64,000 nucleotides of DNA from Acidobacteriota bacterium (GTDB lineage Bacteria; Acidobacteriota; UBA6911; RPQK01; JAJDTT01): contig OZ242374.1 in assembly GCA_965209055.1 (NCBI GenBank), positions 3,840,001-3,904,000 of the forward strand, given 5' to 3'. The notes beneath the pieces are model-generated. The model saw only the letters and a list, made by a program, of their open reading frames with translations. It was not told the origin of the DNA and made no database searches. A program made the position numbers and the translations under genes. Numbering within the stretch: the stretch's first letter is position 1; every line of letters begins with the position of its first letter. Positions 1 through 64,000 of this stretch are shown here, one piece after another.

Positions 1-198
1 ATAGCCCGCCGATTCGCCGCCTGAAACCCACTCAGGCGCAGTCTTCGAGAATTCCCGAAAAAACAAGCCCGCCATTTCGCCTGTGTTGGCTTGGTGAGAC
101 CGGGCCAAGGGTTCGGGATAGGCCGTTGGACGTTATCCTCTCCCATGCGGGGCATTCTCTCACGACAGACTGGAATTCTCCTTTCCCCATCTTCGCAG

Positions 199-331
199 AG
201 GCCTTCCCGCAGGGATCAATGAAGAAGTGAGCGACCCCCCCGCGCATGCCGCGCCGGTGTCCAACGGAGTGGAACACTGGCAGCGCTTGCGTGACGTGCG
301 AGGCACGAAAACAGGGGGGTCGCTCACTTCT
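199..331 (-). repeat. Nested-hairpin element, copy A (inverted relative to copies B and C)
   Basis: Perfect 18-bp inverted repeat AGAAGTGAGCGACCCCCC (223-240) / GGGGGGTCGCTCACTTCT (314-331). On the minus strand it is followed by ATCCCTGCGGGAAGGCCT, as in copy B. Confidence 0.8.
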
Positions 332-623
332 CCTACCCGGACTCCCCGTCCGGGCGCGCCTTCTCCCGAAAGGCGGGGACAAACCGAAGGGGCTCAACAG
401 AATGGCGGAAAGGGAGCGTGTAACACTCGCTGCTCCGAGAGTGGAACACACCCCCCCATGTGTGTTTCACATCCTGGGACTTCGCCGGACAGGACCGACG
501 GAGGTGGAACACGGCCCGGGAGCGGTCCGCCACATTGCCGTCAATGGGGCTTTCCGTACTCTTCGCAGCCCGTGGATCCACGACGTCCACAGGGTCCACC
601 CGGGACCGGGCGTGCGCGGCCCC

Positions 624-1088
624 TCAGGCGCTCCACAAACTTAACCCCGGTTCCGCTGGAATCCGGACCGAGAGCCAGGTCCGGCCCCAGTCGATGCGGA
701 TGCGGTTTTGCGGGATGGGGGCGGTGGCCCGCTCCGGCCGGAGGTCGTCGCGGGCCACCGCGACGACGTGGAACGGTCCTTTCCGTGCGCGCAACGCGGC
801 CCAGAGCCGGGCGTGCTCCGCCCCCCACGAGGGCAACTCCGAGTCGGTGTCTCGGCCGGGATCGACATAGACGAAGGTCGCCCGGTCCTCCTCCAGGGCC
901 AGGGGGACCTTGCGGGGGAAGTACCGGCCCCGTCCCTGGGCGTGGCCGGCATAGTGGCGGCGGATCCGCCGCCGGGAAAGGCCGAGCGCCTCCAGCGCCT
1001 GCGACAGCTGCGTCACCTGCGGATCGACAGGGTTCATGGAGAGGTGAAAGGGCTTCCCGGTGTCGATCTGGAGGTGTAAGGGAGACAA
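624..1088 (-). pseudogene. Fragment of a hypothetical mobile-element protein, paralogous to the fragment at ~4060-4370
   Basis: RYFPRKVPLALEEDRATFVYVDPGRDTD aligns with RYLAFKLPIAFEAARTVFVRVDPGHSTD at ~4150-4240 (+). No convincing N-terminus. Confidence 0.55.
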
Positions 1089-1130
1089 TGGAGGCGAGTT
1101 ACATCGCGGAAGTCTTTCGACTTACACGAG

Positions 1131-1411
1131 CGATTTCCCCGATCTCTTTGACGCTCAAGCAGTTACGGACATATTCTCGGCTCCGCCGCGTCCGCACGGG
1201 GAAAATGGAAGTGGACGGGAGCGACCCCCCCTTTTTGCTGCCCGGTGCGGGCACGGCGGTGTTGCGCAACTTACGTTTGCGCAACACCGACTGGGGGGTC
1301 GCTCCCGTCGCATCTATCCCTGTCGGGAAGGCCTGAACTGACACCTGCGGTGTGGCCGGCTAGAGTCTAATGAGCGCCCGGTACGGCAACTTGGAACGGT
1401 CCCTCCATCAT
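1131..1411 (+). repeat. Nested-hairpin element, copy B (~280-bp diverged direct repeat of 4484-4763)
   Basis: Outer 17-bp IR 1214-1230/1293-1309 and inner 13-bp IR CGGTGTTGCGCAA 1257-1269 / 1277-1289. Colinear similarity with 4484-4763. Confidence 0.85.
1338..1366 (+). promoter_or_regulatory. Putative sigma70 promoter CTGACA-17-TAGAGT for a leaderless short ORF
   Basis: 17-bp spacing with ATG at 1370. The equivalent position in copy C has TTGACA (4691) and ATG at 4723. Confidence 0.45.
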
Positions 1412-1432
1412 GCGGCCAAGGCGTTGCCGTAG
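1370..1432 (+). pseudogene. Truncated 20-aa homolog of the small ORF at 4723-4893
   Basis: MSARYGNLERSLHHAAKALP* vs MSARIGNLERSLYQAAKMLR... Confidence 0.5.
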
Positions 1433-1684
1433 ACGGCCTCTGTAGGCCTGGAACGAACCGAAGAAAGGTTACGTAAACGCTCCCCGAACCAACACCCCAC
1501 CGCAACGATCCGCACCCGACGGCTCTCCGCCAGCCGGTCGATCTCATACGCGCGTCTTTATCATTATGTCAGTCATGGCCTCCAGGTCCGCCGTCGTGGA
1601 GCGAACTGCGGGACAGGGGCTCCAAAGGAGGTTTCATGAGTCCCTTGCTTCGGTCGAGGATCTTTTTGCAATCCCAGGCCAAAC

Positions 1685-2866
1685 TCAAGGCCCACCGTGT
1701 TGGTTGGACCGCCATTGATCGACCATCCAATCCATGACCCTGATGAACTCAGTCAATCGACCACCCCTCACGAGTTCCGAAAGGTTGATGCGAGGCCATC
1801 CTGTCATGCCTGCTCTTTTGAGCGAAAATCCAGGGATTCCAACGAGCTTCTTCCGAAGCGAATCCCTGACTTCCTCCCGGTCAAACGGTGCGCGACGCCG
1901 TAAGGCTGTCATGCAAAGCCACGTCGCCCTTGCGCTGCTTTCCATCTGGAGCAACGCTACCGATCCGGGAAGCCGGATCAGGCACTGTGGTCCGCGAGTC
2001 GTGGTTTCGAACGTGAGATCGAGGCCCATCTTCCTCGACCAAGTAAGGATCTCGCGCACTGCAAGCAATACGTTTCCGTCTCGGTCTTCGTGGGTACGAA
2101 CCGCATCCAGGAAGGTTTCTTCTTCCATGGCAACTCGTGGTGGTCTCGGTTGTGTTATCTGCTTGGTTTGCCTCCTCGCCTCCGTTTGTCCCGTAACTCT
2201 TGGGACCAAGACTCTGACTCCCTCGCCGGTAAACTGGTGAATCTCAACCGCAAGCGCCTCCGTAGGAGTCATCACCTCGTTGAGGAATTCAATGATCCGC
2301 CGCAACTCTGTGGGAATCGTATCCGCTACGAAAAGCAGCCGAATTCTCTTGTCGCGAAGATTGCTCTCTACGGCATCCCAGAAGTGATCCACGTAGGATT
2401 CATCCGCTTCGCTGGCGCGTCCGAGAAAATCCTGAAGTTTCAAACTCGCGTTCTCGCCGTCTCTTCTGCAACCTTCCTCGAATTGCGAACGAACCCACCC
2501 AACAGGCCAGTGCACTGTTGAGTTTGCCGCATAGTCAAGCATCTGGCCGACGACCTCTCGGCGGATCCTGCTGTCCGAACTCCGCTTAACCTCGACGAAC
2601 GTGGGGATGCCATCCTGATCGAGAAACAGGTGGTCGAGCGACCATCGGCCGGCACCCGTGTCGTCGTGGACGGTCATTTCGCGCGCGACTAGCAGAAACC
2701 TGCGGGGAAAATCGGGATTGATCTGTTCGCCGCCGAGGAGATCCGGATGCTTAGTCACGATTGTCTGTAGCAAGTCCTCGGAGTCGTACTCTGTCTCGTC
2801 CAATGGCGCAAGTTCCTTGTTCGGGTGCAGCAAAAAAATCCGGCCACTTTGCGTCATGGGAGTCAA
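1685..2866 (-). CDS. PD-(D/E)XK endonuclease, NucS/DUF91-like N-terminal domain
   Basis: E..LQ..(x)..DHLFLDQDGIPTFVEVKR..RREVVGQMLDYA pattern typical of NucS-like nucleases; 393 aa. Confidence 0.75.
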   Translation of the reverse strand: MTPMTQSGRIFLLHPNKELAPLDETEYDSEDLLQTIVTKHPDLLGGEQINPDFPRRFLLVAREMTVHDDTGAGRWSLDHLFLDQDGIPTFVEVKRSSDSRIRREVVGQMLDYAANSTVHWPVGWVRSQFEEGCRRDGENASLKLQDFLGRASEADESYVDHFWDAVESNLRDKRIRLLFVADTIPTELRRIIEFLNEVMTPTEALAVEIHQFTGEGVRVLVPRVTGQTEARRQTKQITQPRPPRVAMEEETFLDAVRTHEDRDGNVLLAVREILTWSRKMGLDLTFETTTRGPQCLIRLPGSVALLQMESSARATWLCMTALRRRAPFDREEVRDSLRKKLVGIPGFSLKRAGMTGWPRINLSELVRGGRLTEFIRVMDWMVDQWRSNQHGGP

Positions 2867-3464
2867 TTCGTCCGCTGCCCGTCAAACTCTTCGGATCAAG
2901 CTCTGCGAGCAAGAGTCAGCTTGCCATGGTTTCGGCATTCTATCGGACCCAGAAGTGACAGGAAGCGCCGATCCCGGAGCGTCGCCCGCTTTTTCCCGGC
3001 GCCACCACCCGAAGCAGGTCCGCTCAAAGCACATGGCCTTTCCCTGCGGGGACGAGAAAGGGGCGGGGCTGTCCAACAACGCTTGTGAGGAAACGGACCA
3101 GCGCCACCCGAGAAAACGAATTCTCACGATACCGGAGAGGTTTTGACCGGACAAGAAGAAGAGACACACCAACTGAAAACCCCTGGCAAGAGAACGCCGA
3201 GTCTCCCAGGTCGAGCGGTATCCCCCGTGGAATATCAGAGATTTCCCACCGGGTGAGCCCTTTTGCTGACCCCACAATCAGCACCCCCCACGGAAGAAAG
3301 CCGGGCATTTGGCTGGAAGCACGACGAGACCGCACGGGTGTCCCATTCTGATGGGACGCGCGACGAACAGGAGCGCCCGGTTCACTGGCGGCAAGGAGAG
3401 CCGCCAGGGGTTCTGGCGCCACTTGGGGAGTCTGGGGGGATAGGTCCCCCCAGTCCGTCATCCG

Positions 3465-3653
3465 TTACGGCTTGCCGTAATTGTGGCCCAAGACGACGTC
3501 GGCCCGCCGTTCGAGGACCTCGACCACGGTCGCGGTCCAAGCCTCTCGGCCCCGCGTTGTGATCTGGACGGAGCAGCCGACTGGGCTTTCGGGGAGATTG
3601 CCGGTGTCTCCACGCGGCGACCCGGGGCTGCTGACGTGTCCGTTCACGGCCAC
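3465..3653 (-). pseudogene. Fragment paralogous to 6475-6735
   Basis: DTGNLPESPVGCSVQITTRGREAWTATVVEVLERRADVVLGHNYGKP aligns without gaps to DAGKLPERLAGCSIEITPRRGDSGTATVTKVIERRGDFILVRDSGKG. Confidence 0.55.
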
Positions 3654-3815
3654 GAAGGGCCAGAGACATCCGTTTCACCCCAAACTGGCGCCAGAAGTCG
3701 CCGCCGCGCCCTTTCCCTCTTCCGTTGCTTGGCTCAGAGACATTTTCCTTTAATCCCTTCCCCATCCCCCCGTTCGGTCTCCGCCCCCCTCCGGGTTGGC
3801 CGGTGCCATCGAGGG

Positions 3816-3983
3816 TCATTCAGGGCCGTTGGGATAGGCTTTGAAGACGCCGGCCAGCAGGATCGAGAACACGACAACGACGAACGTCACGACGACGAGC
3901 GCCACCAGGCCGACCCACTTGAGGATGTGCCAGACGACGGACCAAACCGTTCGCCAAGGCGCCCTCACGGTTTCGCCTTGCAT
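3816..3983 (-). CDS. Small single-pass membrane protein (55 aa; below the ORF-track cutoff)
   Basis: GGAGGTGA Shine-Dalgarno-like sequence, unusually close (1 nt) to the ATG. Translation MQGETVRAPWRTVWSVVWHILKWVGLVALVVVTFVVVVFSILLAGVFKAYPNGPE. The stop overlaps the next ATG (ATGA). Confidence 0.55.
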   Translation of the reverse strand: MQGETVRAPWRTVWSVVWHILKWVGLVALVVVTFVVVVFSILLAGVFKAYPNGPE

Positions 3984-4059
3984 ATCACCTCCAAGTCTAC
4001 GACGGCATTATGCCACTTCGAATGGGCTTTGCCGACCGATTGTCACCACGGGAGGACTC

Positions 4060-4370
4060 TGCCTGAGGCCGAAGGTGTCCGGATTCGAGCGGCGGGGCAT
4101 TCCCAAGAATCCTCATCCCCGACAAGTGTACTGCGGCGCGGTGGGGAGGACCCGGCGCTACTTGGCATTCAAACTGCCGATTGCCTTCGAGGCGGCCCGG
4201 ACCGTCTTCGTCCGTGTCGATCCCGGGCACTCGACAGACCAGGTCCTGCTCAACTTCTACGGTGGGGTGACGGCCGCCCTGAAGCGGGTCGTCGAGCTGC
4301 AACCAGCGGCGGAAGGTCGCTCCTTCCAGGTCGTGATCGGCGGTGAACGCACTTGGCATTCGCAAATGCT
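4060..4370 (+). pseudogene. Fragment of the same hypothetical protein family as 624-1088
   Basis: Segment of the 3841..4893 frame (KVSGFERRGIP..RQVYCGAVGRTRRYLAFKLPIA..TVFVRVDPGHSTD). Boundaries approximate. Confidence 0.5.
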
Positions 4371-4483
4371 GCGGGAGGCTCGTTTCGGCAGTGCGAAAAG
4401 GGGGTCACGTGGCCGATCCGGGAGTGTGAATGGGACATGCGCGGTGGATTCACAAAAAGCAGTCCCGAAGACTCACAAAGACG

Positions 4484-4763
4484 CTTTCCCCGATCTCCTT
4501 GCCTTTCATTCAGTAACGGCCACATTCCCGGCTTCGCCGTGCCCGATCCGGGAGATCGGAGGTAAACGGGAGCGCCCCCCCCCCTTTTTCCTGCCCGGTG
4601 CGGGTGCGGGGGTGCTGCGCAATTTACATCTGCGCCACACCCCCTGGGGGGGTCGCTCCCGTTTAAAATATCCTGACGGGAAGGTCAGAATTGACACCCG
4701 TGGCGTGGCGGAACAGAGCCTGATGAGCGCGCGGATCGGTAACTTGGAACGGTCCCTCTATCA
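4484..4763 (+). repeat. Nested-hairpin element, copy C
   Basis: TAAACGGGAGCG-CCCCCC (4563-4580) pairs with GGGGGGTCGCTCCCGTTTA (ending 4665). Inner GGGGTG..TGCGCA/TGCGC..CACCCC stem. Confidence 0.85.
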
Positions 4764-4893
4764 GGCAGCCAAGATGCTTCGGAGTCGGCGAACCTATTAC
4801 TGTCCACACTGTGGCTATCAGGGCCGCCGCAGTCCCTGTCCTCGCTTCGGCGACAAGTGCGAACCCATCCCAGTCAGGAGAAAGAAACGCTGA
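4723..4893 (+). CDS. Small basic Cys-containing (zinc-ribbon-like) protein, 56 aa
   Basis: YYCPHCG..CPRFG..C with basic tail RRKKR. TTGACA at 4691. N-terminus conserved in copy B. Confidence 0.5.
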   Translation: MSARIGNLERSLYQAAKMLRSRRTYYCPHCGYQGRRSPCPRFGDKCEPIPVRRKKR

Positions 4894-4935
4894 GCTTCGA
4901 GCGAACGTGCGCCGCCGGCCGCGATCTGCTGGGCA

Positions 4936-5334
4936 ATGCGCATTCCCCAGCACTATGGGCACTGCGAGAAGGTCACCGAGACCCTGTTGCACTGGATGGA
5001 GTCCCGGCCCTGTGTCCGGTGCGGCCGGGACATTCGCATGGTCGAGCCGCTGTGTGAGCGTCGTAGTCGGTGTCAGATGGTGGTCGCGCACTATCGGGAA
5101 CGGGCCGACCGGCGAGACGACGGCGGGCTGGGTCAGCCGGCCAGCGAGAAACAGGGAATCAGCTATCTCACCATCCCGGGACCGGAAGCGGAGGACCGTC
5201 TTGGACATGGCAGCGATCCGGTGGCGACACTTAGGGGAGCGTTCTGGCGGCAAGTCGATTTTGCATTCTTCGGGCGTGATACGCCTCCGGCGCTAAGGGC
5301 GACCGGGAAGTACCAGAGGCAAGGTAGGCTGTGA
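4936..5334 (+). CDS. Hypothetical protein
   Basis: 132-aa ORF with CxxC, co-oriented with its neighbours; no recognisable family. Confidence 0.3.
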   Translation: MRIPQHYGHCEKVTETLLHWMESRPCVRCGRDIRMVEPLCERRSRCQMVVAHYRERADRRDDGGLGQPASEKQGISYLTIPGPEAEDRLGHGSDPVATLRGAFWRQVDFAFFGRDTPPALRATGKYQRQGRL

Positions 5335-5473
5335 TGATACCTGCGAATCATGTAGCCATGCTGTTTCCCAAAGGAGCCCGCTACCGACCCCCTGATCCGC
5401 TTCCTGATTGGGGTCCCTGCAGGCGATTGGCCGATCGTTTCCCAAGCTCCCGTGAACACAGTAGTCGTCTCTA

Positions 5474-5512
5474 TTGACACCAAATATATATCCATTATAA
5501 TCGATATAATGG
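5474..5512 (+). promoter_or_regulatory. Consensus sigma70 promoter with overlapping operator palindrome
   Basis: TTGACA (5474-5479)-16 bp-TATAAT (5496-5501). IR CCATTATA-N5-TATAATGG (5492-5512). Confidence 0.75.
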
Positions 5513-5539
5513 TTTCATTGGAAATGGGGAGGGACTAGA

Positions 5540-6469
5540 ATGAAGACACTCCGTATGGACAATCCAACTTACGAGAGGCTGGCAAGTCATGCTCGACCAT
5601 TCGAAACTGAGAGTCAGGTCATCAACCGCGCTCTGGATGAACTCGATCAAAAGGCGAATACTTCTTCCTGGGCCAATGGTCCTGGGATGCATTCGGAAAG
5701 GCGGATCGATCCGCTACGCCTCCCTGACATGATGTTCACAAAGGTGTTAGATGCAAGCATTCATGGAAGGGTGGTCATACGGCCGAACTGGAACCGTCTG
5801 CTGCTGAGAATGGTTAGGTTGGCAAATGAGCACGCTACTAATTTCGATGAGCTCGTCCGCCTCTTTCCGATGACCAATATCGTCTCCGGGCGGAAGGTCA
5901 ACCAAGGTTTCCGCTACCTGTCCGACATCAACGTTTCAGTGCAAGGGCAACCTGCCAACTCAGCCGGTCCATCAATCGTGATGACTGCACAGAAACTCGA
6001 TATTGCCTTGAACATCGGTTTCATGTGGCGGGACAAGGAAGAAGCTGCATATCCTGGAGACCGCGGCCGTATCCTGATGACCGGCTCCACAATCTCCAGA
6101 GAGGACAGAATGCAATCGCCGCCGGAGCCGGTGAAGGAGCCCTCGCTCCTAATCCTAAGGGGAAAGCGCGATGGCATCGCTGTAACTGCACACGGTCGCG
6201 AAAACGAGCGAGGCTTCCTCGTACGGTCTGGTTCGATAGCAGCTAAGACCCAGACTCGATCGATTTCCAAGGGCTACTCTAAGTTGCGAGATGATCTGGT
6301 TCGACAGGGAGTCTTTAAGAGTGAGGGACTCGTGTACCGACTCGACCGAGACTATCTCTTTCGCTCACCCTCCGCCGCATCCAGTGTCCTTTTGGGTAGA
6401 GAAAGTAATGGGCTCACCGAATGGAAGGACCCCACCGGGAGAACACTGAAGGAGATCCAGGAGGACTGA
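5540..6469 (+). CDS. RHH/SeqA-like N-terminal domain fused to a C-terminal DUF4357 domain
   Basis: N-term MKTLRMDNPTYERL..ETESQVINRALD. C-term GFLVRSGS..DYLFRSPSAASSVLLGRESNGLTEWKDPTGRTLKE is typical of DUF4357. GGGGAGG RBS. Confidence 0.7.
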   Translation: MKTLRMDNPTYERLASHARPFETESQVINRALDELDQKANTSSWANGPGMHSERRIDPLRLPDMMFTKVLDASIHGRVVIRPNWNRLLLRMVRLANEHATNFDELVRLFPMTNIVSGRKVNQGFRYLSDINVSVQGQPANSAGPSIVMTAQKLDIALNIGFMWRDKEEAAYPGDRGRILMTGSTISREDRMQSPPEPVKEPSLLILRGKRDGIAVTAHGRENERGFLVRSGSIAAKTQTRSISKGYSKLRDDLVRQGVFKSEGLVYRLDRDYLFRSPSAASSVLLGRESNGLTEWKDPTGRTLKEIQED

Positions 6470-6474
6470 CTCAG

Positions 6475-6735
6475 ATGACCGTGGGCGCCCTCCCGACTCA
6501 ACCGCCGCCGGTTGAGCCGCCTGCGCCTGCGAATCGGAGTTGGAGTCATTACAAGCTCGAAGATGGCTCCTGGGATCCGTCCTACCTGAGCGACGCCGGC
6601 AAGCTCCCCGAGCGCTTGGCCGGATGCTCCATCGAGATCACACCCCGGCGGGGAGACTCAGGTACCGCCACCGTGACCAAGGTCATTGAGCGCCGGGGGG
6701 ATTTCATTCTGGTCCGTGACTCGGGCAAGGGTTAA
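6475..6735 (+). CDS. Hypothetical protein, paralogous to 3465-3653
   Basis: GGAGG RBS upstream of ATG 6475; internal paralogy. Confidence 0.5.
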   Translation: MTVGALPTQPPPVEPPAPANRSWSHYKLEDGSWDPSYLSDAGKLPERLAGCSIEITPRRGDSGTATVTKVIERRGDFILVRDSGKG

Positions 6736-6760
6736 ACTGGACTGAATTGGAGGGAAACCC

Positions 6761-6997
6761 ATGGGAGTCATGGTAAGCGAGATTTACGACGCGTTGATCG
6801 ATGCTGGCGCGACTGAAGCTAAGGCACGAGCGGCGGCAGAGGCCATCCCCATCAGTGACCGGTTAGCCACCAAACAGGACATAATCGAACTCAAAACCGA
6901 CATCGCCAGCCTGAAAGCAGATTCCAAGATCCTCAAGTATGTCTTCGCTCCTGCTGTCATCCTCTTGCTCCTCAAAATCGCATTCTTCTCCGGCTGA
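6761..6997 (+). CDS. Small coiled-coil protein with C-terminal TM helix (DUF1640/CCDC90-like)
   Basis: EIYDALIDAGATEAKARAAAEA..LATKQDIIELK motif plus hydrophobic tail; GGAGGG RBS. Confidence 0.7.
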   Translation: MGVMVSEIYDALIDAGATEAKARAAAEAIPISDRLATKQDIIELKTDIASLKADSKILKYVFAPAVILLLLKIAFFSG

Positions 6998-6998
6998 T

Positions 6999-7793
6999 AT
7001 GAAGCCGCCCACCGACGCTCCGGCCAACGTCCACGTGGACCCGGAATTCAAGAGTTGGACGCCGCCTGCAATCTGGTGGGAGCAACCCGAAAGGTTGTCG
7101 TCGTTGATGACCTTCTACCTGTGCCGTCCGGGGGGCATTGCCCGGAGTGAGGCAGTCTCGATAGTCAAGCCGTATATCAAAGAGCGCGGGTATAAAACTC
7201 GTAGCACGGTCGCGGATTGGAAGGCTCATGCAAAGTGGTGGACGGAACCGAAACGCCACCCTGAATTCATCTTCGACGAAAAAGCCTATGCGGCAGGAAC
7301 GCTCGTCTTGATTTCGGATGGTCCACTAGGACGGAAGGAACTCATCGAGCTAATCGAACGCCTACACCGGAACACCCGGAACAGGAGGGGACATTCTGGT
7401 ACTGTTCCGGTCAAGTATGAGCCAAAGGACTACGACATCGGGAATGGGAGCAAATACGTGTATGCCTACTACTATCCCAGATACCGCGAAAAAGGGGAGG
7501 CAGATTTCCTGATCAAGATAGGCCGCGCTAACGATTATCCAGAACGGATCAAAGCCCAAACAACGGAGATACCAGAAGAAGCCGAAGTCTCAGTAGTGTG
7601 GCGAACGGACCAGCCAGAGGCCGCAGAGAAGCTGTTACACGGACTTTTGACATTCCGTGGCAAACACGTGCTCGATGCTCCAGGCAGAGAATGGTTCCGG
7701 ACATCACCCCATGAAATCCGCCAAATTATTGAGTGTATTCAACCGGGTGTGAGCATCCAGAATATCCCGACGGCTGAGGGGATTCAGACCTAG
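6999..7793 (+). CDS. GIY-YIG-superfamily protein with C-terminal T5orf172/MUG113 domain
   Basis: YVYAY..IKIGRA..ERI..PE..AEKLLH..GREWF motif. Start placed at ATG 6999, just after the upstream stop. Confidence 0.75.
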   Translation: MKPPTDAPANVHVDPEFKSWTPPAIWWEQPERLSSLMTFYLCRPGGIARSEAVSIVKPYIKERGYKTRSTVADWKAHAKWWTEPKRHPEFIFDEKAYAAGTLVLISDGPLGRKELIELIERLHRNTRNRRGHSGTVPVKYEPKDYDIGNGSKYVYAYYYPRYREKGEADFLIKIGRANDYPERIKAQTTEIPEEAEVSVVWRTDQPEAAEKLLHGLLTFRGKHVLDAPGREWFRTSPHEIRQIIECIQPGVSIQNIPTAEGIQT

Positions 7794-8416
7794 GACACCA
7801 GTCTTCTCCACTTTGGCCGATTCCCACCTGATTCCAGGCCCCGCAAGCCGCGTTTGTTTTGGCGGCCATGCAAAAGTGCAGTAAGGTGGCCGTCGATAAT
7901 GTCAAGCCTTGTGGCGTGGGCGCGTGGGTATCCAGGACCGAAGGTCCGTTGGTAACCGTTCGGTCAAGCCGTGGGGATCGACTTCCTGAGCCGGGCCTAC
8001 GGCCTGGCGCTCAATGGGGGGCGAGCACCTGACGAAACGGCACTCTTCCACCTCCAACGGGATGGAGGTTCAGAGTGGCCCTTGTGACCAATGATGTCGG
8101 AACGATGCGGTTGGATCGCGTGCCGGCAAGGACTTTGCCGCCGACGGTCACCTGCCGTTATCCTTTCCCAGGGAGGTCTTACCGCCGCGAAGAGTGGTTC
8201 AAGTCCGATAGCAACCCACCGGGAATTGATCACGCGGCGAGGATGACAACCGACCGTTCTTCCACGGCTTGACCTAACGATTACGGTCCGTTTACGGCCA
8301 CGAAAGGCCAATGGCATCCGATTCGATCAGGTGGACAGAATGGGGGGAATAGCGTCGCCGAAATATTCGTAACTCTTTTATGGTAAATGGTTTACGGAGA
8401 TTATGGGATCAGTCCG

Positions 8417-8583
8417 GCGGACTGCGTTGCGATTCGGGCACATACTCCCGGTATGCACCCGAATCGCGCCTTGTCCGGCGGGCGCAGGAACGGTCTCGGT
8501 GCTCGCGGGACTTTCACCACGGACTGTTAAGATCGTCCACCCAGGGTCCGGTGCTCTGTTTGACTTTCACGACGGGCTGCTAG
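8417..8583. repeat. Hairpin plus two tandem IS-end-like motifs (possible MITE remnant)
   Basis: GCGATTCGGG (8429-8438)/CCCGAATCGC (8458-8467) stem. GACTTTCACCACGGACTGTTA (8509-8529) and GACTTTCACGACGGGCTGCTA (8562-8582). Confidence 0.45.
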
Positions 8584-8589
8584 AATGAC

Positions 8590-9582
8590 GTGCCCATGAG
8601 ACATCGAGCACGAATTGGATTTCTAGTGACCCTTGCCCTTTTGCTGGTGTTCTCGGCGCCGGCCTGCGGGCCGGCAACGGAAGAAGACGGCCGCATGAAG
8701 ATCGCCGGGATGTTCATGCAGGAGGACCAGTTTTTCCGTCTGGTCCGGTTCGGTATGCAGCAGGCCGCCAAGGAGGAGGGTGCCGAGCTGCTGCTCTCCA
8801 CCGTGGACGGCAAGCCGGAAAAGGAGCTCCAACTCGTCAACACCTACATCGCCCGGCAGGTGGATGCCATCGTCCTCTCGCCCCTGAGCGCCACCGCCTC
8901 GGTCACGGCTCTGCGGCGGGCCCACGACGCCGGCATCCAAGTCATCGCCTACAACTCCACTGTCGAGGGCGGAATCCCCGCCGCCTTCATCGAGAGCGAC
9001 CAGTCCAACCTGGGCTCCCAGACCGGTGATGCGGCCCGCACATACATCGAGGAGAAACTGGGCGGACAGGCCCAGATCGCCATTCTGGCCTTCAAGTCGG
9101 CGCTGACGGAGCAGAGCGAAGCCCGGACCAACGGTTTCAAGAGCCGGGTCACCGATCTGCCCGGAGTCGAGATCGTGGCCGAGCAGGATGCCTGGCTGCC
9201 GGAGATGGGTATCCGCAAGGCGGGCGACATCCTCACGGCCAATCCCGGGATCGACCTGATCTGGTGCGCCAACGAGGGGGGAACGGTGGGCGCCGTCATG
9301 GCGGTCAAGAGCGCCGGACGGGGAGGCGAGGTCGTCGTCTTCGGGACCGACGTGAGCGACCAGATGCTTGGTTTCCTCCTGGCGGAGGACCAGATTCTGC
9401 AGGCCGTCACCGGCCAGAAGCCCTTCGAAATCGGCTACCAGTCCGTCAAAGCGGCCGTCGCCGTGATCCAGGGGAGGGAAGTCGAGAGCCACGTCTCCAT
9501 GTCCGGGGTGTTGCTTGAGCGCAGGGATCTCGAGATCGTTCGCGCCTACCGGGCCCGGCTCCAGGAACTCATCGCCAACTAA
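8590..9582 (+). CDS. Sugar ABC transporter substrate-binding lipoprotein (RbsB-like)
   Basis: Signal peptide with lipobox APAC; periplasmic-binding-protein type I motifs (VDAIVLSP, IWCANEGG, VFGTD). Confidence 0.9.
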   Translation: MPMRHRARIGFLVTLALLLVFSAPACGPATEEDGRMKIAGMFMQEDQFFRLVRFGMQQAAKEEGAELLLSTVDGKPEKELQLVNTYIARQVDAIVLSPLSATASVTALRRAHDAGIQVIAYNSTVEGGIPAAFIESDQSNLGSQTGDAARTYIEEKLGGQAQIAILAFKSALTEQSEARTNGFKSRVTDLPGVEIVAEQDAWLPEMGIRKAGDILTANPGIDLIWCANEGGTVGAVMAVKSAGRGGEVVVFGTDVSDQMLGFLLAEDQILQAVTGQKPFEIGYQSVKAAVAVIQGREVESHVSMSGVLLERRDLEIVRAYRARLQELIAN

Positions 9583-9584
9583 CC

Positions 9585-11078
9585 GTGAATCCCGTCTCCA
9601 AGCCGATCCAGCTCGAAGCCCGCGGGATCCGGAAGGAATATCCGGGGACCGTCGCCCTCAAGGACGTCTCGGTCCGGTTCGAAGGGGGCAAGGTGCACGC
9701 GCTCATCGGCCGGAACGGCGCCGGGAAGAGCACCCTGGTCCGAATTTTGGCCGGCTCCACTCAACCCACTGCGGGCCAGGTCCTGCTTGACGGCGAACCC
9801 GTCGAGTTGAGATCGCCCGGCGACGCCTTCCAACGGGGGATCGCCACCGTCTACCAGGAGCTGAGCCTGGTGCCGGGGTTGAGCGTGGCCGAGAACATCC
9901 TCCTGGGACGGATGCCCCGAAACCGGGGTCCGTTCATCGACTGGGAGTCGGCCGCCGACCGGGCCCGCTCCGTGCTGGCCACCATGGACGTGGAGATGGA
10001 TGTTGACGAGCCGGTGGGCCGGTTGGGCTTCGCCCAGCAGCAGACGGTGGAGATCGCCAAGGCCATGTCCTTCCGGCCTTCGGTCCTGATGCTGGACGAG
10101 CCGACGTCGGGACTGGCGCGGCACGAAACCCGCAGCCTCTTTCGGCTCGTGCGCCAACTGGCGGAACAGGGAGTAGCCATCCTCTACATCTCCCACCGGC
10201 TCCAGGAGCTGAGGGAGATCGCCGACCGGGTCACCGTCCTTCGGGACGGCAATCACGTGGCGACAGTTGAGATGGAGGAAACCACGGACGGGGAGATCGT
10301 TCACTACATGTTCGGGGAGACCGTGCAGAAGGAGCGTCCCGCCGATCTCCTGGCCGGCCGGGAGCCGGTGCTGCAGGTTCGGGGACTGTCCCGGGGCGAG
10401 GAATTCCAGGACGTGAATCTGACCCTTCACCGGGGAGAGATCCTGGGGATCGCCGGCATGCTGGGATCGGGACGCACCGAGTTGCTCAAGTCGATCTTCG
10501 GAGCCCTGCCGTTCAATCATGGTGACATTCTCGTCTCCGAGAAGACTTACGAAAAAGTTTCTCCTTCCGAAATGAAGAATCTTGGTCTCGGGTTCGCCCC
10601 CGAGGACCGGAAACAGGAGGGACTGGTCCAGACCCAGAGCATCCGGTCCAACCTCTGCCTGGCCAGTCTGGACCGGATTTCGAGTCGGGGATTCCTGAAC
10701 CGGCGGCGGGAGCGGAGACTGATCCGGGAGCAGGTGGATCGCCTGCACATCAAGGCCCCCGACGTGGAGGAGGCCGTCTCCTCGCTCAGCGGAGGCAACC
10801 AACAGAAGGTTGTGGTGGGAAAGTGGCTCGGCACCTCATTGCAGGTGCTGCTCCTGGACGAGCCCACGCGCGGGATCGATCTCCAGGCCAAGCAGCAGAT
10901 CTTCCAATTGATGTGGGACCTGAGCCGCCAGGGGATCGCCGTACTGTTCGTCTCCAGCGAGCTTGAGGAACTGGTGGAGGTGTGCCACCGTATCCTGGTC
11001 ATGAAGCACGGCCGGATCGAGCAGGAAGTCCGGCCCGAAAACACCACCGCCGACCAACTCTTCGTCCAGTGCATGTAA
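9585..11078 (+). CDS. Sugar ABC transporter ATP-binding protein (RbsA-like, tandem ABC)
   Basis: GRNGAGKST, LDEPT twice, LSGGNQQKVV. Confidence 0.95.
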   Translation: MNPVSKPIQLEARGIRKEYPGTVALKDVSVRFEGGKVHALIGRNGAGKSTLVRILAGSTQPTAGQVLLDGEPVELRSPGDAFQRGIATVYQELSLVPGLSVAENILLGRMPRNRGPFIDWESAADRARSVLATMDVEMDVDEPVGRLGFAQQQTVEIAKAMSFRPSVLMLDEPTSGLARHETRSLFRLVRQLAEQGVAILYISHRLQELREIADRVTVLRDGNHVATVEMEETTDGEIVHYMFGETVQKERPADLLAGREPVLQVRGLSRGEEFQDVNLTLHRGEILGIAGMLGSGRTELLKSIFGALPFNHGDILVSEKTYEKVSPSEMKNLGLGFAPEDRKQEGLVQTQSIRSNLCLASLDRISSRGFLNRRRERRLIREQVDRLHIKAPDVEEAVSSLSGGNQQKVVVGKWLGTSLQVLLLDEPTRGIDLQAKQQIFQLMWDLSRQGIAVLFVSSELEELVEVCHRILVMKHGRIEQEVRPENTTADQLFVQCM

Positions 11079-11101
11079 TCCGGCTGACCCCTTCCCAAGT
11101 G

Positions 11102-12052
11102 ATGGCCTGGGCCCGAAGCTCCATCCTGGAGCTGGTCCTGGTGGTCCTCTGCCTGGTGCTGGCGTTTCAGGCGGAGGGCTTCCTCACCGTAGTCAACCTG
11201 CTCAACGTCCTGCGGAACGTCTCCATGCAGGGGATCATCGCCTTCGGCATGACCATGGTCATCATCTCCGGCGAGATCGACCTGAGCGTGGGATCTGCCG
11301 TGGCCTTCGCCGGGTGCGTCACCGCCTGGCTGACGCAGTGGCTGGCCGCCCTGGGAGTAGCCATGCTGGTGGCTCTTCCCCTGGCCATGGTCTCGACGCT
11401 CCTGGTGGGCATGAGCATCGGAGCCCTGACGGGCCTGATCCGGGTCCGATTCGCCGTCCCCAGCTTCATCATCACCCTGGCCTGGATGACCGTGCTGACG
11501 GGAGTCGCCCAGCTCATCACCGGCGGCTTTCCGCTGACCCCCTTTCCCGAGTGGTACAACTTCTTCGGGGGCGGCTACCTGTTCGGCGTGCCCTTTCCGG
11601 CGCTGGTCTTCCTGCTGGTCTTCCTCACCACCCATGTCCTCATGGGCTACACCTCGTTCGGGCGTTCCGTCTATGCCGTGGGAGGGAATCCGGAGGCGGC
11701 ACGCCTCAGCGGGATCCGGGTCGGCCGGGTGAAGGTGGTGGTGATGGCCAGCGTGGCCTTTTTGGCCGCCCTGGCAGGGATCATGCAGTCGGCCCAGATC
11801 ATGGCCGGATCGGCGACGACGGCGCGGGGTTGGGAACTGGACGTCATCGCCTCGGTCATCATCGGCGGAACCAGCCTTATGGGCGGGGAGGGGAGGATCC
11901 GGGGCACCCTGATGGGCGTCATCTTCCTGGGCATCCTGGTCAACGGAATGACGTTGATGAACATCAACGAGTACTGGCAGTACGTGGTCCGGGGCACCCT
12001 CATCCTGGCCGCGGTTCTCGTCAACCGGATCAACGAGCGGTCTCGGGACTAG
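11102..12052 (+). CDS. Sugar ABC transporter permease (RbsC-like)
   Basis: GEIDLSVGS, FGRSVYAVGGNPEAARLSGI, ELDVIASVIIGGTSL. Start placed at ATG 11102. Confidence 0.92.
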   Translation: MAWARSSILELVLVVLCLVLAFQAEGFLTVVNLLNVLRNVSMQGIIAFGMTMVIISGEIDLSVGSAVAFAGCVTAWLTQWLAALGVAMLVALPLAMVSTLLVGMSIGALTGLIRVRFAVPSFIITLAWMTVLTGVAQLITGGFPLTPFPEWYNFFGGGYLFGVPFPALVFLLVFLTTHVLMGYTSFGRSVYAVGGNPEAARLSGIRVGRVKVVVMASVAFLAALAGIMQSAQIMAGSATTARGWELDVIASVIIGGTSLMGGEGRIRGTLMGVIFLGILVNGMTLMNINEYWQYVVRGTLILAAVLVNRINERSRD

Positions 12053-13116
12053 CTATCCAGAGTCAATCGTCCGTCGCGGACGATACAACGCGACCCGGCC
12101 AAAACGGTCGCGCCGGGACAGGTCAGATCCATATTCAGGGTGGATTCGTTCTTTCCACCCAGGTACCTGTTTTCTCCCAAAGCAAAGAACAGCATCCCTG
12201 ATTTACATTCGTCAACGCCTATGTTTCCCGTTGGGGAGTGGATGCCCGGGTTGACTCCAATCCCGATGTGGCTGATTCGATCACGGTGGCCGGAATGTGT
12301 GCCGACAAAGTCCGTAAAGGACTTGGGGCTGTTGGCTGCCGAAATGCCGGAAATACGGCCGTCCACAAAGGTAAGAATCAGATCGCGGACGTTTCTCCAC
12401 CGTTCAATACAAATGGAGCCTTGAACGGTGGGTTCCGGTACGGTAAACGATACCGCACCGAACGGCAGGTTCAGAACGAAACTGTCGCTGAGGCGGCCAT
12501 CGTTCTCGAATACGGGTCTGTCGCCAAGCTGACACTCCAGGCGGCCGCTATTGGGAGTCCTGATGTCCAGGACGCTTCCATTTTCAATGATCTGCTTGAC
12601 GGACCGTACACGCCGGTCCAATTCGATCCTGTCCACGTCAATCGAGTTCTCCATTGCGCGATAGATGTCCCCTCTCGGGACCAGGAGCTCATCCTGTGGC
12701 ACCGCGCCCGGATGCGCGATCATGCAGTTGGGAACGCGCCTGGATTCCTGTTGATGCAAAAGCATTCCTATGGCTTGGTTCCATGCCTGAAGCCGTTCGG
12801 GAGGACAAGAATCCGTCAATGGACGCCAGTCACGCTCGATGACGATGGCGGCAGCGGCCCTGGTGGCGAGGTCCAATAGAAACGGTGACGGAGATCGAAG
12901 CCGCTCAATGGGCAACGTCCGAATGCGTTCCGCCTCGTGAGCAATCGAGGTGACGTTGAGGCAGGGGATCGCCTTGGCTCTTTCTACCGCGAGCGATACG
13001 GCTTCGATGCATTTCCACATGGCAGCGTCGCCGCGAATTTCAACGAACTGACCTGCCTGAATCTCCAGGCCGGCGACGGCCATGTCCGCCAGCTTCTTGT
13101 AGAGCAATGGCGACAC
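12049..13116 (-). CDS. Peptidase M29 (AmpS/AmpT)-like protein with degenerate metal ligands
   Basis: NLPFGAV, LTFVDGRI, IGIGVNP, DECKSG..FALGEN..GGKNES motifs. Confidence 0.7.
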   Translation of the reverse strand: MSPLLYKKLADMAVAGLEIQAGQFVEIRGDAAMWKCIEAVSLAVERAKAIPCLNVTSIAHEAERIRTLPIERLRSPSPFLLDLATRAAAAIVIERDWRPLTDSCPPERLQAWNQAIGMLLHQQESRRVPNCMIAHPGAVPQDELLVPRGDIYRAMENSIDVDRIELDRRVRSVKQIIENGSVLDIRTPNSGRLECQLGDRPVFENDGRLSDSFVLNLPFGAVSFTVPEPTVQGSICIERWRNVRDLILTFVDGRISGISAANSPKSFTDFVGTHSGHRDRISHIGIGVNPGIHSPTGNIGVDECKSGMLFFALGENRYLGGKNESTLNMDLTCPGATVLAGSRCIVRDGRLTLDS

Positions 13117-13454
13117 TAAACTCCCTTGTCGCCAGGTCGAACGGAGAAATCCCGCCGGTCCCGGTAGAGTCGAGCCCGGTTCAGGACAAACTCATGTTTG
13201 GTCGCATCCAAATCGATATTCATGCAGGGGGTGTAGGTCCAATACTTGTACTCCCCGATGAAGAGGTAGGTGAACGACTTGCTGAAGAACTTCCCGTCGA
13301 TCCCCTCGCCGTCCCGGATGCGTTCGCAGAAGGCCTCAAGTAGCGCCTGCTGCTTGTCCTTCCTGATGAGAACGTACTCGTGCGGCCAGGTATTGCGGTA
13401 GGTCTTGGCCTCGCGCCACGGCGCTCTCGCGATCAACTCCGTCAAGTTCGGCAC
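13116..13454 (-). CDS. Hypothetical protein
   Basis: 112 aa with protein-like composition (WREAKTY..WPHEY..YKYWT); coupled to the downstream gene. Confidence 0.65.
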   Translation of the reverse strand: MPNLTELIARAPWREAKTYRNTWPHEYVLIRKDKQQALLEAFCERIRDGEGIDGKFFSKSFTYLFIGEYKYWTYTPCMNIDLDATKHEFVLNRARLYRDRRDFSVRPGDKGV

Positions 13455-13485
13455 GAATACCCCGTTGCTGCGATTCGTGCTTTGC

Positions 13486-14418
13486 TCACGCCGCGGGCCG
13501 CACCGCCTTGACCAGTTCGCGAATGTGTTCGGGAGTAGTCCCGCAGCAGCCGCCGATGATCTTGATTCCCATATCGGCCATGCGGCGAAAGCGTTTCGCC
13601 ATCCAGCGCGGCTCTTCGTCGTAGACGATCTTCATGTCCACCAGTTTGGGGATGCCGGCGTTGGAGTGAACCACCAGCGGCTGGTCGGTCAGATCCGTCA
13701 TGATGTCGGAGATCTCCACCATTCTCTCGATGCCGTTCCCGCAGTTGGTTCCCACCACGTCGGCGCCGGCGGCGTCCAACTTGAGGACGCCCTGCTCGGG
13801 AGAAATTCCCATCATGGTGAAGTAGCCGCGCGGACCCTTGTCGAAGGTCATGGAGACCAGGACCGGAAGCCCGGTGGCCTCCTTGGCGGCCTGAACGGCC
13901 AGCGTCGCCTCTTCCACCGCGGTCATGGTTTCGGCCAGGATCGCATCGGCGCCCCCTTCGGCCAAGGCAGACGCCTGCTCGGCAAAGGCTTCGAACATTT
14001 CCCGTTCGGTGACCTCGCCCAGCGGCTCGACGAACTCCCCCGTAGGTCCCATGGAACCCACGACGTAGCAGTCGTCGCCGGCGCCCTCGCGGGCGAGTTG
14101 GGCCGCCAGTTTGTTGAAGCGGTGAAGCTGGTCGCCGTAGCCGTATTTCTTGAGCATGAAGCGGTTGCCGCCGAAGGAATTGGTGAGCACCATCTCCGAT
14201 CCCGCCTCGGAGTAGGCGGCGGACATTCCCCGAACGATGTCGGGATGGTCGGCGTTGAAGGCCTCGGGACAACCGCCCGGCTCCAGGCCGTGCATCTGGA
14301 GGTAGGTTCCGGTGGCCCCATCCGAGATGATGGGTACATCCTGGGCCAATCGGCTCAACAACGGCGGCCTGGGCATAGCCGGAACAGGATACTCGGATTT
14401 TTCAATTGGAGTCGACAA
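13486..14418 (-). CDS. Homocysteine S-methyltransferase family protein (stand-alone MetH Hcy-binding domain)
   Basis: DGATGTYL, GSMGPTG, GTNCG, IIGGCCGTTPEHI zinc motif. Confidence 0.92.
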   Translation of the reverse strand: MSTPIEKSEYPVPAMPRPPLLSRLAQDVPIISDGATGTYLQMHGLEPGGCPEAFNADHPDIVRGMSAAYSEAGSEMVLTNSFGGNRFMLKKYGYGDQLHRFNKLAAQLAREGAGDDCYVVGSMGPTGEFVEPLGEVTEREMFEAFAEQASALAEGGADAILAETMTAVEEATLAVQAAKEATGLPVLVSMTFDKGPRGYFTMMGISPEQGVLKLDAAGADVVGTNCGNGIERMVEISDIMTDLTDQPLVVHSNAGIPKLVDMKIVYDEEPRWMAKRFRRMADMGIKIIGGCCGTTPEHIRELVKAVRPAA

Positions 14419-14790
14419 ATCGCACCGGGGCTATTGCGCACAGACGAAATTCGAGGAGGTCGTCCAGACAGCGAAAATGGACGAGTTCCCGTGATCGTTG
14501 GGGGCGCGAATGGCCATGAATGACGGCCGTCCGAGTTTTCAGGCAGAATTCTACTGAAATGAAACGCAGAATCTACACCGACACCTCCGTGATTGGGGGT
14601 GTCCTTGATGTGGAATTCACTCAGTCGTCACAGATCCTGATGGATACGTTCAGGCATGGTGAGGCGACGTTGGTGATTTCAAACCTTACGGAGCTGGAGC
14701 TTTTGTCGGCTCCGTCCGGTGTACAAGCCACGCTAGCTCAAGTGCCGGAGGTGCACCGGGAACGCGTTGAGATGACGGAAGAGGCGTTAG

Positions 14791-15981
14791 GGAAGGTCTG
14801 ATTAAGTCGAGTCAGCGTTCTGCACGATAATTCTTTCATCATCACTGCGTTGGGGGGAAAGACGATGTCGCAACGGACGTTCGCAGATCTGGAATACGAC
14901 ACCAAGAAGCGGGTGACCCGTCGAGAGAAGTTTCTGGCCCGCATGGACGGGTTGATTCCGTGGGAGCATTTGGAAGCCCGGATTGAGCCGTTTTACCCGA
15001 AAGCGGGACGGGGCCGGCGTCCCTACCCGCTCTCGACGATGCTGCGGGTTCACTGCGTGCAGCTGTTTTACAACCTGAGCGATCCGGGGATGGAGGATCT
15101 GCTCTATGAGGTGGAATCGGTGCGGCGGTTCGTGGGCCTGAAGCTCACGGGGCCGCTGCCGGACGAGACGACGATTCTGAAGTTCCGTCATCGGCTGGAG
15201 GAGCATGGTCTGGGGGAGGCGCTGTTCGAGGAGATCGGTTCTCACCTGCAGCGGCAAGGCCTGCGGCTGAGCCGTGGGACGATCGTGGACGCGAGTATCC
15301 TGGCGGCGCCTTCCTCGACGAAAAACAAGGATCGGGCGCGGGATCCGGAGATGCACCAGACGAAAAAGGGAAAACAGTGGTATTTCGGAATGAAGGCCCA
15401 CTTGGGGGTGGACGCCCAGACGGGGGTGGCGCACACGGTGGTGACGGCTCCGGCCAACGAGCATGACGTGACGCGGGCCTCCGAATTGCTGCACGGCTCG
15501 GAGTCGCAAGTTTGGGGGGATTCCGGATACCAGGGAGTGCAGAAGCGGTCGGAGAATCGAGATCGGCCGATGGATTGGCAGGTGATGATGAAGCCCGGGA
15601 AGCGTTGGCAGCTGTCGCCGGAGAGTGAGGCGGCGTTGGCCGAGCGGCGCAAGGCATCGGTTCGGGCGAAGGCCGAACATGTGTTCGGGTACCTGAAACG
15701 GCATTTCGGCTACGCCAAGGTGCGCTACCGCGGGCTGGCGAAAAACACCCAACGGATCTATCTGCTGGTGGGATTCGCCAATCTGATGATCGCCGAGCGC
15801 TCCGGTGTGACCGCCTGATCGGAATGCGGCACGGCTGTGTTTGAGGCTGGGGAAACCGTCTCGCAATCGCTTGGTCAAGACCAATTCAGGGTTGCAAATC
15901 CCACGTTACAACGTCTGGATCCGAAAAAGGCAGAGATACAAGGTCTGTTTCGCCCCGTATGAGGACTTATTCAGACCTTCC
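14791..15981 (+). mobile_element. IS5-family insertion sequence, 1191 bp
   Basis: TIRs GGAAGGTCTGATTAAGTC / GACTTATTCAGACCTTCC (17/18). TTAG target duplication at 14787-14790 and 15982-15985. Confidence 0.95.
14865..15818 (+). CDS. IS5-family DDE transposase
   Basis: GTIVDASI, RDPEMHQTKKGKQWYFGMKAH, WGDSGYQG, RAKAEHVF..KVRYRGLAKN. Confidence 0.97.
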   Translation: MSQRTFADLEYDTKKRVTRREKFLARMDGLIPWEHLEARIEPFYPKAGRGRRPYPLSTMLRVHCVQLFYNLSDPGMEDLLYEVESVRRFVGLKLTGPLPDETTILKFRHRLEEHGLGEALFEEIGSHLQRQGLRLSRGTIVDASILAAPSSTKNKDRARDPEMHQTKKGKQWYFGMKAHLGVDAQTGVAHTVVTAPANEHDVTRASELLHGSESQVWGDSGYQGVQKRSENRDRPMDWQVMMKPGKRWQLSPESEAALAERRKASVRAKAEHVFGYLKRHFGYAKVRYRGLAKNTQRIYLLVGFANLMIAERSGVTA

Positions 15982-16204
15982 TTAGTGCTTGCGGGGCTGT
16001 ACATTGACGCCCGCGCCATTGGTCCGGCAAACAGGGCAGACGCCCAACACATAGCCATAGCAACGGTCAGCCGAGTAGATGCGTTGGTGAGTTGGAACTT
16101 CAAACATATAGTGAACTTGAAGCGAATACAGGCTTATAATTCGGTGAATCTACGTGAAGGCTATCCTATCCTGGAGATTCGAACTCCCAGGGAGGTCATC
16201 GACT

Positions 16205-16417
16205 ATGGCAATGATTGAGAAAAAGTTCGACGCTGTGCAGGTGATGCGCTCGATTCGGGATCGCATCAGTGACGAGATCGATGGCATGACCTTCGAGGAG
16301 GAGCAGTCCTATATCAAAAAGCGCCTTCGGGACGCATCCAACACGCCTGTCATTGGTTCTGGTGACAAAGGATTTCCTGCGCCCGGTAGGCTCGCAAGGC
16401 CAACGAGAGACAACTGA
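16205..16417 (+). CDS. Putative antitoxin partner of the PIN toxin
   Basis: Small ORF (KKFDAVQVMRSIRDRIS..MTFEEE) overlapping the PIN gene stop. Confidence 0.6.
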   Translation: MAMIEKKFDAVQVMRSIRDRISDEIDGMTFEEEQSYIKKRLRDASNTPVIGSGDKGFPAPGRLARPTRDN

Positions 16418-16611
16418 AGTGATGAGAGCCACCAGGCTTGGTCGGCAATCCAAGGTGGCGTTCCGTGTCTGACCGTTGGTCTGACTCCTTGCCTCTTCAT
16501 GCACGCTACCGCTGAGCGGCTCCGGCGACCCTGTCACCCTGTGGACGACCCGTACCCCCACTTGACTCCCCTTGGAGGCGGGGATAGCGTGACCGCACTG
16601 GGGGTGAAGCC

Positions 16612-17196
16612 ATGGAAATACGTGAGGACTTGCGCGAATCGGTCCGGAATTCGTTGCCGGAGTTGTCGGAAATCATCGACGAAAGCCTCCGGAATCTGGT
16701 CGTGGACGCCTGGGCCTACTGCCTGGGCCAGAGCTCCTTCCGGTCCATCGACGAGATTCGCCCCTCGGGCAACCCCGACACCCCTACTCTCAAGGAGGGC
16801 ACCCAGACCGACCACATCCGCGGGGTGACCCGCCTGGCGCTGGCCCTGGGCGACACCCTCAAGGAACAGTTTCCCCAGCTCCCCATCGACCGGGACCTGC
16901 TGGCCGCTTGCGCGCTCTGCCACGACGTGGGCAAGCCCTACGAGTTCGACCCCGAGCGCCAGGCGCGCTGGAGCAGCCGGCCCGCCGCCTCGGGCTGGCC
17001 CCCCATCCGCCATCCCCAGTACGGGACTCACGTCTGCCTGACGGTGGGGTTGCCCGAGGAGGTCTGCCACGCCGCCGGCTGCCACTCGGGCGAGGGGGAG
17101 CTGGTCCGCCGGTCGCTTCACGTGACCATCGTCCACCACGCCGACTATGCCTTCTGGCGGCCTCTGGAGGCGGCCGGCCTGCTGAATTCGGATTGA
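16612..17196 (+). CDS. HD-domain metal-dependent phosphohydrolase
   Basis: DH..ALCHDVGK..RH..H..HHAD. Confidence 0.85.
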   Translation: MEIREDLRESVRNSLPELSEIIDESLRNLVVDAWAYCLGQSSFRSIDEIRPSGNPDTPTLKEGTQTDHIRGVTRLALALGDTLKEQFPQLPIDRDLLAACALCHDVGKPYEFDPERQARWSSRPAASGWPPIRHPQYGTHVCLTVGLPEEVCHAAGCHSGEGELVRRSLHVTIVHHADYAFWRPLEAAGLLNSD

Positions 17197-17263
17197 GGCT
17201 GATTATCCCGGACAGCGCCTGGAAACCGCCCCGGGAGGGTGGATCGGATTTCGGAGGGAAGCG

Positions 17264-20104
17264 GTGATGGGAGTCCGCGTCTGGCCACTCTTTTCGCTGT
17301 TGGCTCTGGCCGCAGGCTGCGCCCTGGACTCGGCCCCCGTTTCGAACCGTCCGGCGAGCCAGCCTCCGGTCCCCGAAGCCACCTACCGCCTGACCTTCGG
17401 TCTGAAGGACGCTTCTCCGACGGCGTGGGACGGGCGCCTGGTTCTCTCCCCGGGACAACGGATTCAGGCGTTGCCTGACCTGCTCCGGGAGCACAACCTC
17501 GCGACCGGCGAGGACCCGCTCTTCCCCAACGACTACGTCCGGACCGGGTCCAGTTGGGTCGTGAGCTCGCGGAAAGCGTGGATGCGGGATCCGGAGGCCT
17601 TCCAACTCGAGTATCCCAGCGTCCTGGTCCAGGTCTGGGAGAACCCTTCCCAGGGACCGATCCGGATCGAGACCGTCCGGGGCGCCTTTTCCTTCGCCCC
17701 CCGGGAACTTCCCCCATTCTCGTCCGCCGAGTATCTGGACGGGGGTGTGCTGGTCGAGGCCGTGCCTTCACCCCTGGCCGTCGATTCCCGATACGCGGGA
17801 CAACAGGACCACCCGGCGATCCGGGCCTCCGGCTCGGGGGAACTCTGGCTGGCGTGGCAGGAGTACGAGAACGACTCCGATGCGGTCTGCGTCCGGAACC
17901 TTTCGGGGGATTCCTGGGGGCCGACGCAGGTGCTGGCAACGGAGTCCGACGTGTTCCAAACGGCGGTGGCCGAGGACGACTCCGGGCGGGTCTGGGTGGT
18001 CTGGTCCATGCAGGTGGACGGCAATTGGGATCTCTACGGCCGATCCCATGAGCGAGGCCGCTGGTCCGGATTGGAACGGCTCACCGAGGGAGCGGGTCCC
18101 GACACGCACCACTCCCTGGTCCGGGATGCCGCGGGACGCCTCTGGCTGATCTGGCGTTCCGTGCCGCAGGACCGGGCTCAAATCATGGCCCAAAGCCTGG
18201 AGAAGGGCCGGTGGTCGCCGCCCCGGCAGATCAGCACGGGGGATTCGGCCGCGGGCAACAACTGGTGGCCCGTGGCCTCGGCGGGACCCGACGGCACTCT
18301 GGCGGTGGTTTGGGACGGTTACGCCTCCGGCAGCTACGACGTCTATCTGCGGGTCTGGTCTTCGGGCCGGTGGATGCCGGTCCGGAGGGTGGCGGGAACC
18401 GCCCGATTCGAGGCCAACCCTTCGGTCACGGTGGGTCCCGAAGGCCGGATCTGGGTGGCTTGGCAGGAGTCGGGCGTGGAGTGGGGCAAGGACACGGGGC
18501 GGCTGTCCCGGGTGCAGGGGACACAGCTTCGCGAGTCCAGGGAGATCCGGATCGTCTGCCTGGACGGTGAGAAGCGGTTGGCCACGGAGGGGTCGCTCTC
18601 CACGATTTTCATCGGAGACCTCTGGGAGATGCCCCACCTGGAGACGGGGCCTTCCGGAGAACCCTGGCTGCTGGTCCGGAAACTGTATCTGCGCCAGCCC
18701 GACATCCGGGAAGTGAGAGGGAAGCTGGGACCCGTCTACTATCCCCGCTGGGACATTCATCTGACCCAATACCGGGCCGGCCAATGGAGTGCCCCCATGC
18801 GTCTGGCCCGCACCAGCGGCCGCAACGCCCTGATGCCCTCCGGCTCCAGGGCTCCGGATGGCGCGTTCTGGCTCACTTGGGCCACGGACCACCGGAACGC
18901 CAAGAGCTACATGCAGCAACACAACCAGGTCTTCCTGGCCAAGCTGCAGCCGCCGGAGTTGGAACAAGGCGTTTCCCTGGTTCCCGCCCCGTCGCCGGCG
19001 GAGGATCCTCCGGTCCCGCCCATCCATCCCGACGAAGAGGAGGAGTTGGACCGAATCCGCGCTTTCCGGGTAGAGCATCGCGGCAAGAACTACTCCATCT
19101 ACCGGGGAGATCTCCACCGCCACACCGAGATCTCGATTGACGGAGCGGCGGACGGCACCCTCCTGGATGCCTACCGGTATGCCGTGGATGCCGGTGGGTT
19201 GGATTTCCTGGGAGTGAGCGATCACACCCACCATGTTGACGAGCCCTACACCTGGTGGCGGAGCCAGAAGACCGCCGACCTCTTCCAACTGGAGGATTTT
19301 GTCTCGTTTTACGGCTACGAGCGGTCGCTCAGTTTCCCCAGCGGTCACCGGAACATCTTCTTCACCGAACGGGGGAAGCCCATCCATCCCATCCTGGGGC
19401 CTGAGGAGCGGGGCCAGGAGGGCGCCGAGCGGCTCTTCTGGTACCTCCGCCGCCACGGGGGAACCTCCATCCCTCACACCACCGGCAGGTCCAACGATTG
19501 GCGCGACAACGACCCCGAGGTGGAGACCCTGGTGGAGATCTACCAGGGTCTCCGGGACACCTATGAGCACGCCGGAGCGCCGCAGCCCGGAACCTTGAAG
19601 CCCCGGAACGCCGAGGAACGTCCCGGCTACGTCTGGAACGCTCTGGCCAAGGGCTACCGGTTGGGATTCATCGCCTCCTCGGACCACCACTCCACCCACA
19701 TGAGCTACGCCTGCCTGCTGGCCGAGGAACTGACCCTGGAGAGCCTGATGGAGGCGATCCGGAGCCGGCGGGCCTACGCCGCCACCGACAACATCATCCT
19801 GGACGTCCGTTTCGTCCACGCCGGCGGCGAGCATCTCATGGGCGAGGAGTTCGACGTATCGGGACCGCTGCGCCTGAAGGCCAGAGTGGTGGGGACCGAT
19901 CCGCTCCACCGCGTGGACATCATCCGGAATGAGGCCATCGTCTACCAGGTGTCTCCCGAGAAGGAGCAGGAGATCTCCTTCGAGTACGTGGACGCCGACA
20001 CGGGCGAAGGCGAGCACTACTACTACGTGCGGGTCCTGCAGCAGGACGGCATGGTGGCTTGGGGCTCTCCCGTCTGGGTGACCTACCAACCGTCCGAGCC
20101 ATGA
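17264..20104 (+). CDS. Large lipoprotein: beta-propeller region plus PHP-like (DUF3604/CehA-type) metallohydrolase domain
   Basis: Lipobox AAGC; GDLHRHT, LDFLGVSDH, GHRN, IPH, GFIASSDH. Confidence 0.75.
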   Translation: MMGVRVWPLFSLLALAAGCALDSAPVSNRPASQPPVPEATYRLTFGLKDASPTAWDGRLVLSPGQRIQALPDLLREHNLATGEDPLFPNDYVRTGSSWVVSSRKAWMRDPEAFQLEYPSVLVQVWENPSQGPIRIETVRGAFSFAPRELPPFSSAEYLDGGVLVEAVPSPLAVDSRYAGQQDHPAIRASGSGELWLAWQEYENDSDAVCVRNLSGDSWGPTQVLATESDVFQTAVAEDDSGRVWVVWSMQVDGNWDLYGRSHERGRWSGLERLTEGAGPDTHHSLVRDAAGRLWLIWRSVPQDRAQIMAQSLEKGRWSPPRQISTGDSAAGNNWWPVASAGPDGTLAVVWDGYASGSYDVYLRVWSSGRWMPVRRVAGTARFEANPSVTVGPEGRIWVAWQESGVEWGKDTGRLSRVQGTQLRESREIRIVCLDGEKRLATEGSLSTIFIGDLWEMPHLETGPSGEPWLLVRKLYLRQPDIREVRGKLGPVYYPRWDIHLTQYRAGQWSAPMRLARTSGRNALMPSGSRAPDGAFWLTWATDHRNAKSYMQQHNQVFLAKLQPPELEQGVSLVPAPSPAEDPPVPPIHPDEEEELDRIRAFRVEHRGKNYSIYRGDLHRHTEISIDGAADGTLLDAYRYAVDAGGLDFLGVSDHTHHVDEPYTWWRSQKTADLFQLEDFVSFYGYERSLSFPSGHRNIFFTERGKPIHPILGPEERGQEGAERLFWYLRRHGGTSIPHTTGRSNDWRDNDPEVETLVEIYQGLRDTYEHAGAPQPGTLKPRNAEERPGYVWNALAKGYRLGFIASSDHHSTHMSYACLLAEELTLESLMEAIRSRRAYAATDNIILDVRFVHAGGEHLMGEEFDVSGPLRLKARVVGTDPLHRVDIIRNEAIVYQVSPEKEQEISFEYVDADTGEGEHYYYVRVLQQDGMVAWGSPVWVTYQPSEP

Positions 20105-21504
20105 GCCATCTGCCGCAGCGTTTCCTTCCCCCGGTCCTCATCGGACTGCTGGTCTGGTTCGTGCCGCCGCCGGACGAGGTCCAGCTCCAGGCCTGGCGCC
20201 TCCTGGCCATCTTCCTGGCCACCATCGCGGGGATCCTGGCCAAGACTCTTCCCTTGGGCGCCATGGCGCTGCTGGGGGTCATCGCGTCCATGCTCACCGG
20301 CGTCCTGAAGCCGGACGAAGCGTTGGCCGGGTTCGGGTTCCCGGTGGTCTGGCTCATCGTGTCCGCCTTCTTCATCTCCCGGGGATTCCTGGTCACCGGC
20401 CTGGGACTGCGAATCGCGTACCTGTTCATGGCGGCGGTGGGAAAAAAAAGCCTGGGGCTGGCCTACAGCATGATCGGAGTCGATCTGGTCCTGGCCCCGG
20501 CCATCCCCAGCAACACAGCTCGTTGCGGCGGCGTCATCTGCCCCATCCTGCAATCCGTGGCCGTCTCCTTCGGGAGCCGGCCCGACGGCGCCAGCGCCCG
20601 CCGGCTGGGCGCGTTTCTGATCAAGACGTCCTATCAGGGCGGCGTCGTGGTGAGCGGCATGTTCCTGACCTCCATGGCGGGCAATCCCATGGCGGCCGGG
20701 CTGGCTGCGGGGATGGGAATCGAGATCGACTGGACCACGTGGTTCCTGGCCGCCCTGGTTCCCGGACTGCTGTGTCTCATGACAGGCCCCTGGATTCTCT
20801 ACCGGATCTATCCTCCCGAGATTACCGAGACGGCCGGAGCCGCCCGAATGGCAAAGCGGAAGCTGGAGGAGATGGGGCCGCTCAAGCCGTCCGAGCGGAT
20901 CATGCTGGGCACCTTCGCCCTCCTCCTGATCCTGTGGATCTTCGGCGGTAAACTCGGAATCAGCAGCGCGGTCGCGGCGCTGACCGGACTGGCCATCCTG
21001 CTCCTGACCGGGACGCTGCGATGGAAGGACATCCTGGGGGAAAGAGGAGCCTGGGACGCGCTCATCTGGTTCGGGGTCCTCATCAACCTGGCCAGTCACC
21101 TCAACTCCATGGGGCTGATCCCCTGGTTCGGAGATCAACTGGCCGCCGTACTGGGAGATGGGCACTGGATGAAGTCCTTCGTCCTCTTGAGCCTTCTCTA
21201 TTTCTACAGCCACTACCTGTTTGCGGGAAACACGACGCACATCAGCTCCATGTACGCTCCCTTCCTGGCGGTGGCCATTGCGGTGGGAACCCCGCCCCTG
21301 CTGGCGGCTCTGGTATTGGGCTATTTCAGCAACCTGTTCAGCGGCATGACGCATTACGGCACCGGCCCCGCTCCGGTCTTCTTCGGGACAGGCTACGTGG
21401 AGATGGGCGACTGGTGGAAGCTGGGCGGCCTCCTCAGCGTGGTGAACATCCTCATCTACTTCGTCGCCGGCGGGCTGTGGTGGAAGGTGCTGGGGATCTG
21501 GTAG
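20101..21504 (+). CDS. DASS-family (CitT/TtdT-like) anion transporter
   Basis: TGLGLRIAY, PAIPSNTARCGG, MFLTSMAGNP, THYGTGPAPVFFG. Confidence 0.92.
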   Translation: MSHLPQRFLPPVLIGLLVWFVPPPDEVQLQAWRLLAIFLATIAGILAKTLPLGAMALLGVIASMLTGVLKPDEALAGFGFPVVWLIVSAFFISRGFLVTGLGLRIAYLFMAAVGKKSLGLAYSMIGVDLVLAPAIPSNTARCGGVICPILQSVAVSFGSRPDGASARRLGAFLIKTSYQGGVVVSGMFLTSMAGNPMAAGLAAGMGIEIDWTTWFLAALVPGLLCLMTGPWILYRIYPPEITETAGAARMAKRKLEEMGPLKPSERIMLGTFALLLILWIFGGKLGISSAVAALTGLAILLLTGTLRWKDILGERGAWDALIWFGVLINLASHLNSMGLIPWFGDQLAAVLGDGHWMKSFVLLSLLYFYSHYLFAGNTTHISSMYAPFLAVAIAVGTPPLLAALVLGYFSNLFSGMTHYGTGPAPVFFGTGYVEMGDWWKLGGLLSVVNILIYFVAGGLWWKVLGIW

Positions 21505-21543
21505 ACGGGATCGGCGAAGCGATTCGTCTCCCAAGGTCCGATC

Positions 21544-22914
21544 ATGAACGACATGCGAGATTTGTTGCAGGAGACGGCCGAGCGCGCCGCGAAGTTCCTC
21601 GAATCACTCCCCGAACGCCGGGTCTCGGCGCTACGAAACGCGGAAGAGCTCGTGGCGGATCTCGGAGGCGAGTTGCCCCAAAAGGGACTTCCGGCATCGG
21701 AAATCGTGGAGCGGCTCGACGTGATCGGCGTGCAGGGTGTGGTGGCGAGCGCCGGACCTCGCTACTTCGGCTTCGTCACAGGCGGCGCGCTGCCGGCGTC
21801 GCTGGCCGCGAATTGGCTCGCGGCGGCGTGGGATCAGAACGCCTTCAGCGAGGCCGGCTCGCCGGCCGGTGCCGCCATCGAGCAGGTCGCGATGCGCTGG
21901 GTGCTCGAAGCGCTGGAATTGCCGGCGGACGCAGGGGCCGCGTTCGTCACCGGAGCGACCATGGCCAACTTCACCGCACTCGCTGCGGCCCGGCGCGCGG
22001 TCCTGCTCGCGCACGGTCACGATGTTGACCGGCATGGACTCCACGGGGCGCCGGAGATCACGGTGGTCGTGGGCGAGCAAGCCCATGCCACTCTGTTCAA
22101 GGCGCTCGGCATGCTGGGTCTCGGACGCGACCGGGTGTGCCGCGTGCCCGTCGACGCCCAGGGCCGGATGAAAGTTGGTTCGGTTCCCGATCTCGACGGG
22201 CCGGCGATCGTCTGCACTCAGGCCGGGAACGTGAACAGCGGCGCGTTCGACCCGGTGGGCGAGGTGTGCGACGCGGTGGGAGGCAGGGACGCCTGGGTCC
22301 ATGTGGACGGCGCCTTCGGCTTGTGGGCGCGAGTATCGAGACGGCTCGGTGCCTTGTCCGGCGGCATCGAACGTGCCGATTCGTGGGCGACCGACGCCCA
22401 CAAGTGGCTGAACGTGCCCTACGACAGCGGTCTTGCCATCGTCCGTGATGCGGGTGCCCTGCGCGCGACGATGTCCGTGGATGCCGATTATCTCCCCGGC
22501 CGGATCAGCCGCGATCCGTTCGAGTTCACGCCGGAAACGAGCCGCCGGATGCGCGGGGTCGAGATCTGGGCCGCATTGCTCGCGCTCGGCCGGGACGGAA
22601 TCGAGGAATTGGTGGATCGCAACTGCCTCCAGGCGCGGCGGTTCGCGGCCGGACTCCTCGATGCGGGTTGGGAGATTCTCAATGATGTGGTTCTCAATCA
22701 GGTACTCGTCGCGTTCGGCGACGATCGCATCACGACTGACGTCATAAGGGGCGTGCAGCGTGAGGGAACCTGCTGGTGCGGGAAAACGAACTGGAACGGC
22801 CGGGCCGCGATGCGCATCAGTGTCTCGTCGTGGGCGACGACCGACAAAGACGTGGAGCGAAGTCTGGCTGCGATTCTGCGTGTCGCCGATGACATGGCGC
22901 GCCCGCGTGTCTGA
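21544..22914 (+). CDS. Group II PLP-dependent decarboxylase
   Basis: PRYFGFVTGG, WVHVDGAFG, ADSWATDAHKWLNVPYDSG. Confidence 0.92.
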   Translation: MNDMRDLLQETAERAAKFLESLPERRVSALRNAEELVADLGGELPQKGLPASEIVERLDVIGVQGVVASAGPRYFGFVTGGALPASLAANWLAAAWDQNAFSEAGSPAGAAIEQVAMRWVLEALELPADAGAAFVTGATMANFTALAAARRAVLLAHGHDVDRHGLHGAPEITVVVGEQAHATLFKALGMLGLGRDRVCRVPVDAQGRMKVGSVPDLDGPAIVCTQAGNVNSGAFDPVGEVCDAVGGRDAWVHVDGAFGLWARVSRRLGALSGGIERADSWATDAHKWLNVPYDSGLAIVRDAGALRATMSVDADYLPGRISRDPFEFTPETSRRMRGVEIWAALLALGRDGIEELVDRNCLQARRFAAGLLDAGWEILNDVVLNQVLVAFGDDRITTDVIRGVQREGTCWCGKTNWNGRAAMRISVSSWATTDKDVERSLAAILRVADDMARPRV

Positions 22915-22941
22915 CTCTGTGAATCGAGTGACAATCCGGTT

Positions 22942-24357
22942 TCAACGGGTTTGGCGGGCCCTGTTTCCGTTCTCCGGCACGTCAATGACAAGCAGCGTCA
23001 GGTCGTCGTCCAGAGCGAGCCGCGGTTTGCGAGTCCATCCGATCAGTTGGCGAAGGGTGTAGTCGGCGAATTCATCCGTCGTGGTGTCGGAACGCTCCAC
23101 GAGCATCTTGAGCAGACGTTCTGATGTGAATTCCTCGCCGTCGGGCGCGGCCGCCTCCGTGACGCCGTCGCTGTAGATGACGATGCGGTCGCCGGGAGCC
23201 AGAGGGATCGTTGCGGTCTCGTAACTCTGGACGGGCAGGACTCCCAGCGCGATACCGTTGATGTCGACCTCGTTGCCGGACCTCCGCGTGGGCGAATAGA
23301 TCAGTGGTGGCGGGTGGCCGGCGCTCGCGACACGCAGTTCGTTTGCCTCCAGGTCGATATAGGCGTAGGTGACGGTTACGAAGTGGAGGTCCGTCTGATC
23401 GTAGAGGGCATCGTTCATCCCGGCCAGGACCCGGGAGGGTTCCGCCACGGCATGAGACTGTGACGCCGACGCAGTCTTTACCATGGTGGCGATGAGGGCG
23501 GCCGGAATGCCGTGTCCGGTGACGTCGGCGACCATGACGCCGAACCGGTGATCGTCGATGGGGATGAAGTCGTAGAAGTCGCCGCCCACGGCGTCCATGG
23601 GGATGTAACGCACGCTCAGCTTCTCGGGTTCGATGCTCGGCCCTTGCCGGGGAAGGAGGGAGTGTTGAATCTGCCGTGCGGTATTGAGTTCCGACTCGAT
23701 GGTGGCGAGCCGCTTTTCGTTGTTGAGGGCGCGGTGCAGCAACGCGTAGCAGATGGCGGCGGCGAGCACGAAATTTCCGATGGGACCGAACAATATGGTC
23801 CACGGGAGCAGTTCGAGCCGCGCGAACACGTCGTGGAGGATGATGACGGAGGCAATGACCATGGCAATGTAGGCGGGGGCGGTTTCCCGTTCGTATCGGA
23901 TGTGGCCGGTGAAGTAGTTGGCGATGGTGGTCAGGATGTAGATGAGGAGCAGGTTGACGTGGACCGGGAGCATCGAGCCCGGCGCGCCGTTGTACAGGTC
24001 GACCGTCATCGCAACGATCACGAAAATGATGTGGAACTGCCAGATCCGGCGAAAGCAATTGAAGACGCCTTTGGTCCTCCAGAACACTTCAACGAAGAAC
24101 CATGCGGCGATTCCCTGGCTGTAGTAGGCCCCGAAGGTGATGTAGTCCCAAACGGCAGGGGGGATTGGGGTTGCGCTTCGGATGGCCTCGACCGGGCCCA
24201 GAATCCGGATTCCGTAGAGCAGCCAGCAGACGGCGAAAGCGGGTAGCTCGATTCCGCTCCGTGAACGTACGGACCCCCAGAGGAGGAACACGGCGAGGCC
24301 GTTGAATACCAGGATGGATCCGACCGCGATGTCCAGAACTTGCGGGTCTGTCGTCAT
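22942..24357 (-). CDS. Membrane-bound PP2C/SpoIIE (RsbU-like) phosphatase
   Basis: Multiple TM helices followed by ARQIQ, VGGDFYD, ADVTGHG, SAGHPP, YSDGVTEA, DDDLT. Confidence 0.92.
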   Translation of the reverse strand: MTTDPQVLDIAVGSILVFNGLAVFLLWGSVRSRSGIELPAFAVCWLLYGIRILGPVEAIRSATPIPPAVWDYITFGAYYSQGIAAWFFVEVFWRTKGVFNCFRRIWQFHIIFVIVAMTVDLYNGAPGSMLPVHVNLLLIYILTTIANYFTGHIRYERETAPAYIAMVIASVIILHDVFARLELLPWTILFGPIGNFVLAAAICYALLHRALNNEKRLATIESELNTARQIQHSLLPRQGPSIEPEKLSVRYIPMDAVGGDFYDFIPIDDHRFGVMVADVTGHGIPAALIATMVKTASASQSHAVAEPSRVLAGMNDALYDQTDLHFVTVTYAYIDLEANELRVASAGHPPPLIYSPTRRSGNEVDINGIALGVLPVQSYETATIPLAPGDRIVIYSDGVTEAAAPDGEEFTSERLLKMLVERSDTTTDEFADYTLRQLIGWTRKPRLALDDDLTLLVIDVPENGNRARQTR

Positions 24358-24436
24358 GGGGAGAATTTGAGTCGCTTGGACCTCGCTTTTGGCGCGTGCA
24401 TCGTAACTATATCTGGCGCTTGGGATGTCTCCAAAC

Positions 24437-24583
24437 CAGGAGGGGGCAGTCTTGTCCCGTCGTGAGGCGGCAGTAGGAAAACCTCGCGTTTCCAAGAAAT
24501 AGGAGGGACGATTTCCAATCGTCCGGTCTTCGACGCCAAGTTTGTCACTCCGGGATTCGGCGGTTAGGAAACCGCCGCTCCTA
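24437..24583. repeat. REP-like palindrome cluster (REPIN-like)
   Basis: AGGAGGGGGCAGTCTTGTCCC; TAGGAGGGACGATTTCCAATCGTCC...GGCGGTTAGGAAACCGCCGCTCCTA. Matches 38494-38570 (inverted) and 63890-63922 (inverted). Confidence 0.75.
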
Positions 24584-24601
24584 GAAAAATGGAGGTTGAA
24601 G

Positions 24602-27118
24602 TCAGTCGGTTTCGGCTGAGGAGAACAAAGTCACGTGGCCGTTGGTTTGTCCCACCGCGAACACCTGGATTCGGTTCGGCCCGTCCCGGAGAGAAGACTC
24701 GGGGACGATCGCCTGGAAACGACGGTCGCCCCTTCGTCCTTCGAATGTAGCAGCAACGGCTCGGACGGTTCCGTTCACGGCCACTGCCAGAATCTCCGCG
24801 TACTTCGTCGAGACCCGTCCTTCGACGGCGGCCGGAATGAAGTCGGAGTCCAGTCGCCGCCTCAGCCTTGAAAGAAAGCCTGGCTTGTCCAACTCGATCC
24901 GGAGGTCCGGAGCCGGTCGTACCGTTAGTTGATCCAGCCGTTTCCCGATCAGGGCACGGAATGGCTCGGGCTGGAACAATCCGTCTTCGCCTGCGTCCCA
25001 AGCCCGCTCCCGGAGACCGATTTCGAAGTCACTGGGCTTGGAGGCCGCCATGAGCGACTCGGATGTGAGCGGCCGTGTGATCAGAAAGGATCGTTGCTCG
25101 TTCTGATCCAGGGAGCAGATCTGGCCGGCGTCGGCGGTCTTGGGTTTATCGAAACTCTCGTCCGATTCGGTGGGCCAGGGGAAACTCGCCGGATATTGGG
25201 CCTCGCGGATTCGGTCCCCGAAAGACGCAAAGCAACGCACCGAGGGATCCCCTTGGAGGAGTTCCCGGTCCAACTCGATCAAGAACCCCGAATTCTCCAA
25301 TTCCGCGGCCTCGAAGGACTCGACCACGTCCGGGCGCGGGCGCCGAGCCATTCCCCGATAGACCAGTTCGCCGTTGGCGAACACGAGTATGGAGTCGGCC
25401 GGCGCCAGGGTTTCCATGTCTGCCGCCCAGCCGAAAAACACGATCCTGTTGCCGCTCTCGTTCACCTCATCCAGATGAACGCGGGATCTACGCTGGGTCA
25501 CGTCGAACGACCGCCCTTGGAGGCATATCGTCGTTTGAGAACGCAGAAACTGATACGGACGAGCGATGTTCAGAGCGGTGGAAGCCAGATCCCGGTTTTC
25601 CGGGGGCTCGGTTTCCATGACCGGGATTCCGTCTGTGGGCCATGGCGCCGGAACCCCGAGGATGCCGGCAATGGTGGGGAGGACATCCGTGGTTCGTGTC
25701 GGGCGATCCGACGCCCGGCCCTGTTTTTGGTGGGGAGCCTTGATCAACAGTGGCACGTTCAGGATGTTCTTGAAGTTGGCGTCGGTCATGGCTCGCCTGG
25801 ACCCGCCGGGCCGAAAGCTGACGCCGTGATCCGATGAGACGACAATCAGGCTCCGATCGTAGAGATCGTGTGATTTCAACTTCTTGAGCAGGCGGCCCAG
25901 GAGCCGGTCGGCGAATCCCACCTGCAGCAGGTGACGCTGGTACGCCAGGGTCACCAGGGCTTCATCCCGGGTCCAGAGGCCCCGCTTCCCGAAGAGGCTG
26001 ATGTCCCCACCGGACAGATAGCGTTTTCCCGAGGGGAGATAGACCCAGGGCAGGTGGGGGATCTGAACGTGAATGAAATGCAATCCGGGCTCCTCCGGTC
26101 CCGGAATCGACTCCAGGAATGACTCGAATTGCCGGGCCGGATGACCCAACTGCCAAGTCCATCCGTATCGGATGTCAGGCAGGCGGTATGTCAGATCCTC
26201 GGGCAGGACGAGATGAAGATAGATCAGGGAAACATCCACCAGCAGACGAATCAGGCTCTGCACGAGGGAGCTCGCGCGCGCCTGAGACGCCGGGCAGAGA
26301 TGCGTCGTGGATTCGAAGACGTGGAGCCGGTGGGAATTCCGGAGCCAGGTGAAGAGATTGTCCGGATAGTCGGCCCGCGTGGGGCGTGCCGTCCGGTCCG
26401 GTTCCGGGAGATTCCCGGTCAGCATGGCCGCGACGGCGTATTGGGTGGAAGGGGAAACCGTCGCCGCATTCCGGAACCAGGCGGCGTCTTCGGCCAGACC
26501 GGCAAAATTGGGAAAACGCAAGGGGTCGATGCCACCCCGGCGGTCTAGGAGAGACTGAAGAGGGAGTTCGTCGAAGACCAACATGACGATGGGCGTCTGC
26601 GTCCGACCGCTATCCAATGCGACGCCTTGCGGCGCGTCCGGATTGAGAACGCTCTGAACCGAGGGATTAGCCAGAAAGAGCGCCGGAACGATGAGCAGGG
26701 CCGGCGACAGGAGGGTCAGATACCGGCGCGCAGTTGACGAGCGGTCGTAGACGATTGCCGCCGACCCCGCCAGCAGGCCTACTGCGCCGGAGAGGAGTAT
26801 TCCCGCATCCGGCATGAGGGTCTTCAGGACCAGCAGGCCGAAAAGAACAACAAGGATCCCGATGCCGGCGCCGTAAAACCAACGCTTCGCGCCGATGGCC
26901 CATCCCGCCAGACAGGTCCCCGCAACCACCAGTCCCGGAACGGCGAGGACCAGGAAGAAGATCAGAAACGACGCTTCCAGGACTCCCACCTGACGCGAGA
27001 CCAGGTACTCAGTCTGGCGGGAGAGCAGATCCAGAACCGGCTGTGCCACCGACAAGCTGGAGAGAGTCCCGATGTGCAGGGCGTATTTCCAAACTCGGTT
27101 CTCTCTCGTGGCCGGCAT
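24602..27118 (-). CDS. Membrane-anchored sulfatase/alkaline-phosphatase-superfamily protein
   Basis: N-terminal TMs; MLVFDEL, ATVSPSTQ, HVQIPHLPW, IVVSSDHG, VPLLIKAP, DVLPTI. Confidence 0.8.
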   Translation of the reverse strand: MPATRENRVWKYALHIGTLSSLSVAQPVLDLLSRQTEYLVSRQVGVLEASFLIFFLVLAVPGLVVAGTCLAGWAIGAKRWFYGAGIGILVVLFGLLVLKTLMPDAGILLSGAVGLLAGSAAIVYDRSSTARRYLTLLSPALLIVPALFLANPSVQSVLNPDAPQGVALDSGRTQTPIVMLVFDELPLQSLLDRRGGIDPLRFPNFAGLAEDAAWFRNAATVSPSTQYAVAAMLTGNLPEPDRTARPTRADYPDNLFTWLRNSHRLHVFESTTHLCPASQARASSLVQSLIRLLVDVSLIYLHLVLPEDLTYRLPDIRYGWTWQLGHPARQFESFLESIPGPEEPGLHFIHVQIPHLPWVYLPSGKRYLSGGDISLFGKRGLWTRDEALVTLAYQRHLLQVGFADRLLGRLLKKLKSHDLYDRSLIVVSSDHGVSFRPGGSRRAMTDANFKNILNVPLLIKAPHQKQGRASDRPTRTTDVLPTIAGILGVPAPWPTDGIPVMETEPPENRDLASTALNIARPYQFLRSQTTICLQGRSFDVTQRRSRVHLDEVNESGNRIVFFGWAADMETLAPADSILVFANGELVYRGMARRPRPDVVESFEAAELENSGFLIELDRELLQGDPSVRCFASFGDRIREAQYPASFPWPTESDESFDKPKTADAGQICSLDQNEQRSFLITRPLTSESLMAASKPSDFEIGLRERAWDAGEDGLFQPEPFRALIGKRLDQLTVRPAPDLRIELDKPGFLSRLRRRLDSDFIPAAVEGRVSTKYAEILAVAVNGTVRAVAATFEGRRGDRRFQAIVPESSLRDGPNRIQVFAVGQTNGHVTLFSSAETD

Positions 27119-27214
27119 GTCTTATCGAATGGTGTGCCCGCGCTGGCCTGGGGCGCCCCACAAGGGGCACCCCCACTATACGGTTTGCGGCGAACGCCCG
27201 AGCGCCATTCGGCC

Positions 27215-28507
27215 TTATCCCTCCCTGGACGTCGAGCTCGTTGCCTCGTCCTGGGCGCGGACTTTCGGAAGTTTGGCGATCAGGAACAGCGACACCACCG
27301 CCGCCGCCAGGGCGAAAATAAAGCTGGCCTGGAACCCGAAATGGTCGGCCAAGGCCCCGTGGGTGCTGGGAGCGAAGAAGCTGGCGCAACTGGTCATCAT
27401 CAGGATCGACATGTTCCGGGTGGAGAGCGCGGGTGACGAGATCCCGACGATGTAGTTGGGGAAGTAGGCGCCGCCCAGCTCACCGGCTCCCATCAATCCG
27501 AAGGCGATGAGGAAGAAGTAGCCGGGAACCGTCCAGCCCCAGATGATGGAGGTCCCCAGCAGTACCATGCAGACGAAGAGGGAGGCCCGCAGGCCGTACC
27601 GCAACGTGATCACGCCCAGGGCATATCCGGCCACGGCCTTGAATCCGAAGCGAAGGGCCATCACCCAACCCGAGTAGTCCTTGGGGTCGCCGCCCAAAAC
27701 CTCCCGGCTGTACAGCGAGAGGGTGGGCATGGCGGTGAAGACCATGAACCACATGAAGAAGCCCAGCCACAGGTAGACCAGCGTGCGGTTTTGAACGAAG
27801 GACTTGAAACTGCCGGAAAAGTAGCTGACGAAGGGTTGACGCGGGGTTTCCGGGACCGAAGCCAGATGGTACCGGCTGGTCAGGTAGCAGGCCATGCCCA
27901 TGCTGGGCGCGCCGATGAGGTAGAGCACGGCGAAGTCATAGGGGTAGGGGAGCCACTCGATGCCACCCCCCAGCACGTACTGGGCCCAGAGGGATCCGGC
28001 CACGGCGAAGATCGGTCCCAGGGCGAAGGTCCACTTGAAGGCCCAGGCGCGGCCTTCAGGTGTCGTGCCCCGCTTCAGGCACTGGTACTTGTACACCTGG
28101 TAGGTGTAGGCGGAAAAACCCTGGATCAGGCCCTGACCGATGACTGCGGTCAAGCGGACCGTATCGCTGAACGGCGCAAAGAGGCAGATGCAGACCAGCG
28201 AGATCATGGTGGTGGTCACGGCGCAGGCGACCACGGCGGTGGTCCGGACGAACCGGTGGGGAACCAGCCACGACAGCAGGGGAGGAGCGAAGGCGCCCAG
28301 AAGATAGGTGGAGGCCGGAAGGTTGGCCACCATGGCGCTGGCCCCCAGCTTGTCCGCCAGCGCGGCCTGGACCACGCCCACGTAGACCACCGGCGCCGCG
28401 AACATGAAGATGCACATGGACACGATGTAGAGGAGGCCGTTGCGGCGGCTCATCTCTTCGGTGGGGAGGAAGAGTGTACCGGTCGCGCCGGGTTCATGGG
28501 GCAGCAT
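27215..28507 (-). CDS. MFS-type transporter
   Basis: About 12 hydrophobic segments in a 6+6 arrangement. Confidence 0.75.
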   Translation of the reverse strand: MLPHEPGATGTLFLPTEEMSRRNGLLYIVSMCIFMFAAPVVYVGVVQAALADKLGASAMVANLPASTYLLGAFAPPLLSWLVPHRFVRTTAVVACAVTTTMISLVCICLFAPFSDTVRLTAVIGQGLIQGFSAYTYQVYKYQCLKRGTTPEGRAWAFKWTFALGPIFAVAGSLWAQYVLGGGIEWLPYPYDFAVLYLIGAPSMGMACYLTSRYHLASVPETPRQPFVSYFSGSFKSFVQNRTLVYLWLGFFMWFMVFTAMPTLSLYSREVLGGDPKDYSGWVMALRFGFKAVAGYALGVITLRYGLRASLFVCMVLLGTSIIWGWTVPGYFFLIAFGLMGAGELGGAYFPNYIVGISSPALSTRNMSILMMTSCASFFAPSTHGALADHFGFQASFIFALAAAVVSLFLIAKLPKVRAQDEATSSTSREG

Positions 28508-28512
28508 TGGTC

Positions 28513-29163
28513 TCAATGGCAACCTCGGCACTCAAAGCTGGTTCCGTGGCAGGGCAGGCAACTGGCCTTGTCCAGTTGGATCTTGCCCGTCCCGTGGAGA
28601 TCGGCGAATTCCTGGGTGTGATCCGCGGGCCGCAGATTCACCCCCTCCAGGTGGCAGTCGCCGCAACTGAAGGGGTTGTCGATCTCCGAGTGACAGACCA
28701 GGCAGTCGGACATGACGGGAAGGGGAGTGGCCTCTCCGGCGTCGAGTCCCCGGTGGCAGGCCATGCAGCCGCCGGACTGGTCCAGGAGGGGCCGGATCTC
28801 AGGTGATCCCAAATACTTGCCGCCGTCGATGGCAGCCGCAAGGAGCGGGGCGAGGTCGCCCATCCGGACATGGAAGGCGTGATCGAATCGGTAGGTGCGC
28901 TCCGGAGCGGTCCAGCGGAGCCGGGCCGGGTCGAGAGGCGTGCGCTCGGGGTCGGAGTGGCACGACAGGCAGACCTCGGGCCGCGGGAAGATCTGATCGC
29001 CGGCTTGACGGCTGGTTTCGGCCCCGGCGTGGCAGTGAGCGCAGGCCAATCCCAGCTCGAGATGAACCGGGTGGGAGAAATCCGGGGAGGCGAGGAGGGT
29101 CAAGCCGAACACCAGGGGCGCGCCAAAGGCGAAGCCGGTTTGGCTCATGCGCTTCCCGGACAT
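28513..29163 (-). CDS. Multiheme c-type cytochrome (cytochrome c3-like, 7 CxxCH)
   Basis: CAHCH, CLSCH, CMACH, CLVCH, CGDCH, CLPCH, CRGCH; FSH..H and FDH..H distal His motifs. Confidence 0.88.
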   Translation of the reverse strand: MSGKRMSQTGFAFGAPLVFGLTLLASPDFSHPVHLELGLACAHCHAGAETSRQAGDQIFPRPEVCLSCHSDPERTPLDPARLRWTAPERTYRFDHAFHVRMGDLAPLLAAAIDGGKYLGSPEIRPLLDQSGGCMACHRGLDAGEATPLPVMSDCLVCHSEIDNPFSCGDCHLEGVNLRPADHTQEFADLHGTGKIQLDKASCLPCHGTSFECRGCH

Positions 29164-29263
29164 GCGGACCGCTCCCGTCTGGGACGCAGGGGGCCATCGC
29201 CGGGGCGGGCCTGTGCGCCGATTCGCTCCGCGAACACCGGTCCGCGGCGACTGTGGCGGCGGG

Positions 29264-30469
29264 TTAGCTCTTGGGATCGTAGGACACCCGCCAGATCTTG
29301 CCGGCCCCGTCGTCGGAGATCAGCAGCGACCCGTCGACCATCTGCAGCAGCCCCACCGGCCGTCCCCAGACCTCGGGACGATCGGGCGCCAACATCCAGC
29401 CCGTGAGGAAATCGGTGGGACCCGAAGTGGGACGGCCCTTCAGGAAAGGGATGAATGCAATGGAATACCCGACTCGCACCGCCCGGTTGGAGGAGCCGCG
29501 AAAGGCCAGGAAGAGGCCGCCGTGGTATTTCTCGGGGAACTGGCTCCCGCTGTAAAAGAGAATGTCCAGGACCGACACGTGTGCGCCCAGCAGGACGTCC
29601 GGGTAGCGGCTGCTGTCGACCTTCTCCTGGTCGGTCTCCTTGTGGCGCGGCTCCTTGTGGGGACCGGAATAGGCGTCGGGGAAGCCGTAGAAACCGCCCT
29701 GTTCGATGTGGACCAGATAGTCGTCCGGCAGATCGTCGCCCAGTCCGTCCCGTTCCTGCACGCTTCCCCAGAGCTCATCCGTCCCCGGGCGCCAGCGCAG
29801 ACCCACGGTGTTGCGCAGACCGGTGGCGAAGATCTCGTGTCCGCTCCCGTCGGGATTGATCCGGTTGAGGGCTGCGCGGACGGGAGGGTCCCCCTTGCCG
29901 ATGTTGGAGCTGGAACCCACCGTTACGTAGAGCTTTTCGCGCTGCCGGTCAAACAACAGGGTCCGGGTCCAATGACCCTTGCCGAATCCCGCCATGGAGA
30001 AGACCTCCTCGCCCTCTCCCGTGATCCAGAGGTTCTTGTAGGGATAGCGTTTGACGGAGGTGGGCTCGGCCACATAGAGGTAACCCTGGTAGCGGGCCAA
30101 ACCGTAAGGCCGGTCCAATCCTTCCAGGAGGACGGTCTTCTTGCCGTGCATCAGCCGGGTGACGGTTCCCGTCGGTTCATTCCGCTTGCCGCTGTCGGTG
30201 ATCAGAATCTCACCGGTCGGACCCAGGAGCATGAAGCGCGGCTTCTCGAAACCGCTGGCGATGACCTCGGCCTGAAACCCGTCGGGGAGCTTCAGGCTGG
30301 CCCCCTCGGGCCGGGGCACGATCTGCGGTCGGTTGCTGGACGATTTGGAATGGAACGGCTCGGGAAGCTTCCTCCAGTTCACCGGAAGATCGGACGATTG
30401 AGCCAGGACGGCGCCACCGGCCGCCAGCAGGATGCACCAGGAGAATCCGAGGAGTTGACGCGCCTTCAT
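29264..30469 (-). CDS. PQQ-dependent sugar/sorbosone dehydrogenase family protein
   Basis: Signal peptide; LKLPDGF, GHWTRT, FATGLRN, QERDGLGDDLP, GRPVG..DGSLLISDD. Confidence 0.9.
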   Translation of the reverse strand: MKARQLLGFSWCILLAAGGAVLAQSSDLPVNWRKLPEPFHSKSSSNRPQIVPRPEGASLKLPDGFQAEVIASGFEKPRFMLLGPTGEILITDSGKRNEPTGTVTRLMHGKKTVLLEGLDRPYGLARYQGYLYVAEPTSVKRYPYKNLWITGEGEEVFSMAGFGKGHWTRTLLFDRQREKLYVTVGSSSNIGKGDPPVRAALNRINPDGSGHEIFATGLRNTVGLRWRPGTDELWGSVQERDGLGDDLPDDYLVHIEQGGFYGFPDAYSGPHKEPRHKETDQEKVDSSRYPDVLLGAHVSVLDILFYSGSQFPEKYHGGLFLAFRGSSNRAVRVGYSIAFIPFLKGRPTSGPTDFLTGWMLAPDRPEVWGRPVGLLQMVDGSLLISDDGAGKIWRVSYDPKS

Positions 30470-30597
30470 GATGGTTCGGGATGGTAGTTTCCGCACGCGG
30501 GCGAGTCAAGGCGCACCGCCCTCGATTGACTCGGCGCCGGAGGGGGCGAAACAATGCGGACCGGACGACGCTGACACCGGAGTTTCTGGAGGCGTGG

Positions 30598-31422
30598 ATG
30601 GTGGGGGATCGCCGGTTGCCTTCTGCCCTGGACCGCTGGCCGCGGATTCGGGATCGGCTTCAGGCCCGCCGGCTGCTGCTTTTTCTGTCCTACGACGGAG
30701 CGCTGGCCCCCCTGGTCTCCCGGGAGGACATGGCGGTGCTGTCCCGGGGAATGAAGGAGGCGCTCCGCCAACTGGCCGGCCTTTGCCCCACGGTGATCGT
30801 GAGCCGGCGGGGACGACAGGACCTGGCCTCCATGGTGGATATCGACGGCCTCTATCACGCCGGCAGCGACGGGTTGGATTTCTCGGGACCGGGACTGAGG
30901 GGCGGGTCGCGGGCCAAGGTGGAGTGGGTGCGGCAGGTTCGCTCCCTCGCGGCCGACCTGGTCCAGGCGTTCCTGGGAACCGACGGTGTCCTGGTGGATC
31001 CCAGGGACGTTTCCCTGGGCCTCCAATTGGATCCGGCCGCCCGGGCCCGCTCCCCTGAAATAGAGCGCATTCTCGATTCGGTTCTCAGGGGATATCCTCG
31101 CCTGCAGAAGATCCGTGACCGGGATGGTCTGCTGGTGCGGCCCCGTTTGGAATGGGATCGGGGAAGGGCGGCCACGCGGATCGCGGCCGAGTTGGCGCCG
31201 TCCGGAGCCGGACGGATCCCCCTTTACGCGGGGACGCACCCGGCCGACGAGACGGCCTTTCATGCGCTGAGCGCAGCGGGGCTGACCCTCGTCGTGGGCG
31301 GGGCCGGATCGGCCACCGGGGCCCACTATCAGCTTCAAAATCCGGTCGAATTGGAGTCCTTTCTCTTTCGACTCTCGGACCTTGTTCGAGGGACTGAAGA
31401 CGTATCGCGGCGGGGGAATTGA
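30598..31422 (+). CDS. Trehalose-6-phosphate-phosphatase (OtsB)-like HAD protein with substituted catalytic motifs
   Basis: LPSAL..LLLFLSYDGALAP, YHAGSDG, RPRLEWDRGRA, YAGTHPADETAF; GGAGG RBS before ATG 30598. Confidence 0.7.
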   Translation: MVGDRRLPSALDRWPRIRDRLQARRLLLFLSYDGALAPLVSREDMAVLSRGMKEALRQLAGLCPTVIVSRRGRQDLASMVDIDGLYHAGSDGLDFSGPGLRGGSRAKVEWVRQVRSLAADLVQAFLGTDGVLVDPRDVSLGLQLDPAARARSPEIERILDSVLRGYPRLQKIRDRDGLLVRPRLEWDRGRAATRIAAELAPSGAGRIPLYAGTHPADETAFHALSAAGLTLVVGGAGSATGAHYQLQNPVELESFLFRLSDLVRGTEDVSRRGN

Positions 31423-31423
31423 C

Positions 31424-32407
31424 ATGCGGGCCATGATCCTGAGGCGGCCGGGAACGAGCCTGGAGCCGGTGGACCTGCCGCCCCTGCACCCGGGACCGGG
31501 GCAGGTGCGCGTCAGGGTTCGGGCCTGCGCCGTGTGCCGCACGGACCTGCACGTGGTGGACGGAGATCTGACCGGCACCAAGCTGCCCATCATCCCCGGG
31601 CATGAAATCGTGGGAGAAGTGGCCGAGTTGGGTCCCGCAGTGCGGCGGCACTCCGTCGGGGACCGGGTCGGAATCCCCTGGCTGGGATGGACCTGCGGGC
31701 AGTGCGGTTACTGCCGTTCGGACCGGGAGAATCTCTGCGAACGGGCCCGGTTCACCGGGTATACATTGAACGGAGGCTACGCCGAAGAGGTCGTGGCCCA
31801 CGAGCGCTACTGCTTTTCGTTGCCGCCGGAGTACTCGGACATCGAGGCGGCCCCCCTCCTGTGTGCCGGCCTCATCGGCTACCGGTCGTTGGTCATGGCC
31901 GGCCCGGGACGGCGTCTGGGCCTCTACGGGTTCGGCGCGGCCGCCCATATCGTCGCCCAGGTGGCCCGGCACCAGGGCAGAAGCGTCTACGCCTTCACCC
32001 GTCCCGGCGATGGGACGGCACAGGAATTCGCCGTGTCCCTGGGGGCGGTCTGGGCCGGGGGTTCGCAACGGATGCCCCCTGAACCGCTGGACGCCGCCAT
32101 CATCTTCGCCCCGGTGGGTCCGCTGGTGCCGCTGGCTCTCGAAGCCGTGGACAAGGGTGGAACCGTGGTCCTGGGCGGAATCCACATGAGCGACATCCCG
32201 TCGTTTCCCTACCGCCTGTTGTGGGAGGAACGCCGGCTCTGTTCGGTGGCCAATTTGACCCGGAAGGACGCGGTGGAGTTCCTGGAGGTGGCCCCGCGGG
32301 TGCCGGTGCGCACCGAGACCGAGACGTTTGCTCTCGCCGACGCCAACGAAGCCCTCCGCCGGTTGGCGCAGGGCGAGCTGGATGGAGCCGCGGTGCTGGT
32401 CCCTTGA
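31424..32407 (+). CDS. Zinc-dependent alcohol dehydrogenase (AdhP-like)
   Basis: CRTDLH, GHEIVG, CGQCGYC..ENLC, APLLCAG, GLYGFGAA. Confidence 0.95.
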   Translation: MRAMILRRPGTSLEPVDLPPLHPGPGQVRVRVRACAVCRTDLHVVDGDLTGTKLPIIPGHEIVGEVAELGPAVRRHSVGDRVGIPWLGWTCGQCGYCRSDRENLCERARFTGYTLNGGYAEEVVAHERYCFSLPPEYSDIEAAPLLCAGLIGYRSLVMAGPGRRLGLYGFGAAAHIVAQVARHQGRSVYAFTRPGDGTAQEFAVSLGAVWAGGSQRMPPEPLDAAIIFAPVGPLVPLALEAVDKGGTVVLGGIHMSDIPSFPYRLLWEERRLCSVANLTRKDAVEFLEVAPRVPVRTETETFALADANEALRRLAQGELDGAAVLVP

Positions 32408-32535
32408 TGCGGGAGGCGGCGCTCGCCGTGCGCGGGGACCGTTTTCACGGCAGGCTCGGACTCATAGTAGACTGACGCCGGGTCCGGGCCTCGGGGCCGG
32501 TAAAAAGCCGCATCCTGTCCGTCAGGAGGATCGAC

Positions 32536-34293
32536 ATGTTATTTCAGGTGGGGGCCGATTCGATAGCTCGTTTCACGGGACCCGGTGCATTGGGAGGCGT
32601 CCCGTATGCGTCGAGGCTCGGATCGTTTGGATGGTTGTTGACTCTGGTACTCTCCGCGGGATCGATGACAGCCGAGCCGCAGCCACAGCTCCTCCCTCAT
32701 CATGCGGAACTGGGTCCGGGGGTTCACGCCGCCGGGTTCTCCCACCAATTCGCCAGCGCCAACTGCGGATGGGTGGAGATGGACGGGGAGACCCTGCTGG
32801 TCGACCTGCCCAGAGGCCGATCCGTTGAGGCCTATCTGGACCGGGTCACGGCTCAAGGAAAGCGGCCCGCGCGGCTTCTGGTGTTGACCCACATCTGGGA
32901 GGATTCGTCCTGGGCGGCCTATTCGGCCTACGAACCGGTGGAAAAGCGCTGGTACCGCTCTCCCGAACCCATGCGACCGGACGCGATCGCTCCTCTGGTC
33001 GGCGCGCTGATCAAGGGAGGCGTCAAGCAGATCGTCACCTCTCCCAAGATTCGCCAACGATTGTTGGGCAAGATGCCGGATCTGGATCCGTCCATGGTGA
33101 CGGCCCTGTCGAGTCCGGGCTTCGTGGGAGACTCCGCCCGGTCGATCCGGTTCCTGCCGCTGGACGGAGTCTGGGACGAGGGAGCCGGGGCTCTCTATCT
33201 GCGGAAGGAGAAAGTCCTTTTCGGTGGCCCCTTGGTCATGAACGGCATCCGGTTCCATCCGGATGGGAAGGACACCGCGGCCTGGATCGAGGTTCTGGAC
33301 CGCCTCCATGACCTGGGCGCGAGAGAGGTCGTACCGGGTTTCGGTTCCTGGACCGGGACCAACATGCTGGGGCGTCTCCGCGACCTGCTGGCGGAGCTCC
33401 GGGACGAGGTCGCCTACGGGATCGCCATTGGATACTCCCTGGCCGAGGTCCAGAAGTATGTCCGGATTCCCGACGGGCTCCAGTATTGGACCACCCATTC
33501 GCGCCCCAGAGACCCACAGATCGCCCATGTCTATCGGGAGCTCACGGTCCCCAATGCTCCCTTCCACGGTCGTCCGCCCCGGCCCGGCGACTCCGGTCCC
33601 CATGCGCTGGTCCTGATCGGGGACAGTCCCCATCCACCGGCGCCGATCCGGAAGGCGTTGGCAATGGTATTCCAGGCCACCGGCGTGACTCCCCACTTCA
33701 CGGTGGACGTGAACGCCCTGTCGGCGGAAAACCTGTCCCGGGTCCAGTTGCTGGTCATTCTGCGGGACGGCCGCCAGGTGGAGCGCAAAGGGGAGGGCCG
33801 GGAGCCGTTGCGGGTTCTGGTGGATCCCCTGCATGGGGAGATCAAGACCTGGGTGACCCTGGAACAGGAGCGGGCGGTGGTGGATTTCGTGGAGAAGGGC
33901 GGCTCCTTCCTGAATCTCCACAACTCGCTGGGGCTCTATCCTCCCGCCGGACCCTACTTGAAGCTGGTGGGAGGACGTTACATCGGGCACGGACCCTATG
34001 AGCGCTTCCGCGTCGAGGTGGTGGACCCGGATCATCCCATCACGGAGGGCGTCAGCGACTACACGACCGCCGACGAGCAGCACTCGCCGGTCATCTACGA
34101 CGAGAGCCAGGTCCACATGATCCTGGAGAGCCGGATGGACAACGGAATCGCGGTCCCCGCCGGCTGGGTCCGCGAGGCCGGGAAGGGCAGAGTCTGCCAC
34201 CTGGCCGGCGGCCATCCGGCCGAACCGCTGTTTCACCCCATGTACCAGCGCTTGATGAAGAACGCCGTCCGCTGGTGCCTTCGGGCCGAGTGA
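32536..34293 (+). CDS. MBL-fold domain fused to a ThuA-like (class I GATase fold) domain
   Basis: ANCGWV..LLVD..LVLTH..VVPGFG N-terminal; GGSFLNLH, DHPITEG, DEQH, GKGRVCHLAGGH C-terminal. Confidence 0.7.
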   Translation: MLFQVGADSIARFTGPGALGGVPYASRLGSFGWLLTLVLSAGSMTAEPQPQLLPHHAELGPGVHAAGFSHQFASANCGWVEMDGETLLVDLPRGRSVEAYLDRVTAQGKRPARLLVLTHIWEDSSWAAYSAYEPVEKRWYRSPEPMRPDAIAPLVGALIKGGVKQIVTSPKIRQRLLGKMPDLDPSMVTALSSPGFVGDSARSIRFLPLDGVWDEGAGALYLRKEKVLFGGPLVMNGIRFHPDGKDTAAWIEVLDRLHDLGAREVVPGFGSWTGTNMLGRLRDLLAELRDEVAYGIAIGYSLAEVQKYVRIPDGLQYWTTHSRPRDPQIAHVYRELTVPNAPFHGRPPRPGDSGPHALVLIGDSPHPPAPIRKALAMVFQATGVTPHFTVDVNALSAENLSRVQLLVILRDGRQVERKGEGREPLRVLVDPLHGEIKTWVTLEQERAVVDFVEKGGSFLNLHNSLGLYPPAGPYLKLVGGRYIGHGPYERFRVEVVDPDHPITEGVSDYTTADEQHSPVIYDESQVHMILESRMDNGIAVPAGWVREAGKGRVCHLAGGHPAEPLFHPMYQRLMKNAVRWCLRAE

Positions 34294-34359
34294 TAGGAGG
34301 GGGGACTTTCCTGTCCCCCCTGACCCCCCTGTCGGCGGTAGGAATACCGCCGCTCCTAC
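34294..34359. repeat. REP-like doublet between convergent genes
   Basis: TAGGAGGGGGGACTTTCCTGTCCCCCC ... GGCGGTAGGAATACCGCCGCTCCTAC. Confidence 0.75.
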
Positions 34360-34379
34360 GGCGGCAGGGATGGCGTGGC

Positions 34380-36086
34380 TCATCGCAGGAAGTCGAAATC
34401 GCATCCCTGGTCCGCCTGCAGGACGCGTTCGAAGTAGAGTCGGCGGTAGCCTCTTGATGCGGGCCGGACCCGGCGACGGAAGCCCGCAAGCCGGCGCTGG
34501 ATCTCCCGCGGCTCGACCAGGAGGTCCAATCGCCGGGCCGGAACGTCGAGCCGGATGGGATCGCCCGTGCGGACCGCGGCCAGCGGTCCTCCCGCTTCGC
34601 TCTCGGGGCAGACGTGGACCACCACCGTTCCCCGAGCCGTGCCGCTGATGCGAGCGTCGCTGATCCGGACCATGTCCCGAACGCCCGAACGGAGCAGTTT
34701 TCGGGGGATCGGCAGCAGTCCCCATTCGGGCATGCCGGGACCGCCGAGGGGCCCGGCGCCTCGAAGCACCAGCACGTCCTCGGGACCGACTTCCAGATCC
34801 GGATCGTCGATGCCCTCCAGCAGTTCGTGGTGATCGTCGAAAACGATCGCCCGGCCCTCATGGCGCAGCAGTCCGGGCGCGGCGGCGCTGTGCTTGATGA
34901 TGCATCCGTCCGGAGCCAGCGACCCGTAGAGGACGGCCAGGCCGCCGGCAGGTTCCAGCGGGCGGTCCAGGGGACGGATCACTTCCGGATTGTCGTTGCG
35001 GGCTCCCTGAAGGTTCTCGCCCAGGCTCTTTCCGGTGACCGTGGGCTGGTCCAGGTCCAGCAGAGGCGCGATCTCATTCAAAAGCGCCGCCGCCCCTCCC
35101 GCGTAGGCGAAGTCCTCCATCAGGAAACGCCCCGCCGGCTTCAGATCCAGGAGCACCGGTGTCGTCTGAGACAGTTCGTCGAACCTCTTGAGCGACAGCG
35201 GGATGCCGGCGCGTCCGGCCACGGCCAGAAGATGCACGATGGCGTTCGTGGATCCGCCGATGGCGTGCAGCGTGTGGATGGCGTTGTCGAACGACGCGGC
35301 GCTCAGCAGCCGGGACGGTTTCAGATCCCGTTCCGCCAAGTCCACGATCCGGCGTCCGGCGCGGTGCGCCAGGCGGGTCCGGCGGGAATCGGCCGCCGGA
35401 TAGGCGGCGTTTCCGGGCAGCGCCAATCCCAGGGCTTCGGACAGTGTGGCCAGGGTGGAAGCCGTGCCCATGGTCATGCAGTGCCCCGGACTCCGGATCA
35501 TGGCGCCCTGGAGATCCAGCCAGTCTTCCTGCTTGATTCTCCCGGCTCTCAGTTCGGCCTCGAAGCGCCTGCAATCGGTGCACGATCCCAGCTCCTGGCC
35601 CCGCCAGTGGGCGGTGAGCTGTGGCCCGCCCGTCACCAGGATCGCCGGCAGGTCCGCGCTCACGGCTCCCATGAGCAGTCCCGGCGTGGTCTTGTCGCAT
35701 CCTCCCAGCAGGACCACGCCGTCCAGAGGATTGGCCCGGATGCATTCCTCCACGTCCATGCTTAGGAGGTTGCGGAAGAGCATGGCGGTGGGCCGCATGT
35801 TGAACTCGCCCAACGAGATGACCGGGAATTCGAAGGGCACTCCGCCCGCCTGCCAGACCCCCTCCTTGACCCGCTGGGCGAGGGTGCGCAGGTGGGCATT
35901 GCAATGGGTCAACTCGCTCCAGGTGTTGCAGATGCCGATGAGGGGACGGTCCCGGTACACGCCGGGGTCGAGACCCAGCCCCTGCAGGGCGGCCTGCCGG
36001 GTCCACCCGTACAGTTCGGGGGTGTCGAACCACTCGCGGCTGCGCAAGTTGCGCCTTTTTCTGTTCTTCAATCCCTTCGCCTCCAC
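34380..36086 (-). CDS. IlvD/Edd-family dehydratase (sugar-acid, L-arabonate-dehydratase-like)
   Basis: IGICNTWSELTHCN, GCDKTTP, GHCMTMGTAST, GGSTNA, GPGMPE, ISDARISGT. Confidence 0.92.
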   Translation of the reverse strand: MEAKGLKNRKRRNLRSREWFDTPELYGWTRQAALQGLGLDPGVYRDRPLIGICNTWSELTHCNAHLRTLAQRVKEGVWQAGGVPFEFPVISLGEFNMRPTAMLFRNLLSMDVEECIRANPLDGVVLLGGCDKTTPGLLMGAVSADLPAILVTGGPQLTAHWRGQELGSCTDCRRFEAELRAGRIKQEDWLDLQGAMIRSPGHCMTMGTASTLATLSEALGLALPGNAAYPAADSRRTRLAHRAGRRIVDLAERDLKPSRLLSAASFDNAIHTLHAIGGSTNAIVHLLAVAGRAGIPLSLKRFDELSQTTPVLLDLKPAGRFLMEDFAYAGGAAALLNEIAPLLDLDQPTVTGKSLGENLQGARNDNPEVIRPLDRPLEPAGGLAVLYGSLAPDGCIIKHSAAAPGLLRHEGRAIVFDDHHELLEGIDDPDLEVGPEDVLVLRGAGPLGGPGMPEWGLLPIPRKLLRSGVRDMVRISDARISGTARGTVVVHVCPESEAGGPLAAVRTGDPIRLDVPARRLDLLVEPREIQRRLAGFRRRVRPASRGYRRLYFERVLQADQGCDFDFLR

Positions 36087-36245
36087 CCCGAAAAATTCCC
36101 GAGTCCTGTGTTATCATGCCCGCAACTCCGACACAATTCGGAGAGGGCTCGTTGGCCCGAACACCCCGGAGGGCGGTGGAGGGCCGTTCCTGCGGCGGAT
36201 TTTGTGACTGCTCGGTCCGCGTCCCGCAACTCAGAAAGGAGATCC

Positions 36246-37190
36246 ATGATGCTGAATTTTCGGGGATTCGTGACGTTGCTGGCCCCCTCTCTTCTTCTGC
36301 TCTGCAGTTGTGGCGGGAACATCAACGAGGAGCTGATCGATGCCGCGGGGAATGGGGATGACGCCGCCGTCAAGGAACTCCTGGCACAAGGGGCCGACGC
36401 CAATGCCGCCAGCGAGGAGGAGGGACAGGAAGGACAGCTCGCCCTCATCCTGGCCGCCGGTCACGGCCACGACGCCGTGGTCCAGTCGTTGATCGGTGGC
36501 GGCGCCGACATCGAAATCCGCGATTCCGAACAGCGGACACCCTTGATGGCGGCCGCGGCGAGCGGTCAGGCCGGGACGGTCCGGGTCCTGCTGGAGGCCG
36601 GCGCCGATGTGGAGGCGCAGGACAACCGGAAGCGGACGGCCGTGCTCTGGGCCGCGGCTCGGGGTCACGACGAGGTCATCGGCGCGCTGGCGGAAAAGGG
36701 AGCCAATCTGGACGTGGCGGATCAGAGCGGCGGAACCGCACTGATCATGTCCCTCGGGGCCGGACATGGCGAGACGGCGCGAGCGCTGCTGAGCCACGGC
36801 GCGGACGCCTATGCCATGACCAGCGACGGATCTCCTTCCATCCTGCTGGCGGCCAAACTGGGTGACACGGAGAGCGTCAACGCCCTGCTGCAAGAGGGAG
36901 TCGACGCCGAGGGAACGGATCCGGACGGAAAGACCTCCGTGGTGTGGGCCGCCGAGGGTGGACACACCGAAACCGTGAAGGCCCTGGCCGAGTCGGGAGC
37001 CGACGTCAACGTGCAGGACAAGCAGGGTTGGACCGGACTCATGTACGCGGCGGTCAATGGGCATGCCGATGCGGTCAAGTCGCTGTTGGAGGCCGGAGCC
37101 GACGCCAGGGCCAGGAACGAGGACGGGAAGACGGCCCGGACGCTGGCTCAAGAGGGGAACAAGGAGGAGGTCGCCGCCCTCTTGAAGTAG
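36246..37190 (+). CDS. Ankyrin-repeat lipoprotein
   Basis: Lipobox LCSC; about 8 repeats of TPLMxAA..G...V..LL..GADV; AGAAAGGAG RBS. Confidence 0.92.
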   Translation: MMLNFRGFVTLLAPSLLLLCSCGGNINEELIDAAGNGDDAAVKELLAQGADANAASEEEGQEGQLALILAAGHGHDAVVQSLIGGGADIEIRDSEQRTPLMAAAASGQAGTVRVLLEAGADVEAQDNRKRTAVLWAAARGHDEVIGALAEKGANLDVADQSGGTALIMSLGAGHGETARALLSHGADAYAMTSDGSPSILLAAKLGDTESVNALLQEGVDAEGTDPDGKTSVVWAAEGGHTETVKALAESGADVNVQDKQGWTGLMYAAVNGHADAVKSLLEAGADARARNEDGKTARTLAQEGNKEEVAALLK

Positions 37191-37193
37191 CCC

Positions 37194-38420
37194 ATGTCCG
37201 AACCGTCCCCGTCCCATCTGAGCCGCCGCCGTTTCCTGGAGAGGAGCTTGGCCTACGGAGCCGCCGCCGCGGCTCCGTCCACGGCGGCGAAGGCGGTTTC
37301 GGCTTCGGCGGCGAAACGTTCGGGCGAACGCAGATTTTCACTCTGGTGCGCTCCGGGCGGACTGATCAGTCCAACTCAGCCTTCCGACGAGGCGGCCGTC
37401 ATCGACTTCGTCGAAAAGTGCGCCCGCCATGGCGTGACCCATCTGATTCCGACCCGCGGATCCCCGATCCTGGCCCAGGCGGCGGCGGAAAAGGGGATCG
37501 TGATGCATCCCTACATGGCGTTCAACAGCTATGGCGCGAGGCGGATGCGGGCCAACTGGTCTCTCAACTACATCGGTCTTCCTTACGGTTCCGCCAAGCT
37601 CAAGGAAAAGCTTGATCGCCATCGTCCCATCTGGAACAGCCCCCGGGCCGTCCTGAGCGTCAGCCCCTTTGCCGAGAAGCACCCCGACTGGTGGGCGCTG
37701 GACCGGGAAGGGGACCGGGAACTCAAGGTGGGGAGCCGGCTCTCCATGAGCTTGGCCGTGCCCGAGGTCCGGTCCGACATGGTCGACCGGTATATGAACA
37801 TCGTGGAGGAATCGGGCGGCCATGGCATCCAGGTGGAATTCGTGAGCGAGTTCCGGGACCGACACGGCGCGGCGATCCACGGCTACGAACCGCCCATGGT
37901 GGAGGAGTACCGCAAGCGGTACGGCAAGAGCCCCTCGGAACTCCCGAACCATGACCCGGACTGGCTCCGCTTCCGGGCCGGCTTCGTCACCGAAACCCTT
38001 CGGGCTCTGCGCCGCCGGTTGAAGGAGCGCCGCCCGGAAGCTCCCCTCTCCATAGCCGTCATTGCCCAGGACCTGGAGGGGCCGCACGGAGACCGCTACC
38101 TGGGCGCCTTCCAGGATCTCCGCGCCTGGCTCGACGAGTCGCTGATGGACGAACTCTACCTCTGGTTTCGGACCACTTCGGACGTGAACCGGGTGGAGCG
38201 CCATACGAGCCAGCTCGTGGAATTGATCCAGGGACGCTGTCCGCTGATCGTGGAGTTGTCCTGCTACCACGTCGGCAGTTTTCAGGATCCGAAACTGATG
38301 ATGGGGGCCGCCCGGACCGCCCTGGCCAACGGAGCCGAATCAGTGGGAATGTACCGCGGCCATGCGGTGGACCAGTTGAACTTCTGGCCCCTCATCGAGG
38401 AAATCCGGTCGCTGGGGTGA
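37194..38420 (+). CDS. Tat-exported TIM-barrel glycoside-hydrolase-like (GHL10-type) protein
   Basis: SRRRFL Tat motif; HPDWW, PEVR, GIQVEF, WLRFRA..VTE. Confidence 0.6.
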   Translation: MSEPSPSHLSRRRFLERSLAYGAAAAAPSTAAKAVSASAAKRSGERRFSLWCAPGGLISPTQPSDEAAVIDFVEKCARHGVTHLIPTRGSPILAQAAAEKGIVMHPYMAFNSYGARRMRANWSLNYIGLPYGSAKLKEKLDRHRPIWNSPRAVLSVSPFAEKHPDWWALDREGDRELKVGSRLSMSLAVPEVRSDMVDRYMNIVEESGGHGIQVEFVSEFRDRHGAAIHGYEPPMVEEYRKRYGKSPSELPNHDPDWLRFRAGFVTETLRALRRRLKERRPEAPLSIAVIAQDLEGPHGDRYLGAFQDLRAWLDESLMDELYLWFRTTSDVNRVERHTSQLVELIQGRCPLIVELSCYHVGSFQDPKLMMGAARTALANGAESVGMYRGHAVDQLNFWPLIEEIRSLG

Positions 38421-38469
38421 TCAGGGCCGTTTCGAATTTCGTCTGCTCTTTCCCGGACAGTAAGACCGA

Positions 38470-38570
38470 ACGGCGGTTTCCTGACCGCCGAACTGGAGCG
38501 GCGATTTCCAATCGCCGAACTCCTGATTGACAAACTTGTCGACGAAGACCGGGCGATTGGAAATCGCCTG
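38470..38570. repeat. REP-like cluster (REPIN-like)
   Basis: CGGCGGTTTCCTGACCGCCG; GGAGCGGCGATTTCCAATCGCC...GGCGATTGGAAATCGCC. The spacer also matches 24506-24583 in reverse complement. Confidence 0.8.
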
Positions 38571-38603
38571 CTTGTTTCTAAGGAGACGGCGCGAAAAGGA
38601 GAA

Positions 38604-40487
38604 GTGATGGGACGCGGGCAAAGGATTGTATCGACCCTGTCCCTGGTGGGGCTTGGCCTTCCGGCGCTGGCAGGGCATCAGAAACCGGATTCGGGGCACT
38701 ATTCCGAGCCGGAGTACGAAACCAAGGTCGTGCTGGGGAACAAGGTGCCCATGAGAGACGGGGTCAGGATTTCCGTGGACCTCTACCGGCCCGACGCTCC
38801 GGGAAGATTTCCCGTGATCCTGACTCACACGGGTTACAGCAATCTCGGTGGAACACCCGGGTTCGGAACGGATCGAGCCAAGTGGTTCGCGCGGCGCGGT
38901 TACGTCTACGCCGTTTCCGACTTGCGCGGCCGATACGATTCGGAAGGGGAAACGGACATCTTCGACGAGAAACACAAGACGGACGGTTATGAGCTCGTCG
39001 AGTGGCTGGCGCGCCAATCCTGGTCCAACGGCAATGTCGGCATGACCGGGGGCTCCTATCTGGGTTGGACCCAGTGGTGGACCGCCAGCCAGGCGCCTCC
39101 TTCCTTGAAGGCGATCGCGCCCGAGGTGGCTCCCCCGGACCAGTTCTTCAATGCTCCGTACCAGAACGGCATCCTGGTGAGCTGGGCCATGGATTGGGGC
39201 GCGGGAATGATGGCCGGCCGCACCATACAGGTGATCGGCGAGGGGCCCTACGGAGGTTTTTCAAACAATCGGCACGAGGAATACATGCATCTGCCCTATA
39301 TCGACCTTCCGAAAGTGAAGGGAGCGCTGGATGCGCCCTGGTTCGGGACCTGGATCCGGCAGAACCTCTCGACGGGTGAATACTGGAGGAAGATCTCCTA
39401 CCAGGGCGAACACAACTATTCGAAGATGACGGTGCCGGCCCTGAACATCACGGGGTGGTTCGATGCGAATTATCCCGGCTCGCCCATGAACTACCAGGGG
39501 ATGAAGCAGTACGGAGCGACTCCGGAATCCCGGCGACCGTCCCTCGTCATCGGACCCTGGCAACACTCCATCAACCAGCGGGTGGTCGCGGGATTCGACT
39601 ACGGTCCCGATGCCGAGATCGACCTGAACGGAATGATCTGCCGGTGGTTCGACCATTTCCTGAAGGGGATCGACAACGGAGTGACCGATGGGCCTCCCGT
39701 CCATGTCTTCGTCATGGGTCCCAACCGCTGGTACGCGGAACCGGATTGGCCGCTGCCTCAAACGAAATGGACGAAGTACTACCTGCACAGTCAAGGGAAG
39801 GCAAATTCGCTGAAGGGTGACGGGGTGTTGAACACCACACCGCCGGGTGAGGAAGCATGGGACGCCTATGTCTACGATCCGTCCGATCCCACGCCCAGCG
39901 CCCCTTTTACGAATGGCCATATCGATGGAGCGGTGGATGCGCGTATCCCGGCGATCCGGGATGACGTGCTGGTCTATACGACATCGCCGCTGGGCGAAGA
40001 CATGGAAGTGACGGGGCCGGTCAAGGCGATACTCTATGCGGCCACCTCGGCGCGGGATACCGATTGGATGGTACGCCTGATCGACGTCCATCCCGATGGG
40101 TATGCCGCCCTCCTGTGTGACGGGGTGATCCGGGCGCGGCATCGGGACCCGCAACGGGGAGGGGCGTTCAATCCGGAGCGTCTGAGCGAGATCGAGCCCG
40201 GCAAGGTCTACGAATATACGATCGAGTTCTGGAGGTCGACCGGGAACGTGTTCAAGAAGGGGCACCGCATCCGCGTCGAGATCTCCAGCAGTTACTTCCC
40301 CTACTACCTGCGAAATTTGAACACGGGCGCCGACAATATCGGTCTGGAGACCCGTTCAGAAGTGGCCCGGCAGAAGGTCTTTCATGACGCCGAATCTCCC
40401 TCCCACGTCACTTTGCCGGTGATCCCGAGTCGGAAATCGGACCCGTCGCCTGCCGTCAGCACGGACGGAAACCAGCGGCAAGAATAG
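38604..40487 (+). CDS. CocE/NonD-family hydrolase (peptidase S15)
   Basis: VPMRDGV, DLRGRYDSEG, WSNGNVGMTGGSYLG, GWFD, IGPWQH. Confidence 0.93.
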   Translation: MMGRGQRIVSTLSLVGLGLPALAGHQKPDSGHYSEPEYETKVVLGNKVPMRDGVRISVDLYRPDAPGRFPVILTHTGYSNLGGTPGFGTDRAKWFARRGYVYAVSDLRGRYDSEGETDIFDEKHKTDGYELVEWLARQSWSNGNVGMTGGSYLGWTQWWTASQAPPSLKAIAPEVAPPDQFFNAPYQNGILVSWAMDWGAGMMAGRTIQVIGEGPYGGFSNNRHEEYMHLPYIDLPKVKGALDAPWFGTWIRQNLSTGEYWRKISYQGEHNYSKMTVPALNITGWFDANYPGSPMNYQGMKQYGATPESRRPSLVIGPWQHSINQRVVAGFDYGPDAEIDLNGMICRWFDHFLKGIDNGVTDGPPVHVFVMGPNRWYAEPDWPLPQTKWTKYYLHSQGKANSLKGDGVLNTTPPGEEAWDAYVYDPSDPTPSAPFTNGHIDGAVDARIPAIRDDVLVYTTSPLGEDMEVTGPVKAILYAATSARDTDWMVRLIDVHPDGYAALLCDGVIRARHRDPQRGGAFNPERLSEIEPGKVYEYTIEFWRSTGNVFKKGHRIRVEISSSYFPYYLRNLNTGADNIGLETRSEVARQKVFHDAESPSHVTLPVIPSRKSDPSPAVSTDGNQRQE

Positions 40488-40497
40488 GCGGGACCGC

Positions 40498-42939
40498 TTA
40501 CCGGTTCCCCTTGCGAAGTTGAGCGACCATTTTCCGGGCCATCTGGTGGTCCGGGTCGAGCCGCAGCACCTGTTCCATGCTCTCCAGCGCTTCGGCATGA
40601 CGTCCCAGGAAGTAGAGCGTCACGCCGATGTTGGCATGGACGGTGGCGCTGCCCGGTTTCAGCGTCGCCTGGGTTCGATACAGGTCCAGGGCGGCCTCGT
40701 ACTGCTTCTGTCCGAACCTCAAATGGGCCAGGTAGTCCAGGGTTTTCGCGTGGTTCGGATCCCGTTTCAGAGCGCGTTCGAATTGCGCCGCCGCCTCGTC
40801 CTTCCGATCCAGTTCCAGCAGGGTCCGGGCGGACAGGTAGTGTGCCGTCCCCGCTGTTGCCGGATCCATTTCCTGCTGGATGGCGCGGGTCAAGGATTCC
40901 AGTGCTTCTTCGTAGCGTTCCAGGTTGAACAGCGCCGCACCCAGGCCAACTTGGGCGGGCACGAAGTCTGCATCGATCCGCAGCGCTTCGCGGTACAACG
41001 CGATCGCCTCCGTGCTCCGTTCCCCCTTCCTCAGCGCCTCACCCGCGTTGACGAGCGTCGCGGGATCGTTCGGCCGCAACTCCCGCGCCCGGCGAAGGTG
41101 ATCCAAGGCTTCGTCGGCCCGGCCCTGCGCGAACCTGACATTGGACAGTTCCACCAGGGCTTCCGCAGGATCCGGCATCGACGCCGCGGCACGCCGCAGA
41201 TGCGCGCTCGCGGCGTCGAGCCGATCCAACCGGAGCGCTGCACGCCCCGCGTACATGGCGAGTTCACCCGTGAAATGGGCGTCAGGCGCCAATTCAAGCG
41301 CTTTCTCGAGAGGCGCAATCGCTTCCGTGTAGCGTCCCGAATGGAACAGCGCAATGCCGAGTCCGCCGTTCCCGTAAACGAGTCTGTCGTCGATTTCCAG
41401 CACGCGGTGGTAGGTCTCGATGGCCTCGGCGTACCGGCCTTGTCTCCGCAGCACTTCCCCGAGGTTCTGGTTGGCGTTGAGATGCCGGGGTTCGATGCCC
41501 AGGGCCGTGCGAAGCGCCGATTCGGCCTCGTCGAGGCGATCCAGACGGGTGAGCACCCGGCCCAGATTGGAATGGATGTCCGCACTTCCGGGACGCTGTG
41601 CCGCGCCGATGCGGCCGGCGGCCAGCGCCTCCTCGTGACGGCCGGCGTCCGAAAGGGGACCCATCAGGTTGAGGTGGGCGTCCCGCGCCTCCGGATTGAG
41701 TGCGACGATGTGGCTGAAAAAGGCGACCGGGTCACGGTAGATGCCCGTCTGGCGCCAGGTGAGGGTGCCCAGCACCGCGAGCATGACGACGAGCACGCCG
41801 CCTGCGCCCGTTCTCAACGCAGACGGTAGCCGGCTGACGGCGAGTGTGGCGGCTCCGAGGAGCACCGCCAGGACGCCGAGGCCGGCCAAGTATTGGAACC
41901 GGTCCGCGACCAGAGAGAACTGCATGTAGCCGTAGTCGACGAAACCGAGCACCGGTGACAGCGTCACGGCATAGAAGAGGGCGCCGGCCAGGGGACCCCG
42001 CCCCAGCCGATCCCGGCCGATCCAGAGCAAAGCCGGCAGGGCGGCGGCAGCCAGGACATAGATCCAGGCAACCGGGTCCACGGAATCGATCTTCCAAAGC
42101 GGATAGATAATGGCCAGACCGGTGGGCCACAGCAGCTTGCCCACGTAGAACCACAGCGCCCGCGCCGCAATCAGGATCCGGTCGACGAACGAGTAGCCCA
42201 GCGCCAGGGGCTCCCGAGAGGTATAGAACGACAGGTCCAGGGCCGTTATGGCCGCCGCCAGCGCGAAAAGAGGCGCCACACGGAGCAAGTCGGTTCGCGT
42301 CACCCGGCCTGATCGCCACCAGTGCCAGATCAAGAGCGACACCGGCAGCGTGACCACGATGGACTTGGACAACAGACCGGCTGTGAACAGGCCGAGCACC
42401 AGCAGGTAGCGGGCCGGCTTGGGCGCCTCCACGTACCGGATCCAGGTCAGCGCCGCGGTCAGGTAGAACAACGCGGAGAGCAGATCCTTACGCTCGATGA
42501 CCCAGGCGACCGACTCGACATGCAGAGGGTGGACGGCAAACACGGCCGCGACGACCCAGGCGCCGGGCACGGCCATGCGCCCGAGGATCCGCCAGATCAG
42601 CAGGACGTTGGCGATGTGCAAAAGTAGATTGACGGCGTGATAGCCGAGCGGATTCACCCCCCACAGTTTGTGCTCCAGCCAGAAACTGGTGTAGACGACG
42701 GGCCAGTAGTGACCTTCCTTCTTGATGTCGGCCGGCGAGAACCAGATGTTCCACAGTCCGGACCAAGCGTGCACCACCGGCTCATCGGCGAAGATCGTGT
42801 CGTCCCAGACGAATCCGGCTTCAAGCGCCGGCAGATAGCTGGCGACGACCAGGAGGCCGAGCGCCAGGGCATGGGCGATCAACCAGCCGGCAGAGCGGCC
42901 GCCGTCGGCGGGGAGTGCCATTCGCTTCCTCTCGGGCAT
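40498..42939 (-). CDS. TMTC-like membrane GT-C glycosyltransferase with C-terminal TPR repeats
   Basis: FVWDD, GYHAVNLLLH, FAVHPLHVESVAWVIERKD, ADRFQY, then about 10 TPRs. Confidence 0.85.
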   Translation of the reverse strand: MPERKRMALPADGGRSAGWLIAHALALGLLVVASYLPALEAGFVWDDTIFADEPVVHAWSGLWNIWFSPADIKKEGHYWPVVYTSFWLEHKLWGVNPLGYHAVNLLLHIANVLLIWRILGRMAVPGAWVVAAVFAVHPLHVESVAWVIERKDLLSALFYLTAALTWIRYVEAPKPARYLLVLGLFTAGLLSKSIVVTLPVSLLIWHWWRSGRVTRTDLLRVAPLFALAAAITALDLSFYTSREPLALGYSFVDRILIAARALWFYVGKLLWPTGLAIIYPLWKIDSVDPVAWIYVLAAAALPALLWIGRDRLGRGPLAGALFYAVTLSPVLGFVDYGYMQFSLVADRFQYLAGLGVLAVLLGAATLAVSRLPSALRTGAGGVLVVMLAVLGTLTWRQTGIYRDPVAFFSHIVALNPEARDAHLNLMGPLSDAGRHEEALAAGRIGAAQRPGSADIHSNLGRVLTRLDRLDEAESALRTALGIEPRHLNANQNLGEVLRRQGRYAEAIETYHRVLEIDDRLVYGNGGLGIALFHSGRYTEAIAPLEKALELAPDAHFTGELAMYAGRAALRLDRLDAASAHLRRAAASMPDPAEALVELSNVRFAQGRADEALDHLRRARELRPNDPATLVNAGEALRKGERSTEAIALYREALRIDADFVPAQVGLGAALFNLERYEEALESLTRAIQQEMDPATAGTAHYLSARTLLELDRKDEAAAQFERALKRDPNHAKTLDYLAHLRFGQKQYEAALDLYRTQATLKPGSATVHANIGVTLYFLGRHAEALESMEQVLRLDPDHQMARKMVAQLRKGNR

Positions 42940-43004
42940 GTCTCAATTGCCGGCGATGACTGCGACGGCGCGTCGAGAGCCAGCGGCCACCATCTCCGCA
43001 GCGC

Positions 43005-43916
43005 TCACGGCGCAGAGCGCGGGGGGCTGTCCGAGAGTGTCCTCCGCACCCTGTCGTGGACACGGTAGCCGTAGAGCCGGGACAGGTGCCGCAGAAAGTT
43101 GAAGGGAGTCCGCCAGTTCAACTTGCTCTTTCCCCGGTGGCGGACGCCGAATCGGATCGGGACTTCCCGGACACGAAGCCGCCCCCGGGCCATCAGCTCA
43201 AGGGCAATCTTATAGCCGACGGGATGGAGATCCTCCAGATCGGGCAGGACCCGGCGATCGGTGGCGAAGAAGCCGGACAGGGGGTCGCGGCAATCGGCGA
43301 GCGGACACGCCATCAGTGTGCCGGCCCGGGACAGGAGCGCGCGGGCGCGGCTCCAGGCCGGGTCCATCCTCGCTTCAGGCGCGTAGCGGCTGCCGACGAC
43401 CATGTCGCAATCGGCGTCGAAGGCGGCCAGCAGGTCGATGATCTGTTCCGGCGGATGGGACAGGTCGGCGTCCATGACCACCAGCCGGTCGAAGCGCGCG
43501 AGCCGCATGCCTTCGAGCACCGAGAGGGACAAGTCCCGGGTCGCACCGCGGCGGGGCACCATCCGCACCGGCAAGCGGCCTCCCCACTCGGCGACGATCG
43601 CCTCGCTGCCGTCGTTCGAGTCGTCATCGACCAGGATCAACTCCCACTCGGCGGGCCAATGGGACAAAGCGGCGGATACGCGGCGGACCAGGGTCGGGAT
43701 ATTGGCGGCCTCCCGAAACGTCGGCACGACGATGGACACCGGGTTGTGCCCAGGAGGCGATGGGTCGCTCAAGGTCGACAAACTTTCTTGACCGGCGGAG
43801 GGCGGCATTCCGAAGTCTGGAGCTGGTTCCGACGTCAACTCGGGGTTCGTCCTCGGGCTTGCGCTGTGCCCGCACACGGCTTCCGAATGCGTGCGCATCA
43901 CCCGCGACTTCGGCAC
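43005..43916 (-). CDS. Polyprenol-monophosphomannose synthase (GT2, DPM1-like)
   Basis: SIVVPTFRE, VDDDSNDGS, VMDADLSHPP, VGSRY, DPLSGFF, GYKIALE, R..GKSKL; true start uncertain. Confidence 0.88.
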   Translation of the reverse strand: MPKSRVMRTHSEAVCGHSASPRTNPELTSEPAPDFGMPPSAGQESLSTLSDPSPPGHNPVSIVVPTFREAANIPTLVRRVSAALSHWPAEWELILVDDDSNDGSEAIVAEWGGRLPVRMVPRRGATRDLSLSVLEGMRLARFDRLVVMDADLSHPPEQIIDLLAAFDADCDMVVGSRYAPEARMDPAWSRARALLSRAGTLMACPLADCRDPLSGFFATDRRVLPDLEDLHPVGYKIALELMARGRLRVREVPIRFGVRHRGKSKLNWRTPFNFLRHLSRLYGYRVHDRVRRTLSDSPPRSAP

Positions 43917-43984
43917 CGGCTTCTAACGGCTCGGTGCGCCCAACGGGAGGCTTGGGATTGTCGATGTACGAGACGCGAGCCAGT

Positions 43985-45739
43985 CTATCTGTCCACCGGC
44001 ACCACCGGCAGCGTGGTGAAGACGCCGTTCGTGACGTCCATCTCTACGGCCACGCCGGTGAAATCCTGCTGTCCTGCCGACGCCGTACAACGGACCGAAC
44101 CAGTGAAGTCCGACGTGTCGTGGTCGAACAATTCATCGATGAACATGGCGTCCTGACCATTGGCCGGCAGAGTTACCGGCTTCATTTCGATCATCTCGCC
44201 ACCCATCATCAACCGGCAGCTCAACTCCAGCTCAGACTCGCTCAGGTTTCGGAGAGCCGCTCCCGTGTTGACGCCGCCGGCTTGGCGGCGTACAGGGATG
44301 ATGGCGTCGCGGAGCGGCTGGCTGGATCCCACGCCGGCCACGCCGACGCCCGGAAAATCAAAGCGCAGGACCCCTCCAATGGGGCTGTCAAGACCTTCGG
44401 TGACGACTTTCACCGAACCGGTCACGAGGTCTCCCACGCCGTTGGTCGAAATGGTGACTTCTCCCAGGGACGGCAATTCGGACTGGAGGGTGAGAGCGCC
44501 GAAGTCCGTGGCTTGCAGGTGATCCATGACGTCCACCAGCGATTCCGGATCGATGAGTTCGCCTGACGTGTCATAGAAAAAGACGAGGGGTTGAATCGGC
44601 GTAGCGGCCAGGTTCACCAACACCACATCGGAACTGAAGGAGTCCCCGTTGCCGAAATGGGCGAAGTCCAGGGCCATCTGACGGTCCTTGTAGAAACCGG
44701 AGCCGACGATGAAGGATCGTCTTGTCGGCTCGGACCCAGGATGTTCGACGGTAAACGAAATCGCACGGGCGTAGGTCACCTTGGGTATTTCGGCGCTGTC
44801 GGTGTCGTCATTGGGATCGTCGAAATGGTACTCGACGTAGCCGCCCTCCGCGTTTTGGGTCGCCACCTCGATAATCTGGGGCAGGATCAGCTCTCCGGTG
44901 ACAGCGTCTCTGAGGACGTCGGTGGGGGCTTGAAGCTCGTATCTCTCCGGAAACGCTCCGTGAAAGAGCGTGAACCCGCTTCCATCCATGATGAACAGGT
45001 AGACGGGGCCTGCTCTCCAGGGTCCGTCCGGAATCCGGAGAATTCTCTTGATTTTTACGAAAGCGTCGCGGCCTTCTTCCCTGTAGAGTCCGACGATGTA
45101 GCGCAGCGTCCCGTTCACGAAGGCCTTCAGAGTTTCGCGTTCCAACACGTCATGGGCCGTAACTGCAAGAACGTCGCCGGGGTCTATGTCCTCCTCCACC
45201 AAGTGGGATTCCTGAAGATCGAAGCCGGCGACCAGGATGGCCGGGAGACCGTCAAAACCCATGTGACCCGAGGCGTAACCGTCGGCGCTTGCCGCTTCCG
45301 CCATAAATGGGCCGCCGAGTTCTGAGGACTTGGCCGCTTCGGTGATCTGCGCGAAAATATCGGAGTCGAGCAGCCCGCCCGACAGGAGCACGTCCTCGCC
45401 GTGTACCGCTACCCTGCCATTAGGGGTCAGGACAATCAGGTAGGTGGACCCGGACAGGAAAGGGCCCTCATGGGTCATAAGACATCCGAGATACCCCGTT
45501 GCGTTGGGCAATCGCAGGACACTCGCGCTGTATTCTCGAAACCCCTGCACGAGTGCCGACAGGGTCGCATCGCCGCTCTCCACCTAGGCAGCGGTGACCA
45601 GCCCCTCGGGCAGGGCCGGAAGTGCGGACGGTCTCGGACAGGCCTCCTGCGACTGCGCAAGTGCGAGGTGCGCGACGGGGAAAACTCCGGCCAGTCCCAT
45701 CACAAAACATAAGCCAACCGTCAATCTAATCGTCTTCAT
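43985..45739 (-). pseudogene. Secreted Cache-domain-like protein with one in-frame TAG (codon 52)
   Basis: AGGAG RBS, ATG 45739 and signal peptide. TAG at 45584-45586 is in frame with the 43985..45583 ORF. Cache-like VYLFIMD..FHGA..GGYVEY.F..PKVTYA..IVGSGFY. Confidence 0.7.
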
Positions 45740-45855
45740 ACCGGTTTCTCCTGCTTTAGCGAGTCCACACTGGAAGTTACGGGTCGTACTGTTATCCCAT
45801 GTTCGCTCCGGGGTTTCCACCGTAGGGGGGAGGCAACGCGGATCTTGCTTGGAAT

Positions 45856-47370
45856 TCACCGAAAATTCACCGAGAAGAGATCGGCGTCCTTCATCACCAG
45901 GCGCAGCCGCACCGGTTTGCCCGAGATTCGCTTCAAAGGCTCATCCGACATGGCGCCGGAGTGGGACCGTTTCCAACGGACCGTGTGCTCGATCTCGTCG
46001 CCCCAGACCAGCGGCGATTCCTCCAGAGCGAAGCCGGGAAGCGGCCGTCCGGCTTCGTCCTGAACCTCGATCCGGATGCTTCCCGCCGCGGAAGTGGCGA
46101 AGTTGAGCGTCAGGTTGCTCCCCTGGAAGGTCAGGGGCTTGGTCAACACTTCGCCTCCGCGGTAGCCGGCGTTGAGCGAGACGAACCCGTCGGTTCTCAG
46201 GACCATCCGCTCCATGTGAATGCTGGGGAACATGTAGTGGCGGATCACGTAGAGAGAGATTTCATCGTCTCCGGTAGAGACGACTCCGGTGGCCGTTGCG
46301 TTGGTGCGGTTGCCCCAATTCCTCTTCTCGCGTCCGGGCCGAATAAAGGATTGGGGAAACCGGCGGTCCCAGTTCAGGCCGTCTCGGCTGGTCATGAACA
46401 CGGTGTCGGAGGCTCCGTTTGCGGGCGCATCGGCAAACCGGGTCCGCCAGGGGACGAAGCGCTTGGGGAAGCCCAGGAAAATGTGGGGCGCCCGGAAGTA
46501 CGGCGTGATTCCGTTGGTGTAGAAATGGTCCCGGGGACCGTCTCCCAGGTCGATGTCTTCCAATTCGCTCCAGTTCAGGAAATCGGGGGAAGTGGCCCGG
46601 CCGATGGCCCGGATCGTGGGCATCCGCCGCTCTCCGGACCCGGTGTGACGGGGTGGATACCAGACTCGGAGATAGGCGACGTACTCGTTCCTGTACCCGT
46701 CCCAAAGGATCTCGTCGCCACCCCAATCCGTTGGAGGCTGGGTGAGGATCGGTTCCTCGCGGATCGGTTTCCAGTGGATGCCGTCGGGAGAAACCATTCC
46801 CACGATACGTTTCAAGGGGCGGTTCGGGTGTCCCGAGGCCAGCGCCTTGTACCGTTCCTCGGGGGGAGTTTTGGGATTGGTGTCGAGAAACACCATGAAA
46901 TTGTGGTTGCCGAAGCCGTCCCAGATGATGTTGTTCTCCTTCGACCCGCCAAACTCCACCAGCCCCAGTGACGGCTTGGTCCAGTTCCGGCCGTCCCGGC
47001 TCTCGGCGTAGCAGGTGACCTCGGGATGTTCCGGGATCATGGTCTCACCCGGTTCAAGGAGGGATGGAACCGCGTAGGAGGGATCGCTGTGGCCCCGGTA
47101 GTACAGGCGGTAGAGACCGTCTGCGTGGACGACCGAGACATAGGAACAGGTCGTGCCTTCCCATGGCTGGTCGAGGTCGAGCACCTTACCGCCGGAGGTG
47201 GGCGTTTGGAGTTCCAGCCGGACGTCCCCGGTCATGGTGTCGATCAAGTAGTCGTCCACCATGAGTTCCAGCCGGTCGCCGATGTCCAGAGCTTGGGGCT
47301 TGTGGTGACTGCCGGCAGCCGGCGCCGGTGTCGCGAACAGCAAAACCGCGAGCAGACTTGATCTCGTCAT
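45856..47370 (-). CDS. Exported five-bladed beta-propeller glycosidase-like protein (paralog 1)
   Basis: Signal peptide; PWEG, YAESRDG..WTKP.LG, SPDGIHW, TSRDGLNW, LRTDGFVS; near-identical to 56334-57854. Confidence 0.75.
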   Translation of the reverse strand: MTRSSLLAVLLFATPAPAAGSHHKPQALDIGDRLELMVDDYLIDTMTGDVRLELQTPTSGGKVLDLDQPWEGTTCSYVSVVHADGLYRLYYRGHSDPSYAVPSLLEPGETMIPEHPEVTCYAESRDGRNWTKPSLGLVEFGGSKENNIIWDGFGNHNFMVFLDTNPKTPPEERYKALASGHPNRPLKRIVGMVSPDGIHWKPIREEPILTQPPTDWGGDEILWDGYRNEYVAYLRVWYPPRHTGSGERRMPTIRAIGRATSPDFLNWSELEDIDLGDGPRDHFYTNGITPYFRAPHIFLGFPKRFVPWRTRFADAPANGASDTVFMTSRDGLNWDRRFPQSFIRPGREKRNWGNRTNATATGVVSTGDDEISLYVIRHYMFPSIHMERMVLRTDGFVSLNAGYRGGEVLTKPLTFQGSNLTLNFATSAAGSIRIEVQDEAGRPLPGFALEESPLVWGDEIEHTVRWKRSHSGAMSDEPLKRISGKPVRLRLVMKDADLFSVNFR

Positions 47371-47536
47371 TCCGATCCTCCGTGCGCCCCGTGGCCGAAA
47401 ATGGACGGCGAGTCTATCCAGGCAGGAATCCCGGGTCAAAATAGGACCCCTTGGAGTCGGTTGGGGGACATCGTCGAAATTATATTCTCACTCCGCCGGG
47501 CAGAAGGGCGAAGAAGGGAGAGAGAGGCGAGAAGAT

Positions 47537-47558
47537 AAAGGGACAGTCCCGTTCTCCG
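47537..47558 (+). repeat. 22-bp palindromic module-boundary site S1
   Basis: AAAGGGACAGTCCCGTTCTCCG; 20/22 identical to 48491-48512. Confidence 0.75.
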
Positions 47559-47634
47559 AGATCTCGGCTTACGCACAGAACGCCACACCCCCGGGAGGAC
47601 GCCTACCCTCGCGGCGACCCGGTCGTAGCGGGCT

Positions 47635-48465
47635 TCAACCGACACGCAGCACGAGGAACTCGTAGCCGTAGAACTCCGAGTAGGCATGCCAGATGTCTAT
47701 TTCGTGTTGGCACAGGTCCGCCAGCTCTTGTGCATCCGGCGCGTCGCGATGACGCTTGCGGAATGCAGTTACGTTGTCTTGCAGAGGCCGATAGTAGTCG
47801 TCCCACCACGCCGATGCGGGGAGCGGAAAGTGCCCCACGGCCTCGTAGCCGCATGCCTCGACGGCTTCCAGGAGTGCGGAGATTTCTCGGATCGCCGGGT
47901 ACTCCCGCTTCCAGAACGCGACGCATTCGGCGGGCGGTTGGGGCTTCCGCCAGCACACCTCGGTCAGCGCGACGTGCCCGTTGGGCCGCACCAGCCGGCG
48001 CCAGGCGCGCAGACCCGCTTCGACGCCCATGATGTTGATGGCGCCTTCGCACCAGATCAGGTCGAACGAACCGTCGGCAAAGTCGAGTCGGTACATGTCC
48101 GCCACGCGGGCATCCAGTCGATCCGCGATGCCCAGTTCATTGGCCTTTCTGTTCAATGCGTCGATGAACGGGGGGTGGTTGTCGACGGCGACGATGCGCA
48201 ACGGTGAACTCTCCGCCAGCACCAGAGTCTGGGCGCCGGTCCCGGAGCCGATGTCGAGCACGCGCGTCCGCGGCCCGACGCCTGGCACGAGCCCGAGGGC
48301 CCGACGCGTGCTCGCTGTGTTTCCCGGTCCCTGCCGGGGCAACCCACTGAACAACTCGAAGAACAGCGCGGTGGCTCGATCCGGCGGCGTGGCCGCTCCT
48401 GTCGATTGTGTTCGAGACGGGCGGACCGAGGCGGAAGCGGCGGCGGTTCTGGCTGCAACATCCAT
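47635..48465 (-). CDS. Class I SAM-dependent methyltransferase
   Basis: LPRQGPG, VLDIGSGTG, FDLIWCEGA; start placed at ATG 48465. Confidence 0.92.
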   Translation of the reverse strand: MDVAARTAAASASVRPSRTQSTGAATPPDRATALFFELFSGLPRQGPGNTASTRRALGLVPGVGPRTRVLDIGSGTGAQTLVLAESSPLRIVAVDNHPPFIDALNRKANELGIADRLDARVADMYRLDFADGSFDLIWCEGAINIMGVEAGLRAWRRLVRPNGHVALTEVCWRKPQPPAECVAFWKREYPAIREISALLEAVEACGYEAVGHFPLPASAWWDDYYRPLQDNVTAFRKRHRDAPDAQELADLCQHEIDIWHAYSEFYGYEFLVLRVG

Positions 48466-48490
48466 TCCCTCATTATCGTGCAATGAAAAG

Positions 48491-48512
48491 AAAGGGACAG
48501 TTCCATTCTCCG
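48491..48512 (+). repeat. 22-bp palindromic module-boundary site S2
   Basis: AAAGGGACAGTTCCATTCTCCG. Confidence 0.75.
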
Positions 48513-48621
48513 CGGAGCTTGTGCTGCAGGTATAAGGCATCGATGAGCGAAGGGAGTGTGCGGTCCATGCGAATCCACTGCCGGATTCAAATTCGGGGGG
48601 CCCCTGGAGCCGGTGTATTAT

Positions 48622-48644
48622 GTGACTATGGTCGTGACTATGGT
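48622..48644 (+). promoter_or_regulatory. Putative TA operator (tandem GTGACTATGGT x2)
   Basis: 11-bp direct repeat at 48622-48632 and 48634-48644, upstream of the antitoxin gene. Confidence 0.55.
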
Positions 48645-48679
48645 TATGTCCTGGACTGCACGAGGAAGGGTGTGAAGCC

Positions 48680-48964
48680 ATGACAGTTACCGAACGAGGC
48701 GGAGCGAGTGAATCCCGCACCATCAAGGCGTCCGAGTTCAAGGCAAAGTGCCTCAGGCTGATGGACGAAGTGGCAGAGAGCGGAGAAGAGATCGTGATCA
48801 CCAAAAACGGCCGCCCAACCGCGCGCCTCCTGCCCTACCGCAAGCGGTTCGGGGATTGGTTCGGGGCCGATCGAGACAGGATCGAAATCATCGGCGACAT
48901 CATCTCCCCGATCAACCTGGAGTGGGAAGCCGAGGTGAACCCCGACCGGATGGCCAATCCGTGA
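48680..48964 (+). CDS. Phd/YefM-family antitoxin
   Basis: IKASEFKAKCLRLMDEV..GEEIVITKNGRPTARL. Confidence 0.93.
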   Translation: MTVTERGGASESRTIKASEFKAKCLRLMDEVAESGEEIVITKNGRPTARLLPYRKRFGDWFGADRDRIEIIGDIISPINLEWEAEVNPDRMANP

Positions 48965-49359
48965 TACTGGTGGACACGCACGTACTGTTGTGGTCGAGAC
49001 TTGGCGGACGGCAAATCGGGCCTCGTTCCAGACGGCTGATGGAACGGGGACTACGGGAAGCCGCGCTGGCGGCGTCGGCGTTTTCGTTCTGGGAGGTGGC
49101 TCTGTTGCACGCGAAGGGGCGCATCCGCCTGCTGGAGGACATCAGAAACTGGAGAACCCGGCTTCTCCAGGATGGTCTCGTCGAGATTCCGGTAGACGGC
49201 GACATTGCCATCCGCGCCAACAGCCTGGAGAACTTCCAGGGGGATCCAGCCGACCGCATCATCGTCGCGACTGCCCTGGGGGGGCACAGTCTGCTCACGG
49301 CCGATGAGCGCATCCTGAACTGGAGCGGCCACCTTCGCCGCGACGACGCGAGAGCGTAA
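48961..49359 (+). CDS. vapC: PIN-domain toxin VapC
   Basis: GTG start overlapping the antitoxin stop; ILVDTHVLLW, SFWEV, GDPADRIIVATA, LLTAD. Confidence 0.93.
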   Translation: MILVDTHVLLWSRLGGRQIGPRSRRLMERGLREAALAASAFSFWEVALLHAKGRIRLLEDIRNWRTRLLQDGLVEIPVDGDIAIRANSLENFQGDPADRIIVATALGGHSLLTADERILNWSGHLRRDDARA

Positions 49360-49381
49360 TAAGGGAAAGATCCATTTTCTG
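49360..49381 (+). repeat. 22-bp module-boundary site S3
   Basis: TAAGGGAAAGATCCATTTTCTG; 17/22 to S2; begins at the base after the vapC stop codon. Confidence 0.6.
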
Positions 49382-49440
49382 CCTGTATCTTGGGTATTGA
49401 AGTTTCAGCCTGAGATTCGATCGATCACGAAAGGGACGCC

Positions 49441-50676
49441 ATGACCTGGAAGAATTTCTCCCGTCGGCAATTCGCGAAACGCTTGACCGTTTTGGGAGCG
49501 CTGCCGCTGAGCGCCCGCCGCCTGTCGGCGGTTCCGGAAGTGGCTCCTTTGAAACCTCCTGCTCCTCCTGAAGTCAAGTCCTACCCGGGAATCCTCAGGC
49601 ACAGAGTGGTCTTTTGGGACCCTTACGGGTACTCGGCCTGGCCGACCATCCTGAAGTGCCGGGACGGGGAAATGCTGATCGCGTTCTGCGAAGCCATGCG
49701 CCGGAACGCCCGATTGACCCACGCGGATCCCTCGTTGTACGGCATGATCATCCGCTCCGGCGATCAGGGAGAAACTTGGTCTGAGCACCCCGAAGTCATC
49801 GGCGGCTACGAGCACTACGGAATGGATGATCCGGGCATCATGCAGTTGTCCGACGGAAGGATCCTGGTCAACGCCTTCCGCCGTTCCTTTGCCCCGGCGG
49901 CCTCGGTAGACAGCAGAACGGATGTTCGCTTGACTCGGGTGGAGCCATATCAGTGGGCGACCGGCTACAGCGACGAGATGACCTATGTCTTCCACTCGTT
50001 GGACAATGCCCGCACCTGGTTGGAGCCGGTCCACGTGGACGTCTCTCCCTTCAAATCAGGATGTCAGCTCCGGGCGATCGTCGAACTGCCGGACGGAATT
50101 CTGCTTCTGCCGTGCTACGAGGAGTTCGGTCACCCATCGACTTCGAAACTGGCGATGACCTGGACCGCCTATGTCCTGCGATCTCGTGATCGGGGGAGGA
50201 GTTGGGGCGAGCCGTCCGTGATTGGGGAACAGGGGGTTCACGGCATCGGCTACAACGAGCCGGCCCTGATTCACCTGCCCAGCGGCCGGATGATCGCTCT
50301 TCTCAGAACGGGGCCGGCCGGATGGCTCTACCAGAGCGATTCGGACGATCGGGGACGAACCTGGAGCACACCGGCCAAGACCCCGATGTGGGGGTATCCG
50401 GCCCATCTCCGGCAGCTCCGGGATGGGAGGCTTCTGGCCACCTACGGCCACCGGCGAAAGCCCTTCGGAATCCGGGCCTGTCTGAGTTCGGATGAGGGTA
50501 GAAGCTGGGACATCGAGAGAGAGATCGTGCTCCGGGATGATCTCAGGAACCGGGATCTGGGGTATCCGACCACCACAGAGTCGGATGACGGCACCCTGCT
50601 GACCGCCTACTACGGAAGGGACGAGAACAACGACGTGACCTGCATTCAGATCACGTCCTGGAAAGTAGCCTCTTGA
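49441..50676 (+). CDS. Tat-exported sialidase/BNR-repeat protein
   Basis: SRRQF Tat motif; Asp-boxes SGDQGETW, SLDNARTW, SRDRGRSW, SDDRGRTW, SSDEGRSW. Confidence 0.88.
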   Translation: MTWKNFSRRQFAKRLTVLGALPLSARRLSAVPEVAPLKPPAPPEVKSYPGILRHRVVFWDPYGYSAWPTILKCRDGEMLIAFCEAMRRNARLTHADPSLYGMIIRSGDQGETWSEHPEVIGGYEHYGMDDPGIMQLSDGRILVNAFRRSFAPAASVDSRTDVRLTRVEPYQWATGYSDEMTYVFHSLDNARTWLEPVHVDVSPFKSGCQLRAIVELPDGILLLPCYEEFGHPSTSKLAMTWTAYVLRSRDRGRSWGEPSVIGEQGVHGIGYNEPALIHLPSGRMIALLRTGPAGWLYQSDSDDRGRTWSTPAKTPMWGYPAHLRQLRDGRLLATYGHRRKPFGIRACLSSDEGRSWDIEREIVLRDDLRNRDLGYPTTTESDDGTLLTAYYGRDENNDVTCIQITSWKVAS

Positions 50677-52019
50677 CGGAGATATTGCGGAGGGATCTGG
50701 GCGAAGGGCTGACCCTGAGGCAGGCCACCGCGGAGGATACTGACGCCGCTGCGGAGTTCCAGGCCCAGGTCCACCTTCCCCACACGTTTGCCGAGTCATT
50801 CAGAATCTGGACCCGGGACCTGATGAGCGGAGCCCTCCCGGGATTCCAGCCCGGCGACTTCACCGTGGTGGAAGACACGAGGTCCGGGGCCATCGTGTCG
50901 ATGCTGAACCTGATTCCGCAAACCTGGTCCTATGGCGGCATGGAAATAGGGGTTGGCCGTATCGAGCTAGTGTCCACGCATCCCGACTATCGAAGGCGCG
51001 GTCTGGTGCGGGCTCAGATGGACGCGGTCTATGAGATGAGTGCGGGGCGCGGCGAGAAGATGCAGGTGATCAGCGGCATCCCCTGGTTCTATCGCCAGTT
51101 CGGCTACGAGATGGCGCTGGAGTTCGGGATGGGGTACTCGTGCCCCGTCTCCAATTGGCCCGCACTCGGCGATGCCGTCCGGGAGCCTTGCACGGTACGC
51201 CCCGCGGCCGAAGGGGACCTGCCATTCATGGCCCGCTTGTACGACGCGGCCATGGGGCGCTACCTGGTCTCTTGCGTCCGCGGCGAGAGGCTGTGGAGGT
51301 ACGAGCTGAACGGGCGGAGCGGGAACACCTATTCCGAGTTGGAGATTTGCGTCGTGGAAGCCGCGACCGGTGAGCCGGTGGGACTCATTGTGCACATCCG
51401 GGGTCTTTGGGACGGTGAACCCTGCGTTATTCTCTACGAGTTGAAGGAAGGCGTCTCCTGGCGCGAGGTCACTCCCGGCGTCGTGAGGCATCTCTGGAGG
51501 ATGGGCGAGGCGTACAGCGCGCGGCAGGCTCGACGCGCGTTTCGAAACGTGGCGTTCGAGCTGGGTACGGAACACCCGGCGTATGAGGTGATGCACGACC
51601 GGTCGCCGCGTATGAAGCGGATACGCGCATGGTATGTCCGGGTGCCCGACATTGCCGGATTCCTGCGGCACGTCATGCCGGTCTTGGAACGGCGGTTGGC
51701 GGATTCGGCGGCGGCGGGTTACGGCGGCCGGCTCACGATCGGCTTCGTCGATCACGGAGTGGACCTGTTGTTCGACAACGGGCGTGTGGCAGAGGTCGAG
51801 AGATTGGCCCGGCCGCGGAAGGGCGGCAACTGGCTGAATTCCGGGACCTGCGACGCCTTCTTCCCCGGGCTGGTTTTCTTGCAGTTGCTCTTCGGGTTCC
51901 GCGCCGCGGATGAACTCCAGTACGCCATTCCCGACTGCGATATCGGGTCCCCGGAGACGCGCAGTTTGCTCAATGCCTTGTTTCCCAAACTGCCGTCGCA
52001 CGTCTGGGGTGTCTGGTGA
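50673..52019 (+). CDS. GNAT-family N-acetyltransferase (Eis-like architecture)
   Basis: VSTHPDYRRRGLVR acetyl-CoA motif; GIPWFYRQFGYE. Confidence 0.85.
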   Translation: MTEILRRDLGEGLTLRQATAEDTDAAAEFQAQVHLPHTFAESFRIWTRDLMSGALPGFQPGDFTVVEDTRSGAIVSMLNLIPQTWSYGGMEIGVGRIELVSTHPDYRRRGLVRAQMDAVYEMSAGRGEKMQVISGIPWFYRQFGYEMALEFGMGYSCPVSNWPALGDAVREPCTVRPAAEGDLPFMARLYDAAMGRYLVSCVRGERLWRYELNGRSGNTYSELEICVVEAATGEPVGLIVHIRGLWDGEPCVILYELKEGVSWREVTPGVVRHLWRMGEAYSARQARRAFRNVAFELGTEHPAYEVMHDRSPRMKRIRAWYVRVPDIAGFLRHVMPVLERRLADSAAAGYGGRLTIGFVDHGVDLLFDNGRVAEVERLARPRKGGNWLNSGTCDAFFPGLVFLQLLFGFRAADELQYAIPDCDIGSPETRSLLNALFPKLPSHVWGVW

Positions 52020-52198
52020 GTATGGACCCAATTGTCAGTTTTCCGCCTCGCCGCTGGAGCGGCGTATATTGGAGATCCGTCACCCGTGAAAACGTGCGAA
52101 ACTTTCGCCTTTTTCGGAGTACTTCCGTTAGTTTGAGTTAACGGGCATTACCCCGAGGGGGAGCTGGTCGAGCTTGGATTCCCCCGCCATGGAGTGTG

Positions 52199-52237
52199 AA
52201 TATCCACTTGCAACACTACATGTTGCAAGTGGATATT
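52199..52237. promoter_or_regulatory. Perfect 17-bp inverted repeat, putative HigA operator/promoter
   Basis: AATATCCACTTGCAACA-CTACA-TGTTGCAAGTGGATATT, 9 nt upstream of the higA ATG. Confidence 0.7.
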
Positions 52238-52246
52238 ATTTCAGTC

Positions 52247-52516
52247 ATGCCCATGTACGACCCGCCACACCCAGGCGAGATGATCCGAAACATTCTGGAA
52301 GACAGAGAGGTTGGCTGGACTGTAACGGAGTGTGCCCGGCGGCTCGACGTAGCGCGGAACACATTATCACGGTTGCTCAATGGCCGTATCGGAATCTCGC
52401 CAAGAATGGCGTTGGCATTGGAAAGAATCGGTTGGAGCAACGCGGATCACTGGATGCGGCTTCAAGCGGCCTACGACTTGGCGCAAGAGAGGCGCAAGAA
52501 TGCAGATCCCGCGTGA
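52247..52516 (+). CDS. higA: HigA-family antitoxin (no cognate toxin)
   Basis: MYDPPHPGE..TLSRLLNGRIGISPRMALAL..WMRLQAAYDL. Confidence 0.92.
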   Translation: MPMYDPPHPGEMIRNILEDREVGWTVTECARRLDVARNTLSRLLNGRIGISPRMALALERIGWSNADHWMRLQAAYDLAQERRKNADPA

Positions 52517-52702
52517 GATGGAGCCTACCGAAGGGGAATCAGGAGCTGGCTACAGGGTGCTGTTCTGGCTGGCCAATTTCTGGACGAGTTCCCCGACATC
52601 ATGCCCACCAACCAGGGCATCGCGGCACGGAGCCATTACTCCGCCGCACCGGTCCGCCGCCATGCTGTTGTCTTGAACCGTCCTTTTCCTCAAGGATCGT
52701 GA

Positions 52703-53707
52703 TCAGCCGCAGTAGGCGCTCCCGGCATCATGGTGTGCGGCGAGTGAAGCGCACATGCAGGCTAGCCGGCGGCGCAGGGTGGCCGGTTTCTCCACCGTGA
52801 CGCTGTCGCCCCAAGTGAAGAGATGCCAGCACATCTCGTCGAGGCCACCGGCCTCGAAACGCACCGTGAGCGAGCCGTCAGGGTTCTTGGTGAGGGACTG
52901 GCCGGGATGGAACAGGAACGTGCCTGCATCGCCGGCTACACCGGCCTCGAATCGCAGGACCGTCTCGACCCGTGGTTCCTGGAACACACCAAATGAACGC
53001 TCCGCGAAGCGCTGCAGATCGAACGCCGGGTCGCGCTCGAACGTTTCGTTGGAAGCGCAGGCCTCACTTATGTTCACGAGCCGCCAAAGCCGCATACCGT
53101 CCGCCCATTTTGTCCGCGCGACCAGGAATGCCCGGTTTCCGTAGAGTACGCCGTAGGGCTGGACGCGCTGCGAGCTGCGCCGCCCCGTTGACCGGGAGAT
53201 GTACTCAAAATCCACCGTGCGTCTCGTCGTGATGGCATCCCGCAGCAAAGAGAGCAGGCCTTTTTCGAGCTGCTGTCTGGGCCCCGGGCGCATGGCGAGC
53301 CCCTCAACCTGCATGAGAGCCCCCAGAATGGCATCGGACTCCCCCTCAGCGGCGGGACGCCGCAGGGCGCGGAGCTTGCCCGCCAGTTCCTGGAGCACGA
53401 TGGCCCGTTCGGCCGGACCGGTCCGGTCCAAACTCTTGGCGGCAGACTCAACTTCCGCCAACTCCTCGGGGTTGATTCGGATAAACGGACGGACGGCGGC
53501 AGATCGGAGCTGCCAGTGGTGCCGCCTGTCGTCACGGTCCACCCTCTGTAGCGGACCAAAAGCTGCCTCGACTGCATCGCGCATCCGTTCCGCCGTACGG
53601 CGGCTGACGCCGAACTCCTCGCAGATATCGTCCAGCGTCAATCCGCTCAACGTTCCCTGGAGCCGAATCGCCAAGCGCACGATGTCAGTAACCCGTTGGT
53701 AGCGCAT
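52703..53707 (-). CDS. HTH-WYL-WCX transcriptional regulator
   Basis: N-terminal wHTH (FGVSRRTAERMRDAV); WYL core VQPYGVLYGNRAFLVA..LWRLVNI; FDLQRFAERSFGVF; WCX tail. Confidence 0.92.
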   Translation of the reverse strand: MRYQRVTDIVRLAIRLQGTLSGLTLDDICEEFGVSRRTAERMRDAVEAAFGPLQRVDRDDRRHHWQLRSAAVRPFIRINPEELAEVESAAKSLDRTGPAERAIVLQELAGKLRALRRPAAEGESDAILGALMQVEGLAMRPGPRQQLEKGLLSLLRDAITTRRTVDFEYISRSTGRRSSQRVQPYGVLYGNRAFLVARTKWADGMRLWRLVNISEACASNETFERDPAFDLQRFAERSFGVFQEPRVETVLRFEAGVAGDAGTFLFHPGQSLTKNPDGSLTVRFEAGGLDEMCWHLFTWGDSVTVEKPATLRRRLACMCASLAAHHDAGSAYCG

Positions 53708-53805
53708 TCCGTCATTTCCTCCCAGGTCGCTGCTTGATTATGGCACCTGCGCCGGAATGCCGGCTTGTATTCGGGAAGCGAATTTTTTTCAGTATTGCCT
53801 AATTG

Positions 53806-53839
53806 TACGTCCGGATCTGACGTATTAGCCTGCTAAGCT
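53806..53839 (+). promoter_or_regulatory. Putative WYL-regulator site plus extended -10
   Basis: TACGTC-N7-GACGTA (53806-53824), 9 nt upstream of TAAGCT (53834-53839), which is preceded by TGn. Confidence 0.55.
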
Positions 53840-53872
53840 CCCTTTACACGACATTTTATGGGGGTGAAAACG

Positions 53873-55948
53873 ATGCTGAACGCGTACGAACGGCGCCTGA
53901 TTCTGTCCTATCTCTCGAACTTGGCCTCGCGCCTGCATCACCATCGCCCGGAAGCGCGGGCAGTGGCCGAGTGGGTCGCCGAGGGAGGCGGCCATCTGAT
54001 GGTGGCGGATTGTTCTGCGGGACTCCTTGAGAAAAAAATTTCCGCCTACTCCCGCGGAGAATTGTCCGCAGCTCGATGGCAGCAACTACAGGTCATCTTC
54101 AAGAGTGAGCAGGCTGCGGCGAAACGCGTTCGCGCCGACCGGACGGCGCTCCGAATACGGCGTCTGGGGCGCGAGATGCAGCTTTCTCGAACGGACGTTG
54201 CGATCCTCGAGCTTCTGCTGCGCTACCACACGAAGCCGGCCATCGAGTCGATCCTCGACGATGTTTTCAGGGGGGGCTCCGGAAGGTTCGTGCGTGTCCT
54301 CGACGTCAAGAACCGCACGGTTCCGGACCTGCTCGGCTTGACGGTTGGCTCGTGTTTCTCCCGCTTTGCACCTCAAGCGCCGCTGGTGCGGTCGGGGCTT
54401 GTGTCCATCGACGACGATGGGGAAATCAAACCCATCGACCGATTGAAGAGGCTCGTACATACCCCGGGAAACCGCGTCATCGATGCGCGGAGCCTGCTGT
54501 TCGACGTGGCGCCCTCGGGAGAACTCGAATGGTCCGACTTCGAGCATGTCGCTGAAGACCGCGACCACGTCGAAAGCCTGATCAAGGGCGCGCTGCAGGC
54601 CCGGGAAAAAGGCGTCAACATCTTGATTTACGGTTCTCCCGGGACCGGAAAAACCGAGTTCTGCAGAACCCTGGCCCGTCGGCTGACGGTGAAGCTCTAC
54701 AGCATCGGCGAAGCGGACGAGTGGGGTCACGAGCCCACTCGTTCCGAAAGGCTTCAGGAACTCCGGCTCGCGCAGCGGATGCTGGGCAGCGGCCGGGATT
54801 CGATTCTGTTGTTCGACGAAATGGAAGATCTGCTTCGGGACCCGGCTGCCAGGAGCATGCCGTTTTTCGGACAGGCGGCCCGCAGTCGGTTTCGGGCAGG
54901 TGGTTCGAAGGTGTTCATGAACCGGCTGCTGGAAGAGAACGCGGTGCCTACATTGTGGACATCGAATTCCGCCCGGCAGACCTGTCCCGCGCTGTTGCGC
55001 CGCATGATGTTCGCCTTGGAACTGCGCCAACCCTCGGCTCAGGTCCGGACGCGTGTCTGGGCCCGGCAGCTCGCCGGCCACGGTATCGAAGCGAGCGTGG
55101 AGGAGGCAGGCTCGCTGGCCAGGGAGTACGACGTGACGCCCGGCGTGGCGGCCGGCGTGACTGCTGCCGCCCGACTCGTGGAGGGAGGGGATATTTCTAC
55201 GGTTCGGTGCGGTGTACGCAGCCTGTCGCGGCTATTGTCGGGCGAAACCCCTCCTCAACGGACGCCCTCCAGATTCGATCCCTCCCTGATTCGCGCCGAC
55301 ATCGATCCGGCGGTCCTTGGCGATCGCTTGGCCGCGCTCGGCCCGGGGCGTGTTTCGCTTTGTCTGAGTGGGCCGCCCGGCACCGGGAAAAGCGCCTGCG
55401 TCCGCTATTTGGCCGAGCAGATGGGATTTCCGGTCGTACAGAAACGCGCCTCCGACCTGATGTCCAAGTGGGTGGGAGAAACCGAGCAGCGCATCGCCGC
55501 CGCCTTCGCCGAGGCGCGAAACGCAAAACAAGTCCTCGTCTTCGACGAAGCCGACTCGTTGCTCGCCGACCGGAGGCGGGCCCAGCGGTCATGGGAGGTG
55601 AGTCAAGTCAACGAAATGCTGACCTGGATGGAAGGTCATCCCCTGCCATTCGCCTGCACCACCAACTTGAGCGAGCGCCTTGACCCTGCGACCTTGCGGC
55701 GTTTCGACTTCAAGATCACGCTTGGTTACCTTGCGCCCAGGCAGGTGATGGCGGCTTTCCGCACCTTCTTTGGCCTCACGCCCCCGCCGGGAATCACGGA
55801 TCTCGCCAACCTCACGCCGGGAGATTTTGTCGTGGTTCGCCGGAGGGCCGAGATCCTCGACAAGCTGAGAGATCCGGAGGCTCTCGCCGCCATGCTGCGG
55901 GAGGAATGCGAAGCCAAACCGGATCGTCCGACGGCGATTGGCTTCTGA
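53873..55948 (+). CDS. Tandem (two-module) AAA+ ATPase
   Basis: Walker A GSPGTGKT and GPPGTGKS; Walker B LLFDEMED and LVFDEADS; TTN..LDPATLRRF; C-terminal AIGF. Confidence 0.93.
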   Translation: MLNAYERRLILSYLSNLASRLHHHRPEARAVAEWVAEGGGHLMVADCSAGLLEKKISAYSRGELSAARWQQLQVIFKSEQAAAKRVRADRTALRIRRLGREMQLSRTDVAILELLLRYHTKPAIESILDDVFRGGSGRFVRVLDVKNRTVPDLLGLTVGSCFSRFAPQAPLVRSGLVSIDDDGEIKPIDRLKRLVHTPGNRVIDARSLLFDVAPSGELEWSDFEHVAEDRDHVESLIKGALQAREKGVNILIYGSPGTGKTEFCRTLARRLTVKLYSIGEADEWGHEPTRSERLQELRLAQRMLGSGRDSILLFDEMEDLLRDPAARSMPFFGQAARSRFRAGGSKVFMNRLLEENAVPTLWTSNSARQTCPALLRRMMFALELRQPSAQVRTRVWARQLAGHGIEASVEEAGSLAREYDVTPGVAAGVTAAARLVEGGDISTVRCGVRSLSRLLSGETPPQRTPSRFDPSLIRADIDPAVLGDRLAALGPGRVSLCLSGPPGTGKSACVRYLAEQMGFPVVQKRASDLMSKWVGETEQRIAAAFAEARNAKQVLVFDEADSLLADRRRAQRSWEVSQVNEMLTWMEGHPLPFACTTNLSERLDPATLRRFDFKITLGYLAPRQVMAAFRTFFGLTPPPGITDLANLTPGDFVVVRRRAEILDKLRDPEALAAMLREECEAKPDRPTAIGF

Positions 55949-56333
55949 GGCCATGCGGTTGCGCCTCTGCACATGGGGCAAGGGGAAACAATGACGGTGG
56001 CGTGGTGGCAGACTGACTGGATGGTTTTCGGGAAGCACGGCAAACTGGACATGTCCGGAACCATCCGGAACCTGAAGCAGGTCGGGAAGGTCGTGAGAGA
56101 CGCTATGCCGTCAAGTTAATGAGGACATCCACTCTTCGGTGGTGCCTAGGCGACGTTCGCGGCGGCAGGATCCGCCCATTCACCGGCGGACCAAACCGAC
56201 GCTGAGAATACCGGGGGAAGGCAGAGCGGCCCGCGCCTTCGGCGAGCTTCAAAATATTGAAATCTCCTTGGTCCGTCGTTGATGCGCTTCCAGCGCGTTT
56301 CGCTGGCGCCTGGTAGACCACGCGCGTCCAAGC

Positions 56334-57854
56334 TCACCGAAAACGTAGCGAAAACAGGTCGGCGTCCTTCATCACCAGCCGCAGCCGGACCGGTTTGCCC
56401 GCGATCCGCTTCAGCGGCTCGTCCGTCGTTGCCCCGGAGTGGGAACGTTTCCAGCGCACCGTCTGCTCGATCTCGTCTCCCCAGACCAGCGGGGATTCCT
56501 CCAGAGCGAAGCCGGGAAGCGGCCGTCCCGCTTCGTCCTGGATCTCGATGTGGATGCTTCCCGCCGCCGACGTGGCGTAGTTGAGCACCAGGTTGCTCCC
56601 CTCAAAGGTCAGCGGCTTGGTCACCACCTCGCCTCCGCGATAGCCGGCGTTGAGCGAGACGAACCCGTCGGTTCTCAGGACCATCCGCTCCATGTGAATG
56701 GTGGGGAACTTGTAGTGGCGGAGCACGTAGAGGGAGATCTCGTCATTTCCGGTGGAAACCACTCCGGTGGCCGTCATGTTGGTGCGGTTGTACCAGTTCC
56801 TCTTCTCGCGTCCGGGCCGAATGAAGGCTTGAGGGAACCTGCGGTCCCAGTTCAGACCGTCGCGGCTGGTCATGAACACCGTCTCGGAAACCCCGTTCTC
56901 GGGCGCGTCGGGAATCCGGGTCCGCCAGGGAACGAAACGCTTGGGAAAGCCCAGGAAGATGTGGAGCGCCCGGAAGTAGGGCGTGATTCCGTTGGTGTAG
57001 AATTGGTCCCGCGGCCCCTCCCCCAGCTTGATGTCCTCCAGCTTGCTCCAGTTCAGGAAATCGGGCGAGGTGGCCCGGGCGACGGCCCGGATTGTGGGCA
57101 TCCGGCGCTCGCCGGAGCCGGTGTGGCGGGGTGGATACCAGACCCGGAGGTAAGCGACGTACTCATTCCGGAACCCGTCCCAGAAGATCTCGTCTCCTCC
57201 CCAGTCCGTGGGAGGCTGCGTCAGGATGGCCTCTTCACGGATGGGCTTCCAGTGGATCCCGTCGGGCGAAACCATCCCGACCATGCGTTTCAAAGGGGTG
57301 TTGGGTTGTCCTGACGCCAACGCCTTGTACCTTTCCTCGGGAGGAGTCTTGGGATTGGTGTCCAGGAAGACCATGAAGTTGTGATTGCCGAACCGGTCCC
57401 AGATGATGTTGTTCTGTTTCGACCCGTTGAATTCCACCAGGCCCAGCGCGGGCTTGGTCCAGGTCCGGCCGTCCCGGCTCTCGGCGTAGCAGGTGACTTC
57501 GGGATGTTCGGGGACCATGGTCTCCCCCGGTTCCAGAAGGGACGGGGCTGCGGATCTCGTGAGGCTGTGGCCCCGGTAATAGATGCGATAGAGGCCGTCG
57601 CCGTGAACGACCGAGGTGTAGAAGCAGGTCGTGCCCTCCCACGGCTTGTCGAAGTCGAGCACCTTTCCGCCGGAGGTGGGAGTCTGGAGCTCCAGCCGGA
57701 CGTCCCCCGTCATGGAGTCGATCAAGTAGTCGTCCACCATGAGTTCCAAGCGGTCTCCGACGTCCAGGGGTTTGGCCTTGTGATCGCCGCCGGCGGCCAA
57801 CGGTGGGGTCGTGAACAACAAAGCCGCGAGCAGAGTTGCTCTCATCATCTGCAT
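56334..57854 (-). CDS. Exported five-bladed beta-propeller glycosidase-like protein (paralog 2)
   Basis: Colinear, highly similar paralog of 45856-47370; AGGAG RBS before ATG 57854. Confidence 0.75.
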   Translation of the reverse strand: MQMMRATLLAALLFTTPPLAAGGDHKAKPLDVGDRLELMVDDYLIDSMTGDVRLELQTPTSGGKVLDFDKPWEGTTCFYTSVVHGDGLYRIYYRGHSLTRSAAPSLLEPGETMVPEHPEVTCYAESRDGRTWTKPALGLVEFNGSKQNNIIWDRFGNHNFMVFLDTNPKTPPEERYKALASGQPNTPLKRMVGMVSPDGIHWKPIREEAILTQPPTDWGGDEIFWDGFRNEYVAYLRVWYPPRHTGSGERRMPTIRAVARATSPDFLNWSKLEDIKLGEGPRDQFYTNGITPYFRALHIFLGFPKRFVPWRTRIPDAPENGVSETVFMTSRDGLNWDRRFPQAFIRPGREKRNWYNRTNMTATGVVSTGNDEISLYVLRHYKFPTIHMERMVLRTDGFVSLNAGYRGGEVVTKPLTFEGSNLVLNYATSAAGSIHIEIQDEAGRPLPGFALEESPLVWGDEIEQTVRWKRSHSGATTDEPLKRIAGKPVRLRLVMKDADLFSLRFR

Positions 57855-58033
57855 TCTCCTTGCGCCCCTGTCAGGAACGGAGAGCGAGTCTATCCATCCG
57901 GCCTCCACTGGTCAAAATGGGACGAACGGGCGTTCTTGAATTGGCGGAGTCGGCGAAGGAAACTGAACCAGTTCAGGCCGTACACTGGCGCATGATGCCG
58001 TGCAGCCAATCTTGGCCGCGGAGGTCGTTCGGG

Positions 58034-59950
58034 ATGAAGTGGAATCGGAAGAACCTGACCTGGATCGCCGCCCCGTTTCTGGCAGCGGCATGTGCCAGCG
58101 CCGGGTTCGCCCTCCAACCTCAATCCGAATCTGGAGCCGACGAAGGCAAGGCGTCGGAACCCTACCGGGTCGGGGGAAAACGGGACGGTCCCAGTTTCTT
58201 CCCCCGGGTCCACTACCCGGAAGTGAAGCCTCTGAAGGTAGGGGAACTGGACTTCCGGCACTATCCCACCTATGGCGAGATTCACGGGTTCCTCCGGAAG
58301 TGGTCTCGCGAGTATCCGCAGATATTGGAACTCTACTCGGTGGGCCGGAGCTTCGAGGGACGGGAGATCTGGCAGGTGACCGTCACCAACCGGGAGACGG
58401 GCAAGGATACGGACAAGCCGGCCATGTTCGCCGAGGGTGGGCGTCATTCGGGTGAGACCGCCAGCTCGGTCTCCATCGTCCAGCTCATTCACCAGTTGGT
58501 GACCGGGTATGGGAGAGATCCCGAGATCACGCACCTGGTGAATACCAAGGCCTTCTACCTGCGCCCGGTGAACAATCCCGATGGCACCGAGCTCTTCCTG
58601 AACACGGCCCAGACCAATCGCAGCTCGGTCCGTCCCCACGACACGGACGGGGACGGCCTCCTGGATGAGGATCCGGGCGAGGACCTGGACGGCGACGGCC
58701 TCCTGCTGCAGATGCGCCGTCACGTGGGAGAAGGGAAGGGAAACGCCATCCGGGACCCAAGAGATCCGGACCGGCTCATGAAGACGGTGCCCGAGGGGGA
58801 GGGGGACTGGCAGGTCGACCCGGAAGGCGTGGACAACGACGGGGACGGCAAGTTCAACGAGGACGGGATCGGCGGGCTCGACCTGCACCGAAACTACCCG
58901 GAGAACTGGCGGCCCGAACCGGGACGGGACGCCACGGAGCGGGGATTCACCCAGGTAGGAGCGGGCGAATACCCGCTGTCCGAGCCGGAGACGCGGGCGG
59001 TGGTCCTCTTCCTGCTGACCCATCCCAACGTGGCCATCGGCCAGTCCATGGACACGCCCATGGCCATGCACCTGCGCCCGCCCTCCACCAGCCGCAGCCA
59101 GGAGAGCATGGCCTCTGAGGACCTCAAGTGGTACGTCTACCTCGACAAGCAGGCGAAGGCGATTTCCGGGTACCCCTGGGCCGGCGACGTCTACGAGGAC
59201 TACAGGAACGTCCATCCCTTCCACGTCATCACCGGGGAACCGAGCCGGCCCATCCCCCTGTTCGGCCACGGGCCCGACTTTGGATATTCCTACTTCGGCT
59301 CCATCTGGTACAACGACGAGCTCTGGCACATCGGCCGGCAGGAGGACTACGACGGGGACGGCAGGCTGGACGACTATGACGCCCTGGTCTGGAATGACCG
59401 GGAGCGCGGCGGCAAGGAGTTCATCCCCTGGAAGAAGATCCCGCATCCCCAGTTGGAGGAGGTGGAGATCGGCGGGTTTACGCCCAAGTTCGCCTTTTGG
59501 AATCCACCCGTGGACCTGCTCGAGGAGTGGGCCAGCAAGAGCACCCGGTTCAATCTGTTCCTGGCCAAGCAGCTGCCGCAGGTCCGGATCTCACGGGTCC
59601 GGGTGAGGCCACTGGCTCCCGGGGACTATTCCATCGAGCTCACCTACCGCAACGTGGGCCATCTCCCCACGGCCCTGGTCCAGGCGCGGCTCGTCAAGAT
59701 CGTGAAACCGGACACGGCCCGGATCGAGTTCGACGACGAGCTTGTGGAGAGCGGCCGGGTGCAGGTCCTGGAGCCGTCGCTCCGCAGCAAGGACATCGAA
59801 GCGGGTTGGCTGGACCCGGCGGAGAACCGGACCGTGGCCTGGAGGGTCCGGCTGAAGGACGTCGAGTCGGTCGAGGCGAAGGTCTCCATTCACTCCACCC
59901 GGGGCGGCGTGGACCGGCGCCGGGTGAGGATTCCGGCGGGGGTTGAATGA
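58034..59950 (+). CDS. M14 zinc metallocarboxypeptidase, exported
   Basis: GRSFEGREIW, GGRHSGE, NNPDG, DLHRNY, GEYPLSEPETRAV; DxDGDG Ca-binding repeats. Confidence 0.9.
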   Translation: MKWNRKNLTWIAAPFLAAACASAGFALQPQSESGADEGKASEPYRVGGKRDGPSFFPRVHYPEVKPLKVGELDFRHYPTYGEIHGFLRKWSREYPQILELYSVGRSFEGREIWQVTVTNRETGKDTDKPAMFAEGGRHSGETASSVSIVQLIHQLVTGYGRDPEITHLVNTKAFYLRPVNNPDGTELFLNTAQTNRSSVRPHDTDGDGLLDEDPGEDLDGDGLLLQMRRHVGEGKGNAIRDPRDPDRLMKTVPEGEGDWQVDPEGVDNDGDGKFNEDGIGGLDLHRNYPENWRPEPGRDATERGFTQVGAGEYPLSEPETRAVVLFLLTHPNVAIGQSMDTPMAMHLRPPSTSRSQESMASEDLKWYVYLDKQAKAISGYPWAGDVYEDYRNVHPFHVITGEPSRPIPLFGHGPDFGYSYFGSIWYNDELWHIGRQEDYDGDGRLDDYDALVWNDRERGGKEFIPWKKIPHPQLEEVEIGGFTPKFAFWNPPVDLLEEWASKSTRFNLFLAKQLPQVRISRVRVRPLAPGDYSIELTYRNVGHLPTALVQARLVKIVKPDTARIEFDDELVESGRVQVLEPSLRSKDIEAGWLDPAENRTVAWRVRLKDVESVEAKVSIHSTRGGVDRRRVRIPAGVE

Positions 59951-61317
59951 GGACGGGACGCGCCGTTGCAATGAGGGAGGGCGTTATGGCGGGACAGATC
60001 TCCAAATTGAAGGAGGTTGGCGGGATCGGAATCTTGGTTCTCATGTTCGTTCTGGCTTCGGTGGGAACGTTCGTTGGAGCGGGCTCCGGGGATTTTCGGG
60101 CCTCCTGTGTCAAGGTGGATATCACTCCGGAAACGCCTCAGTGGCTGTTGGGCTACGGTCCGAGACGGTCCGAGGGCGTCCACGACCGCCTCTATCATCG
60201 AATTGCCGCGATGGATGACGGGAAGATGCAGTTCTTCCTGGTCTCCTCGGATCTGGCCGCCATTTCTCCGGCGTTCTACGAGCAGTTTTGCAGGGAGTTG
60301 GAACAGGAGACGGGGATCAGGTCCGAGCAGGTGTGGTGGACCCTGACTCACACCCACTCGGCTCCGGAAGTGGGCTCTCCGGGAATCGTCAAGATCATGC
60401 TGCCCAACCGGTACTTGCACGAGCCCAACCCTGAGTATTCCGAGTGGGTGAAAGCCCGATTAATCGAGGGGGTTCGGGAAGCCCGCTCCAAACTGGAACC
60501 GGCGCGTCTGGCAGTGACGACCGGTTACTCGACGGCGAACATCAACCGGCGCGCCATCGACGTTGACGGGAGCGCCTCATTGGGAATGAACCCGGACGGA
60601 CCGGTGGACCGTCAGATCGGGCTGATCCGGCTGGACCGGCCGGACGGTTCGCCGCTGGGTCTGATTGCCGTCTACGCCATGCACGGGACCGTTCTCGGGT
60701 CCGAAAATCTCCTGATCAGCGGAGATGCCCAGGGGATCGTGGCCGAGTACGTGGAGGAAAAGCTGGGCGCCCCGATGCTGTACGTCAACGGCGCGGCCGG
60801 GAATATCGCTCCCATCTACAGCACGCGTCCGAATTTCAAGAGAGGTCACATCACCCAGTTCAACGTGTTGCTGGGGGACCGGATCCTGCAGGCCAACCGC
60901 TCGCTGAAGAGCGGCACTTCAAAGGTGGTCCTGTGGACTGGAGAGACTGTCATCGAGAGTCCCCGCAAGGAAGGATTCGGATGGGTCGAGGAGCTGGCCC
61001 ATTACCTTCGGGTGACGGAGACCGGAGCGAGCCTGGTTCGCGTGCCGGTGCGCTTCCTGAAGATCAACCGGGATCTCGTCATCTGGTCGGCACCGGTCGA
61101 GCTGTTCTGTGAGATCGCCATCAACGTCCGCAACCATTCGCCTTTTCCCTACACGTTTTTTGCCGGCTATACGAATGGTTTCTTGGGGTACCTGCCCACC
61201 CGGCAGGCATTCTCGGAAGGGGGTTATGAACCGGGCCACGTCACTCCCTTCACCGAGCAGGTCGAGGACGACTTCACGCAGGGGGTGAGCACCTTTATTC
61301 AGGGGATGCCCCGGTAG
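59947..61317 (+). CDS. Neutral/alkaline-ceramidase-like amidohydrolase
   Basis: VDITP, LLGY..R..GVHDRL, THTHSAP, YAMHGT, NGAAGNI, GYLPT..GGYE. Confidence 0.85.
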   Translation: MRTGRAVAMREGVMAGQISKLKEVGGIGILVLMFVLASVGTFVGAGSGDFRASCVKVDITPETPQWLLGYGPRRSEGVHDRLYHRIAAMDDGKMQFFLVSSDLAAISPAFYEQFCRELEQETGIRSEQVWWTLTHTHSAPEVGSPGIVKIMLPNRYLHEPNPEYSEWVKARLIEGVREARSKLEPARLAVTTGYSTANINRRAIDVDGSASLGMNPDGPVDRQIGLIRLDRPDGSPLGLIAVYAMHGTVLGSENLLISGDAQGIVAEYVEEKLGAPMLYVNGAAGNIAPIYSTRPNFKRGHITQFNVLLGDRILQANRSLKSGTSKVVLWTGETVIESPRKEGFGWVEELAHYLRVTETGASLVRVPVRFLKINRDLVIWSAPVELFCEIAINVRNHSPFPYTFFAGYTNGFLGYLPTRQAFSEGGYEPGHVTPFTEQVEDDFTQGVSTFIQGMPR

Positions 61318-61436
61318 CCGCTCCCGGACGCCACCACGGCGATGGTTGGATTGCAGGACAGCCGTTTCGGTGTCCGCAGGTGTTGCAGGCGTGAGAAAGA
61401 CGAACCAAACGAGTACAATCCGCACTTGGAGGAGCG

Positions 61437-62423
61437 TTGATGTCAGGAAGAATCGTCTATTTCAACGGTGACTTCGTCTCCGAATCCGAGGCCCGGGTCT
61501 CCATATTCGACTCGTCCCTCATGTTCGGAGACATGGCCTTCGAGGTGGCGCGGACGTTCGGGGGGAAGCCTTTTCGCCTGGAGCATCACCTGGATCGCCT
61601 TTATGCGTCGCTTCGTCTGCTGGAGATCGATCCCGGCATGACCGCGCAGGAGATGTACGATCTCACCTTGGAGACTCTGGAGCGGAACGTTCCCACCGAG
61701 CCCCCCGGCATGGACTGGCAGATCATGCATGACGTGTCCCGGGGGCCGCTGTCGTTGTACCGGAGCGCATTTCCCGAGGGTGTGCAGCCCACCGTCTCCA
61801 TCAACTGCTGGCCCTTGGTCACCCACATGGGGCACTTTGCACCGAACTACGAATCCGGCGTGGACGTGGTCATCGCGTCCCAGCAGGCGTTGCCGGCGCA
61901 ACTGGTGGACGCCAAGGCCAAGACCCGCAGCCGCCTGCACTACCAGATGGCCGTGCTGCAGGGGGCTCGGATGGGGAAGAACAAGTGGCCGGTCCTCATG
62001 GACCCGGACGGGTTCCTGGCCGAAGGCCCCGGCTGGAACATTTTCCTGGTTCGGGACGGCGTGCTTCTGACGCCGGAGGGGCGGAACATTCTGTTGGGAG
62101 TCTCCCGGGCAACCATTATCGATCTGGCGAACGAGTTGGGGATTCCGGTGCAGGAGGCGAATCTGGGCCGTTACGAGGCCTTGCAGGCCGACGAGGTTTT
62201 TTGCACGGCGACCACCTACTCCCTGGTCCACGCGGCCAGTTTCGAGGGACAGACGGTGGGGAATGGGCGGCCGGGCCCCGTTTTTCGCCGGCTGACCGAG
62301 GCGTGGATGCGCTTGGCCGGGTTGGATTTTGTCGCGCAGGCGCATGAGTATGCCCGGCAGCTTCCGGCGTGGGAGGAGGCGGAGATCAGGGCAGTCCGGG
62401 GAGTGGAACCGGTTCACGCCTGA
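61437..62423 (+). CDS. Class IV aminotransferase (branched-chain/D-amino acid type)
   Basis: ARVSIFDSSLMFGD..FE, FRLEHHLDRL, AEGPGWNIF, ILLGVSR, ADEVF. Confidence 0.92.
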   Translation: MMSGRIVYFNGDFVSESEARVSIFDSSLMFGDMAFEVARTFGGKPFRLEHHLDRLYASLRLLEIDPGMTAQEMYDLTLETLERNVPTEPPGMDWQIMHDVSRGPLSLYRSAFPEGVQPTVSINCWPLVTHMGHFAPNYESGVDVVIASQQALPAQLVDAKAKTRSRLHYQMAVLQGARMGKNKWPVLMDPDGFLAEGPGWNIFLVRDGVLLTPEGRNILLGVSRATIIDLANELGIPVQEANLGRYEALQADEVFCTATTYSLVHAASFEGQTVGNGRPGPVFRRLTEAWMRLAGLDFVAQAHEYARQLPAWEEAEIRAVRGVEPVHA

Positions 62424-62444
62424 CAGGAGCGGGGGTTGTTAACC

Positions 62445-63803
62445 CATAAGCGCTAACTTGTTTAATGGTCCATAAAATATCTGCAGACTTGACTGAACCT
62501 TTTTCGGGGAGGTTCTGCCAAGGACGCCGAGATTTCGTGCCATTCGTCGACCATGCGGGTCAGGGAATACGCCGGCTCAATGGCTCGCGTGACCTGGTTC
62601 AAAGCGAATTTGAACTCACGCCACGGGCTGCGAGTCCGGTCGGATCGCGACATCGTATCCCCAGGGGGAAATGGTTCGCGCATGGCGGAGCACCTTTTCG
62701 ACCAGGAGCGCCACCAACAGCTTGCCGTACAACCAAGCCTGGGCACTTGCCTCATCGTGCTTCGGGAGGTGGCCGAGTTGGGCCAGGGACTTGAAGCGCT
62801 TGAAGACCAGCTCAACTTGCCAGCGCAGGCGGTACCACTCCAGCACCTCGGCGGCTGGGAACTCCTCGGCTGGGTAGGTGGTGAAAACGATGACGTAGCG
62901 CGCGAACCGCAGAGTTTCCGGCTGCACCCGTTTGCCCTTGCGCCGAGCCGTCCGGCGGATCTTTCGATGCGCGACTTCAATGGCCTCGTCGGTCTTGCGC
63001 ACCGCGCAGATGCGGCCCACTACGGGGGGGCCGGCCCGAGCGACGGTGCGGACCCTCCAACTGCCGACCGGCCCCGGTCGGAGTAGCGTTTCCACCGATG
63101 TGAGCAGGTCGAACCTCCGGCCAGCCTCGGTTTCCAGCAACAGCGATCGGGTGTTCACGCGCACCGTCACGTACCCTCCGCCTGCCGCGACGTGCTGAAT
63201 CCCGATCGCCGTCGAGTAACCGCGGTCGCCCAGCACGTAATCGCCCGGCCGAATCGGGAAATGGGTGAACGACTCGCCGGTGCCGCGCCCCTTGGTCGCG
63301 GTTAGCTTGAAGAAATCGCAGCCGAGCGACGGGAGGTTCACACTGTAGTGAAGGCGCCACAGCGACCCGGTCCGTCCCGGCTCGTGCACCGTCGTCCCAT
63401 CGAACGCCCGCACTTGCAAGCCGCCACTGTTCGAAACCACGAGACCATGCTCCCGGAACAGTTCCACGCACAGCGCGTAGAGCCAGTCGCGGGATTTCCT
63501 CAGCCGCTTGAGCAGCGCCACGTCGGATAAATCGGCCAAGTTCGCTTGCCGAGCCCGCACGACGGTTTCGCGCAAGGAATGCCCGCAGCCGAGATGGATC
63601 AGCAGGGTCCGCAACAGGTTTTCCGGTGACTTGTCCTTGCGCAGGCCCTTCAAGGCCCCGGTCGAAGCCGCCAACTCCCGCCAATTGTCGGGGAAAAACG
63701 ACATCAGCAAGTCCCAGTCCTCATTCGCAGCCGCCTTGACTACCGTTCTGCTCATGCCCACACTATACAAGATAGCGGTTAGGCAAACAAGTTAGCGCTT
63801 ATG
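62445..63803 (-). mobile_element. IS4-family insertion sequence, 1359 bp
   Basis: Perfect 19-bp TIR CATAAGCGCTAACTTGTTT. 11-bp target duplication GGTTGTTAACC at 62434-62444 and 63804-63814. Confidence 0.93.
62616..63770 (-). CDS. IS4-family DDE transposase
   Basis: AFDGTTV, LGDRGY, YRLRWQVELVFKRFKS (YREK motif). Confidence 0.95.
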   Translation of the reverse strand: MYSVGMSRTVVKAAANEDWDLLMSFFPDNWRELAASTGALKGLRKDKSPENLLRTLLIHLGCGHSLRETVVRARQANLADLSDVALLKRLRKSRDWLYALCVELFREHGLVVSNSGGLQVRAFDGTTVHEPGRTGSLWRLHYSVNLPSLGCDFFKLTATKGRGTGESFTHFPIRPGDYVLGDRGYSTAIGIQHVAAGGGYVTVRVNTRSLLLETEAGRRFDLLTSVETLLRPGPVGSWRVRTVARAGPPVVGRICAVRKTDEAIEVAHRKIRRTARRKGKRVQPETLRFARYVIVFTTYPAEEFPAAEVLEWYRLRWQVELVFKRFKSLAQLGHLPKHDEASAQAWLYGKLLVALLVEKVLRHARTISPWGYDVAIRPDSQPVA

Positions 63804-63922
63804 GGTTGTTAACCCCCGCGTCCGCGGAGCAGTGGGGGACTAACAGTCCCCTCCTACCCCTACAGCACGACGCGGATCTTTCGGGCGACTCGCACGAGGG
63901 GACAAGACTGTCCCCTCTCCTA
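63804..63922. repeat. REP-like cluster (continues from 62424-62444, split by IS4)
   Basis: GGGGACTAACAGTCCCCTCCTAC and GAGGGGACAAGACTGTCCCCTCTCCTAC. Confidence 0.75.
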
Positions 63923-63958
63923 CCGCGACCTGTGCAATTTTAAACGGCCATTGACACG

Positions 63959-64000
63959 CCCGTGTTTCGGCGCCTCACCGAGGCGTGGATGCGCTTGGCC
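63959..64000 (+). pseudogene. Diverged duplicate of the aminotransferase 3' region (runs off the window)
   Basis: Encodes PVFRRLTEAWMRLA, as does 62277-62318, with only synonymous differences. Confidence 0.7.

Follow-up and report, generated by a model that had tools for sequence, protein, structure and literature searches.

What are the short palindromic sites that part single gene modules at this locus of an uncultured acidobacterium, and with which enzyme do they belong? The window is the whole stretch of DNA analysed, 64,000 nucleotides in length. The initial annotation described three short sites in one orientation (S1, S2, and S3), with a methyltransferase gene in the first interval and a vapBC-like pair in the second, and proposed that they serve an uncharacterised cassette-capture system acting in trans. 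The features of the locus are as follows.

45856 to 47370 (end also given as 47439), minus strand: gene for a 504-aa secreted-looking protein, no Pfam family
47534 to 47556, plus strand: S1, assigned to the repeat family REP1, matrix score 19.4
47635 to 48465, minus strand: SAM-dependent methyltransferase of the S1–S2 module (Pfam Methyltransf_25/11, E 2.5e-17)
48488 to 48510, plus strand: S2, assigned to REP1, matrix score 18.8
48680 to 49359, plus strand: PhdYeFM antitoxin and PIN toxin (vapBC-like) of the S2–S3 module (Pfam PF02604 and PF01850)
49357 to 49379, plus strand: S3, assigned to REP1 as a decayed copy directly 3′ of the PIN/vapC stop, matrix score 5.5
49441 to 52019, plus strand: BNR sialidase-like gene and GNAT gene (Pfam)
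52021 to 52048, plus strand: fourth candidate site, best matrix score −0.9
58176 to 58198, strand not given: further REP1 copy, score 14.1
63898, strand not given: weak REP1 copy, score 9.8

The positions, sequences, and spacings (954 and 869 bp) of S1–S3 were confirmed, as was the presence of one module per interval: Pfam finds a minus-strand methyltransferase followed by PhdYeFM and PIN. S2 occupies the divergent spacer shared by vapB and the methyltransferase gene, 25 nt upstream of the latter's ATG, and S3 as first drawn immediately follows the last base of the PIN stop. S1 is bordered on one side by the methyltransferase stop and on the other by the region upstream of the gene at 45856–47370, which lies on the minus strand. 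Repeated elements in one orientation do stand at the module boundaries at S1–S3. The fourth candidate at 52021, proposed to close a sialidase and GNAT module, was ruled out as a family member by its score of −0.9, and the sialidase-like and GNAT genes are joined without a repeat in the window. A real REP1 copy is found about 45 nt past the GNAT stop in the congener G005 and cannot be aligned with the 52021 stretch.

When as many as 3 mismatches are tolerated, a strict pattern built on S1 and S2 has just these two matches in the window; 100 shuffles give an expectation of 0.00, and S1 and S2 are far beyond chance. A looser core that admits S3 has 3 matches in the window against 0.78 expected, and because 3 of 100 shuffles also reach 3, S3 alone is not beyond chance. 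Comparison with congeners (G001–G008; the genome of the window is G000) identifies S3 as a true though decayed copy, since the orthologous position in G001 carries a better one (score 13.6) and a deletion of about 105 bp in G000 and G008 begins inside S3. The order of vapC stop and then repeat recurs in G006 and G007. Contigs of four sequencing runs over 43900–53800 are short fragments only, none of which bears on excision or circles; one low-depth contig (run X23) skips 47461–47538 and ends beside S1, and is not counted as evidence. The 504-aa protein encoded at 45856–47370 has no Pfam match, which leaves its "GH" label without a supporting hit. It has 85%-identical paralogs within the locus and in relatives. 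The paralog in the window is encoded at 56334–57923, and the REP1 copy at 58176 is about 250 nt from the start of this gene; G006 is arranged alike.

S1, S2, and the decayed S3 are very probably copies of a genus-specific REP-type repeat, here named REP1. REP1 is a 23-bp imperfect palindrome, GARAAGGGGAC-A-GTC(A/T/C)C-N-TTCTC, with the near-invariant core GGGGACAG. A family matrix detected 149 sites in the genome at a score of at least 11, against 2 in a reversed-genome control; at a score of at least 5 there are 814 positions in the genome and 306 in the reversed genome. By a crude in-house gene caller, 126 of the 149 copies are intergenic, while the intergenic share of the genome is about 14%. 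The placement of sites at gene boundaries held in this respect; copies also form tandem arrays, surround transposase genes, and occur in all spacer types (40 divergent, 32 convergent, and 54 co-directional). Tandem arrays contain up to 12 copies within 530 bp. Copies are clustered in islands, with 50% of neighbour spacings below 6 kb compared to 10% under a Poisson model; the value for a second repeat family of the same genome is 27%. Orientation is common to 33 of 46 neighbouring pairs spaced 300–6000 bp apart.

All nine genomes of the genus contain REP1 pattern matches (21–62 per genome; 0–2 with a backwards-pattern control), compared to 0–4 per genome in 32 other genomes of the order. REP1 is confined to a single genus, whose members are uncultured Acidobacteriota. 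Genome G016 enters only the order-wide tallies of the pattern and of transposase homologs, with one weak protein match and 0 pattern matches, and none of the conclusions depends on it. Single-repeat insertion/absence polymorphisms were seen between genomes. DNA of these uncultured Acidobacteriota recurs in runs labelled sponge metagenome. In 135 oriented copies, the 15 nt adjoining each end of the 23-mer contain no conserved base, and the palindrome lacks a conserved GTAG or GT[AG]G foot. Predicted single-strand folds of the window copies are weak (−5.3, −4.0, and −1.6 kcal/mol; z-scores −0.40 to +0.48), so the hairpin recognition typical of REPs is only putative for REP1. No Rfam family matches in 47300–49600.

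The genome encodes six RAYT-like Y1/HUH transposase genes, all outside the window and flanked by REP1. Five were mapped and aligned via Pfam-positive genes, and the sixth was found by protein search. The initial annotation saw no recombinase adjacent to the sites, which is correct within the window while the cognate genes lie elsewhere in the genome, and its suggestion of an HUH/Y1 enzyme in trans agrees with these genes as the associated protein. The five REP1-flanked genes pass the Pfam Y1_Tnp cut-off of 23 bits (27.9–37.6 bits). NCBIfam REP_Tyr_transpos is the best family for the five proteins and the sole family listed for four (E 2.5e-12 to 4.6e-15), with scores of 46.9–55.8 bits that are under the equivalog cut-off of 80. 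The alignment extends from model positions 3–6 to 145 of 146 in four proteins and covers 71–145 in the fifth. The transposases are 311–328 aa in length, and their Y1 core falls within roughly the N-terminal 180 residues. In all five aligned proteins, the HUH motif NHYH is invariant and the tyrosine motif YVELNA, which ends in NA rather than NP, is conserved; these roles were assigned by reading the alignment. A phmmer search against PDB chains returned chance matches only (E 0.17) and no solved-structure relative by sequence, and an AlphaFold2 model built from the five-sequence alignment was unusable (mean pLDDT 36.8).

REP1 flanks all five mapped transposase genes, each of which lies between inverted repeat arrays. 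Genus-wide, REP1 is found within 500 bp of 58 of 59 homologous loci, and on both sides in 47. The repeats around these loci are mostly inverted, with the core reading ...ACAGT... upstream and ...ACTGT... downstream. Close homologs number 3–12 per genome across the genus. With six copies in the window's genome, three of them 95–97% identical in DNA, the gene looks more like an active insertion sequence. Homology between gene copies spans only about 1,050 bp and ends before the arrays. IS200/IS605 "peel and paste" elements belong to the same superfamily (Pfam Y1_Tnp), use short hairpin-prone recognition elements, and have non-autonomous derivatives. Their tyrosine motif is Y---Q, whereas that of the REP1 transposases is class 2 (RAYT), and they carry two subterminal hairpins in one orientation instead of inverted repeat arrays around the gene. 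The genome's multi-copy tyrosine-recombinase family was also considered as the REP1 partner and rejected, with only 2 of 26 members within about 1 kb of a repeat.

REP1 and the RAYT/TIRYT-like HUH/Y1 single-strand DNA transposases most likely form one REP-type system. As in the REP/RAYT systems (REPtrons and REPINs) of Escherichia, Pseudomonas, and Stenotrophomonas, a short imperfect palindrome is present in many, nearly always extragenic copies. Repeats are single, paired, or clustered, are inverted around the cognate HUH/Y1 gene, and belong to a narrow lineage. Unlike those systems, REP1 has no GTAG or GT[AG]G foot and only a weak stem, and it shows strong clustering in islands. At 311–328 aa its transposase has roughly double the length, and each genome of the genus has 3–12 copies of the gene, whereas such systems have one transposase gene, rarely two, per repeat family, and RAYTs are described as typically single-copy (PMC5581495).

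Set beside published descriptions by its motifs, the system appears most similar to the TIRYT/TIRtron class, which was known in Acidobacteria before and corresponds to subclass 2.1 of TnpA-Y1 with 2.3 as its offshoot. TIRYTs are presented as TIR-flanked tyrosine transposases with the motif GGGGWSAS, among them a sharply defined Acidobacteria group, and some TIRs as moderately abundant repeat families found as dimers or clusters (Di Nocera et al. 2013, PMC3733652). The inverted-repeat motif GGGG[AT][CG]A[CG] is also given by Quentin et al. 2018, whose entries for subclasses 2.1 and 2.3 include NH[YF]H or NHYH, YIELNP or YVDLNP, and lengths to 325 aa (PMC6006769). The REP1 transposases are likewise long RAYT-like proteins with a C-terminal extension, and their inverted flanking repeats contain GGGGWSAS (REP1 core, GGGGACAG). 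With subclass 2.3 they share the motifs NHYH and YV(E/D)LN, a protein length near 325 aa, and a multi-copy state within the genome. Unlike in subclasses 2.1 and 2.3, the flanking repeat is itself palindromic and belongs to a dispersed family of about 150 copies, and the tyrosine motif ends in NA, not NP. According to the passages of the 2018 survey on subclasses 2.1 and 2.3, their genes are not accompanied by REP-like sequences (PMC6006769). Published TIRYT and subclass 2.1–2.3 sets may already include close relatives of the protein or the repeat. The description of the system as uncharacterised does not stand, since the REP-type RAYT/TIRYT kind is already on record, including in Acidobacteria (PMC3733652 and PMC6006769, as far as their descriptions of these groups go).

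How such a system would produce the arrangement in the window is suggested by analogy. Acting on single-stranded DNA, the Y1 enzymes would make and reseal breaks at REP1 and in this way spread the repeat in trans, as may be expected from E. coli TnpA-REP, for which cutting and rejoining at REP is demonstrated. REP1 copies would persist in inter-operon spacers alone, above all within dispensable islands that abound in toxin-antitoxin and methyltransferase genes. Any deletion, replacement, or insertion at a repeat edge would be a by-product of REP × REP exchange, of one-ended events, or of foreign DNA landing beside a repeat, with no dedicated cassette-capture machine.

Gene-content differences between congeners are often at or beside REP1. 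Operon-sized modules, including toxin-antitoxin pairs and methyltransferases, are gained, lost, or replaced there. At S1, S2, and S3, one side is conserved in relatives and the content of the other side differs. S1 is kept in G001 and G008, the only two among the relatives listed in block maps that have the S1–S2 methyltransferase; G005 has a GNAT gene in its place on the far side of S1. The S2 ortholog in G007 (score 14.3) retains the vapB side, and its opposite side is unrelated. The vapBC-like module is found in other contexts in G002, G003, G004, G006, and G007. The sialidase-like and GNAT genes are separate modules in G002–G007, where the sialidase is at another locus, with an identical 5′ boundary in four contexts. 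The junction positions relative to the repeat are not fixed.

The same observations could be read differently, with REP1 as a true cassette boundary and Y1 enzymes or catalysed REP × REP exchange moving operon-sized one-repeat modules. We regard this as unlikely, and equally doubtful is its extension to a single-strand, HUH-based analogue of integron cassettes or pdif modules. REP1 copies would then be working junction sites at which Y1 enzymes excise, insert, and swap one-repeat modules, which we also consider improbable; the assignment of toxin-antitoxin pairs, methyltransferases, and secreted hydrolase-like genes as the accessory cargo is similarly tentative. One slot with exactly conserved flanks fits this reading well and occurs in three or four states. 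G000 carries REP-HigBA-REP, and G001 has a larger insert that is likewise bounded by REPs. G005 retains a lone REP, on which the two flank alignments share 26 nt, and in G002 the slot is empty, with 14 nt between its two REPs. A six-genome island shows 27 empty-versus-filled events; the empty site carries a repeat in 21 of them, and in 12 both edges of the insert do so as well. Between G000 and G001, by our own count, indels or replacements fall in 8 of 10 spacers that bear a REP, versus 0 of 5 REP-free spacers of at least 60 nt. Block ends coincide with repeat edges in two further islands, and the G000/G007 break at S2 falls at the repeat. Arrays share orientation, and islands contain HigBA, PIN, ParE/HTH, MazEF, and methyltransferase genes. 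The shared orientation of neighbouring copies (33/46 pairs) and the repeats on both edges of module indels (12/27) are left unexplained by by-products alone.

Other observations count against dedicated junction sites. The distance from repeat to vapB varies among four genomes (about −190, −150, −110, and −85 nt upstream), and genes next to repeats can be truncated, a sign of imprecise events. Block ends lie within 60 nt of a repeat in 45% of cases versus 8% for random positions, but by estimate about half of island intergenic space is that close, so 45% is little above an intergenic null. Modules also move at REP1-free spacers, at the sialidase/GNAT junction and at L044, a 20-kb "REP-free" control locus that has the second repeat family at one block boundary and is not a clean control. 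Only 7 of 475 intragenomic duplicate pairs (at least 400 bp and at least 93% identity) end within 40 nt of a repeat; four of these are transposase genes. Apart from the transposase genes, one 658-bp pair, and one 9.7-kb pair, the search yielded no recent copies of REP1-bounded modules, and no recent movement of such modules inside this genome was seen. PIN, ParE, and PemK toxin genes are within 1 kb of REP1 in only 6 of 50 cases (binomial P = 0.004). The break side relative to the oriented repeat is 45 versus 16 in the 2.05-Mb island and 3 versus 6 at the window locus; these counts are confounded by gene spacing, and no inference was drawn from them. Given the variable junction distances, the site-free sialidase/GNAT junction, and the lack of recent module duplication within the genome, site-specific cassette capture as first proposed is not supported.

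Modules of the pdif type in Acinetobacter plasmids are small, often encode toxin-antitoxin pairs, and are bounded by short dyad sites in varied contexts; each pdif is a XerC/XerD site whose two arms enclose a 6-bp spacer. REP1 modules are similar in their small toxin-antitoxin-type content, short dyad boundaries, and different contexts. Unlike pdif, REP1 has arms around a single central base and is linked to Y1 transposases. A limited keyword search of the literature found no paper on REP-bounded toxin-antitoxin arrays, which does not prove their absence. If cassette exchange at REP1 were true, symbiont Acidobacteriota would have a single-strand, HUH-based counterpart of integron cassette arrays, and the REP-HigBA-REP, single-REP, and empty double-REP slot would be a snapshot of an excision-insertion cycle.

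A regulatory role, as operators of a dimeric transcription factor with its regulon or as transcription terminators, is very improbable. REP1 has near-perfect dyad symmetry and some gene lies downstream of each of S1, S2, and S3, but neither an operator nor a terminator fits all copies, 32 of which are convergent and 40 divergent. The one-genus restriction, insertion polymorphisms, and tandem arrays also argue against regulation, and the hairpins are weak, without a T-run or any Rfam family in the region. The presence of REP1 in every spacer type speaks against operator, promoter, and terminator roles, all of which were rejected on this spread and on the tandem arrays.

An integron-like array, with attC-type sites and an integron integrase or as a CALIN remnant, would likewise have same-orientation sites between single modules that are often promoterless or toxin-antitoxin pairs, as in chromosomal integrons, and contents that vary among relatives, but it is extremely improbable and was rejected on the integrase search and site architecture: the best match to the integron-integrase model TIGR02249 is 78.8 bits and none exceeds the cut-off of 265, the REP1 site, at 23 bp, has a conserved centre and neither R/L boxes nor conserved outer boxes, unlike attC with its R''-L''...L'-R' boxes, length of 55–140 bp, and variable centre, and REP1 flanks genes for Y1/HUH enzymes, not IntI or another tyrosine recombinase. 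A Xer/dif-type site was ruled out because the arms of REP1 are one base apart rather than separated by a 6–8 bp spacer. The early view that the sites are neither attC nor dif was upheld on the same length, centre, arm spacing, and missing outer boxes.

REP1 and its transposases are a new genus-specific REP family and its enzymes in uncultured Acidobacteriota, and are ordinary in kind. The large TIRYT/subclass 2.1–2.3 branch of Y1 proteins is reported, in the survey's account of these subclasses, without REP-like partners (PMC6006769), and is not known to have a role. A dispersed palindromic family of about 150 copies is a clear partner for TIRYT-like proteins and with them offers biochemistry a tractable system. 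How REPs serve or affect their hosts has long been asked, and several complete congeneric genomes with module turnover at repeat edges could test whether REP/RAYT systems drive accessory-gene turnover.

Sites S1, S2 and S3 lie at window positions 47537, 48491 and 49360, spaced 954 and 869 bp apart as the initial annotation placed them. They are very probably REP-type repeats of a RAYT/TIRYT system, in which Y1/HUH transposases are flanked by repeats. Pfam matches agreed with the module content described earlier (methyltransferase, antitoxin/toxin pair, sialidase-like and GNAT genes):

47537, site S1
minus strand, SAM methyltransferase gene (Pfam)
48491, site S2
plus strand, PhdYeFM antitoxin and PIN toxin genes, on the vapB side of S2 (Pfam)
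49360, site S3
3′ of the PhdYeFM/PIN pair, BNR sialidase-like gene, then GNAT gene (Pfam)

The gene left of S1 matched no Pfam family. A paralog pair of 504–527 aa (window 56334–57923 and 45856–47439) shares 85% DNA identity, also without a Pfam family, and further paralogs and truncated pieces occur in the same locus of congeners; these paralogs could cause homologous rearrangements of their own. A direct repeat of an 11–12-nt unit upstream of vapB (48622–48645), probably the antitoxin operator, is kept in all congeners, with a third unit in the congener G001. Parts of window 45800–52100 recur in several studies' public runs labelled sponge metagenome (0.2–0.3 of sampled words), which fits a sponge-associated lineage.

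S1 and S2 are the sole matches in the 64-kb window to their strict pattern at up to three mismatches (0.00 expected). A looser core including S3 gave 3 matches against 0.78 expected, a count equalled in 3 of 100 shuffles; S1 and S2 are thus solid, and S3 by itself is not. The window lies on a single 6.08-Mb contig with 62.8% G+C. At five mismatches the S1 pattern has 64 matches in the genome, many with core GGGGACAGTC and symmetric flanks. The 9-mer GGGACAGTC has 186 occurrences over the two strands (about 75 expected), and its flanks form a dyad. REP1, the 23-bp repeat family, was defined with an iterated, symmetrised scoring matrix at a score of at least 11, which gave 149 sites in the genome and 2 in the same genome read backwards. 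S1 scores 19.4, S2 18.8 and the decayed S3 5.5; a fourth site proposed at 52021 scores −0.9 and was dropped.

Oriented by its central base, the REP1 consensus is GAGAAGGGGAC-A-GTC(A/T/C)C-N-TTCTC, an imperfect palindrome with one strong and one degenerate arm. Flanks of oriented copies showed no conservation outside the palindrome and no GTAG foot, and single-strand hairpins are weak. By our rough gene caller (4,575 genes, 86% coding), 126 of 149 sites are intergenic. They occupy divergent (40), convergent (32) and co-directional (54) spacers, roughly in proportion to the amount of each kind, which excludes a common role as promoter, operator or terminator. Copies are single, paired 25–60 bp apart, or arrayed (in one array, 12 within about 530 bp). 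Clustering is strong: half of neighbour spacings (50%) are below 6 kb, where a Poisson model predicts 10%. Of 46 neighbouring pairs at distances of 300–6,000 bp, which are not independent of one another, 33 have both copies in the same orientation.

No integron integrase was found in the genome (best TIGR02249 match 78.8 bits, cut-off 265), and the uncharacterised integron-like capture system first proposed is unsupported, the sites reading as REP-type repeats. The accompanying guess of an HUH/Y1 enzyme in trans was right: REP1 flanks RAYT-type Y1 genes outside the window. A Pfam Y1_Tnp search of the genome matched two places, one between REP1 clusters. Mapping in the window genome (G000) located five Y1 genes of 311–328 aa, each flanked on both sides by REP1, one flank with copies of the form ...ACAGT... 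and the opposite flank with ...ACTGT.... All five proteins passed the Pfam Y1_Tnp cut-off. Their best NCBIfam match was 'REP-associated tyrosine transposase', below cut-off in each case and aligned over nearly the whole model for four. Pairwise identity is 71–99%, with NHYH invariant and YVELNA conserved. Protein search added a sixth gene copy. Among copies, DNA similarity takes in the gene and about 90 nt upstream of it, about 1,050 bp in all, and ends before the REP1 arrays. A separate multi-copy tyrosine-recombinase family occupies 26 places outside the window (e.g., 3141214–3141885 and 1143945–1144616; open frames of about 380–560 aa). Two copies adjoin Y1-transposase loci and the remainder are far from REP1.

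Unlike classic enterobacterial and pseudomonad REP/RAYT systems, REP1 lacks a GTAG foot and forms weak single-strand hairpins, and the Y1 protein is long and multi-copy. These four departures fit the TIRYT/TIRtron class as described by Di Nocera et al. (PMC3733652): tyrosine transposases flanked by inverted repeats with a common GGGGWSAS, including a sharply defined Acidobacteria group and, for some species, repeat families of moderate abundance. Quentin et al. (PMC6006769) assign most TIRYTs to subclass 2.1. Its offshoot, subclass 2.3, carries NHYH and YVDLNP and has 3.9 copies per genome with a median length of 325 aa; no REP-like sequences are reported near either subclass. The G000 proteins resemble these subclasses in motifs and lengths, and differ from them as reported there in having a palindromic, dispersed partner repeat.

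Record titles of related Y1 loci name uncultured Acidobacteriota. REP1 lies within 500 bp of the Y1 homolog in 58 of 59 loci, and on both sides in 47, nearly always inverted; the sole exception comes from a different phylum, and its protein is 29% identical. Each of nine genus members has 21–62 REP1 pattern matches (backwards control 0–2) and 3–12 close Y1 homologs, and 32 other searched genomes of the order have 0–4 matches. Single REP1 copies differ in presence between congeners, so the repeat moves, or is lost, as a unit of roughly 40–100 nt.

Window gene order is kept in G001 and G008 (92–95% identical). The differences among them are minor. A REP1 copy absent from G000 separates two of the genes, and about 105 bp, starting inside S3, are absent from G000 and G008. 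G008 carries a 159-nt inverted-repeat element 3′ of S2 (locus L030, about 4009–4168), about 26 nt past the S2 ortholog. The insert is not in G000 or G001, has inverted ends with ATAA on both sides, and looks like a small MITE.

In congeners G002–G007 the window genes are rearranged in order and orientation, and some are truncated; REP1 is present at most junctions. As anticipated, the sites coincide with breakpoints in relatives, with differing content beside S1, S2 and S3. At S2, the repeat and the entire vapB side are retained in G007, and unrelated DNA replaces the methyltransferase of G000; at S1, G005 has a GNAT gene in the methyltransferase's place. At S3, five genomes (G000, G001, G006, G007 and G008) retain REP1 immediately after the PIN stop; the arrangement has decayed in G002, G003 and G004, and DNA beyond this junction differs among congeners. 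The sialidase gene is at another locus in G002–G007, REP1-flanked in three of them. Its module (window 49382–50689; loci L032 and L038–L043) occurs in four contexts, always with its 5′ boundary at the identical nucleotide, 59 nt before the ATG, and with a 3′ boundary 7–16 nt past the stop; G001 has two copies. The distance from REP1 to the vapB start codon is about 190, 150, 110 or 85 nt by genome, from our reading of the sequences, and the sialidase/GNAT junction has no REP1; both argue against a precise mechanism.

At 2.05 Mb, an island of 20 kb contains a methyltransferase gene and the pairs HigB/HigA, PIN, ParE/HTH and MazE/MazF, and nearly all its inter-operon spacers carry REP1. Compared with G001, by our own count, DNA of 0.5–2.6 kb has been inserted, deleted or replaced at 8 of 10 REP1-bearing spacers, against 0 of 5 REP1-free spacers of at least 60 nt. 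The HigBA slot reads repeat-HigBA-repeat in G000 and holds a larger insert with additional repeats in G001. It has a single repeat in G005, where both flank alignments overlap on the repeat by 26 nt, and two repeats 14 nt apart with nothing between in G002. A higA homolog has longer conserved context elsewhere and is cut to the nucleotide beside REP1 in the island; in G005, one locus has a higA partner gene truncated precisely at REP1. Among 27 partly redundant empty-versus-filled events in six genomes, REP1 is at the empty site in 21 and also at both insert edges in 12. Blocks end on REP1 edges in two further islands. In one REP1 island, a 1.2-kb stretch (L012 8332–9539; G000 3228331–3229538) matches a distant G001 locus at 97% identity, well over the usual 85–93%, a hint of a mobile element or of recent transfer. 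The vicinity of REP1 is enriched in toxin genes: 6 of 50 lie within 1 kb of a copy, a zone that makes up 3.1% of the genome (P = 0.004). Most toxin genes are not near it.

Active shuffling of modules by REP1 and its enzymes is nonetheless unlikely. Block ends in the islands fall within 60 nt of REP1 in 45% of cases (8% for random positions); about half of island intergenic space, by our estimate, is that close to REP1, so the figure is hardly above an intergenic null. Modules also relocate at places without REP1. Contigs of four public runs cover window 43900–53800 in short fragments, none of which bears on excision. A search of G000 for duplicates of at least 400 bp and 93% identity gave 475 pairs, of which only 7 end near REP1, four being transposase genes, and thus no sign of recent movement of REP1-bounded modules. 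The tyrosine-recombinase family is probably the source of most of the 330 pairs of 1.0–1.25 kb. One 9.66-kb inverted duplicate (1–9658 and 632634–642277; 97.2% identity) comes, at one end, within 6 nt of the REP1 copy at 9664.

A second palindromic family, GGCGGTT-N3-5-AACCGCC, has 201 copies in G000 and 0 in the reversed genome. It is intergenic in 189, often tandem, and has one copy in the window at 24559; it is also present at one boundary of the region taken as a REP1-free control for module movement. Its clustering is weaker than that of REP1 (27% of spacings below 6 kb), and a copy lies within 300 nt of only 4 among the 149 REP1 sites. The HigBA slot, with its three states, is the best lead for testing module shuffling.
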